The notes beneath the pieces were generated by a model. It saw only the letters and a list, made by a program, of their open reading frames with translations, had not been told where the DNA came from and made no database searches. A stretch of 55,508 nt of DNA, filler included, from Bipalium vagum (taxonomy: Eukaryota): the NCBI GenBank assembly GCA_037834085.1. It is 3 parts of 3 records of this genome, joined end to end, with 100 filler letters (N's around TTAATTAATTAA, not from the genome) between each part and the next. Parts side by side here need not be neighbours in the genome. Positions count along the whole stretch, not along the records: positions 1 to 17,780 come from JBBMKC010051548.1; 2 more parts are not named here. One strand, written 5' to 3'. Both the position numbers and the translations under genes were made by a program. Every line of letters starts with the position of its first letter. Position 1 is the stretch's first letter. This document shows positions 1 to 55,508 of the stretch, piece by piece.

Positions 1-72
1 GACTGTCAAAATATAATATATCATTTTATTTCATGAAACTGCTAAGTGATCATAAACTTTTGGCGGGGACTG
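1..72. mobile_element. Tc1-like element terminus
   Basis: Reverse complement reads TA-CAGTCCCCGCCAAAAGTTTATGATCAC, a typical Tc1 TIR with TA target. Confidence 0.55.
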
Positions 73-1899
73 TATATGTATTCGTAATATTTTTTCCTAA
101 TAAAGATATTTATGAGGATTCCTTGTAAATCTGAAAATCGAGATTTGTTGTTTGATGAATGAAAATGTATCAAATTCTTAATCTAAAACAGAATATTTTT
201 GGCCTCAAGAGATAACTGTCATTTTTCTATATAATTATTATCAAGCAATATGACTTGATCGTGTCGCTCCGCTCATTTTGGTCTCCTTACTCAGGAAATT
301 ATTGCGTAACTGGACTAGTTTTTATTGTAGCGATTGGCAGTTACGACATAGTACAGTATGTCGCGCTGATCCCACCAGGTGCAGAGTAAGACGTTCTTCC
401 CGTGAATGTTCGATTTTGCCGGCTTATTGGAGCTTCCCGATGATCTTTATATAAAAACTATAATATATTTATAGAAAGCTGATAATATCTAGAAAATAAT
501 AGCAGTTCATTAAAAAATATATTGATTTACCGAAATAACATAAAACTTTAATAAAAACGTGGAAAATAACTTGTGCACCTGATACTTAATATCTTAATAT
601 GCAAACAAATCAGGATTGGTGAGAAAAACTCAACTTCAAGAAGAATTCCTTTTTATGAGAAGCAGAAGCAATCATGTTTAAACCTTTCTAAAGAAAGGGT
701 TGATGGAAAGATATCATGCACTACTGTTCCAGGTTAGAGCAAACGTATATTATTACCCAAAATTTGATTATTGTTTTTATTAATATTAAATATTGAATTA
801 AAATAAATTTAATTCATTGTTTAAATGAATTTTTAAATCAAATTTTTTACTTACTACAATTAATGATGTTGAAGGTTTTTGAGATAAGAGATTAAATATT
901 TTTTGTTTCTTTCCATTTTTAAAATATTTTTTAAAAATAAATATAAATATAAAAAATAAAAAAATTAATCAGAAACTAAGTTATATTTTACCATAATTTT
1001 ATTATAATTCTTTTCAGTTAAAATATTGAATTAAAATAAATCTAATTCATTGATTTCAGTTAAAATTATTATTTTTTAACTTATTTAATATTTTTAAAAT
1101 TAAATGATCCACATTATCATGCCCAGCTTTTAGAACTGATAAATCTACTTTCTTAAAGTTATAAATTGTTCAATAGGATTTTTTGGTTTCAAATCGTTAT
1201 TTATCTTCGTAATTAAATATATTACATTTTTAATTTGTATAAATAGGAGCAAATGTTATTTCTTCATCATAATATACAATTTTTCTTTCATTTTTAAAAT
1301 ATAAATTCTGAAACATTTTTAATATTTTACATCACAGAATATAATAGGATACAATTTTTTCATCTAATTTTCAATTTCTTTCACTTTTGTTTCACTTTTA
1401 AATTCTTAAAAAGTTAAATTTCATAAATTTTTATGTTATGTTTATAATATTTAAATTCAAAAAGTAATTTTCATTAAAATAAAATAATATTCAATGTTCC
1501 CTACATTCCTCCAAAATTTCAGTTTTAATTTCAATTCAGTTAATTCCTCTAATTCTTTTCATATATTTTCAAAATCAACATTATCAAAATAAATCTTTTT
1601 CACTTATATTATTATTTGAAGAGTTAAAAAATAAAGGTCTCATAAAAGTATATCTTTTCAACGAAAATATCTGACAATTTTCTTATTTTTCCTTTTAACA
1701 CATCTCACACAATATTTTGGATAATAATATTTATAGAACTGATGTTTTACCCGATTTATCCAAATTGGAGTGTTCGTGCGTTGCTCTAACCTAGGACAGT
1801 ATTTCATGATATCTTTCCATCGACTCTTTCTTTTGAAAGGTTTGAACATGATCGTTTCTGCTTCTCTAAAAAGGGATTCTTTTTCTTGAAACTGATTTC

Positions 1900-4488
1900 T
1901 GCCCATGTGAATAATTTTCTATTATCCCACACAGAATGAGGTCCGAATATAAACCAGAGCTACGACCTTCATGACGAGGGCAATCACTCAGCTCAAACTT
2001 TTCCCTATTGCCTCGAAGCTCAAAGAAAAAGTCTTTCAAATTGTCAGCTAAAGAACAGGCGGTACTGGAGTTGACAGAATCAGTTGGATTAATTATAAAG
2101 CAATTCTCTTTTGTGAAGTCGAGGATAAGCATAAGTTGGTGAAAGTACGGAGGCCGGAATAAAATGAAAATTATTGAGGCATTTGTGATGCTACTCAGAT
2201 CAATAAAAGACATGATATAATCAGTGCAACCGTCCACAATTGCTGTAAACGCAGTGCTATCAAAAAGAATATACCTGTCAGCAAGTTTCAGGTTTTCGAA
2301 AAAGACTTGGCTAGAGGAATTGTATAAGAGAAAATTGGTGTTTCTCGTCTTCGTCACAGCAGGCGAAACGGAATATGATGACGCCCTCCCATTATCTTTT
2401 TTATTATTAGCCTGGATTTTTGTATCTTTATTATGATTATTAATATAATTATAATATTTTTATTTAAAATATTAAAATTATTAAGATTATAATGGTTATT
2501 TTTGCTCTTATAATAATTCGAGGAGTGATCATTATCTACGACTGTGTTCTGGTAGCGCACACAAGTATTGTGATACGCTACGGTCAAAACGTCCGACGTC
2601 ACGGAATATTTGCAGATGATATTCGTGACAATTTTGAATTTGTTAAAGTCGTTTATGGATTCATTTGAACTAGCTTCAAAAAGAACACAATGAAATGGCT
2701 GAAACGAAATCTTTGGAATGAAATTCCAATTCCAAAATGAAGCAAATCTGTTGCCAAATGCAGCCATCCTTTCCGACAAAAGGTGGTTATACGTGTTAAA
2801 GATGTAACACTTTTTGCTTAAGAGAAAAACGTGGAGAATGTGCCAAAGGTTATCTAGAAGGAAAAGCAAATTACATCTTGAAGGTCTTTGGTGACACAAC
2901 TATTGTCAAGTACAACACTCAGATCACATTCAGCGTCAGTAATCGGAGGCAACAAAAAGTAACAGAGGAAGATGAGATTCAGTACTCGAGAACTTTATAA
3001 ATGAAGGGAATTTCAATATTCAGTGAACAGATATTCCTGAAACCTTCAAGATTTGAAAAGTTTTTATTTTGAAGGTTGAATAAAGAGACTATGTTCTTGA
3101 CGTAGCGAACCAATTCATCTTTGTTGAAAATAAAGGCGTTTTCTGTGCCTAAAAAAGAAATGAAAGTACTATAACCACAAACCAGAGGTCCGCAATCATA
3201 GCCTTTTGTTTGCCGTGGAAGATTTTCGTGAGGTTGTCTATTAATTGGACATCAAGATCGAAAAGAGAATTCAGGTTTCTACGAAGATTTTTGACGAGAG
3301 GCAAACAAACGTGAGACATATAAGCGTAAACAAGGGGATCAGTGAAGTATGAGCACATTGACAGCTTGCAGTAAACAAAGAGAATCCAGTGTTTATTCAT
3401 TTATTAGTGGACAGAACAGAGTGGATGCGGTATATGCATCTTTCTGGATAGTCGGGTTATTGTTTTGGTCCGACTGAGCAATCAGAAGAACAAAGATAGG
3501 GTTCATGTTGAAATGACCTTCACTAAGATGTGAGGAGAGAAAATAATCGATATCTGCGTCGGTGAAAAAACTTTGATCGCCGACCAGAATGGAGGTAGAG
3601 TTGAGTATACTAGTGCATTCTACACCTGTCAAAATAACAGGAATACTTGCAAAGAGACAGGTGTAGGCACATCATGTCAGAATTTCTTCAAAGCCTTCTG
3701 TTTGACATTTCTAGTACGCCTAGAAACTGGAGTATAGGGCGTAGCAACAGTAGGCTTAGGAGTTATTTCAATTGCATCCGATTTGACATCGCTATTCGAG
3801 TTGTTGGTATTCTTAGCATGACCATTGATGGAGGAAATACAAGAAGAACAGAGAAATCCAGACAGATTTGCGATAGAAATTTCAGTCAGAGACTCGTTGA
3901 CAATTAGGTGTCGGGGAAGTTCAGAACGTGACGTATCAAGCTTTTCAGAATTTGAGCAGTCAGATGCGGCTGGATTCAAGAACAGAAGCTTTCCATCGAC
4001 GCATTTCAGTTTAGTTTTCACAAGAAATTCCGGTAAGCTATGAGATTTAGTCAGTCTATCAACGATGTTATTAATTTCCTTAGCCTTTTTCTCTAAATTC
4101 GGATTGAAAACCGTCTTGGAAAAGTCATTCAAAAACTCTAACAAAAACTTTGAAAAATTTGGTGGCGCTTCAACAAAATCAGGGCCAAAAGAATTGAAAT
4201 CAAAAGTATTAAAATCGGACAAGAGAAAATTATCGGAAACAACAGTCGAAGAACGATTATTTAGATCAGAACTCCTTGAATTATTAATACATCTATTGTT
4301 ATGAAAATTAGTGACATTTTTTTATTATTATGATTTGATTTTTTATTAAAATGGGACAATTTAGGAGTCAAATTATTATTATCATTAACAGAGTGAACAC
4401 TAGTTTTATTAAAATTAAAATCAGCGATATTTTTGTTACTTTTTTTATTTTTAACAATCGAATTTTCAAAATATCGCTCAGTGTTCAT
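1900..4488 (-). pseudogene. Frameshifted long ORF with Ulp1/SENP (peptidase C48)-like protease domains, probably transposon-borne
   Basis: Motifs FTDADIDYFL, FCPLIN/NKHWILFVY, YFTDPL and, after a frameshift, Q-KGYDCGPLVCGY give a His-Asp-Cys triad. Two further degenerate similar blocks lie downstream. Confidence 0.7.
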
Positions 4489-5103
4489 TATATACAACTT
4501 GACCTTTTTATATATCAACTTTTTGATTGTGTCTGATTTTTTGTGTATATATCTTGTGTATGATGACCTTGTCTCTAATCCTGATCCTTATCGTCAAAAA
4601 AATAACTTTTTTATCTATTTTCTGAGAATTGAGGCTCACCACCCTTTTTAGAATTTTTCTGTTTATATTCCACCCACATTGCTGGCCTTTTTCTGAACAC
4701 CCCTCTCTACCATCTCTTCTTATATTTCAAATCTCAATCCCTATTAATCTGTCCTCTCATTGCACCCATAGCTTTAAAATTTTATCTTTTAGCATTTTGA
4801 AGTTGCCACATATGGGGAGCCTCAATCATAATTGTATTTATTTAATATTTGTTTATGTAATGCAAAATTGGAAAGTCCCGAACCAAGTCTGGTAAGGTTA
4901 ATCACGTAATTAATTTAAAATTTCTATTTACTAATCTGAAAAAATGATTCAATTTGGTGGCTTGGTTTCAAAGATATGGGACTTTCAATTTCCCACCCTT
5001 TAATTTAATTTATCTAAATAACTCTAAGTTTCTACTTAGTTATTTATTATCATTGTAGTATTTTTATGATATATGTTTTATTAATTTTAATAAATATGTT
5101 TCT

Positions 5104-6100
5104 ATGCCTTCAACCACTTTACTCCCCTGGCCATCCTCCACTTCCGCTTGTCTTCCGGCCTTACTTCCGCCTTCCCATTCAGGCTACGAATTCATACTCT
5201 TGACCCACTTTCTTATGGCTCATATCTATTTTCCGGATACCATGGGAAGCATATTCACACCTTCTGTACCAGCAGATTCCTTTCGCTGCCTCGGTGAGAG
5301 CTACCAAGTGCCAGCTCCTTGCTGAGGTAGCACTGAAAGACTATATTGTGGCGTATAATCCGAGCTTCTGGAAAACCTTCCAAAACTCGGACTATGTCCC
5401 TCTAGAAGCCCATTCTCCCTCTCCGAGTGCTCCCATTGGCTCCCCACTGACTGGCAACCGGCAACGCTGGGGTAACCGCCGTCGTGGACGTGGTCGAAGC
5501 CCGGGAAAAAAGCAAACTTTACCTTCGCTTCCGGCCCCCTCTGATACTGGAGATTTGATCATTTCGTGTACGAATGGCCCACATACGAGCCGTACGGTTT
5601 CTGTTAGGTGCCCGCTTGGGGAGAAACACAGCGCATACTGAGGAATTTATCCCAACCTAGTTCCCCAGTTACTACGGCTACGCCGTCTTTTCCAGTTTTT
5701 GTTGGAGTTGAATGTCAAACGGATCTCTGGAGTGCCCCTGAGCGCGTGGACCAAGCGTTACAGACTGATCCTTGGATATCTGCTCCGGCCTCTAACTTGA
5801 TCAAAAGTGTAGCTAGTACTTCCACTTCAAAATTGATGGTTTCCCAAAGGGCACCCCAAATTATCACTCCGAAGCGCACTGGCCCTCTCCACAGCCTCTT
5901 CAGAAATCCTTCAGCTGTCTCCCAACCATCTCCGCCTCTCTACACTGGACCGCCGCCAACTATTACCTAATCTGACACCGATATCTCATTCTCCCCGCTT
6001 GAAGGACCCTTCCATTCAACGAATGAAGCCTTGTCCCTGAAAACCTGCACCATCCGACTTTCTCAATCTGTTCCCCGTTGCTCTGAAATGCCCTGACATC
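5104..6100 (+). pseudogene. GC-rich Pro/Ser/Thr-rich ORF broken by frameshifts, likely retroelement ORF1/gag-like remnant
   Basis: Three overlapping ORFs in successive frames, much higher GC than flanks, basic patch RRRGRGRSPGKK; no recognisable domain. Confidence 0.35.
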
Positions 6101-6107
6101 CTCTCCA

Positions 6108-7136
6108 CTTTAACATAGAAGCAGCTTTAACCATATATGTAGCTGCGTCGGATATTAGAAAATTAAAATCATCAACATTAATATCAATTTCAATAAAAAT
6201 ACTTATAATTATTCTTACAATAATTCCAGAATAAATCGAGCTTTTCAATATAATCTTTTCATATAAATAATGCTCAAATGGATTTTCCAATAGCCAATAA
6301 TTACATTACAAAATTTAATACCTTTTACTTCAGCTTCATCTATTATTAAAAATATTTTCTTTTGGGTAAATTTAAATTTTAAGCTCATTTTCTTAGACCG
6401 ATAAATATCAATAATATGCAATCTAACTGAAGATTCTGATCAGCTTGATTGCCCCAAAAACATAAATAAATTTATAATTGCTGGATGTCTCGTTTTTTTA
6501 AAGGAATATCGGCAGCTAGAAACGATTCAGCAATTTTCATGGATAGAGATGATGTAGGAAAATTGATCTCTTGTTGAATTTTTGGACTTTTCATATCTTG
6601 TGCCAATTTCGAATGTTTTGACGTATTTAAATGTTGCACTACTGATGATTTTCGATCATAGGAAATATACGAAACACATATTTGACAGAATAATAATTTC
6701 GTTTAATATAAATTTGAATCTTTTGTACTTTTTTTGATATCTTAACCATTTTATTGGGATTGTGAGGATTAAAAAGTTTTAAATAATTTTAATTAGTTTA
6801 AATATTTATTATTTAAACTAATTAATTAGTTTGTTTGAATAATTGTTATATTAAAATAAATAATTTTGAAATGACTCTTGGTAACTTATCAACTGATATA
6901 AATGTAACTAACAGGGATAATAAGACAAATTTTAAATATTTATCATTGCTAAGTTAATGACAGACATTAAATAATAAATGATAAATAATTTAATAATAAA
7001 ACCGAAAAAACCTAAACATTTAAAATAATTTTACATTGAAAATTGTAAATTAATTAAAAAATCAAAAATGCGTATATAAATGCATTTTTGGTAAATTTGG
7101 GAATAATATGCATTTATATGCAAATTGGTTGCCCTA
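6108..7136 (-). mobile_element. hAT (CGGBP1/DUF659-like) transposon 5' remnant
   Basis: Decayed ORF from ATG 6749 with CQIC...QHLNTSKH Zn finger, FLAADIPLKK, IIDEAE and LISDAATYMVKAA; terminus TAGGGCAACCAATTTGCATATAAATGC at 7136. Confidence 0.75.
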
Positions 7137-7339
7137 GTCATCAATGTAGGACGAGGACCATGAAACGTGATTTTGATGGAGAAATGAATAACAATGCAAT
7201 GAGTCTCTCGTCATCTTCAATTAATTGGTTTTTAAAATAAATTAAACTAAAAACTTATATAATCACCACCTCATCCAAAAACACAAACATGGTTGTTTCG
7301 TGATTGTATCTTAACATCTCTCTAAACGCCGATTAATAG

Positions 7340-7738
7340 ATTATCTCTATGAAACCACTTCCTCACAGATTTGTAACGAGAAATAGGGCACGGTATTGTA
7401 TGCAAATTTCAGGAAAGCCAAGGAATGGGTGGGTCCTCAAAGAACGGCGGAGACTAGAGTTAAACAAAACTACCATCCAAAGAAGATTATGATATGTGTT
7501 TGGTGTGAGTTTTTATGAGGGTCTTTTGCGTGAGGAGATTTTTCTGAGGAACCAGACAGTTGATAAGAACTTTTATTTATTTCAATTAGAAAGAGTAAAT
7601 TAAGCTATTAAATAAAAAAGACCCAACCGAAAAGAGGAGGTTATCCTACTTCATGATAACTCGTGACCGCACACAACTAACTGTGATAAACTTGCCCTCC
7701 AAGAGCTTAATTGGGTAGTTCTTATACATCCTCAATAT
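7340..7738 (+). mobile_element. mariner transposase fragment
   Basis: HPKKIMICVW, VILLHDNS.PH, ELNWVVLIHPQY; cut off by an LTR-like insertion. Confidence 0.85.
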
Positions 7739-8470
7739 TGTTGGGTTTACCCAAAACACCCACCCGTCCCACATGAAAATTGTAAAATGGTGTTTAAAAT
7801 AATAATTATTATTATTATGAAATTGGACCCAAAAGGACAAAATAATAATAATAATCATAATCATAATCATAATAATACTAAGAATAATAATTAAATAATT
7901 TTAGCTAATTAAAAAGTACAAAAGTTAATTAAAAAGAAAAGAATGCAATAAATTTTTTTTTTGGATCTAATCTTGACAATGGCGAACCTAAATTGCCAAG
8001 ATTAGATCAGGGTCCGCAAGGAGGGACCGATTTAGGATTAATGATTCTAAAAGGGGAATTGACATTTCCCATTAATAAAATTAGTCTACCACTGATTAGT
8101 CGTCGACCAAAATACTATATAAGGAGAATTATCCATAAATTCGCCCTCAACGACAATGAGAAATTAGACAATCGTTATTCGAAGAAGACAATCGTTAATC
8201 GGAGGAGATTATCAGAGAATTCCAAGTATATTTTTAATGTACCCAACCCTGGAATTGTGTTTGAATTCCCCATCAGATGACTATTTCTGAGCAACTGTAA
8301 AGGCTCAGATAATAGTCCGGGAAGCTTAAACAAATCTAACCTGTAAGCTCGTTTATTTTATTTTCTTCTTGCTTATCTTAACAGTTTAATTTATTATTAA
8401 TATAAATATTATTATAATTTCACTATTGAATCATTTAGGTGTTTATTTTGTTGTTGTTTTTATGCAACTT
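7739..8470 (+). mobile_element. Putative solo LTR-like repeat (TGTTGGGTTTRCC family); right end approximate
   Basis: Starts TGTTGGGTTTACCCAAAACAC; same terminus at 24982 (+) and 38857 (-). Confidence 0.4.
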
Positions 8471-9214
8471 TTAATTAATTGCGGTTAGCGAAGCTTATAT
8501 AATTGCAAAGGGTTCCATGAGCAAAGTAGCCATTTGTATAGAGTACTGTTTTACCGAAAAGGTTGAAAAACACTGAATCTGAGTCAAAAGTTAGTTCCTA
8601 AAACAAAATCCAAAATTAAATTTTTCAAAATAAACCGTATTAAAAAAAAAGATGGGACAAATGTAATACCACATTGCCTCATAGTTAAGAGACAAAATCC
8701 ATAACACTTTTTTAAATCTAAGAGCCTTTTTAAATTGCATCGAATATCTAAAACGATTTAAAGTAGTTCTACATCTCTACTGTAGGAAATATTTTAATCA
8801 GAACTGAAGAAATATCTGTTCCAAAAAATTGGAAATTATCCATACATGAGCAAATATAATCAATAATCCCTTAAAAGTTTAGAAATTTTCTGACACCAAC
8901 ATATCTTTTTATGGATTTTGAAGGCTTCACAAATATACAGAACCAATTTTATCATTTTAGAACAAATCTATCGACCTAAAATCTTATGGTATGACTTGTG
9001 GACTTGTCTGATTTTCCGGAAAAGGTTTAGATTACATCAGTTATGATGGTACTTTTTATGATTTGTGTGTTAGAATATTTAAGTTCTCTCTTTTACTCTA
9101 AAGTAAACCTTTCCCTTCTAATTGATTATTTACACTAACAATCGATGATTTCGAAATTTAGGAGTGATTTTCTAAAAAAGACCTTGTCCAAAAGAAAATC
9201 CGTCGGACAAGATT

Positions 9215-9506
9215 TCAGGTCGAAGGAACGTGATCAGAGACTTGAGCTCGCACGAGAGACGAAGACAAAAGTAACGAAGCGTTCTCCAACGCCTTTATCG
9301 GCCTCTCTTTGTAACATAACAGAAACCCCTGGACCTGGGCCGGGGATACACGTCTCGGACCGATTTTGTGAACAAATTGCGACACAACACTCTCGTCACA
9401 GTTCGGATAAAATTGTCGAAACATTTTTTCCAATTGACTTTCTGAACATAATGTCAATTCAAACGACAAATCAACTCGGCCGGGTCGCACAAGAGCTGGA
9501 TCCAAT
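9215..9506 (-). CDS. BCS1L: BCS1 exon 3 (terminal)
   Basis: tttcAG acceptor; LDPALVRPGRVD (SRH/Arg finger) ... SPAQVQGFLL ... stop at 9215. Exons sum to 907+118+292 = 1317 nt, in frame. Confidence 0.92.
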
Positions 9507-9557
9507 CTGAAATGACTGACCAATGAAAAAACTTGTTCCCGCGAAACAAGACAATAC

Positions 9558-9675
9558 CTCTCCGGATAATTTGTTGTCATGAAAAGAATACGACCTTCAG
9601 TTGACGAAACTCCGTCCAAAGCATTCAACAAACCACTCAATGTTAACGGTGACATTCCTTGGTAAGCAGGATTTT
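9558..9675 (-). CDS. BCS1L: BCS1 exon 2
   Basis: catAG acceptor with phase-1 join giving KNPAYQGMSPLTLSGLLNALDGVSSTEGRILFMTTNYPER; donor AG|gtattg. Confidence 0.93.
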
Positions 9676-9806
9676 CTATGGGTCACAATTTTAAAAAATA
9701 ATTTATAATAAATAATAAAAATATAACTAAACAATAATAATAAAATAATCGCTATTCAGTCTTTAATAATTATCAATAATTAATGGATATTAATAAATAA
9801 TGAAAC

Positions 9807-9810
<4 letters not shown>

Positions 9811-9843
<33 letters not shown>
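9811..9843. repeat. (ATT)n microsatellite in BCS1 intron 1
   Basis: Directly visible run of about 11 ATT units. Confidence 0.9.
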
Positions 9844-9844
<1 letters not shown>

Positions 9845-9948
9845 GTTCGTAATCTTTAATAACAATGATACATAATAATCTTTATTAATAATGAAATAAA
9901 TTTTTTAATAAAAATAATTGATAAATTTAATATTATTAACTTGTAATA

Positions 9949-10481
9949 CAGGATTTAACACGTCATTTAGCTTCGTTAACATTACATTTCGTTATTAAAA
10001 AATTTGATTTAATTTTTATAACATAAGATTTTTCTAACAAAAAACACCAATATTTTTAATTAAATTCAACATAATCAATTTCCATCAATAATTGTCAGCT
10101 TCTGCATACATTTAGGGATAAAAGAAAACACATTGCGATAAAATCCAGCACAGTCTTCATTCGTTTTGAGAAGAGACGAATGGTCAATAACCATTAAAAG
10201 TTGCTCCTCATTTTGTGGCCTTGATTGTCTTACTTTTTGTTTCCATTTTGAAAACATATTTTCGATAGGATTTTAAAAAGGCGAATAAGGTGGAAGGAAT
10301 AATAGTTAAATATTTTCCAAATCGAATTTATCCCTAATTACTTGTGATTTATGGAAGGGAACATTGTCCATAATCACTAGGGCTTTAGAAATGTTCTGTG
10401 ATTTTTTAATATGCCCAACTAAATTATCGATTATGAAAACAAATTATAAATTTAACATACTATATGACGTGTTAACCCCTG
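9949..10481 (-). mobile_element. Internally deleted IS630/Tc1-like (DD34E) element in BCS1 intron 1
   Basis: TIRs CAGGATTTAACACGTCATTTAG / CTATATGACGTGTTAACCCCTG with TA on both sides; MDNVPFHKS...LFLPPYSPF*NPIENMFSKWK, 34 residues between D and E. Confidence 0.85.
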
Positions 10482-11168
10482 TAATAATTCATAATATTAA
10501 TCGATGATGTTTAATAATTATATGTTAATTATTAATAAAAATCAATAAAACTAAAAGTTAATAATAAAAGATAATTGAAATTAATAATACAAATGGGTAA
10601 CAGAACAAAAAATCAATACCATTCAATAATACAAGTAATATAAAGATATTAATAATAACTCTATAATGATCAATAATATTATCCAGTAAAGTAATATTAA
10701 TTGATAAAATTAATTTATAATAATCAAGAATTATTCCATAATCATTAATAATATTAAATCGATAATTACACATTTATAATATTAATTAATAATACAATTA
10801 AATAATAAGCAATAGAATTAATCGAAATAAATAAATTTTAATTAATATTTAATTAATCAATATTAATAGGAAAGATTAATCACAAAAAATATTTAATGAT
10901 AAAATTAAAAATGATTAAATAAACAACAGAAATAATTGATAATAATCAAAATAATAAATCTTAATAATCGATAAAATTATATAAGTAATATTTTTCAACA
11001 ATATAATGAAAAAATAATCAATAAAAATAAAAATAATCCATCGTAATATTAATAAATAACATTTAAATAGATTAATAGAAAATAATTAACCAATTAAAAG
11101 GAAAATTCTGTGTTTAAATTTCGTCGTCGTCGTCAATCTCTCCCACTCGGAAAAAAGTAGAAACTAAC

Positions 11169-12075
11169 TCGACTGGGAGCCGTCAGATCTACTGACGAAG
11201 GCTGCGTCGACGTCCTCGAGCAGAATGAGGGACTGGAGCGGTGCGTGGGCAAGCAAGTGGTCGAGGCGGTCGCCGGACATGCCGTACTCACCGAGACTAA
11301 GAACGCAGACGCTGTGCTGTAGGGCACCGGCAAGGGCTGCGATGAAGGACGACTTTCCGCAGCCAGGCGGGCCGTGGAGCAGGTAGCCGCGACGGTAAGG
11401 AACGCCTCGTGCGCGGTACCAATCTTGTTGGCTGATGAATTCACGCACGTCGTCAACCAGTTGCTGGGCGATACCATCGTCAAGGACAACGCTCGACAAA
11501 GGTCGTGGAGTGCGTGGATATCCGAAGGGGCGCCACTCCGCCCCGAATGCTTTATAGACTATCGTCCAACCGCTCTCCTTGCGCAGCGCTTCCCCCTTGG
11601 CAAGCTCGAGCACGCCGTGGAAGAACTGGCGGTCCCTGCCAATTGTTGTCAATGTTACGCTTTCAAATGGTGTTCCTGTGCCACTCAATGATCCCCCAAA
11701 TGATCCCATTGTCGTTGGCTGTGTCCTGGAACGTTCTGCCTTCACCAATCGACTCTGGAAAAGGAAAAAGTGCGCACCCGGGGCCGGGATGAACTCGTAT
11801 TGTGTCTCGATTTTGCCCGCTTCATTGCGGTGGAAAGCTGTCTCGACACTAAGATGGGATGCCGACATTTGACGCGCAAGCCACGGTGAGACCCACTGGT
11901 AGCTCTTGTCGGTACTCGGGATCTCAAGCGTCATCGTGAGGTTGCGTCGGGCCAGTGTCTGCAATAGCTGCACACCTTTGCGGAGAACTGCTGTTCCCAC
12001 TGCCAAACCGAACAGGCCGGATCCAGCTTGGAAGTAGTCATTAGTCAACAATGATTGAATTGCGGTTTCGATTGT
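11169..12075 (-). CDS. BCS1L: Mitochondrial chaperone BCS1 (AAA ATPase, complex III Rieske insertion), coding exon 1
   Basis: Reads TIETAIQSLLTNDYFQAGSGLFGLAVGTAVLRKG (BCS1 N-terminal TM segment), then EWRPFGYPRTPRPLSSVVLD, Walker A GYLLHGPPGCGKSS and Walker B LILLEDVDAAF. Preceded by acceptor tttttAG; ends at donor A|gttagt (phase 1). No in-frame ATG upstream. Confidence 0.95.
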
Positions 12076-12699
12076 CTAAAAATAATGAGAAATCCGGTTA
12101 CGGTTCGTTTGGATAAGAATAAATGATTTGAATTTGTTATCTCAATTTTGAATATTTAAACAAAGTCATTAAGTTTTTTCATAATTAATGATAAACTTTG
12201 TTAATTAATTAAAATATTTCTAAAAATATTTAAAGGTTATTTATTTATTTATATTTATATTTATATATATTAATAATCTTATATTTTTAAACCAGGTTGC
12301 AAAAATAAATGCTTATAAAATTAATAAGATGATAAATAAAACTTAATTAACAGATGACTATTAAGATTCAGTATTAATTTATCAACTCAAACACTACAAA
12401 CCTATAAATTCAAAATAATTAGATATTTTTTAAACTTGAAGAAATTTTAAAATAAGGTTATTATTAAAGTTTGAAAATTAAATATTCCTTAACTCATTGA
12501 AAGATCTACGTTCGCTTTCAGAATACATGTTCGTTGTGGAAGTAGCAATGAACACTAGAATACCGGATAACAATTTTAGACTACCCTCTAAAAATATTTA
12601 AATTAGCAAAAGGTGAGCGAAAAATTAGGACAGTACCTAATACAAGTTTTTGAGGACTGTGTATTAAATACTGTAGAAAATCCAAAAAAATAAAAACGG

Positions 12700-13090
12700 A
12701 CAGGAATTTTTTCCAGATTTTTTCGGAATATAATTAGGCATGGAAACATTGTGTTTGGTTTATTTATTATTTATCATTTATTTCTTTAGTAATGATTTGT
12801 TTTAATTTTAATGTAATCATATTTGTTAAACTTTGTTTTAGTAATATTCGCCTTCTTTGTGGTTTGATTCTCAGACATTATCTGCTACATTAAATTTTCT
12901 GTGGCCTTCTTGTTCTTTTTAAATGAGCTCATTTTATTCGCTGCCATCTCCAAATTTTATTTATCTGTTTCCAGAAATAAGTTATTGATGTTTCTGTGAA
13001 GGCTTACTGGATTTCCAAACACTATTTCAAAAGGTGAAAACTTAATCAAACTCTTCTTGTAAGCAATTCATACCAGTTCCTTTTTCTACA
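12700..13090 (-). mobile_element. Retroviral-type integrase C-terminal remnant
   Basis: SLIKFSPFEIVFG motif; otherwise heavily decayed. Confidence 0.4.
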
Positions 13091-13476
13091 TCCACTTTGT
13101 GTTTTAATATACTATGAAAACTACATTTATATGTAGAATTATTTTTAATATATTTTTATCTCGGTATGCATTTGTCGTTAAAAATCAACAAGTCAATACG
13201 GTCGAATTATAACAACAAAAACCGATGGTTAAAAATTATTTTTACTGACTAGTTCACATAAAAATATAATATAATAAAGCTTATCAATAGTAATTATTAA
13301 TAATAAAATAACATTTTTGCAACTAATCTGTATTTTCTTTATGCCTAAATGGCAGAATGAGAAAATACTTTTTACTTTTACCCAAGAGAGCTTTTTGGAT
13401 AAATAATGTCCTGATTAAGGGCAAATTAATTACGATCTGAAAATGTAGGAAAAAAGTCAATTAGCTCTCCGTTCTA

Positions 13477-14150
13477 TTAGGGTGTCCCATATGCTATGTT
13501 ACTTTATCACCATCATCATTTATGGATTGTTTTTTGACACTTATTGTTTTGCTTAGCAAATATGGTAAACATTTCAAGGCTAATTATTTAGCGGATTACG
13601 AATATCACATTGATTTTATTTCAATATATCAATAATTGTGGTAACTTTGTTTGATAACATGAATAAAAGATGGCGCTTAGAGTAGTAATAAGGTTCGTCT
13701 GGAAAGAAGGTTTAAGCGCGCAAGCAACTGTAGCCAAAATCTGTAAAGTTGAAGATGAAGGGACTATCACCAGAATGACTGTGTTGAGATGATTCAGAAA
13801 ATTCAACGAAGTGGACATCAGCTTGGAAGATCGACCGAAATTTGGAAGGCCTTCCACTGTGGATTCGGAATCGTGGCGGCAGCTGCAGAATGGAGTTCAC
13901 TAAAAAGCACTCAGAGATTTTCAGCCAAGCTGGGAGCATCAGAATCCACTGTTCACAGAAAGTTGCAAGAGCTTGGGATGGTAACGGATGCTGTAGAATA
14001 GTGCCCCATGAGCTGGCGCCCGCACAAGCACAACAAAAAGTGGATGTCTGCCGGGAGCTGAGCAAAACTACCTTCGATTTGCGCCAAATTTGACCCATAG
14101 TAACTAGTGGTGAAAAATGGATATTTTTCAGAAATCCTAATACCGGTGAC
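13477..14150 (+). mobile_element. mariner 5' half
   Basis: TIR TTAGGGTGTCCCAT; LRVVIRFVW, SLEDRPKFGRP, IVPHEL, IVTSGEKWIFF with stops and frameshifts. Confidence 0.85.
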
Positions 14151-16176
14151 CTACCAGAAATGGGTATATAAATTCAGCTCTGGAAACAGGAGAGATATCC
14201 AAAAGAGAAACTTGAAAAACTATTTATAATTTTCTAGCAATTGAGAAAATTTTTATTTATTTGAAAATTCAGTTTATTCAAAAATAAATTTGAATAAAAT
14301 AAATATAAATAGAATAACTGAATTTAAAATAAAATTAATTAAAATAAAGTAATGTGTTTAGAGGTATAAGGTTGTGATTAAACTCTATCGTGATGAGTCT
14401 ATGTAAACTCCCTTTTTTACTCACTAGTAAAGCATTAAATTATGATAAAGACATTTGAAAACTGTGCAAGGTGAAACATGACCCCAACCAGGTTCTAAAA
14501 AATCTACGGGTATTCCAATAGACGCGGAAATCTAAATGAGGTCAAATGTATGTAATATCTTTTTATTTTGTCTTTGTTAGCTGCGATATCAACAAAATCA
14601 GTATATTTGGATATATTTTGAATGTCTTTTTAAGACAATAATACTTAAATTAATTTTCTATTCTTAATAAATTAATATTGTGCCAATAAGTATTATTTTA
14701 AAATAGTTATATAGAAAATTAAATTCATTAAAACTTTTAATTAGTCACAATGTAATAATTTAAAAATTAGAAATCAGTTTAAATACTCACAGCCTTAGTT
14801 CATTTAAGTCGTTTAATTTGCATTTCATCATTTGAGTATCATATCGAGTTGATTTCACTTCAATTTGGATTTTTCGTTTTTCCATTATTCATTATTGATT
14901 TGGCGGAGGTAATTAATTTGTTTTAGAGATTTTAGAAGTCATTGTGTTATATTGAAATAAGCAATTGTGAAGTTCATCAGGTATATATCAAGACATCATG
15001 TGACCTTAATGATAACTCCTGATATTATATTGATTTGATCATTGTAGTTTTATTATTTATAGATTGAATTAATCCTTCAACTGCTGAATTTATTATTTTC
15101 GTTTTGAACTCAAACATTAGATTTTGAAGTGAGATAAATTACGCGTTTGGTTAACATTCATAATGCTAACTATTATCAATAACTATACTTAAGTAATTTA
15201 ACTAAAGGTTACATATATGAGTGTAATGATATAATAAAACGATAAAGAATTATTATACATGAGTAAAATGTAAACGTTATTGAACCTTTTAGGTATCTTA
15301 TATTAAATCAAGAGATAAGAAAGTATGCCTTTTTAGTTATAATTCTAAATAAGGAAGAGATTAATATGTAACCATTGTGCTTAACAAGAATTTTGATTTA
15401 AAAGTATAGTATATGTTAATATGCAAACAATTTTTGATGATTGCTGTATAATTTAGTTGACAAATATTGATTACGAGACTTGAGGAAGTGATGAATACTG
15501 ACAAAAATCAAGAGTAGGAAATTTTAGTAAACTCGTTTTTTGCAAGCAGGATCTATTTAATTCTTTAAAATCTTCTGATCATCCAGCTAAAGCACGACAA
15601 TTCCAGATGCCTGTAGATAGAAATCAACGTTATCATGTTAATTCTAGAACAGAGATATATTTTGAGTTGAAGCTCTACGAACTATACTTATCTGAGAATA
15701 TTTCCATTAGGCAGTTTGAAGTCAATGACTCTACAGAGTCAGTAATAGACTCTTATATCCTCATTAATAAAATCCGAGGTATCAGAAAAAGATATAAAGA
15801 TTTTTGTAAGTTTCATTTGTAAGAGTAAAACTACAAATAATAATTGTTTATTAAAGAACTCCTTTTAAAAAAGACTACCTACCAAAAATGGTCTATATTT
15901 AATGAATAACAATTTTCAATATTTAAGGATGGTTAAAGAAGTATTGGTCACCTTAGCAGAAATAAATAAGTAATTAATAAAAATATAATAATGTCATTAG
16001 AAAACAATAATACTGTATAATAATTAGGAGGTCCAAAGGTTAAAATTCATAGTTTTCCCCAATATCCTCTTATTAAGGTAACATGGTGATAACGATTGAC
16101 CTCAACCTCTTAGGTACTTTGTGTAAGGTTGTCCGCTAATGGATATGACATATTTTGAATAAATTATTTCTCATAT

Positions 16177-16770
16177 ATCAGGTAACGAACTAAGCTTTTT
16201 CGTTTTTTCAGTTGTTAAAATTTGTTAGCGCCTGGAATTCTCATTTATCTACCGATTAAAATTTTCTTTGTTTTAGTTTGCTGCTTAAACATGTGAGTTT
16301 CAAATTTACTGTATAATTAATGTTATTAACCATTTTCCTCAGGAATAGGTTCTCCAAAAGTTTGCTGGACAAATTACAAATTCGAGCAATTATTTATTAA
16401 GAATGTATAAATAATACAAGCACAAATAAAAGTTTCAAAACTTAACGAGGTGCTTGGTTAAGGAACAATGCAACTGTGAACAGTGCAAAATTGGTTCAAA
16501 AAATTAAATAGTGGCGATTTTTCATTGGAAGACAAAGAGAGGTCTGGAAGGCCAAAAGAGCTGAAGGATTGTCAAATTAAGAACCTTCTTGAACAAATTA
16601 GTGCTAAACAAATCGTTTCTGAGTTAAACATAAGCGATACAGCCATAAGAAACAGACTGAAAGCTTCATAATTCATTTGTAAACTAGACAAATGGGCTCC
16701 TCAGCAACTAGCTGGAAAAAACAAATTAGATCGCATTGAAATTTCTTCAAGGCTTCTCGAAAGAAACTGA
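16177..16770 (+). mobile_element. mariner 5' half
   Basis: VQNWFKKLNSGDFSLEDKERSGRP HTH region and KLDKWAPQQL (WVPHEL-like). Confidence 0.85.
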
Positions 16771-16774
16771 AATG

Positions 16775-17160
16775 ATGGAGAACAGTTCTAACCTACATTC
16801 GTCAATACAAATGACCTTGTTCCAAAAAGAAGAAAGTAATTTGCCATGGTCTCTGCACCAATTTAAGCAATTCTTTGTATGTATCTCATTTAATAGTAGT
16901 TTCATCGCTGCAATCTATCAAAACAATTTTAAGATTACACTTCCAGTAGCTACTGAAGAAGTTTGACATGCTTTCAAATGAATCAAAAGTTGATGTTCTG
17001 TTTTCTTGGGATTATTCTTCGAATAAAAAATTAGCAATCTTTCAGATCTCTGCGTATTTGTTTAATGTTTTTTATGTTTTTTAAACTTGTGCTAAATACG
17101 TTCATCTTTCAACTTTTCAGTAGCTAGTTTTTTCATATTCATCAATAACCGACCCATATT
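16775..17160 (-). mobile_element. Tc1-like transposase remnant
   Basis: IAAMKLLLNEIHTKNCLNWCRDH resembles Tc1 'KKPLL...RLxWAxxH'. Confidence 0.4.
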
Positions 17161-17780
17161 TAATCAAAATATTTCTAAAAATTAAAGAATATATAAGGTA
17201 ACAATGAGTAAAATAATATAAATATAGCTTTATTTTTTTAATTATTGAAAACTTGAAAATTGCTTATGTTGGGATCCATAGAAAAAGAGATCTCAGCACC
17301 CATCAATTCAAATCTAAAGCCCATAAAGGAACAAGAGCCGTTACAGCCGGAACAAGAGCTTATGGAGGATGATTCTCCAAAGCTCATAATTGACACCTAA
17401 ATAACATTGTAATTGTGAAAATTTGCATGAAAAAGCCTTGTTAGGTTTACTTTCTCTTATATTATGATTCCTTTTACGTGTTATTCTATATTTTATTTTA
17501 TATTTTATAAAGAATAATAATATTTAAATTATACATTCATTTTTAATTAATATAAATAAATAAAATAATAATAATATAACTTGTGGGTTGAAGTTAATTA
17601 AAACTTAACCCACAAAATTAGTAAAAAGTAATTAAAATGAATAATAATTATAATAATTATTATCGTAAAACCAAGAAGACTTTAATTATTTAATATTATT
17701 ATTGTGATAAGAGTTGTATTTGTTTTACAAAATATATTTTTGTAATAAAAATCGGATCTTAGAACACTCATTTGTTATAC

Positions 17781-17880
17781 NNNNNNNNNNNNNNNNNNNN
17801 NNNNNNNNNNNNNNNNNNNNNNNNTTAATTAATTAANNNNNNNNNNNNNNNNNNNNNNNNNNNNNNNNNNNNNNNNNNNN
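17781..17880. other. Assembly gap with six-frame-stop linker TTAATTAATTAA
   Basis: 100 nt of N containing TTAATTAATTAA at 17825-17836. Confidence 0.97.
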
Positions 17881-17952
17881 ATTTAACGAAACTTTGATAT
17901 AACGAAGTAATTTGATCGGTCCCTTGAAATTCGTTATATCGAGACTGAACTG
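17881..17952. mobile_element. pogo/Tigger-type terminus
   Basis: Reverse complement TA-CAGTTCAGTCTCGATATAACGAATTTCAAGGGACCG with repeated TATAACGAA motifs. Confidence 0.7.
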
Positions 17953-18486
17953 TATGTGGAATTATATCAGGTTATAAATTATAAAATAGATACACTTAAT
18001 AACAAACTATCAATGAAATTAATCAAAGTAAACGCCTTCAGAACATATACACTTCTTCTATGTCGTCTATTAAAACAAGCCATGGAATTTTATTACACGG
18101 TCATTTTATTACATACAACAGTATAAAATTTTAAGTTCATGTTATTAATTCTATGAAAAATACTTCCTCAGCAAATGATTTTTTCAAGTACCAAAAGAAG
18201 TGTATTTATAAGTCTATTTAAAGGAAATTAAGTAGGTATCATTAGAAAAAGTAAAATATAATTAAAAATTAAAATAATAATTTTTCTTAATTTTAGAAAA
18301 TTTTAAAGAATCACAAACATTTGGATATTTTTAAAATTTAATTATTTAATTAAGTTAAGTATTTCGTAGAAAATAGATATTTTCACTTATTTTAATGTTT
18401 AAATTTAATTTGAAAATATTTATTTTCATCAGATATTTTACTTTGTTTAGTCGTTGTAAATGAAATTAAGAGTTATTTATTTCTAA

Positions 18487-18603
18487 ATGTTTAAATTGCT
18501 TTTATTTGGTTCTGCAGCGATGTCCTCTTTTTATACGATATGTCAGCATTCAAGTAATTTTAAAGGATATACATTGTTTCGTCTGGGAAGAGCTGGTTTT
18601 ACC
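18487..18603 (+). CDS. ADCK1: ADCK1 (aarF/ABC1/UbiB atypical kinase) exon 1
   Basis: ATG, MFKLLLFGSAAMSSFY...LFRLGRAGFT (resembles ADCK1 VRVGRAVAT), donor gtaaaa, 45-nt intron ending tttAG. Confidence 0.75.
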
Positions 18604-18648
18604 GTAAAAGATTTAAAACAATTTTCCTAAAGAATTCTTGAAATTTAG

Positions 18649-18732
18649 GTTTCATCAATAACTTTAAATTACAAATTGTTTTATTTGAGGAATAAGCCAG
18701 AGGATGAAAATTATGATTTTTCTTTATCAGAA
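18649..18732 (+). CDS. ADCK1: ADCK1 exon 2
   Basis: VSSITLNYKLFYLRNKPEDENYDFSLSE between AG and gtttgc; followed by a 45-nt phase-0 intron. Confidence 0.75.
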
Positions 18733-18777
18733 GTTTGCAAAATGTTTACTATTACAGTATTTTTAATATTGATAAAG

Positions 18778-18981
18778 ATTCACAAAGCGTCAGCTGAAAA
18801 GTTGCTAAACCTTTGCATCGCCAACGGCGGGTGTTACATAAAATTAGGTCAGCATTTGGGGAGTCTCACGTACCTACTTCCCGAAGAGTATGTCAGCACA
18901 CTGAAAGTACTTCACGACAGCGTTCCAAATGAATTGTTCGAAAATATCCATCGGATAATTGAAGAAGAACTCGAAGCTGAA
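18778..18981 (+). CDS. ADCK1: ADCK1 exon 3
   Basis: IHKASAEKLLNLCIANGGCYIKLGQHLGSLTYLLPEEYVSTLKVLHD contains the UbiB KxGQ motif and closely resembles ADCK1; donor gtattt. Confidence 0.92.
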
Positions 18982-20399
18982 GTATTTTTTCCTTGCTAAT
19001 TTTAATTAAATTATAAATAAAATAATTTTTAATTAAAATCAAACGTTAATCAATTAATAAAATTCTCAAAGGACCCAGTAATATTTTAATGAGTTCAGTT
19101 TAAAAATTTAACATTAGAATCAATAATTATTTATCTGAATTTCGTTGTTTGTCAATTGATAATTAATTCAATATATATTTTTTATTTGTCGATTTTCAAT
19201 ATTGAATTAAGTTGGAAATATTTGAAAATCAAAATCAAAGTTCAATTTGTTATCCATCGATTTATTGGAAACAAGTCCAATCTCTAATCGATTTCATTTT
19301 TTGTAAATCTTCAGAAAATTTACATGTTCAATTTCTTCAATCTCAGTCTTTGATTCCCTCTCTTCGATAATTTTCTTTCCATCTTATTGGAGTCTATCTA
19401 TCGATTGTGAAACATTTTTCGAAGTCGATATCGGTTGTTCTGAACGCTCTTAAAATGGTTTTCTTGATAGATCGAGTGAGATGATTGGAAGTCGTTGAAT
19501 ATACGGTGGGTTGTCTGTGTATCCCAAAAACTGGTTTTCAGCACAAAAAAACGAGACGTTGACATAATTCTGGTCTTTTTTTGTGACGGATATCACAGGT
19601 TATCACGTTTATTTATTTTTCAGCTTATCTCCTGAAAAATAGTAGAAGGGAGAACCAGGTTTTGCGGACATGATCCCAAAATCTGTTTTCACTATATTTT
19701 CCATTTTTATTTCCTCTTTCCCAAAGTCTGGTTTTCCTTTCTACATAAAAATCCTTATTTTTTTTACTTTTTACATAAAGTACTAAAAGTACCATTTTTT
19801 CATTAATTATTATGGAACATATTATTAAGCCAACAATGGATTTATTTATTTTAATTGGATTTTCTAACATTAAATATACACATACAGACATAATATTTTT
19901 ATCAGTTTGTTTGTCAAATTGATTAACTTGTATTTGTCATAATCTAACCAAAGGATATTCTCTAGGAAAGCAGTTATAAAGAGAAAAATCTATTCTATTG
20001 TTAATAGATTTATTAAAAATACCAATAGATTGTTTTCTACTATATGTTCCTCTTATTCAATGAATGAGATAAAAAACCATTTAAATATGAAGTAAAACTG
20101 ATTTTAAAATCATTAGAAAAATCAACAAAATCTACTTGATTTTTTTTCTTGAGTTAATAAATTAAATTTTTCGATATTAAATGCTAAGTTATAAAATCTA
20201 AATTCAAGATGACATATTCAAAACAATCTGGATATTTATTTATTAATTCTAATAATCTTATATTTTTAAGTTTCTTCTGTAAATAATTATGGATATTCTG
20301 AACATATCCTTATATGTTCTATATAGCCATAACAATAATATATACTAAAATCATACATTTTTTTGAAAAAAAGTAGAAAAAAATATAAAAGTAAAAAAG

Positions 20400-23300
20400 C
20401 CAAGTTTTCTCTTTAAAAATGAATTCAAGATATTATGGTATTTTTCAAAAAGACTGCAAAACACCTACAGGTTTAATATCTCAAAAAATCTAAGTCATAT
20501 AGATAAAATAAATAACGTTCAACCATTAAAAACAGTGTGATCTCTGTGAAGATATTTTTAAAACAGTTGCTGCAAGAATTACACATGAAAAATATTGTGA
20601 TAGAAATCAAAATAACTTAAAATTTCTATATATATAATACTATGATAATATTAATCCAGAAATTTATCAAAATAATTTTAATAATGCAAGTAATATTACC
20701 TTAAAAGATAGATTTCACAATTATTTAATTTCTAGTTTTGAATATGAAATCAATTTTGTTTAAATAAATTTCTTCCTAAAATTAAAGAAGCAATGTTTTA
20801 TCATGTTCAAGATGGAAGACTTTGTAATCCATTTAAATTCTCTAAACTTAAATATTAAACTTATTCATCTAACTGATTCTGAATTTTTAACTTTAAGAAC
20901 TTCATGTGCTGCAGGAATAATATTGATAATAAATAATATTAGGTCATCAAAAGAAAAATTTTATATTAAATTGAGAAGAAATGGAAAATACATGGAAGAG
21001 ATTAAAAATGTCTAGTTGGGTTATTGATAGTTTTTCTATTTTAACTCTATCAATTGATAACGTTAAAGTTTTAAGAGGTAGATCATATGTTGAATTTCCT
21101 TTTAATCTCATTCAATTATAAATATTCAGAACTAAGTTAAAAAATGTTTTATATGCAGTATAATTGTTTTTTCACACATCAAATTCCACATCATAAAGAA
21201 AGAGTAAAATGGTATAAATATTATATTTTATTTTGAATTTTAAACAGATAAAAGGAAAATTAATTAAACTCCGGGTTTTAACTCTCACATAAAAAAATTA
21301 TATTTAAAAATAATAATAATAAATAATAAAATTAAAAAAAATTGGGACCGGGTCTGGGAGTCTCCACAAAGAATATGAATATAAATTTAATTATAATAAT
21401 TAAGATGTCAATGAAAAAAAATATTGGAAAGTATGAAAAAGAAAATGAATTAAGACTAAATTTATGCTTGATTGATTGCATTAATCAAAATTAAATTAAG
21501 AAAATCATGGAGAACATATAAGTTATATTTCTTCACAATATAATAACAATGGAGCACTGTCTGTATTATTTTATGAAGGATATAGACTTAGTCTCAGTGA
21601 ATGTGAGTTATTAATTTTGTGAAAAATGTTTGTTAATAAATATTAATAGATCTGCTTATGAAAAAAATTATAACTCGAATATTAAATAAACCAACAAAAT
21701 ATATCTTTCTTAAACCAGGGTAAAATTTAAATTTTATGAACTATAAATATAAATTAAGATTATCTTTGTGATATCTTTATCTTTGTGTATACATACATAT
21801 GTTGTAAGGCTAACAAATCCTTAGACTAAATTAGAAATATTGAGTATATTTAAATAAAATTTTGCACATCAAATAATAATCATGTATTCATGAAATATAT
21901 GATTTGTTTAAATATTCTAATTTTTGTTTCCACTAGATATAATAAATTCAAAAATATTTTTGAAAATGTAGAATTCCGAAGTGTGATCCGGTTTTTACTA
22001 CTGAAGAGATCTACTAAACAGTAAATTATTAATGAGCTGAAAGGGGTATACTGTGAAGAAGCCTCATGTGAGGCAACCATCTATAACTGGATCCGGGATT
22101 TTTCATCTGGCCGTATAAAAATTTATAAAGCATCCAAAAGTGGAAGGCCTGCTGAAATTAAAGAAGAAAATTGAAAGAAATTGTAAAAAATACTCAAGCT
22201 CAGCTGTCTGAGAGGCTTAATGTATGCAAAAGAATCACCCAGTTGCTTCTATGCCAAAATTGGAATTGCAGGTTCGTGCCGAAATTTATAACAGCCGAGA
22301 TGATGGCTAGACGAAAAATGACCTGTGAAAGGAATCTTCGTCTTCTGGATGTTGGACCAAATTTTTATGGAATATTATAACTACAGACGAGAAGTCATTG
22401 AGTTTCTTCATGCCTTGCTTTAATAGAGAGTCAAAGGTTTTACAAAATGAAAAGCCATCTAAAGTCTTGCGTCTTGGAATTTCGCATCATAAATGTGCCA
22501 TGTTGACCGTCTTTTGGGAATCAATATTTTACTGAAGAAATCATAAATTCGATTACAGTAATCTTTTACTTGAAACCCGAATTGTCCGATGCAAGCCTCA
22601 GAAAGGGATCTTTTTTTGCTCCATGATAACGCTCCTATTCACAAATCAAAGAAGTCCCAAAAAACATTAGCAAAAGCTAGACTTGTGCACATGGACAATC
22701 CCCTTACAGTTAAGGTCTGGCACCAAGAGATTTTTGGTTGTTCAACCATCTGAAGAAACATGCGAGGACAAAAATTTGTTTCAAAGGATGATATGACGGA
22801 TAATGTGACAAAATTCAAATTCCTTATGGAGAAGGATCAAAATTTCATTTAAATGGGCTTTACTGGAATGGTCAACTGGTGGAATATCTGCGTCGATGTA
22901 AACAGCGGTTATGTTGAGACCTATACATGTATATGTATTGTTAATAAAAATTTTGTTCAGTTATCTTCATTATTTCTAAGAGTCTAAGTACTTTTTAGCC
23001 TTATCATATAGAATGTTTTAATGAACCAATAAATGAAAAAAAGTTAAAAGCAACTTATAGAAATATTATCAAATGAATTTCAAAAAAATAATCTTCCTCA
23101 ATTTAATAAGTGTAATTAGTAATCACAAATATATTTAATTATGTAAAAAATATAAATCAAAATTTAATATATAAATACACATACTTTTATTAAATTTCAA
23201 AGGTTAAAAAGTATATCTGATAAAGTTAATGATCATGATCATTATAATGAAAGTTATAGTTGATCTGCTCATTCAAATGTAATCTAATTGCTAGTTTTTC

Positions 23301-23814
23301 AAATTTTATTCTAATATTTTTTCTAAATGGTTCTGGATATGATTTTCATTTGATAATAAAAAATTTAGCAGGTGAGATACAATTAGATGAATAGAGTTCA
23401 AATCGTAATGATGCATTTGATTTAATTCCACAAACAGAGAAAAATAAATGTCATTTAGTTATATGAAAACTTTTAAATTTTCAGATTCCTTAAAATTTCT
23501 TTTGTGTTCTTTAGATGGAAAAGCATTACATGAAAAATATAAAAAATATTTAAAAGAATTTTGTTATGCAATATCAAATAATTCTACATTTGTAAATGAC
23601 TTTAATATATTAGAAAACGGAATTTATCCATATGATTATTTTACTGATTTTGAAAAATGTGTCATATATATATATAAACAGAATTATTACCAAAAGAAGT
23701 ATTTTATTTTAAATAAATATAATATTTCTGATGAAGAATATGAATGATATAAAACTGTGTATACAAACTTTTGTAAAAATCATTGAGAATATAAAATTTT
23801 ATATCTTAAACAAG
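20400..23814 (+). mobile_element. Polinton/Maverick-type protein-primed DNA polymerase B remnant (split by a mariner)
   Basis: LRGRSYVEFP, INIQN, DHDHY...SAHS.CNL, NGSGYDFHLII, FSDSLKFL..SLD, GIYPYDY, ISDEEYE and LYLKQ appear in canonical order, with many stops. Confidence 0.8.
21800..23008 (+). mobile_element. Near full-length decayed mariner inserted in the PolB remnant
   Basis: Imperfect TIRs (TAAGGCTAACAAATCCTTAGACT / AGTCTAAGTACTTTTTAGCCTTA); RSVIRFLLL, RFVPKF, ITTDE, LLHDNAPIH, PPYS.GLAPRDFWLF. Confidence 0.9.
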
Positions 23815-24438
23815 TGTAGGAATCATAAATAAAGAAGAATAGAGAATAGATATTGTAGTCTACATCAACAATATCAATGTGTAATTTTAGTTTCTCAACA
23901 TTTTATGAAGTGACATTGTTTTAGGATAAGTAATAATGGTAGTTTTTTGTATGAAAACTGATTTTCATTGTATAAAAAAAATATATAAAATTTATTAAAT
24001 AATTTAAATAAAATAAAAATTAAATTAAAGGATTTAACAAAATAACAATAAAACCTGGAGCATATCCACTTGCACTCGAGTTGGGAGGAGGAGTTAGGCA
24101 GATCGTCTGGAACCACTAAGAGCATTGGTGGAGATCTAAATTAAAACTACCCTCAACATTCATATTTAAAAATGGTATATAATATATAAGTAGGAATCAA
24201 CGGATTATTAATAATAAATAATAATTACAACATATGTTCCCAAAGAGGAATGATATGAGAATAATAAAAAATAATGGTTTTATATAACAATAACAAATTA
24301 ATAAAAATAAGCTTAATAAATAAATAAAATAGAATATTCATAATAATATATTACGATAAACGTCATTCATAAAACGTATGTGACAATCGTCATTAACAAA
24401 AGCACACATGAGAAGAAAATAGTATAAAAATCATAAAA

Positions 24439-24495
24439 AAATACTACAATTAGTTTATCATAACTAAAATACTACAATTAGTTTAATATAACTAT
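24439..24495. repeat. Two-copy tandem duplication (about 27 bp)
   Basis: aaatactacaattagtttatcataact followed by aaatactacaattagtttaatataact. Confidence 0.8.
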
Positions 24496-27250
24496 AAAAA
24501 GAGTTTATCACAACTAAGTTAAAATAAATTTATGGTAAGTGAAGCCGGAAATCGAGAGAGAGAGGTGTAATTATTATATAAATTTTGTTGAGACATGTAC
24601 ATTATTTGACAGCCAATTGGATTCGTTTATTATGTAGTAAATCAACGAAGAAATAAGAAAAACAGTTTTTATTGTTGTATTGAAAAAGAAAAAGTCGCAC
24701 AAATCCGACCAGTTATATTTTTGAAATTGAGAATATTGATTTTTCCTTTTTCCGCTTTTAAAATTCATATTCCGGAATTTTAGAGTCAAAGAGAAGAATG
24801 AAAACATTCAAATTTGTGAACAAAGTAAAAATGTTCCTAGAAATTCTGGACGAATAGACAACATACAAACTGACTCGTGAGTTGAACCGATTGAGAGACA
24901 ATCTGAACAGTATCATGCTTTGTTATCGTAGTTATTTGAAGTGAATATTGGTCATTAAATGTTGTACGATTATTTAAATACTGTTGGGTTTGCCAAAAAC
25001 ACAACCGATTGTGGTACTAATAATGATTTTTGTAAATAATAATAATATTAAATAAAATTTTTATTTCAAAAATTAAAATCAGTCTAGAAAGCCATATATG
25101 AAAATCTCGACGGCGAGATTTTGATATATTGGGCTAATAAATTTATTTTTTAATGGAGATGCGTCCCGTCGTGGGAATTAAATTTTTATAAATAATTTTT
25201 TGATAAAACTTTATCTCGGCGTGGAGAAAGAGTTTGATTAATGGCAATTAGTGGATTTTGAGAGATAATATTTTATTATGTGATTAATTTAAAAGATAAA
25301 AGCGGTAAACGTTTACAGATCTGTATGAGTTATTATTTTAAATATTGCCTTTTACTATCTCAACGATTTAGAAAGGATTTCAAAACAAATAAAATTGAAT
25401 TTAACTTTCAACACAAATAAGGAATTGATGGCGATCTTAGGTTTATTTCTCTCTAAGATCTATTATTTATTACTGTTACTAATATTATTATGAAATATAT
25501 TCTTGCTATATTTTGACTTATTATGTTGCTTGCTTAGTGAAAATGGATTAGGGTAGTTCGACTAATCTCTCACTAACCAATACAATGATTCCAATAAAAA
25601 TTAAATAAAGTGAGAAAAAAGGTTGCGTGTTATCAATGTATATTTATGATCACAAACAACTTTTCCTTTGGAATAGTTTAGAAAAGTCTAGAAAATTATC
25701 AACTGATAGCAGTCTTGATAATCCATTAGGTAAGCAACGAATCTTCATCTAATAGTGTTAAGATTCTGAATTTTGATCAAAAAAGATTTCTTTTATTTGA
25801 TTCTGAAGTTGGCGAAAATAGTTGTTTCTTGAGTATTTACTATTGTTATTATTAAATTTATTAAAGAGCTTCAGCTAAACTGAGCTGTTTAGGGAGACTT
25901 CTTTTATTTTTTTAATTTAGTTAGTTAAGTTTGTCAGACCATCAACGGATCTTGAGAAACATAGACTGGATTGGGTTTACATTTTCTAATATTTAAAAAT
26001 AATAATTTTTTTATATGAAAAAGTTGTTTAATAATAATATCAATATTAGTGTTAAAATAAAATGAATAATTTTTATGTATTTGATGTTTCATATTGTTAG
26101 GTTCAAATTATTATTCAACTCGTATCATAACATCGGTCAGCTCTTGCCTCCACATTTCCATCCCTGTATCTTATAACAAAATATAGTCAATTAATAAATA
26201 TTGAATAATTGTAAATTGAGCTGAAATAAAACGGAAAAATCAATATAAATATACAAACTAGAAAATAAAAAACTATAGACAAAATAAATTGAAAAATTCT
26301 TACATGATATAGGACTAACAGGCTCTTGGATCAACCATGGCTTCATAATCGGGTCATTCGTGATTGAGCAAGTTTCACTGAGCCCGGTCGTCTTTGAAAA
26401 CAGTGAATAACATGTCGTTCTTCAAATGTTTTCAGAAAAATATTCTTTGAACAATATTCAATTTTCAATAATCTTTAAACTATATTCAACAACTTTCTTT
26501 CATCTTCTCAGCTCTGTGAACTCATTTATGGCCGACATCAGCTAATTAAAAATCACCGGCCAAATTGGATGCGATTATTCAATTTTAGGACCTCCGTGAG
26601 AAATATTTAAATGCTTCTGGGGGAAACAATTAAATGATTATAAAGCTACTGTTGTCAGCCACAAAAAATCTTTTAGGCGGCAGAAACTGTCTATAGAAGT
26701 AACGTGCCAAAATCAGGGGTCTAATGACTCTAATGCCATTAGGGAAATAGAGAAAAAAATTATCTTTTTTGAGGAAAAAATTATTTCCCGAATATATTTT
26801 TTAAGGAAATGTTCTTAAAACCCATTATCTGTCATTTAATTACTTTGCAACTAATGTGTATTTCCACATAAATTATTATTATATTATACTACGAGTTAAA
26901 AAAGGTTATATTCATTTTTTTTTAATAATAATGAGCAACTGTTGCTACCTGAATTATTTCGGAAATCTAAATGTTGTAAAGTAAATTAAAAACAAAATCT
27001 TCTTCAGTGTTAAACTTTAGTCTTATCCAGCCAATGTTTTCACCGGAGCAAAAGGTTCTGAGACAAAATATTTCACGTTACATACCGGCAATAATATGCA
27101 TAAGAGAACTATTTAAATATCAAAATCAATCTAACGCACAAAAAGAATAATTTTATGCTATTTCTCTTCTGGATGTACTCCTATTTATAGTATTATTCCT
27201 GCAGAGCCAGATCAATCCGATTGTAAAATTAATTTAATGATGTTAATATA

Positions 27251-28263
27251 CAGGGTCTTCCAAAAGAAGCTTTACTACTTTTAAAATGTTAAATACTATG
27301 TAGTTTTTGTTTAAATAAATTATTATTTAACATTATTTTAGCTAAACATTTGAAAATTAAATATAGATCATTATAATATGCAACAATTGGCGGAAATTTT
27401 CAAAATATTTTTTCAAAGCGGTAGTTCAATTTCAGTAACCGTTAAAAAATTAAATGCAAAATTTGGGAAAACCAAATTTCCATCAAAACCAACAATTTAC
27501 AGCCTGGTTAATGCTTTTGAAGCATTTGGCTCGGTAGCAGGTACACCAAAATCTGACGACCTGGATCTGCGCGTATACCTGAAAATATTGCAAGTACACA
27601 AGAAAGCATTGAAGACAATAAATGCACCTCAATCAGTCATGGAGCACAGGAATTAAACCTCTCAAAATCCAGTTTGTCGCGGATAATGCATGAAGATTTG
27701 CATATGAAAGCCTATAAGCTTATCATAGTTCAGAAGCTTAAAGAATCAGACCATCAAAGTCGCTTGAATTATTTTAATTGGTTGTTAGAAAGATCAATTG
27801 CGAATCCTCATTTTGGGAGAAAAATCATTATGACTGATAAAAGTCATTTTCACTTGAGTAAAGGTGTTTTAATAAACAAAATTGTCGAATTTAAAAAACA
27901 AAGCAACCGTATGTTTTGAAGGCAGAAGCATTACATTCGCAAAAGTTATTGTATTGTGTGGAATATAGGCAAGATGTGTAATAGGTCCATAATTCTTCGA
28001 AAATGTTGCATGTAAAACAGTTACAGTAACAGGAGAGAGAGATATCGACACGTGATAGAAACATTCCTTATGCCTTATCTGAATGATTTTAATGTGGAGA
28101 ATATTTAATTTCAGCAAGATAGTACCACATTCCATACAAATAGGATTAATTTTTGTAATATCTGTGTTTAAATAAAGGTATAAATAAAGTTACTTGGGTT
28201 TTTAATTTTTATGTACGGAGAAATAGCGACTTAAAGTAGTAAATCTTTTTTTGATAGACCCTG
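27251..28263 (+). mobile_element. Tc1/mariner superfamily element (DUF4817/Tc3-like, probably DD41D type), decayed
   Basis: TIRs CAGGGTCTTCCAAAAGAAGCTTTACTACTTT / AAAGTAGTAAATCTTTTTTTGATAGACCCTG with TA flanks; PTIYSLVNAFEAFGSV, DLHMKAYK, IMTDKSHFHL, FQQD. Confidence 0.88.
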
Positions 28264-29769
28264 TATATGCACTGGATCTGAGTACGCTTCGGGGAACAAT
28301 AAACATATAAGTTAAAAGCTTATACATTAATAGAAAATCCGCACAAATGATGTTTTTTGTGCCTGCACTAGGTCCACTGACGAAATCTGAATTATCAAGA
28401 TGGTCCTGCAAAGACTTTGCTGCATGGAAAATGAATCAATGTTATGAAACTTTAATGTTTGATAGCCTCTTGGATAAATTTTATAATCAAATTTCTCAAA
28501 GTCAAAAATCGGAACACTTTAAAAAAGTTATTTTAATAAAGTTCCCTATTAAAGAAATATCAATTTAAGTGTTCAAAATTTAATAATTCTCAATTTATTC
28601 GAAATTAAAATTAAAATTTAATTCAATAATATAAATGTAATTAATATAACGCTCACTCTTCTTTCAACGCCAAAATCAATCGTATTCTTTCCAAATTACC
28701 ACTCTTACCTCAGTTTATTTTGTTTTGTATAGTTCAAGCATCTCTATGATATATAGGAAGTTTTCGAGTTCCTACAATTCACCAATTTCGCCAGTGGTTA
28801 ATGCTGCCTGACAATTCAGTACACAACAACAATTAATCTATTAATGGATATCTTAGTTTACATTTTTATCCTTCTTTTAACTTTAAATAAAGAGGAAAGA
28901 AAGAATATTTATTTATTTTTGTTATTATAATATTTTACTTATCTTTTAATTATAAAAATACTTATTAACAATAATAATAATACTTATTTTAATATATTTT
29001 CATGCAAATCACAATTTGAAACTAACTCAACAACGTAATATGTAAAATTATAAAAGTAATTATTACTTGTCATCCACTATCGCCATGTATACGCAACTAT
29101 TCTTTTCAAACCCTTCGAAAACCCAAGTGCAGCCTTTAGTATTTTTTTTCCAAATTTGGATTAGTTAATCTCCACTTTCTTGCCATGACCACCAAGGTTT
29201 TTTTCACCAATAGGTCACTTGTTAAGAGTTTTCATTGACCTTAACTGCTGAAAAATTGAGAAGTTCACATTTTGAACTCATGAGTTCATAAAAATCCAAT
29301 ATATAATAAAATAAACAATGCAAAATGTTGTACCTAAAATATGGATAAAGGGGTACCAGAAAAATAGTCCCTCCTGTAATTTCACATCTCCTTTTTTAAG
29401 GTTTCTGTTTTTTGATAGAAAAAATTTTCTTGCATATCCATTTTATTCCATCTGAAGAATACTTATGTTCTGATATGGACATGTAACCACCCCAATCCTG
29501 ACATGTTTACTGTTTGGGCATCAATCCTTATTCAATTAATTTTATTGAAAGTCCATCTTTACTATTATAAATTATGTAATTGAATACATTTTTTTTATTT
29601 TAATGGTAACTAAAGAGAATATAGACTTTAATATTCAACTTAACTTTTTTACTAGCAAATTTAATTTCCACTCAAAATTTGTTTTAAATATATATATTTA
29701 AAATTTTTTTGAAAACTAAGAAAATGGTAAAGTAAATATTCTATTCAAAAGAATTATCTAATATATATA

Positions 29770-30900
29770 CAGTAGGTTCAAAAAGTTCCGTGACTTATGT
29801 TGTAAAAGCCAAAAATAATGAGAGAAAATAAAATTTAATTTTTAAAATATAACCCTTCTCTCTTTATACATTTCTGGCATCATCCATACAACCTCTGGAA
29901 GGCGTTGTGTTACTCCTCTTTTGGAATCAATTTCAAAAATCTTGTTATATTTCTCTGAATTTTATCAAAAAATCTGCCCTTAAGGGTTGCTTTCATCTTC
30001 AGAGAAAGAAAATAGTCTGTCGGAGCTAGATCGGGTGAATATGGTTGATCATGGAAACCTTTTTCTTCGTCAAAAATCGTGAAACGATAAGTGATGTATG
30101 TACAGGTGCATTGTCACGCAAAAGGAATCATTCACATGATAACGCATAATCCAGTCTAACTCTTCGAATTCTGTTCAAAAGTGGTTTCAGGACCTCTTGA
30201 TAAAATATCCAGTTACCGTTTGATCTTGCGGAACAAATTCACGATTGATAATTACCCACAAATCAAAAGATACGATAAGCATTGTTTTAATTTTCGACTT
30301 CGTCAATCTGATTTTTATCGGTCTTCTTTCATTCTGTTCAAGCCATTCGGTTGTTTGACGTTTTTTTGATGGATCATACTGTAAGCACCACGCTCCATTG
30401 CCTCTAACAATGTTTTTTATAAAATTTGAATTACGGTCGGCATGTTGAAGAAAATATTGCGAACCTTGTGCACATTGCAGCTTTTGATCTGACGCCAAAA
30501 AGTGTGGAACGAATTTCGTACACAATTTTAGTTTTCCAAGAAAGTCATGAACGATATTGTGGACACTTCCAGCGCTTAAACTGACATCTACCGATAACAC
30601 TTAAGGTTTATTCTGCGGTTTCCTATCATTACAGTTCGAACTTAATCCACATTCTTTTAGTTGATACTTGTGGTGTGACCACCCTATCTCTCATTATCCT
30701 CCTGTGATTCACGGCCATTCTTGAACATTGAAAAGCATTCAAAGACCTTGCTACGACTCGTGCAATCTTTTCCATATGTCTATTGCTGTTTTCCCACATT
30801 TAAAATTAAATTTGATTGTTGCTCTTTGTTCCATTTCTTATTATTAGAATTCAAATTATTAAGCTAAAGTTGATTATAAATTAGAATTGATACATTTAAT
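29770..30900 (-). mobile_element. Decayed mariner
   Basis: TIR CAGTAGGTTCAAAAAGTTCCGTGAC; KFVPHFL, WCLQYDP.KKRQ, KTMLIVSFD, DNAPVH, YSPDLAPTDYF. Confidence 0.88.
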
Positions 30901-33747
30901 CAATAACTTAAGTGGATTACATGAAATTTATATGGCATTTAGTTGAAAGTCTGCGCTAACTATTCCTTACGTTGTATTTCACATTTAAAGTTTTGTCCAC
31001 AGATTTATGCTCAGTGATTAAATCAGACGCAGTGGATGATGTCAGTTATAGATCGCTGAGCTTATTGTTTTAAGCTTCACTAACCTTAAGGTAATTCGTT
31101 AGTTGAATTAATAAAATTGACTAATAATCAAAATTTATATATTATTATTGATTTTTTCTGACTTCATGAATCCTTTATTTAACCTATTATTTCTATCCTA
31201 ATCCTTATTCTTTTTATTATAGAAATCCTTAATTTAATTTTAGTTATTTATATTCATCATGCAAAGAATTTAACTCAAAATAATAACAGAATTATTAAAT
31301 CCCAAAATAAATGAAAGTTACATTTTTAATTTAAATATTAAACTATTAAACAACATACAAATAAATATTAACCAAAAAAATAAAATAAAATTGTCAAAAC
31401 ACAACAAAATCAGAGTTTGATCAAAAGTTTGTTATACTAATGAACCATTGTTTCTTGGTGATCATTGTCAAGATAGCATTGACCCATGAAGATCAGTGAC
31501 ATTATTTGTATAAGTAATTAATGGAAAAATAAAGTATTCTCATGGATGACGAATAGTCAGGCAATCCGCAAGGATGAACCAAACCTTGAAGCAGTTTTAT
31601 ATTGGCTCACTCTTGCACATTTTACTTCAATGAATAAACATGAGCATGGAAAATAAATTGGGACCGCGTCCACCGGAAACTTATATTTATAATTTAAAAA
31701 TGTTACAATCACTTACTAATATTTAAACATACCGAAAATGAAATTAATAAATTCATAAATTCGGACTTAGAATGAAAGAGATTTGATCGATTTATCAATA
31801 ATTCTTAGGTCGTTACATTGTTTCTGAGAATTAATCGATTTTTCAAATTTATTAAAAGTTTAATTTTTTTAAAATCAATAAATAATGAATTAGCAATAAA
31901 ATACTCAGTATTTAAACGAAGAAAAATTTTATTGAATTTTTTCGTGACGGATCGAATCTAAATGTTTTTCTTCATCAAAGTCGTTTTTATTTGATTCGAA
32001 GTGGTAAAATTTCAAAATATTTAAGAATATAAATTATATTAAATCAATAAAATAAGGTGAAGTTTCGAGAATCTTCAAAAACATTACAATAGAATTGAAA
32101 TAGAATTAAATTTATAACGATCTTAGAAAATGGAAATGTGAGTTAGAAATTATCCACCACATTTATTATTTTAGTGCTTTTGCAATAAAATCGATTTGAT
32201 GAGTCAGAAATAATCAATATTATTTAGAACAAAATTTTTTTAAAAATTCATTAAAGTTATAATAAGCATTAGAAAAATAACATTTTTTAAAACCAATAAT
32301 AAATTTTGATCAATATAAGAATTTACACAGAATTAAAAAATTAAATTATCAACCAACAATAGAAAAATTATAATTTAAAAAGTTAATAGTATAGAACTTA
32401 AACAAAATACAATTAAATCTAATTTTTTTAAATGACCAGGGACTTCCATAAATTTATTCACTTTTCCACTAATTCACGATTCTCTTTAGATTTTGATATT
32501 TTTCTGTCCCTTTAATTTTTTGATGTATTCCTTGCTGATTTTTCAGAGAAAAAGTCTGTTAGTATTTTAATATTAACGAGATTGTATCTATAGGAATCAT
32601 AACCCATGAGCAAAATCAAAAATATTTAAGATTTATTAAAAAAACTTAAGAAAAAAATCAGAGGAAAAGATACCAATGCTAATCAAATAATATCTCACGA
32701 TCAACTTTAAGTTAGACAACATTTCGCCAAATCTTAATACCTATAAGTTGCTGTCCATTACTGTATGCCATCTTCACACAATATCTTCAAAATAAATAAA
32801 TCACACTATTACTTTGGAGAATAATTGGTGCCAAAACTCCATAAAATGATGGTTATATGATGATATTACGTTTATTAATAATATCATTCAAGCATCAAAT
32901 CTTAATCAAATATATCAAATCAAGAACTCAAAAAATCATAATAAAAAATAATAATAGGTAAGATGTAAACTCATTTGATTCGCCGTTTCTGTGAGAGCAT
33001 CAAAGGAGCTGCGGAAAATAATGCTGTTGAGGTAAAACAAAAAATAATTAACCCGCTGCAGGTAGAATTAGTTGTTGTCACAGAAACACAATAAAACCCC
33101 ATTAGGGTAAAAATGTAAAATAATCCTCTACCGCTCTAGTTAAAGAGGGATTTATTTACAAAAATGTGGAAAATCTTTTAATTATTATATTATTAATATC
33201 GAAATCCAGAAAATCTATTAATTTTAGATAACATATCTTCGCTACTTTAATATTATTTGTGTTAAATGCTTCGAATTCTATGTTGATAATCGATTGAATA
33301 AATAAAATACAATCACTTTCTGATTAAAATAAACTTTATTATATTAGAATAAAGACAAAAAAATTAAAAAGTAAAACCACGTAAGAAACGAGTTACAAAA
33401 TAATCACTTTCATATTCAGGAAAGAAAAACTATCCAAAAATTGTATATTTAAAATGAAGAATGGTGTTTATAAAGGGACGAAAAATATTCAATAGTATTG
33501 TCAAAACAATTTTACACTTAAAAATAATAAAGAGAAAATATCGATTGTTATTAAAATCAATATTATATTGAAAATCAATTCCTAAATAGAAAATAAAATT
33601 TTCTTTACTTTAATCATTTTATTATTAATATTGCGTTTTTGATTTTTGATTTATTTTTATTATTTGACTAAATATGTCAAATTGAATTTAAGAATAAACA
33701 CTTTTTTTTCATCTATTCCGTCTAAAGTATGTATTGTATTTTTGCAG

Positions 33748-33855
33748 CCGTGTAAAGTGTTTTCTGAAATATCACCTATTCCCATTGGTACTGCGTCATT
33801 GGCTCAAGTTCATTATGGAAGGTTGAGAGGCTCGAATTTAGAAGTTGCTATTAAA
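33748..33855 (+). CDS. ADCK1: ADCK1 exon 4
   Basis: ttgcAG acceptor; PIGTASLAQVH (A-rich loop) ... EVAIK (catalytic Lys); donor gtagga. Confidence 0.92.
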
Positions 33856-33946
33856 GTAGGAAATTACTTATCTTTCAGGGATCATAAAATTACAAAAATC
33901 AATCTTTCTCTCTATCTCATTCAATTATAGTTTTTCTTTTCTCCAG

Positions 33947-34162
33947 GTTCAACATAGAGAAGTGAAAGATCATTCTACGATTGATATTATGTGTATGGAT
34001 TTTCTTTTTTCATTGATTAGCGAAATATTTCCCCAAATGAATTTGAAATGGTTGGCTGAGGAAACACGACAAAATCTACCAAAAGAATTAAACTTTTTAA
34101 TGGAAGGAAAAAATGCAGAAAGTCTCAGGGATAGGTTGTCGAAAAAATTTTCTTTTCTTGTA
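33947..34162 (+). CDS. ADCK1: ADCK1 exon 5 (gene continues; later exons not found in window)
   Basis: ctccAG acceptor; VQHREVKDHSTIDI...WLAEETRQNLPKELNFLMEGKNAE; donor gtaagc. Confidence 0.92.
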
Positions 34163-34629
34163 GTAAGCGTTATCTTTATGATTTTGATACACCTTGCATG
34201 ATATATTGATGTTAAGATTTTTCCAATAATTACTAAAGCTCTTTCAGATCCTTGGATCTTGAAATTTGCACATTTTAAAATCATAAGGTCTTTAATAAAT
34301 AAATATAAATACGCAAAATAATTATAATCATTATCTTTGTATTAATATTGATAATTTTTAAAGACTCAGATATGGTCAAAATATATCATTTTAACTTAAT
34401 TTTATAACGTGTGTTTATTATTGATCAAAAATTCAATGGAGATTTCAATCAAAGTTTAAGGTTTAAAGAATTTGAATTTTAAATTCTGCAATAATAGCAT
34501 TAAATTAATAATAAAATAATTACAAAAATATTTTGGTTCTCTTGCGATTTGTTATTTTGGATTGATCTCAGTATACATTTATTAATAGTAATAAATTTAT
34601 TAAAAATCAGTAAAAATAAAGTAAAAATA

Positions 34630-35149
34630 TAGGGTCATTCATAAAAGACTGACATTTTAATTTATCAATAAAACATTTTGAAACAGATTTAACTTTATTC
34701 AAAAATATGAGCAATGAAGTTATTTGTGAAACAAGACATCTGACAAATGAGTGCCTTGTCCGTACAAGCACAGGTTGATTCTTGTTATGACATTTTTGCA
34801 TTGGCCCTTGGAAATTTCAGCCATCTTGTTTCGAATTTCTTTTTTAGCTCATCAATGTTTGGGATTTGTTGACGTATACCTTATCTTTAAGATAACCCCA
34901 AAGAAAGTGGTCTAGTGGTGTCAAGTCACAGATGACCAAAAGCAGTACTGCATTTTCGAATTGTTTCGGCAAAACATGACCCATTCTGATAATAAATTTT
35001 GACAATTTTTATGCGTTGCTGGATTGTATAATTTTGCATTTTGAAATATCAATATTTATAGATATTATTAAAACAAATATATATACGATGGTATTTTTGC
35101 AATAAAAATTATAGCCAATGTATAGTGTCAGTCCTTTATGAATGACTAT
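34630..35149 (-). mobile_element. Internally deleted Tc1/mariner (DD41D-like) element
   Basis: TIRs GTCATTCATAAAAGACTGACA / TGTCAGTCCTTTATGAATGAC; DLTPLDHFLWGYLKDKVY. Confidence 0.8.
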
Positions 35150-38039
35150 ATAATAACGTGTCAATAATTAATAATATAAAATTTTAATCAAATAAGTACT
35201 GAGTTATTTATAATATTCATGAATATATCTGATTAATAAATAAAAATCGATAAAGTAAATAATCTTTATCAATGACAATTAAGTAATAGCAATATATTTA
35301 ATTAAAATCTTTAAGGTTCTTAGAAAATCCTTTCACTTAGTAATCTGTGGAAAGGCCCGGGGACATTTAACCAGCCAAACCGATGTATAAATTGTAAACA
35401 GAAAAAGAGAATAAAAAAAATATTAAAAACAAAAATAAATAATCATAGTATCGATGAACTAATGATTATTAGAGTGACGAATTTATTTTAAAAGTCTTGT
35501 ACAATTTTAAGTAAAAATTAAAAAAATTAAAAGTGAAAAATAATATTATTAATAATAATGATAAAAATTACTTACATTTTAAATTACAATACATTTTACA
35601 TATCATTGTAAAACATTAATTACAATACATAAAAATTACAATCAACCTGGTAATTAGCCTTATTTAATTGAATTTTAAAAGTATTAAACTGAACTTTAAA
35701 GCCTTGTATATCCCTGAATATAAATTCGATGAGTCGTTGGAATAATTTTTGTTTTTTTTATCACTAATCACTGATTTTACTATTTATATCGATTATTTGT
35801 CGTGATTTATGCATGATAATTTTGCGTGCTTGGATTTTTTTGGTAAAATTTTGGTGAGTGACTTTTTAATACCACAGGCTTATATAATTAAAAATTATTA
35901 TTTTTAGTATGTTGTTTTTTTATTTATTTTTTAATACATATATATTTTTTATCTTTATTTCTATTCATAGAAATTTAAGGTTTCTATTTTTAAATACTCA
36001 TATTTTTATCTTAATATTACAATAATAATAATAATATACTTTTATAAAGATTAGGGTTTTAATAAAAAAAAATTGAGGTTTTTATTTTACATAGAAAGGA
36101 ATCATATAATCAAGCATAAAGTTCGTTTAATCAATGTTTTCAGTTTTCCGGAGTATAAATTATTGATATTTTTAAAAAGAAATATTTATATATTGATTAT
36201 AATTGCTTAAGTTATTTAAATTTTATTATTATTAAAACTCATTATTATAATAAAAATTACTATTTTAAAATAAAAAATTCTTATTGTTTAAAACTTTAGA
36301 AAAAAATAATTTTAAACATTTAAGTAATGATTAATTCAATTATTTAGCTAAAAAATAAGTTGTAAATATTGTCTGGTTTTTTTTTATAAAACAAAGAATT
36401 TTATTTTACTGAACTTTGAAAACATTCAAAATATTTTTTTAAGATTGAAAGTAATAAATTTCAAGTCATTATATGTAATAAATGACACTGTTTTCCATTA
36501 AAATTTGCGAATCATTAATTTGAAATTGATATAGTCAAACATAAATTAGAAATTTATTTCAATAGTCAAATAAAATTAAAACAATATCTTAATACGTTGA
36601 TGACACTTAATATTTTTGCTAGTTCATATTTTTGACGAATGTTTTTGTTTAAAACAAAATCTTTTTTTGATTGATGAATAAAACATGAGCCATTTTATTA
36701 ATCCTAATAGCTTTAATTAACATAAATCAAAAAATTCATTAAGCGACGCTCTTTTTTTCCATTACTCATATTTATCTAATTTTTAAAATATTTTTTACAG
36801 AAAATATACAACTTTTGTAGTTATTTTATATATATTATTGCTAAATTACACACAATAAGTATTTTTTCAAGAACGAGAACTACATCAAATAAGAGTATTT
36901 ACTGAAGGCTGTAGACACCTATATTTCTGTTGATAGATACGTCAAAACGAATAAATTCTAACATTCAAAAAACCTCGAAAAAGATCAATTGTCGGGCCCT
37001 AATTTATAAAAAATTATACAATGTTATATTACAAAGCATTGGTACAAATATAAATAGAAAAACCGACGACTGCTATAGAAGAAAAGACTATTATATATAG
37101 TCTTCATGGAAGATATCAGATTTCAGATGACTATTATGAAAACCATGCCCGTCAACGTCTTCAGTGGTTAACAGGGATTAATTTACAAACCTGATGGTAT
37201 CCTCGTGTTAGCCTGGACCGACCACAGAACTTGATTGAATTCCGGTTGAGACGCAGAGTTACTCCTTTGTTGACGATCAAATTTGATTGATCAAAACTGA
37301 CCAAGTGATCTGTTGTCCTCACTGATGGTATTCCCATGTTAGCTTGAGCCTGATGAGTGAAAACAATTTTAAATTAAAAACAGAAGCAATTAATCAAATA
37401 GCAGAATACTTGAAATCAATTAAATTGAAAAGTTTTATTTTATGATGTGAAATAATGTTGTAAATCAATTAAATCATTGTAAATTAAAAAATTTAATTAT
37501 TAATAATAATTAATAATTAAATATTCAATTATTATAATTTTTATAATTTCATATAAAATATAACAATATCAAATGTCAAAATACGATATTTTGTTAGAGT
37601 TACTTAATTATTACTTAAAGTTAAGAATCTTATCTTGATAAGTTCAGAGATCTCCTAAAAGTGTTAAGATCTTAATTTGTATAAAAGAAATACTATGATT
37701 TCTTTATTCTTGAGTTTGATTCTCAAGTTTTTACTTAAATTAATTAAGTATTTGTGAGACTAATAAATAATTTAAATTGTATCTCAAATAATTATAGAAA
37801 TTATTTATGATATAATAATATTAAACGCAAAATGTTTATGAACCAAAATAAAAAAGTATTTTAATTCCATTGCTCTAAATACTAACTAAAACTTAATAAT
37901 GTTTATATATAAGCAGTCATTATTATATATATATATATATCTGTTTCATGTTTGATGCATTCATGCTATCTAAAATATATTACATTTTTAAAATGTATAC
38001 TTTATATAAATAACCACAGTACACTTAACTCCCACCTAA

Positions 38040-38857
38040 TGTAACAAAATAATAGGAAAGAAATAAAAACACAATTCTAATAAACAAGAATTTTATCACA
38101 ATAAAATAATATCAATAACACAAAATCAAATTGGTGTCAAGTAATGTTATGAATCAAATTAAATTAAGTACTGAAATTAGTAAAAATAAAATCATATCGA
38201 AATATAAGAAAAATAAGAAATCAAAAGAAAAACAAAACAAAATATCTTATTCTCACTGCAACGGTCAACGGGTCCCCGGATCGTCCGCTATGCTCTGTAT
38301 GGTCACCTAGAGATTCTCTGACTCCAATGGACCCATTGAATAATCCTGCTACAGCTCGATTTGTATGTTTCAAAAAATACTTACGATCAATCTGAATATC
38401 CTTTATAAAACTTCTGACACAATTTTAACTTTGTAATCGATTTACTCTTTTCCTTGGGCCAATTTCCTATCGTCAAAGAAGGCTATTTACCCGAATATTC
38501 CAATAATTTCCGATCCTAATTGTTGTCTGATGTTATCTCTAAAGGGAGATAACGTCAATTTTTATTTATTTATACAGAGTGCGGTGCTAGAATTCGGAAA
38601 ACATTTAAATTGAGATTTTTCTAATATTAGAAATCATGGAATTCTGAAATATGTTTTGTTTACATCGATAATTTTGACTTTAAAATGGAAAATATGGATA
38701 CCATAAATAAATATGGTGCGATAAAAGAGCTGCTATCATCGAAAACCTTCATATTATATATATTTTTATTACGGAATAGTATTAAATTACTTTTATGATT
38801 AATATTATTTCAGAATCCTAGTGGTCTCTTCGGTTCGTGTCCTTGGCAAACCCAACA
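38040..38857 (-). mobile_element. Putative solo LTR (TGTTGGGTTTGCC...TTACA)
   Basis: TG...CA termini; shares its 5' end with the copies at 7739 and 24982; no TSD seen. Confidence 0.45.
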
Positions 38858-39301
38858 TATATATATAGGTAGATAGTTAAAAACCAATTTTATAAATGAC
38901 AAAAATGATATAAACATGATAAACTATAAATATTAAAAATTGGTTCAGGGCTGTAAATACCAGCAATAATAGAAAATAATATTAAATAAAAATATTGATT
39001 TTTCTAAAAATTTTAAGTTTCTACTAAAGGTAAATAATTTTATGGGATTAACAATATCGAATTTGATCGGTAGAAACTCAACAAAGTAATTTCAAATCAG
39101 AAGGCTTTATAGTGTGTAATAAAATTTCAAAGTAAAACAAAATTGATCTTTAACAAATATATATTTGTTGACAAAAATTGATGATTATTATTATTAGGGT
39201 GTCCCATAAAAAATGAGCGTTTTCAATAAAAAATTCTTTTTAAAAATTTTATTGCACAAAACAAATATCAGTTACTAAAATAATATCCATCATTTGCACA
39301 A

Positions 39302-39401
39302 NNNNNNNNNNNNNNNNNNNNNNNNNNNNNNNNNNNNNNNNNNNNTTAATTAATTAANNNNNNNNNNNNNNNNNNNNNNNNNNNNNNNNNNNNNNNNNNN
39401 N
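39302..39401. other. Assembly gap with TTAATTAATTAA linker
   Basis: 100 nt of N with the linker at 39346-39357. Confidence 0.97.
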
Positions 39402-39530
39402 TACAAGAAGTACTGGATTCAGTTATCAAAATTATTAATTATATGAAATCAGGAGCTTTAAACAACCGTCTATTTAAAAAACTATGTCAAGATATGGATT
39501 CTGAACACGAGGTTCTTTTTTATTATACTA
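39402..39530 (+). mobile_element. hAT (Charlie/Buster, ZBED5-like) transposase fragment
   Basis: QEVLDSVIKIINYMKSGALNNRLFKKLCQDMDSEHEVLFYYT. Confidence 0.8.
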
Positions 39531-40131
39531 TATTATTTTTGCGATATTTTTTTGTTTTAATTTATGTACTTTTGTAGAATAATAATAACAACAATAATAA
39601 TGATAATAATTATTTATTCATATTTTATTTAATTTTTATTATATATACAACTCTTTGGGAAAAATTCTTTTGACATAAAATATAAAGATAATTAAATAAA
39701 AAAAGTTTTTATTCATAAATCAAATAATATTGTAATGTTCACACAGAAATGTTATATTATTATTTTGGATGTTTGGAAGGTTTTGGAAGTCTCCACAAAA
39801 CTATTAATCAAAATGTGAACTTAGTCTGACTTCAAAGATATATTAGTTGGATAAGAAAGGCAGAACAGTAAACGTGTAAAACTAAAATTTTTATTCAATT
39901 ACAACAATACAAAACTAATAATCAATTCAATTTTGTCTCGAAAACTGACACACAAAAAACCAATTCCCAGTGACTGAATCAAAATATTATAATAAAGAGA
40001 TGTAAATGGAGGCATCATATTTATCGTAAAGCTACCTTATTAATATTAATAATTTTCAAATATCAAATCAATTGGTAAATTATTTGTTTTTATACATCAA
40101 TTTAATTAAATAGTTTTGAATATTTTAAAAA

Positions 40132-40650
40132 ATGAACAAATCTGAAATTCGAGCAGTTATCAAATATTTGGTAAAAACATGATAGATTCATTGAACGATG
40201 ATGTTCCATCATTTATGATGGTCCATAAATTGGCTACGGAATTTAGTCAGGATCGTACAACTCTGGTATATGATCCCCGTTCTGGTCATCCAAAATCGCT
40301 TAGTACTCCAGAATTATTTTTCATTACAATGGCAAACATCAATGAATTAAAGTATGAACTTCTTCAACATCCCCCATGTGCACCTTATTTGGCTCCCTCT
40401 GCCTTTAACCTGTTCCAAAAGTTGAAAAATTTTCTGAGAAAGCACTTTTTCACAACAGAAAAAGTTCATGAAGCGTTAAATCATTATTTGGAAAGCCTTA
40501 ACGAAAACCACTTTCGAGATGGCATAATGGCCTTTAGAACATCGTTGGGAGAAGTATATAATATTAAGGAAAACTATGTTTAATAAAAATGTGATTTTTG
40601 TTTTAAAAATTTTTCTTATTCATTTCACAAACTTTTTGAACCACCCTTGT
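40132..40650 (+). mobile_element. Internally deleted mariner
   Basis: EIRAVIKYL, DPRSGHP fused directly to ELLQHPPCAPYLAPSAFNLF; 3' TIR ...TTTTTGAACCACCCTTGTA. Confidence 0.85.
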
Positions 40651-40814
40651 ATATATATACATAATAATAAATAGGGCGGTATCATATTTAAACCTTTGTA
40701 TATAAATTTTATAAAAATAATATTCAGTAATCAAAATCCAAAATTACATTAAAATAGGTAATGTTGTTTAAGTAGTATTTCAATTTTAAGCATCATCTAT
40801 TTAAACAGTTTTAG

Positions 40815-41302
40815 AAAACAGCAAAGAGTGAACCAGCACCCAAGAAAACGAAAACGGTTCCATCGGCAGGAAAAATTCTGGCTACCGTTTTTCGGAATGC
40901 TTAAGGTATTTTTTCATGGACTGCATTGAAAAAGATAACTGGATTATTCAAACCTACTTGATAAACTGTTCCATCATATTCGTGAGAAACGTCCAGGTCT
41001 GTCGATGTAAAAAAATTTTTCCACCATGATAATGCACCTGGTCACACGTCTAAAGTTTCAATGGAAAAAATAAAGTTTCACTTTGAATTAGCTCCAACTC
41101 CCATTCTCCTGATGTGACCCTGTCAGATTTTTTTGTTCAGAAACCTGAAGAAATTTCTCGGTTGACAAAGTTTTCGTCAAATAGTGAGGTTTAATAAAGT
41201 GTGTTCAGCTTGTAATAGACTAGATTGAAAAATAAATTGCTTTTATCTTTTTATTTTATTGCTTTCATATTTATTCACCGAAATTTTCAATCCACCCTTG
41301 TA
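40815..41302 (+). mobile_element. mariner 3' fragment
   Basis: PAPKKTKTVPSAGKILATVF, FHHDNAPGH, HSPD; TIR ...TTTTCAATCCACCCTTGTA. Confidence 0.85.
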
Positions 41303-44300
41303 TATATATGTATTAGAGAAGAAAATTTAAAAATCATAGAGACAGTTTCTAGTTGTTACAAACTGTGTATTGCCAATGAAAAAGTTTGTATGAGGCAACA
41401 GCTTGTATTATCTGATATACATTTTGATTGGTTAATGGCTAAAATTCATTGACCCAATGCTTATCAGTATACACTTAACGACAAATATCACATACATGGA
41501 TATATAAATTAATATTTTCTCAAACACAATGAACAATTAAATAATACAATGACTGTACATGATACTAATACATCGGTTAAGCAAATCGAACAGGGCCATT
41601 AAGACGCATAAGATGAGAGTTTAGACAGTCAATTGTAGAACAGTTAAAATTTATTTTTCAGAACAAAATTATCTAGCGTAGATTGACGTTTAGAGTTAAT
41701 TGATATGCAAATTAAACACGTCGTTTGAATACTTGGTCCACTTCGTGACATAGTTGTTTTCATTTATTTCTATTTCATCTAAATTTGAATCACTTAAATA
41801 ACCTTTAAAAAGCTCATTCCTAAAACTACACAAACAAGATTTATTAACATTTTTTAAATTTAATATATACAATATATCTTTATACAACAATTTTTAATTT
41901 TTCTAATTACACTTTCTTGTGTTCAATTCATATAAAATGACATCTAAAATTCTAATCATTTATGAAAATTAACCTATTTTTTATTTTTTGAAATACTTAA
42001 TTCTTTACTTCTTAAAATTAAACTTCAGTTTTTATATTAATTTTTTTTGATTAGATTCTAATCATTAGAATATATAATTAACTAAATTCAAATATTGAAA
42101 TGAAAAAATGAAAATGAAAATTAATTTTTACTTAAAAATATTAATTAAAAATTTTGTTTTAAAACATAAACATTATTGAAAAGTTTAAAATTGAAATATA
42201 TTTGATTTTCTATATAAGCAAACTGAAATTAACTTGGCATTTCCATTTTTAAAACGAACCTGGATATTTAATATTAAAGTTTTAGAAAATTTACTAAAAA
42301 TATTGTTAATTTTATTAATAACTTAATTAAGCTAATTATGGGAGTGTATAGTTTGATTATGTGCAATGAATATTCATGATATTTTTTATTATATTAAAAT
42401 GTATATATATTTTATGCAATGTTTTCGGTTGAACTTATTTATTGAAATAGAAAATTCTTTTTTCGTAATTATCATAAATAGCACTATTTTGGTGTTTATT
42501 CAAAGATATTAACATTAAAAATATATTATTTCTTTCCAATATTCTTTAAATTTCCTTATCAACTTATGAGCTGTAGTTTGTTTCTATTTATTATTCTCCT
42601 TAAAGATTTGAACATCCTGAATGAGATGTGGTTATTCCAATTACGTTTTCATAATTTGATTTCATTTTTAGTTCCATCATTTTATTCACAATTCTTCAAA
42701 GGTATATTTCACTTTTAAAAACCTATAAAAAACTGTATTTTGTAAGGAATTTCATGTTTAATAAAAGTTTTAAAATTCTCATTACCAACTGAATGAATGA
42801 TAAAATGTCTATGATCACTAACGACTCAGTAATTTTTTAATGGAAAACATGATGAGTATTTATTTTCAAATTTAAACAAGTATTCTGTCCCAAAAAAAAC
42901 CGAGTTTAGTAGTGTAAACTTCTGAGTATTCTGTGACGTATGTTGGAAACTTCTCTTTTAATTAACGTTCTTTCTATTATATGTGATACTTTAATTGCTT
43001 TGATATTCAAGATTAACGTCCAATTAAAATATTTGATTAATTTTTTTCTTCACAAGCTTTTTTGGTACTTGATTTTCAGGTTTTGAAAATGTTTTAGATA
43101 TTTATTTGAAATTTTAAACCAGATAAAATAATTATGAAATCATAAAATATTGTGAAACAATTAATAATGTCAAAAAAAGAAAATAATTGATTAGTCAATA
43201 TTTATGTAAGATATTAATTAAAATTTTTAAAATATTTTTTATTTTAAATTTTTAAAATTAATTTCCAAATTAAAGTTTTGATTAATTTCAAAAAATTTTC
43301 ATACTGTTTCACACTCAATTAGAAATAACAACTTTTTATTTTTCATTGATTTAATATATTAATTTATAGTGTTTTCTTTGATTTCTCTAAAATAATTTTT
43401 AAAAATCTATTATTTTATTACCAGTCAATTAAAACTGAAATATAATTTTTCTCTTTTGTGCAAACCTTGTTTTCTTCAATGTAATTTGCTTTGTTTATTG
43501 TGTAAATAAAATCAAGTTTATTTACAGTTGAATTAACTTTAAAACATCTGCAAAAAGTAATTTACGAGTTTAAATCATACAAAAATTAGGAATATTTTTC
43601 TCATTTCTTCTGTTGATTAAAAGTGAATTAAGTTAGTTAGATTTATTAATATTAATATTATTATTTTTTAAAATTAATTCATGGTTATTATTTTTGTTCA
43701 GTTTTTTAAAGTTACATAACATAATAAATAAGTGATTAAATCAAATTAAATTCCTTTTTAGTTTTTAATTTTCTTTAACTATAAATGTTTTAATTTTACA
43801 GTTTTTCCAGCATTATAATTTTTTTTTCATACTCTTCAAAAATTAAATACCAAAATGAATTTCCTTCATTCGATTTTACTAATTAAAATTTAATATTTTT
43901 GTAGTTTTTTGGATTCATTTCAAATTGAAAAAATATTTTTATTATTAGGTAACTATTATGAATCATTAAATCGGGAATAGTAAACTAGTCTGTAATAAAG
44001 TTCTTAATATTTATTGAAAACAATCATTGTTAGTAATAATAATAATATTATTATTTCAGAATTACGAGAAAAAATAAAATAATAAAATAGTTTTGAACAA
44101 TTTTAATAAGTGAAAAGGAAATATACTCCAATTTAGATTAAATATATATATTTAGAATTTATTTATATATATTTTTTCTTAATATTTGAAATTTTATATT
44201 GAACATAGCACATTATATTTATATTCTTATTTTAATCTTAAAAATAAAATAAAAAAATCAAAAATTTTATTATAAATTTGGTAAACAATATTTTTAAAAA

Positions 44301-44401
44301 ATAAATGTCTTAATGAAAAATTGTGATAAATATTTTAATTAAATTTATGAGTTATAAGGGGTGCGTTAGATACACGAGAATTTTTATTTTAAATAATAAT
44401 A

Positions 44402-45330
44402 TATGAGGGTGGTTTCAAATTTTGTCAAATGAAAAAGAAAAAAAGATTTTAAAATTAAAATCACATTATTATTCAACATTATCTTCCTAAATATTAATAC
44501 ACTTCAGCCAACGATGTTCTAAGGCCATTATGTCATCTCGAAAGCGGTTTTAATCACTGATTTATTGCTTCATGAACCTCCTCCGTTGCGAAAAAGCGCT
44601 TTCCACCAAGGGAAAATGTCAACTTTGAGAACGGCTGAAAGTCAGAGTGAGCCAAATATGGTGAATACGAGGTGTAAGCATTCTGGTAATTAATTCACCT
44701 TCTGTTAGGTGGAGTTCCATCATTTTTTTGAACTTCTGTTTGACCTTTTGAAAAAAATTCTGAATACTTTCTGAGCCGCGCCTGTAATTCTTCCCAGTCG
44801 GTAACCACATTCTTTTCTTTGGCATACGCCAGACGTAATCGAGGTTCAAATCTATTCGTCAAGTTTGCTGCCCTTTTATATTCCCCGATCAGCTCTTTTT
44901 CGATCATCGCATAAATAAGAGCTCGCATTTTCTTGGGCTTGTTCAAAACATCAAAAAATCGGCTGCATTAGCTGATGAATACCTCCAGATCATCTGAACG
45001 ATTCATCATTTTTGGAAGAAGTCTCTCCACTAACGGGTCTGCTGGTGTGGTCACAATGTTAATTAAAAATTAATTGGAGATACCGGGATTCGAACAAACA
45101 AAATTTTATTTTTTGCAACAAATTTATACACACATGAACATAAATCACCAGCCCATTGCTGTGAGCCTAGTGTGGCAATAAAATAAAACATACAAAAAAT
45201 ATATACAATAAATCATATCACAAATCCAATTTATCCAACAGTTTTACGTAATTCTCTCCATTGATTGTTTCATCTTTTTGGAGATAATCGAACATAAGAA
45301 TTCCTTTGGCTTCAAAAAATTGGATTATAA
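44402..45330 (-). mobile_element. mariner fragment interrupted by an LTR-retrotransposon piece
   Basis: TIR at 44402; HLVFTIFGSLDFQPF...RWLKCI-like 3' part (44460-44690); FEAKGILMFDYLQK middle part (45230-45330). Confidence 0.7.
44695..45215 (-). mobile_element. LTR retrotransposon fragment: LTR end, PBS-like site, gag start
   Basis: ...TTAACA followed by TTGTGACCAC (PBS-like), then DDLEVFIS.CSRFFDVL...LIYAMIEKELIGEY, which is gag-like. Confidence 0.5.
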
Positions 45331-46344
45331 AAAATTGGATATTGAAATTTAGAAACCCAACAATGATCTATTGAAAAGGATTCGATTCAAAATTGGAAAG
45401 GAAACCAAATGTTGATACTTATTTTCATGATCATATTTTCCCGACAGCTCTCTATATCATTAACCAAAGGTCTTCTTCAATAATTATTGGATGAAAAATG
45501 GTAATACCTCAAAGAAGTTGAAAGCGGGACATAACATAAAGAATATAACGGAGTCTACTTTATTGATAGGATGACATGATAAGAAAACGATTGTATTAGA
45601 AAATGAATAATTTGAAACAAAAAAAATCATATGAATTATGCAAAAAAAAACATTTAATTAAAAATATAATAATTTAGTAATAATAGAAATATTCCAAAAA
45701 AAAATATATTTTTCGAAGAAATTTTTAATTTTAAAAACTGTTAAGATATATTTTTTCTTCTAAATATATTTTGGTTAAATTTTTTCAAATTCTTTAAAAT
45801 ATATTTGACGTTTTTATGACAGATATTGAAAATATAATTAAAAATTCGTTAGAAATAAATGGAAGTCTAAATTAATATCTACTTTTAGTATAACAGTGTC
45901 ATTAAATACTTGTCACATTGTAGAGTTATCTTCATTATATTTTTATCAAATCCATACGGAAGATGTTAAAATTAAAAGCTCTCAAGTTTGCTTTGATTTC
46001 TGTTATAATTTAAAAAGTAGGAAGGAAGGGCTGTGAAATAAGATGAAGAGAAAGTGTTTTAAGCTTAGGGTTATCAAAGTTAAGGTTACAAATTAACAAA
46101 TTACCAAGTGTTTTCTAGTTATAGTATCAGGAAAAGGTTTGATAATAAAATCTGTGAATTTTGAATCTACGAGAGTCAGTCAAAAAGTAACCTTAAATTA
46201 CATGTAAAAAGTAAAAAAAAATGTAAAGATTTAGTACACCTTTTATTTTATAAGTATATACATTAAAATAAATAAAAACTCACACCCATGATTAATATTC
46301 GCATTTGTTTTAATAATCGGATTAAAATTATGGCCGGGTATCTA

Positions 46345-46790
46345 TAACTGAATGCACCGAAGAAGAGATGCGTGCAATAATTTAATTTTTAGGCAGTGAA
46401 GGTGAATGTTAATATACATCGCAGAATGTTATCAAAGTATGAATATGCCTGTTTATCATTTCAACAGTTATATGAATAACATATGAAGTTTCAAAGTGGA
46501 TTAACAAATCTGTGCGATGCACCAAAATCTGGGAGACCCAATTCAGCTGAAATAACAGAGAACATTTCCGAATTTGATCACATATTATGTGAAAACAGAC
46601 GGATAACAATTGATGAAGTTGCCTCAAAAATGATGTTAAGTCACAGCTCAGTCCATTAAATCATACACGATAGAAATATAAAAAACTGTCTGCCAGATGG
46701 GTTCCAAGACAGCTTACCGACGAGATGAAAGTCCGCCGGATGGACATCTGATAAGTGCTCCTTTATCGTTTCTAGTTCAAGAAACTTGTT
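46345..46790 (+). mobile_element. mariner 5' fragment
   Basis: EMRAII.FL, DAPKSGRP, KKLSARWVPRQLT. Confidence 0.85.
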
Positions 46791-48088
46791 GAAGACAGAA
46801 AAAATGATAATTGATATTGACCAAAATCGGTCAAAGTTAATAATTTGTTCCGAGTAACCATAAGTAATATTTAGCCTCACCACGTGTAAATATCAAAATA
46901 TAATAATTCTAATCTACGATCATTGTCATATGATTCGGTATCCATGATCTTAAAATTTCTATGACTCTTTCTAAACCTCTTTGCTGTAATTTTTATAATG
47001 AATTAATCTAAAAAATGCAGTAATTAATTCAATTATGGAAAAATATGTGGTCAGTACGCCCATTATATTTGGAAAAAAATCGTAGTCAGAATTGAGATAA
47101 ATATCTAAAACTTCTCCATGTCAGTGACAACCATTTCTTTGATTTGAAAAAAAATCACTGTTTTTGTTTTTTTGTTACTTACGCTCAAATGGGTTGATAA
47201 TAAATCCAATATTAATCTTGAGGAAATAACAAAAATAAGTTTTAGTCTTCTCGATACCAGACCTACTTTATAAAAAATTTTATTTTCAAGAATTGGAATA
47301 AAACCTAAGGAAATTTTATAATCAAAGCAGAGTACATCTTCTTTTAATTAATATAGAGAATCCCCAATAGGTTTAGATCAGTCTAAAATCTGTGAGTAGA
47401 AATTCAAATAAAGATTAACCTCGGTATATTAGAACTGCTGAAGAACGATTAACGTCTATCCTAACATGATTAAATAAAACTTCAACAACTCTTTCATTTT
47501 TGTCATTAATTAACCCTAAATATTTATTTAGAGAACAAAACAAAACTGGGATTATCATTAAAATAAGATTTTTTGGGGTTAAACTTAAATATTACGAGTG
47601 CAAGTGCTTTATTGACATTTTAGGGTTACTCATACAAGTATGATATAATATATAAATAAATATACAATATAATATAAATATTATATTATATTACAAAGAT
47701 AAACTATATATGTCTAGTTCATTAAATAACTTTGAAACTTCATAATAAAATGATAATCTGCCTTAAACAGAACTTTTCCTTTTTTTGGAACAAACATTGA
47801 ACCCTGTTAATTTTTTACTGGAGCTATTTTAAAAATGTTGAATATTTTGTTATCGAAAATTATATTTTCTTACAATAGTAAATTATTTTTTATTTATTTA
47901 TTAATACTTTAACTTAATTTAATTAGTCTATTTTTAAAGTTTTTATGCTTTAATTTAGATTTTTTACTAAACTAATTTTATTTTTAAACTAATTTTTATT
48001 TTTAAATAAATATTATTTACCTTTTTTTCAAAACTCATTTTTCTTTTTATTTTTAATTAATGATTTTTCTGTTATTTTATGAATAGAA

Positions 48089-48322
48089 ATGAAAATAGCG
48101 ACGATGATGATTATTATTTTTATAAATCAATGCCAAAATCAATCCAAAAAATTAATATGTGATAATGGATTAAAAATGGTCCAATGCTCAACCAGTTCGA
48201 TCTGTGATGCCGCATGTGATCAGCCATTGAACTGCGGACAATGCCGAGATTGCGTCTCTTACTGTTGCAAAGTGAATATTATCGAAAAAACCTCTGGACG
48301 ATGTGTTGAAAATATATTATAA
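48089..48322 (+). CDS. Small secreted cysteine-rich peptide, TIL (trypsin-inhibitor-like) domain-like; may be a pseudogene
   Basis: Short hydrophobic N-terminus MKIATMMIIIFI; 10 Cys in C-x8-C-x5-C-x3-C...GRCV arrangement; AG 2 nt before ATG; AATAAA at about 48346. Confidence 0.55.
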   Translation: MKIATMMIIIFINQCQNQSKKLICDNGLKMVQCSTSSICDAACDQPLNCGQCRDCVSYCCKVNIIEKTSGRCVENIL

Positions 48323-48803
48323 TTGCATGGTTACAGAGATATATCAATAAAAAGGGTCCAATATTATAATTTGATTGTTTTATTTTGGTTTTCTGTTTTG
48401 GGATAATATTTATACTTGTAGTTCAAAGAGATATACTTAACCCTCTAAACGAAGATCATGTCCAATGAAAAAATAGTTGACGAAGACTTTGATTTCTTAA
48501 TTTCCACAATGGAATGTCAGTATCAAGGAATGTTCTTGTTACATTTAAAGCAAAATCTTCATCCTTTGTTTGTAAAAATTCTTGTTTGATAATCTTATTT
48601 TGATGTTTCAAACGGTTTGCATGTTTCTTGGTTTTGTGATGATTATTAAGAAATTTTTTTTATCGCAAGTGATGTTACTATTACGGATATTCTGGATACA
48701 TATTTACAATAAGTTATGCTTTACATTTTGTGAACGTAGTAATTTTCGGCATATTAATTGCTAAAGTATCAAATTTACTAATTAATATTTAATAAAAATT
48801 TTC

Positions 48804-49971
48804 GGATCATGTTTTTTAACCGGTCTCTGACATCAAGTCTCTTTTTTGACCGATCTCAAAATTTTCATGTTGATATTAAAGAAATGAATATTAAAGCAAT
48901 AAGCAGCATGGTGATGAGTATCCTATCCTGTACAATTATGTTTTAAGGGAACACAGTCTGTTATTACTATAATTATTACTCATTGTGTTTAATGGCGCTG
49001 ATACACAAAAAATTGCATAAATTACAATAGATATTTTTCTAATAGAAGAAAATCCTTTTTTGATAAATTCAAAGTACCTCTAAACAAATGTGTCCATTTA
49101 AAAAAGCACCATTTTTTCATATTTCTTTTTGATCTTCATTTAGTTCATTTCTCTCTTTTTCACCAATCTTGAGCAGCACAGAATACAAAAAATACTCATC
49201 ATTCATACACATAAAAGGAAAACCAAGACTTATCTGAGTCTAGAATGGAGAATTCACAACTCACTTAAGACACCAGTCCCTAATTATTCCGAAAAGAAAA
49301 TACCATATGTACAAAGAAAATCTCACTGCTATATCACTTTTCGACCTCAGGGATATTGCTGTGTAGATGAGCGAATGAGTCAGTATACAATTCCTTGATT
49401 CATTCATTGAGGATTACTTATTGACCCTTTATTGTTCTGACGATTTTATAAAAATATAAATAAATAAATAAATAAATAAAGGATAAAGATAAAGTTAATT
49501 TGTTTACGTTCTGGGTCATAGCTGTGATGATAAAAGAAGATCATAAAAGTCAATTCCTGATGATACGGGTGCTTCAAAATCTATCGTTATTAATTTCTAT
49601 GCAGAAATGAGAAAGAAATGTGAGATTTTTTCTTGAAAAATTCAATAAAAATGGGAGAATCCATGTTCTCAAATGTTTAAAGATAAGATGTTTATTCATC
49701 AAACTGTCAACCAAAAGATGAATTTTGTTGGCAGAGAGACTGGTGCTCACTCGCAAATTGAATCGATTTGGGGGAAAACTATGGTGATCTCTTGGAATTA
49801 TATCTAAATGAATGAATGTGACGCTTAAATATTCAATCGAGAAACTGCGAATCAATTTTTTAAAAATAAATTTGCTTTTGTTATTTTTTTGTGATTCGTT
49901 CAAGTCTCTTTTTTGACCGGTCAATCGTATCAAGTATTTTTTTGACTGATTCGGTCAAAAAAACATGATCT
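48804..49971 (-). mobile_element. Non-autonomous MULE/Mutator-like element with 8-bp TSD
   Basis: TIRs GGATCATGTTTTTTAACCG / CGGTCAAAAAAACATGATCT; AAATTTTC duplicated at 48796-48803 and 49972-49979; internal WCFFKWTH resembles MULE GCxFHW. Confidence 0.65.
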
Positions 49972-51319
49972 AAATTTTCTTATAATATTTCTTTTTTCTT
50001 AAATTTTTCTTAATATACCCGAAATGATTTTATGTAATTCTGACTAAACAAAGTACGCTGATTTCGAAAATGTTGACGAAAAAGTTGTACGACGCCTGGT
50101 CATTCAGAAACTTAAGTTTTAAAAATATTTATGTAAACAAGCTATTATTACCTAACTTTATTGATCTTACCATTTTTTATGACTTTATTGACCAAAAATG
50201 TTTTATTTAAGTTTATTGACTTTTTAGAGTCATAGTTATCATGTTACCAATCATTGAAGTCTCAGAAATCCAATTTTTATTCAATTTCTTCATCTTTATG
50301 ATATTTTTATCGTTCTTATAAATATGAAAAGGAAATTTTAAATTGACTCAAAAGTAAAACTAAAGATTTGGATTAAAATGATATTAACCAAGAGTACAAA
50401 CTGCTGGAACTAAGTAAGTCAGACTGGAGATTTCTATTTTGTTCAATGATGTATACTAAAAGCCAAGAAAGTTACTCTTAACTTTTGTTATAACCTTTGG
50501 ACATCGGATACAGCGAAATCCTCAAAATATCGATTTGAAACAGATACCCTGTTAGATCTTTCATAGTTCGACATTTGATCTTTGATTTATCAAAATGTTA
50601 AATAAACAATAATTGAATTAGTTTTTGTTTATCTGATATCCATAACAGAAATTAATTAAATTTTCACATAATTTTAGAAAATAATTTTTTAAGAAAAATT
50701 ATCATCAGCCCTTCAAATACCAAATTGAAAAATAATCCATAAAGTTGAAAGGGGAAAAATTCTCGAAATTTAAAATTATCAGAAAAATAATCTATTAAAT
50801 TAAAACAAAAGATGTTTATTATCAATTCCACTCGGGGCAACAATTGAAATCAAATTATATTAAATTAATTATTGAAACGTTATTTATTGGATTTATTCCA
50901 CTGCAAAGTCTTAATAAGAACAATGAATTAAATTTAATAAAAAAAATAAACAGTTTTTATTAATTTAATACATAAAGCCTACTCCACATTCTCTTCATCA
51001 ATAACAAGATTAATAAAAATTCATAAATCAATAAATACTCTATCGACCCGAGTCATTAAACTAATTTCATTTATATTTCCTATGATTCCTATGACAAATA
51101 ATCAATTGGTTTGACCGTCTAATCAATATTTCATTTCCATTAACAAGACAGCGGATCTTGGTAGGGATGACTGAATATTCTTAAATTATTTAATTATTTT
51201 TCATTTTGTGTCACAAAATTTAGCCGATAATAAAAACAGTTTTTGAAAAATACCATTTATGAAAATTGGAGGCAAAAATTTTAATAAACATGAAAGAAAA
51301 TCATAACAATTTGGACTTG

Positions 51320-51521
51320 NNNNNNNNNNNNNNNNNNNNNNNNNNNNNNNNNNNNNNNNNNNNNNNNNNNNNNNNNNNNNNNNNNNNNNNNNNNNNNNNN
51401 NNNNNNNNNNNNNNNNNNNNNNNNNNNNNNNNNNNNNNNNNNNNNNNNNNNNNNNNNNNNNNNNNNNNNNNNNNNNNNNNNNNNNNNNNNNNNNNNNNNN
51501 NNNNNNNNNNNNNNNNNNNNN
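51320..51521. other. Assembly gap
   Basis: Run of about 202 N. Confidence 0.98.
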
Positions 51522-53009
51522 GTTATTTACTTATATGACTTCATTATTATTATATTATATATTAAAAATAAAATTAAAATATCTTAAAATGCTACCACAT
51601 GAAATTGGACATTATTTTAAGCTTTTCATTTTTATTTTTAATTGTTTTAATAAATCAATAAATAAAGTTATATAACCATTAAAAATAAAATTATTTTCAT
51701 TTATGTATTTTTTCAATATAATAATAACTAACCAATTACTTAAATATATTTAGAGTTATATATCTTAAAGATACGCGTCTCGTTTTGTGATCAAGATATA
51801 ACCTTAATACCTTTAATGATCATATCTTGGTGCTGGTTGCATTGTAATGCATTATCTCTCGATAATTTACAATGTACATATCTCACACCTGTTTAATGAG
51901 CTTGAGAGATTTTTTCCCAGTAAAATAAGCATTTCGTAGGAGGTAGATTTTTAACACTATCATGATCTGATCTCCACTTATTCTTCCCATTTCATGGTAA
52001 TCTCTGAAGAGTTTTTTGCAGATCTATATTTTCCGTAAGTATTTTTTCTACTTCTTAGTAGAACGATATTCACATTTGTCTTTTTCTCATTTTTTCCTGA
52101 ATATTATCCTCCTTGCAGCGTTAAGACTTATGCATCAATATGTTCCTGTTTTCACATGCGATGAGAGATTATTTATTTTTTTAAGATATTCAGTCCAGAA
52201 ACCTTTGTCGAATTTCTCAAGTGCAGAGTTGCATTAATTTAGATAACATTTTCTCTGGTGACATTTTAATGTGACGAAGGATATTTCGGAATATTAACAT
52301 ATGATGGATTTTAGTATTCCTGAGATGCTATAATACTTTAACGGCAATAATGCTTATCAACAGATCGCTAATTTTGATACTGAATTATTAGGTTGTTTAA
52401 AAATGAATGTCCTTTTTTTTGTCTTTAAACTTTTAAAGTAAAAATTTTCAATTAAGACTAAAGTTTAGTAAGCAAAATATACACCATTAGCTTGAATACA
52501 CTTAGTCCAACGAGACACAAGTTTCTTTATGCCACTATCATAAAATTCCTTTTTATAAAGCCGACATTCATTTCTAAACAACCTAATACTTAATGGTCCG
52601 CAACAGAAAAGATATAGAAAAACCATTAGACCTCAGAAACGGTCAGAAGACCATATTGAGCTTAAGACATTGGGAATTTTATTTTACGACAGCTTCCTTT
52701 ATTTAAGAGACCTTTTTTAAAAATCAAGAGAGATTGGTTTTATTTTCAAGAATATTGGGGACAACAAAAACCAAGCTTGGATAAATGTCTGAATTCATTT
52801 CCTAATATTTAAAGTCGGGAATCAATGAGACGCGTCCAATAGTAAGAATGTACAATTCAAATGTAGAGTTGTAGTCTTACACGTTTCGGGAGACTGACGT
52901 CTTGAGGGAATAACATGAATTGAACCTCTGACATACATATTACACTGCAGACAATTTCGAAGATATCTTAGGAGTTTTAAACACAAAAATCTTTATATGA
53001 AAGAATTTA

Positions 53010-53515
53010 TTGGGTTGGAAACAAAGTTTCCGGGAAAACCTTATTCATAGAAAAAAATGAATATAAGACTAATATCAAATGAAAAATTTATAAAACAATG
53101 TAATATTACAACAACAAAGTAGATATCAATCAGTAAAATAATTGCCATTCTTCTCAATTACTTGCTTCCAACGACATGACAGGTCACCTACCCCTGGTTA
53201 TAAAAATACATTGTTTTACTTTCACAAATTTCACCAACTACTGCTTTCAATTCATCGTCATTTATTCATCGTCTTATGATTTAGGTAGTTCTGCATAGCC
53301 CAGAATAAATGGAAATCGGACATTTTATATATTGAAATGTGAGCTGAAATATTGTTTATTTACACCGTGACAATAAATTTATGACGAAATGCCCGTGACC
53401 TTTTTAAACAACTTATCTATAAATAAATTTACATACTTACAGAAGTCAATAAATAATAAATAATACTGTTTTTGTTATAAGTACTTTTTGTCCGGAAACT
53501 TTGCTTCCAACCCAA
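53010..53515 (-). mobile_element. Non-autonomous mariner (MITE-like deletion derivative)
   Basis: TIRs TTGGGTTGGAAACAAAGTTTCCGG / CCGGAAACTTTGCTTCCAACCCAA with TA TSD; SDFHLFWAMQNYL and RWKQVIEKNGNY inside. Confidence 0.88.
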
Positions 53516-54619
53516 TATTATTCAACATTTTAATTTTCTAATTACAAAAAATAAATATAAAACTTTTAAAATTGATCCAATTTAGTTAAACAAAAAATCT
53601 AAAAATAATCAAAATGTTTTAAATTTATTAAATATTTTTTCATTATTATTTCCAGTAAGCCCTCGGAATGTAATTATACTGATAAATGATGAAATAAACG
53701 TGCTTTAATAAAAATAACGATAATTAATTGTTAATTATATATTTTTTAATTTATTTATCTAATAAGATTTTAGATAAGATATAAAAATTATATATATAAT
53801 TTTTAAAAAATATATTTATTTCGAAAATTTATATTTTTTCAAATATTTTTTATTGTTGATATTCTCTTATTAAATATAATATAAATTATCTTCATATATA
53901 AAATATAATGAACCAGACGACATGTAAAAAGTCAATTGTTTATGTACATGATAAAATTGCAATAATATTATATTATTTAATAATTATAATATAAATATCA
54001 TGTTGAATGATAATGAAAAGGAGTTACAAAAATAACCATTTATGTGATAAAAATTATTAATGGATAAGCATGAGTTCACAAATCCCACAATTGTCATCTA
54101 AGGATGTTCATAATTGGAAATTAATTTATAGGAATTGATAATAAGAAATGAAAAGGATATATTTCTTTGAACTTTCTATTAATAATTATCAAATTACCAA
54201 CCCCTTTCATCTCATCAAGTAAAATAATTGATTATATTAATCGAATTAAAAGATTGTACACATTCATTAATTTACAATTACGAATTTTTAGACATTGATA
54301 ATATTAAATAAATATTTATTAAATTATATTTTCAGAAAATAAATATTTCATTCAATCAGAATTCATTGAATTCATATGGTATGATATGCAAAGGGTGAGG
54401 GTAAAGTTCATTCGCTATTTTAAAAAGCAATAGATAGTCAACATTGAAATCATTGGTATTGATATAACGATTTTTGCATAGTAAGATAGTCTAAAATGTG
54501 TAAAGTTTATGTGCATAGTATACAAAACATTAAAAAAATGAAAAAATGATATTGATTTTTTATTTAAGTCATAATCTTCCTTTTCTGATAAACTAAAAAT
54601 TTCATTGCGTTATCAGCTT

Positions 54620-55310
54620 ATGAAGAATGGAATATCAAATTAACCAATACAAGAATTATGTTTAGTATTTAGGATTAGTTGTAATGTTCAAGCTTTTCAA
54701 AAAATCAATATTACATTCTGGTAGGACGAACATCATCAAAAAATTTTGAAATTTAACGAAAATTGATGACTGCCATTCGGTAAAGGCGAACGATATCCAG
54801 TAAACAACTTGGACTTCAACTTGAATGCTCGATTAAAGCAACAAGTACCTTGCGTCATATCATGAAATCTAAGATTCAAGGTTGGGTAAGACAACCTCAA
54901 TTATCAGAGATAAACAAAAAAAAACGATTGGAACGATGTGCAGACCATCATATTGTTGCCCCTCACACCACAGTTTTGGATGAAAAATATCTCCATTTAA
55001 TAACACTGGAAATATATTTATATATTTTATCTCATATATTTACTCGGAAAATGCAAAAACCCACATTTTTAGAAACCTCCATAAATTGAATGCTTGTGTA
55101 TGGAATCTTCTTACACGCCTTCCATATTCTTCGATTTTATATATTTTAATTGATAACATGTCAAGTATTTTGAAACTTGTTAAAGTGCAGTATCTTAATT
55201 TTTCTTATCTGAATCCAAAAAAATTTTTGTTAGTATGAGTTATGAAGCTACCTCAGAGATGTAAGACCATTATTGAAAATAATGGTCAATATCTAACTAA
55301 TTATTATTAA
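54620..55310 (+). mobile_element. Decayed Tc1/mariner-superfamily transposase
   Basis: QLSEINKKKRLERC, VLDEKY, RCKTIIENNGQY. Confidence 0.6.
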
Positions 55311-55508
55311 AATGAAAAATTGTTTTTTCATTCAGAAAAAATGTAACAAATCATTAATAATAATATACTCATGCTCAAAAGTGTTAGCCATATAGAATTT
55401 ATTACCAAAAATAAAGAAAATGTTTTTTTAAAACTGTTTTAATCTATTTAATTTAAATTTAAATTTATTTTTAATCTAATGAAGAGTTTTTTGTTTTAAT
55501 ATATTAAT

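Follow-up and report, generated by a model that had tools for sequence, protein, structure and literature searches.

Unrelated transposons have repeatedly captured Ulp1 protease domains, and why they do so is an open question, for which the literature, in the portions available, offers suggestions only. NeSL elements and Utopia-1_TSP carry one Ulp1-like domain before the reverse transcriptase (RT), according to the accessible text of PMC4640811. In the planarian R5/LIN elements, which are RLE-type elements of flatworms, a protease is not mentioned in the accessible part of the same paper, and the RT tree discussed below holds no R5/LIN protein. Ginger1 and Mutator, which are likewise mobile elements with a captured Ulp1 domain, are described in the available portion of PMC2836005 as possessing DDE transposases and a single C-terminal Ulp1 domain, with no RT. 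The fold family is also common to adenovirus Avp, ASFV pS273R and poxvirus I7, as given in parts of PMC4584293 and PMC10318531.

The locus described herein lies in the window, a stretch of 55,508 nucleotides joined from three records of the Bipalium vagum assembly GCA_037834085.1, and it is very probably the decayed remnant of a multicopy element, the intact relatives of which are RLE-type non-LTR retrotransposons. The family resembles NeSL and Utopia-1_TSP in its RLE type, in an N-terminal Ulp1-like domain upstream of the RT and in the retained W..D, HW and Q...[DN]CG motifs, as far as the accessible description of those elements extends. One protease is reported there, whereas the window family combines one complete domain (D1, block 1 of the locus) with one or two cysteine-less copies (D2 and D3, blocks 2 and 3) and a Gly-Gly linker. 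Utopia elements are generally depicted, in the excerpts available, as encoding a single protein with one to three N-terminal zinc fingers; in contrast, a pattern search found an N-terminal C2H2 finger in 0/16 ORF2 proteins of the family, which apparently follow an ORF1. The U2 or SL target of Utopia and NeSL elements was not seen for the window family, of which the element ends are missing. An array of complete and dead proteases in a retrotransposon was not found in the literature covered, a scope outside which Repbase, most subscription papers and the supplements of surveys lie, and is not mentioned in the available portions of PMC13580325 and PMC10318531. The wording of the original prediction, an undescribed system, was too strong, and the locus is better regarded as an elaboration of the known Ulp1-RT domain fusion.

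Layout, copies and decay of the locus

Table 1. Features of the locus and of its second fragment, in positions of the window.
Feature	Position	Strand	Remark
Second fragment of the family, more strongly decayed	302..900	+	block 3 and downstream part; tail to tail with main copy
Decayed continuation past block 3	1563..1910	-	common to second copy; clearest at 1898-1781
Block 3 (D3)	1911..2351	-	open frame; Ulp1/SENP fold
D3 triad positions	His 2141-2139, Asn 2090-2088, Ser 1946-1944	-	
Asn-rich spacer between blocks 2 and 3	2352..2530	-	with frame break
Block 2 (D2), C48-like, most degenerate of the copies	2531..3030	-	one stop, two frameshifts
Linker position of the family Gly-Gly	3033..3056	-	window copy S-N-L-E-G
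Block 1 (D1), C48 protease domain	3078..3578	-	two frameshifts; by profile and model of a relative
D1 residues	His 3391-3389, Asp 3340-3338, Gln 3212-3210, Cys 3194-3192	-	
ORF2 leader, GTG-CCT (VPTPV) and LTGVECTS	3570..3670	-	one frame break inside (3652, 3643)
Probable ORF1, Asn/Ser-rich	3677..4488	-	frame break near 4320; ends at TGA 3679-3677

The motifs quoted in the original prediction were all recovered on the minus strand, namely FTDADIDYFL (3566-3537), NKHWILFVY (3397-3371), FTDPL (3346-3332), QTKGYDCGP (3212-3186) and LDNLWHILHVF (2857-2825), together with the frame of block 3 (2351-1911). The three blocks themselves proved real, as frameshift-tolerant alignment to intact relatives scored 314 against at most 30.4 in five shuffles, and the alignment to five such relatives was collinear across the three blocks, between 3578 and 1911. 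Block 2 alone scored 73.1, a value reached by 0/100 shuffles, and block 3 matched relatives down to an E of 4e-27 in phmmer. Within block 1 of the window, Pfam detected just the half with the Cys, under the cut-off (E 0.0026), and the ORF2 leader is weak alone, with a score of 22.5 that 4/100 shuffles equalled.

Frame breaks were placed by profile at about 3395, 3231, 2956 and 2864. The corresponding contigs from one run of one study (X1), which is possibly the source of the window, harbor one- or two-letter insertions at 3403/3405, 3233, 2953 and 2861. They also carry a substitution that falls in the stop at 2981-2979, and all four indels restored the frame when checked by hand. Because the breaks match these differences, they reflect decay or assembly error in the window copy rather than introns, which agrees with the earlier view that no intron is evident. 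The copy in the window is itself a defunct relic, frameshifted and with no detectable RT. The comparison with X1 covered 2530-4290 (1.76 kb), outside which the spacer at 2352..2530 lies; the contigs span 3677-4290, and thus that portion of the probable ORF1 falls within the repeated unit. Among the 40 X1 differences listed of 68, the synonymous share was 12/27 in ORF2, against 28% expected, and 1/12 in ORF1, numbers too few to use.

The element is repeated, as indicated by the second fragment and by X1, in which 64/106 contigs are under 95% identical over the 1.76 kb and loose ends occur. The DNA score of the second fragment was 289, compared with a mean of 166 and a maximum of 193.5 in 100 shuffles, and it is 85% identical to the main copy over 627-742. 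The inverted arms at 627-742 and 1781-1898 were considered as a MITE or a terminal repeat, and this was rejected because the match runs on through block 3. Neither the 5' nor the 3' end of the element has survived or could be placed in the window copy; with these ends missing, no Rfam match at E up to 1 was obtained in positions 1-9000 of the window and no tRNA was found in the window.

A single long ORF had been predicted, whereas there are probably two. The TGA at 3679-3677 sits 6 nt before VPTPV (3670-3656), which corresponds to the Met-Pro start conserved in 9/12 relatives, and LTGVECTS in the window leader resembles a T-G-A-D-S-T-like motif of theirs. In the related locus L001, a 734-codon ORF is followed by an in-frame TGA-CAA, a single dead C48 domain, the RT and the RLE. 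The stop and start in the window, taken with this layout, suggest that the Asn/Ser-rich part probably constitutes an ORF1 of its own, although upstream ORFs are visible only in L001, L002 and the window; the two-ORF layout is also that of R5. The probable ORF1 gave no meaningful Pfam match and nothing among the fetched proteins or loci. The pre-ORF2 stop is in frame in 3/3 cases: TGA-CAT in the window (3679-3670, minus strand), TGA-CAA in L001 (2283-2288) and TGA-TGG in L002 (495-500). TGA followed by C is a leaky stop context, and the absence of an early Met from the ORF2 of L001 is a hint of read-through. A tRNA-like match about 1 kb behind L001 was noted alongside the R5/LIN likeness; this match in the 3' flank (6754-6811) is sub-threshold and accompanied by imperfect repeats.

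The window consists of AT-rich eukaryotic DNA with assembly gaps. At 5100-6050 there is an island of high GC content (47-56% over 5200-6000), whose plus-strand frames are broken, Pro/Ser-rich and oriented away from the 5' end of the element, and neither a Pfam match nor anything among the fetched proteins or loci was obtained for it. A spliced BCS1 gene (9218-12075, minus strand), with a 52% GC exon amid introns of roughly 20% GC, contains a transposase-like relic near 10100-10420 in an intron. Tc1/mariner-like relics lie at 7100-7740, 27250-28270, 30190-30600 and 54784-55089, the second of which has 36-bp inverted ends (27246-27281 and 28233-28268), and an ABC1 atypical kinase exon was found at 33860-34200 (plus strand; Pfam E 7e-14).

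Relatives and their reverse transcriptase

Searching with block 3, phmmer returned ten proteins at E <=0.001, including nine related ones and one spurious repeat protein, while a word-based search for longer proteins passed 0/570 candidates, the method being too insensitive. After further searches, twelve full-length ORFs of 1344-1541 residues were collected, all with D1, D3 and an RT in the same ORF and 11/12 with D2. Strict patterns in a wider group found a C-terminal CCHC knuckle in 15/16 and an RLE motif in 10/16 proteins. The mobile element of the original prediction could be narrowed, through the RT, CCHC and RLE of the relatives, to an RLE-type non-LTR retrotransposon.

A quick RT tree was built from 89/98 RT-bearing rows, with nine left out (seven near-copies of P0015, together with P0011 and P0050), and in it the twelve relatives form one branch with an SH-aLRT of 99. 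Next to this branch stand P0039, P0042 and P0044, whose ORFs, as called, open with a D3-like domain and are possibly truncated, and then L001 and L002; a dead domain precedes the RT also in the sister branches of P0039, P0042, P0044 and L001. P0001, which has no D2, is nested inside the twelve-member branch, so D2 was probably lost secondarily there. The closest solved proteins to the relatives are R2 ORFs (E 4e-86), and the 76 RT matches included no protein named as NeSL, Utopia or R5. Within the tree, which has no named members of those three groups, the clade takes an unsettled position amid R2-like proteins with automatic names, at 32-38% identity.

Several members have their own peculiarities. 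The dead C48 domain of L001 (2286-2800) has Arg for His, has lost the Cys and scores about equally on the D1 and D2 profiles. P0039, in which a Helicase_C domain (E 8e-14) comes after the RT and the CCHC motif is absent, might be a chimera or an odd fusion. P0088 and P0015, which bear an RT outside the clade on long branches, have one complete C48 domain each, placed in P0088 after C2H2 fingers, and this suggests further or older captures of the protease.

A downstream RT, which had been proposed as a check, is present in all twelve full-length relatives; in the window, none was detectable by profile alignment, and the link of the locus to an RT runs through homologues of 25-47% identity. A candidate decayed RT at about 1200-800, noticed by eye from KAGHDNVD (1130-1107), was discarded, as it scored 22.4 against 23.8 +/- 2.1 in shuffles and, with a larger profile, its score was equalled by 19/100 shuffles. 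The linker behind D3 likewise did not stand out at the protein level in the window: its score in one comparison was equalled by 55/100 shuffles, and another comparison gave 0.3 bits.

With an RT undetectable in the window and an unnamed viral cluster as the top Atlas hit of block 3 (0.95), the locus might be a host SENP8-like pseudogene, an endogenous viral protease gene or the cargo of a DNA transposon such as MULE, Ginger1 or Zisupton, Ulp1 being carried by Ginger1 and Mutator in the available part of PMC2836005. This is highly improbable, given that every full-length relative has an RT and none a transposase family (Pfam), that the breaks are simple indels and that the sequence is repeated. 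A host SENP8/DEN1 gene was largely ruled out by the repeated copies and the RT fusion of the relatives, and an Ulp1-bearing DNA transposon by their RT and the lack of any transposase family.

The complete protease domain and the Gly-Gly linker

The original prediction of a His-Asp-Cys triad in block 1 needing frameshift repair was confirmed, the triad and the oxyanion Gln being present in the window across two frameshifts. All twelve relatives have the triad and the Gln, with a His-Asp spacing of 17 (16 in one) and an Asp-Cys spacing of 49. The D1 model of the relative P0013 matched Ulp1 with a Z of 18.1 (rmsd 3.3, 175 aligned), tied with SENP8, and D1 is predicted to be catalytically active. 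The Z scores of this model were 15-18 against cellular Ulp1/SENP proteins and 11.0-11.4 against viral CE-clan proteases. Avp, pS273R and I7 are stand-alone enzymes in the partial accounts available, whereas D1 is part of the polyprotein that it would cut and is nearer to cellular Ulp1/SENP.

In 11/13 relatives a Gly-Gly is located 43-52 residues C-terminal to the catalytic Cys, within a span of 27 residues, compared with 3.7% of other spans of that size; the thirteen sequences are kin, and a binomial p therefore overstates the case. Viral proteases related to D1 cut their own polyproteins after Gly-Gly-X, according to the accessible portion of PMC4584293. The Gly-Gly linker favours self-processing, and it is somewhat more likely than not, as judged from sequence, that D1 cuts the polyprotein at the Gly-Gly directly behind itself. 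Cleavage in trans would be likelier than in cis, owing to the distance of 43-52 residues between the site and D1's own Cys. The linker around the Gly-Gly is otherwise poorly conserved, the position four residues before the putative cut varies widely, and P0001 and P0014 have an intact triad and no Gly-Gly. The window copy reads Glu-Gly at the site, and this codon is absent among the 40 listed of the 68 X1 differences. When D1 was predicted in complex with the Gly-Gly linker of P0041, with no alignment used, the score was 0.00, which speaks neither for nor against the cut, and a three-domain model, which places the linker at low confidence, says nothing on cleavage.

The best joint explanation, to which we assign a probability of roughly 0.55, is that the locus is a retrotransposon relic, that D1 would cleave itself free and that the dead copies would form a module on the RT. 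The intact relatives encode the protease, two cysteine-less copies, the RT and the endonuclease in one polyprotein, from which D1 would release itself at the Gly-Gly, and D2 and D3 would remain attached to the RT and act there as a non-catalytic module for binding or scaffolding, in the place held by zinc fingers in R2 and Utopia proteins. Inactive papain-like domains act elsewhere as scaffolds or DNA binders, as described in the available text of PMC10318531.

Cysteine-less copies and the significance of the array

The array of a protease and pseudo-proteases is supported by structure for block 3 and, for block 2, by profile together with secondary-structure prediction. The model of window block 3 (pLDDT 86) matched SENP1 at E 9e-5 and Ulp1 at TM 0.67 in Foldseek, and SENP5 with a Z of 14.8 (rmsd 2.8, 149 aligned); it therefore models as the C48 fold of Ulp1/SENP structures. 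The earlier claim that block 3 has neither the catalytic D nor DCG stands, yet the His is kept, with Asn for Asp and Ser for Cys. Among eighteen D3 sequences the Cys site is Ser in 15, Asn in two, Val in one and Cys in none, the His is kept in 14 and Asn replaces Asp in 17. Ser136 (1946-1944) was placed at the Cys site through aligned end points against SENP1 C603S and SENP2 C548S, with the last helix assumed gapless.

Block 2 is a C48 homologue by profile. Its helix-strand order in the three-domain model equals that of D1 and D3, and the D2 profile exceeded the 99th shuffle percentile on 11/11 D1 and 11/17 D3 sequences and gave 46 bits on the dead domain of L001. The Atlas recognised block 2 poorly and assigned it to no family. 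That block 2 is devoid of the catalytic Cys motif was confirmed, DCG being absent from D2; the catalytic His column holds His in 0/12 and Leu in the window, and the His of 'WHIL' in block 2 comes after Trp, which is not the catalytic position.

D2 is the least conserved domain (mean identity 25%, compared with 39% for D3 and 35% for D1) and is absent in P0001 and P0002, which fits the view that D2 and D3 are remnants of tandem duplication with no function, retained only as spacers. This view appears improbable, as D3 is conserved like catalytic D1 and retains the near-invariant motifs NP and SG (17/18 each) across elements whose RTs are about 51% identical.

A freed D1 may also strip host proteins of SUMO or of some other ubiquitin-like tag. 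In a tentative and rather unlikely alternative to the joint reading, the array would serve as an anti-silencing cassette, in which D1 removes SUMO or NEDD8 from host silencing factors, D3 (with D2) traps the tag or proteins that bear it, and the Gly-Gly acts either as a flexible linker or as a secondary site. Gly-rich stretches are indeed frequent in flexible linkers. The WFxD of D1, whose Asp is a SUMO-binding residue in Ulp1, is kept in 11/12 relatives, the twelfth being cut short, and window block 1 has Phe in place of the Trp. The loss of SUMO in Drosophila raises R1 about 1000-fold and R2 RNA about 300-fold, according to the available part of PMC7676866. D1 is, however, equally near to SUMO and NEDD8 proteases (Z 18.1 each), which does not indicate a substrate.

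A tag-trapping D3 receives mixed support from the sequences. Two Trp residues of Ulp1, W448 and W515, form the Gly-Gly tunnel, and both sites have lost their Trp in all D3 sequences covering them. Ser in 15/18 and His in 14/18 D3 sequences resemble the Ulp1 C580S SUMO trap of PMC3216068, but that trap, in the portion of the paper available, was engineered as a single mutant on an intact SUMO interface, and its binding is abolished by D451N. At the site equivalent to D451, the Asp of the salt bridge with SUMO, mapped like the other D3 residues on Ulp1 from aligned end points rather than inspected coordinates, D3 holds Asp in 2/16 and Asn in 6/16 sequences. The anti-silencing and self-cleavage roles of D1 are not mutually exclusive. 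A combined version, which we regard as doubtful, would have the Cys-to-Ser domain replace the zinc fingers and tether the RT to chromatin marked with SUMO or a ubiquitin-like tag, thereby setting the insertion site, while D1, freed at a tag-mimicking Gly-Gly, would strip the mark and lift silencing.

One ORF that unites a full-triad protease, a candidate cut site and conserved cysteine-less copies makes the question of Ulp1 capture testable, and the twelve intact natural versions offer built-in controls, as two have no Gly-Gly and one has no D2. RLE retrotransposons are now used for genome engineering. If the joint reading is true, polyprotein self-processing, or a pseudo-protease in the place of the zinc fingers, would be new for this class of retrotransposons.

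What the first reader, a model, noticed from the sequence alone, without database searches (positions are those of the whole stretch)
12040..12110. BCS1 has no genomic start codon: candidate for an initiator AUG donated by a spliced leader
Seen: the BCS1 frame runs back to a clean acceptor (ttattttttAG|ACA ATC GAA ACC GCA ATT CAA TCA TTG TTG ACT AAT GAC TAC). The acceptor TAG is itself an in-frame stop, and there is no in-frame ATG. Adding exactly one Met gives MTIETAIQSLLTNDYF, which lines up with the usual BCS1 N-terminus (human MPLSDFILALKDNPYF). The first internal ATG lies past the TM anchor. A possible 26-nt micro-intron (gtaacc...ag) also does not lead to an ATG. Known: flatworm spliced leaders end in AUG, which can serve as the initiator. 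Inference: an essential mitochondrial gene may depend on trans-splicing for its start codon.
Basis: partly seen in the sequence, partly recalled or inferred. Interest (0 to 1): 0.72.

Follow-up and report, generated by a model that had tools for sequence, protein, structure and literature searches.

The report
Flatworm BCS1 lacking its own start
An intact mitochondrial assembly gene (BCS1) in a flatworm-like animal begins at a splice site with no start codon of its own, so its first methionine is likely supplied by a spliced-leader RNA, a mechanism already known in flatworms.

Summary
BCS1 (minus strand, three exons, 438 codons, motifs intact) opens directly after a strong T-rich TAG acceptor at 12076 with no ATG. 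The conserved Asn is codon 12 here and residue 13 in 155 of 184 homologues, so one Met is missing. A contig of DNA run X1 matches the site exactly. The protein groups with parasitic flatworms (100/100; four signatures found in 0 of 167 other homologues). The closest relative, P0233, has Gln (possibly CAG) where Met belongs, after AT-rich read-through, suggesting a conserved acceptor. Schistosoma mansoni BCS1 is heavily trans-spliced (6941.5 versus mean 507). Best reading: the leader's terminal AUG is the initiator (about 0.7). No RNA could be tested. The mechanism has been published for flatworms since 2006, so this is a new example, not a new system. The scan noted a similar unproven case in another genome (e1-9812923).

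The parts
12076..12090 (-). T-rich tract and TAG splice acceptor; the TAG is also an in-frame stop and sits where homologues have the initiator Met
11169..12075 (-). BCS1 first genomic coding exon (907 nt, about 57% GC), starting at family residue 2; BCS1_N domain and first part of AAA domain
11959..12039 (-). Codons 13-39, hydrophobic N-terminal membrane anchor region; lost if translation began at codon 48
   Evidence: hydropathy peak about 1.1 at 19-mers starting 13-21; aligns to mouse Bcs1 residues 9 onward; 28 of 39 residues (9-47) identical to P0233
12039..12041 (-). First ATG after the acceptor, out of frame (36-codon ORF)
11932..11934 (-). First in-frame ATG, codon 48, past the anchor
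9676..11168 (-). Intron 1, 1493 nt, GT-AG, holding a repeated element
   Evidence: high depth 9700-11060
9558..9675 (-). BCS1 exon 2
9507..9557 (-). Intron 2, 51 nt, GT-AG
9215..9506 (-). BCS1 exon 3 with AAA lid and stop codon
12162..12182 (-). Rival cis first exon: ATG plus six codons, weak donor at 12161, 86-nt intron, phase 0
   Evidence: chance-level candidate, no transcript support
12086..12105 (-). CG-containing stretch before the tract; candidate branch-point region (inferred), includes the GT at 12101; weak likeness to the 5' half of the S. mansoni leader
18487..18603 (+). First exon of the divergent neighbour, an ABC1/ADCK1-type kinase, which has its own ATG (control; no same-strand gene seen between it and BCS1)
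   Evidence: exon limits inferred from open frames

Best explanation
This is an intact, flatworm-type BCS1 gene whose coding frame starts right after a splice acceptor with no ATG, and its initiator Met is likely donated by the AUG at the 3' end of a trans-spliced leader. Transcription would start upstream and give an AT-rich outron. The spliceosome would join the capped leader to the acceptor at 12076/12075, which puts the leader's last three bases in frame as codon 1. Two cis introns are then removed, giving a predicted 439-residue Bcs1 with its membrane anchor, which would move the Rieske protein into complex III. Unspliced RNA cannot give the full protein from an AUG: the acceptor TAG closes the frame, the first AUG downstream is out of frame, and codon 48 lies past the anchor. 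Shown: frame, acceptor sequence, missing ATG, intact motifs, phylogenetic signal. Inferred: use of the acceptor, trans rather than cis splicing, an AUG-ending leader in this species, essentiality.
For: Acceptor of a quality reached at 52 of 109,978 positions lies exactly at the codon 1/2 boundary of the family. Thr and Ile after it match residues 2 and 3 (Thr in 75 of 155, Ile in 53 of 155; register 0 scores best). Tree: sister to 16 neodermatan-clade sequences, 100/100; four flatworm signatures present, in 16-17 of 17 flatworm and 0 of 167 other homologues. P0233, sister to the window protein at 100/99, has Gln at family position 1, and its nine residues upstream look like non-coding read-through (top 0.06% of 77,379 BCS1 9-mers). 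Residues 9-47 are as conserved against P0233 (28 of 39) as 48-120 (56 of 73). S. mansoni BCS1 Smp_083120 has SL-trapping mean 6941.5 against a mean of 507 for genes found in both data sets. Reported flatworm leaders end in ATG (PMC12582326 passages; Macrostomum); in E. granulosus 143 of 187 leader-bearing clusters were predicted full length from the leader ATG (PMC3510090 passage).
Against: The evidence is all indirect; neither the leader RNA of this species nor a leader-BCS1 junction was seen. 42 phase-0 ATG..GT pairs lie upstream, among them three ATG|GT sites and the 86-nt option, and this organism's donors are degenerate. Cis start-codon introns are a known class (PMC1626468 passages), and in parasitic flatworms cis and trans splicing often share an acceptor (average 66% of sites). 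Neodermatan BCS1 proteins are two residues longer (Asn 15), so the missing piece need not be one codon. The codon under Gln11 of P0233 was not seen (CAG or CAA). The S. mansoni table gives no site position, and species pairs share on average only 11% of trans-spliced orthogroups. The window branch is long (1.09) and no free-living flatworm of known name was in the tree. Trans-splicing rates in free-living flatworms range from 3.2% to 30% of genes.
Confidence: 0.7

Rival explanations
1. Ordinary cis splicing: an upstream first exon supplies the ATG, either ending exactly in ATG (start-codon intron) or carrying a few extra codons, such as 12182-12162 with an 86-nt intron.
For: ATG|GT donors at 13510, 15372, 16330 and 42 phase-0 candidates in the 6.3 kb upstream; the 86-nt intron is within the window's small-intron range (45, 45, 51, 91 nt) and one modelled donor also begins GTTT. 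Start-codon introns form a peak in many eukaryotes. A conserved acceptor in P0233 fits this equally well.
Against: 42 candidates in 6.3 kb is about two per 300 nt, so one at 86 nt is expected by chance. The 86-nt model puts the Asn at residue 19; only 7 of 184 homologues have it beyond 15. The S. mansoni orthologue is strongly trans-spliced.
Confidence: 0.2
2. No splicing at this site: translation starts at a near-cognate codon, most likely the ATC at codon 2.
For: The ATC has A at -3 and G at +4, a good initiation context; ATT and two TTG follow within ten codons.
Against: It leaves unexplained a strong acceptor exactly at the Met position and the Gln at the same place in P0233. The TTG codons have T at -3.
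Confidence: 0.04
3. The gene lost its ATG recently (one base lost from ATG gives AG) or the assembly is wrong, and this copy is dying or makes a truncated protein from codon 48.
For: A T-rich leader region followed by AG is one base short of ATG (sequence). X1 may be the same sample as the assembly.
Against: X1 contig identical over 10400-12232, and no second copy at 90% likeness over 11216-11970 (depth flat at 15.3). No stop or frameshift in 438 codons. The anchor region is conserved against P0233, which also lacks Met there. The orthogroup is single-copy in S. mansoni, S. mediterranea and H. microstoma.
Confidence: 0.03
4. The 30 bases before the exon are a decayed genomic copy of a spliced leader, left by a reverse-transcribed mRNA, whose terminal ATG became the acceptor now re-used for trans-splicing.
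For: Local alignment of 12105-12080 to the published S. mansoni leader primer scores 22, reached by 63 of 10,990 window tiles and 8 of 2,038 YAG-ending tiles. Exon 1 is long and lacks an intron that P0233 appears to have.
Against: The test was post hoc, with the one leader that looked alike; better scores occur elsewhere in the window. The Macrostomum leader differs from that of S. mansoni. The gene keeps two introns, and the acceptor seems older than the split from P0233.
Confidence: 0.03

Closest known systems
Flatworm spliced-leader trans-splicing with the 3'-terminal AUG as initiator (Cheng et al. 2006, seen only as cited; E. granulosus survey PMC3510090)
   Same: Coding frame begins directly after an acceptor, in phase with a leader ending in AUG; housekeeping gene; flatworm-type host; orthologue trans-spliced in S. 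mansoni.
   Different: The cases in the passages read are schistosomes and tapeworms; this protein falls outside the sampled neodermatans. BCS1 was not named as an SL-AUG-dependent gene in the papers searched, and annotated neodermatan BCS1 proteins carry their own Met. No junction was seen here.
Start-codon (phase 0, codon 1/2) cis introns, Nielsen and Wernersson 2006, PMC1626468
   Same: Same genomic picture at the acceptor: AG followed by codon 2.
   Different: Needs an upstream exon ending in ATG; typical hosts are short, lysine-rich, often ribosomal proteins, which BCS1 is not.
Mitochondrial Bcs1 AAA translocase (mouse 6UKO/6UKP, yeast 6SH3; Pfam PF08740, PF00004, PF25426)
   Same: E 5.6e-99 to mouse Bcs1 over residues 8-297; all three Pfam families above cut-off; ATPase motifs intact.
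   Different: Fast-evolving (branch 1.09), with a 7-residue insert near residue 125 and a divergent first eight residues.
Relict spliced leaders in dinoflagellate retrogenes (PMC5585692, PMC6050394; search listing only)
   Same: A leader-like stretch directly upstream of a coding sequence.
   Different: Likeness is weak and post hoc, the gene has introns, and none of 9 papers listed reported this for flatworms in title or abstract start.

Membership tests
BCS1 mitochondrial AAA translocase | BCS1_N + AAA + BCS1 lid domains | tested here: met
   E 7.4e-33, 6.5e-09, 1.2e-16, each above the Pfam cut-off
BCS1 mitochondrial AAA translocase | Intact Walker A, Walker B, SRH, Arg finger in an open frame | tested here: met
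BCS1 mitochondrial AAA translocase | N-terminal membrane anchor before the Bcs1-specific domain | tested here: met
   hydropathy is modest (about 1.1); domain start near mouse I49 from PMC7994207 passages
SL-AUG-initiated flatworm gene | Host is a flatworm | tested here: met
   tree 100/100 with neodermatans and four signatures absent from 167 others; long branch, species not named
SL-AUG-initiated flatworm gene | Acceptor AG directly before codon 2, in frame with a leader-terminal AUG | tested here: met
SL-AUG-initiated flatworm gene | No usable genomic AUG at the conserved start | tested here: met
SL-AUG-initiated flatworm gene | No upstream cis donor that supplies an AUG | tested here: inconclusive
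   42 phase-0 candidates at chance level
SL-AUG-initiated flatworm gene | Leader joined to position 12075 in mRNA | not testable with these tools
   the only run listed behaves as DNA
SL-AUG-initiated flatworm gene | Species has an SL RNA ending in AUG | not testable with these tools
   no whole genome held; no Rfam match in the window; expected from other flatworms
SL-AUG-initiated flatworm gene | Initiation at the leader AUG in vivo | not testable with these tools
   needs ribosome profiling or N-terminal proteomics
Start-codon cis intron gene | Upstream exon ending in ATG with a GT donor | tested here: inconclusive
   three ATG|GT sites within 6.3 kb, none with transcript support
Downstream gene of an SL-resolved operon | Same-strand gene ending within about 300 bp upstream | tested here: not met
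   no such gene seen; next gene found is the divergent kinase at 18487; 300-bp threshold

The most novel reading that the evidence does not exclude
The 30 bases in front of BCS1 are a fossil spliced leader written back into the genome from a trans-spliced mRNA; its terminal ATG decayed into the AG that now accepts a fresh leader, locking a respiratory-chain assembly gene into obligate trans-splicing across a whole free-living flatworm lineage. That would be dinoflagellate-style leader recycling in an animal and a direct route by which genes become dependent on the leader's AUG.
Probability: 0.04. Interest if true: 0.7.

Novelty: new member of a known kind. Interest (0 to 1): 0.3.

Why it matters
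If right, it is a clean case in which an essential mitochondrial gene cannot be translated without trans-splicing, in a flatworm lineage outside the well-studied parasites, and the dependence seems shared with a relative about 70% identical in protein. It bears on why flatworm leaders keep a terminal AUG, and gives an easy RT-PCR handle to find this species' leader. It also warns annotators: gene finders will start this gene at codon 48 and drop the membrane anchor, or read through the outron as happened for P0233. The mechanism itself is established, which limits the surprise.

Tried and rejected
No RNA holder listed for the exon; the single run X1 runs through both introns without splice joints, so it was read as DNA. 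No whole genome held, so the genome-wide count of ATG-less genes and a search for the SL RNA gene could not be done. A second look at X1 at 80% likeness gave no result, so distant paralogues and a multi-copy match to 12076-12105 remain untested. The tree used a wrong exon join (frameshifted C-terminus) and was discarded; one search replaced it. Metagenome scans found no flatworm BCS1 locus (0 of 360 stretches confirmed; 80 loci kept, best 43% identity, not used). The ADCK1 homologue search found 0 of 16 candidates, so its exon limits rest on open frames and Pfam. Rfam: 0 matches in the window. The 26-nt micro-intron was rejected: stop before any ATG, and shorter than the five modelled introns (45, 45, 51, 91, 1493 nt); a leader joined at the weak AG at 12141 plus that intron would be in frame but adds 13 residues. 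The bacterial promoter scan is not applicable. The Atlas search only returned BCS1_N clusters. BCS1 was not found in the supplements searched for E. granulosus or O. felineus; the H. microstoma trans-spliced list was not reached because the file is cut; supplements of PMC12582326 and PMC8629364 could not be read and may list BCS1. Cheng 2006 and Rossi 2014 are not held.

Full report
Observation. The feature is on the minus strand. The frame from 12075 down to 11164 is open and begins with Thr right after TAG at 12078-12076. It matches Pfam BCS1_N and AAA, and a second frame at 9682-9218 matches the BCS1 lid. Homology-guided joins give exons 12075-11169, 9675-9558 and 9506-9215, with GT-AG introns of 1493 and 51 nt, 438 codons and one stop. 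Walker A, Walker B, SRH and the Arg finger are intact. The first ATG after the acceptor is out of frame (12041); the first in-frame ATG is codon 48, past the hydrophobic anchor and about where the Bcs1-specific domain starts in mouse (I49; PMC7994207 passages; alignment).

How much is missing. The Asn of the N-x-(Y/F)-F motif is residue 13 in 102 of 120 homologues from the first search and in 155 of 184 after the second; 12 have it at 15, 7 beyond 15, 5 at 11, 12 or 14, and 5 lack the motif. Here it is codon 12, so one Met gives the common length. Thr and Ile match family residues 2 and 3 (75 and 53 of 155), and register 0 scores best, but residues 4-6 and 11 of the family are off-consensus: the 11-mer scores -2.3, reached by 51 of 49,263 window 11-mers and below all 155 homologues; the first six residues alone are only in the top 7.5%. 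Neodermatan proteins have the Asn at 15, so one codon is the simplest estimate, not a certainty.

Is the AG real. Run X1, the only run listed, has one contig over 10400-12232 with no differences or gaps; depth is flat at 15.3 over 11216-11970, so no second copy of 90% likeness was laid. X1 may be the source sample. The acceptor has 10 pyrimidines in 12 positions against 6, 7, 7, 6, 12 and 8 for six other acceptors modelled in the window, and 63 AG-free bases upstream; 52 of 109,978 positions are as good. Four of those six acceptors come from the kinase gene, whose exons I inferred from open frames and Pfam, not from homologues (one search found none).

Host. The best hits are tapeworm proteins at 55-57%. 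In a 42-row tree (41 of 184 homologues, chosen by hand) the protein is sister to 16 neodermatan-clade rows with 100/100 and outside them with 98/95, on a long branch. Four sequence signatures are in the window protein, in 16-17 of 17 flatworm homologues and in 0 of 167 others. I read this as a flatworm outside the sampled parasites; no named free-living flatworm was available. Other notes on this genome say flatworm or planarian (unchecked).

A relative. P0233, from a 539-base unnamed contig, is 71% identical over residues 8-129 and sister to the window protein at 100/99 in a 23-row tree. Its conserved Asn is residue 23, so family position 1 falls on Gln11. Gln is the only residue a YAG acceptor can encode (CAG; genetic code). 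The nine residues before it score as non-coding read-through, in the top 0.06% of 77,379 BCS1 9-mers, and its tail also reads like an intron. The codon was not seen. Residues 1-8 share 0 of 8 identities, 9-47 share 28 of 39, 48-120 share 56 of 73: the anchor is under selection, which argues against a start at codon 48 and against a recent loss.

Cis or trans. Sequence alone cannot decide. Upstream on the minus strand lie 6.3 kb with transposon remnants and no same-strand gene that I could find, up to a divergent ABC1/ADCK1-type kinase that has its own ATG at 18487; this is not an operon. These numbers are what chance gives, but the organism's donors are degenerate, so none is excluded. The 26-nt micro-intron meets a stop before any ATG. 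Start-codon introns are a recognised class (PMC1626468 passages). For trans-splicing: reported flatworm leaders end in ATG (PMC12582326 passages and sections 7, 11, 13; PMC7653826 passages; Macrostomum PMC8629364 and PMC10468722 passages), and S. mansoni BCS1 (Smp_083120) has an SL-trapping mean of 6941.5 and 14 filtered RNA-seq reads (PMC5832876 supplement row) against a mean of 507 for genes in both data sets (passage). The table gives no site, target conservation between species averages 11%, and cis and trans splicing often share a site. My estimate, by judgement: leader AUG 0.7, cis exon 0.2, near-cognate start 0.04 (ATC at codon 2 has A at -3 and G at +4), recent loss 0.03, relict leader 0.03.

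Mechanism. Inferred: an AT-rich outron is replaced by the capped leader at 12076/12075; the leader's terminal AUG becomes codon 1; two cis introns are removed; the 439-residue protein keeps its anchor and works as the Bcs1 translocase for the Rieske subunit of complex III (function from PMC7994207 passages).

What is known. Initiation at the flatworm leader AUG was reported by Cheng et al. 2006, which I saw only as cited. In E. granulosus 143 of 187 leader-bearing clusters were predicted full length from the leader ATG, in 4 of 8 listed cDNAs it would be required, and 35 S. japonicum genes are given as using it (PMC3510090 passage). PMC9851317 (abstract) describes a tool for such ORFs. Searches for BCS1 with trans-splicing terms listed no paper naming BCS1 as leader-initiated (listings only). 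So this is a new member of a known kind.

A side lead. The stretch 12105-12080 aligns to the S. mansoni leader printed as a primer in PMC3970683 (passage) with a score reached by 63 of 10,990 window tiles, 8 of 2,038 YAG-ending tiles and 19-26 of 5,000 shuffles. I chose this leader after noticing the likeness, so the real significance is lower; a branch-point or promoter motif is the plainer reading (inference). It is kept as the bold, unlikely case.

Verdict. Observation confirmed; interpretation favoured but unproven; mechanism known; interest 0.3.

Noticed in passing
window 12086-12105 (-): CG-containing stretch just before the acceptor tract with weak, post hoc likeness to the 5' half of the S. 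mansoni spliced leader.
   Followed up: partly
P0233: Short unnamed protein, closest relative of this BCS1; appears to be a read-through of eukaryotic genomic DNA with Gln at the Met position and an intron near codon 130 that the window gene lacks.
   Followed up: partly
window 18487-34162 (+): ABC1/ADCK1-type kinase with 45-nt and 91-nt introns and a gap of about 14.8 kb between modelled exons; no downstream kinase-core exons were found by motif scan in the window.
   Followed up: partly
window 1869-3671 (-): Broken Ulp1/C48-like protease frames (Pfam PF02902 E 0.0026, below cut-off; Atlas lead), probably mobile-element cargo.
   Followed up: partly
window 11169-12075 (-): Exon 1 is GC-rich (GC3 0.62) against 0.42 for the later exons, in a window where most 1-kb tiles are 20-31% GC.
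   Followed up: no
window 13600-14170, 16450-16800, 22162-22377, 27354-27916, 30190-30600, 40146-40580: Decayed Tc1/mariner-like transposase fragments (DUF4817 E 3.2e-09 at 27354; Transposase_1 E 0.043 at 30190; the rest by eye).
   Followed up: no
window 23448-23744 (+): Fragment that resembles a Maverick/Polinton-type DNA polymerase B by recalled motifs; Pfam gave no support.
   Followed up: no
window 5076-6150 and 44501-45050: GC-rich islands with open frames and no Pfam match above cut-off; unexplained.
   Followed up: no
window 9700-11060: BCS1 intron 1 holds multi-copy sequence (contig depth up to about 480 against 15-25 nearby), including a transposase-like remnant near 10100-10400.
   Followed up: no
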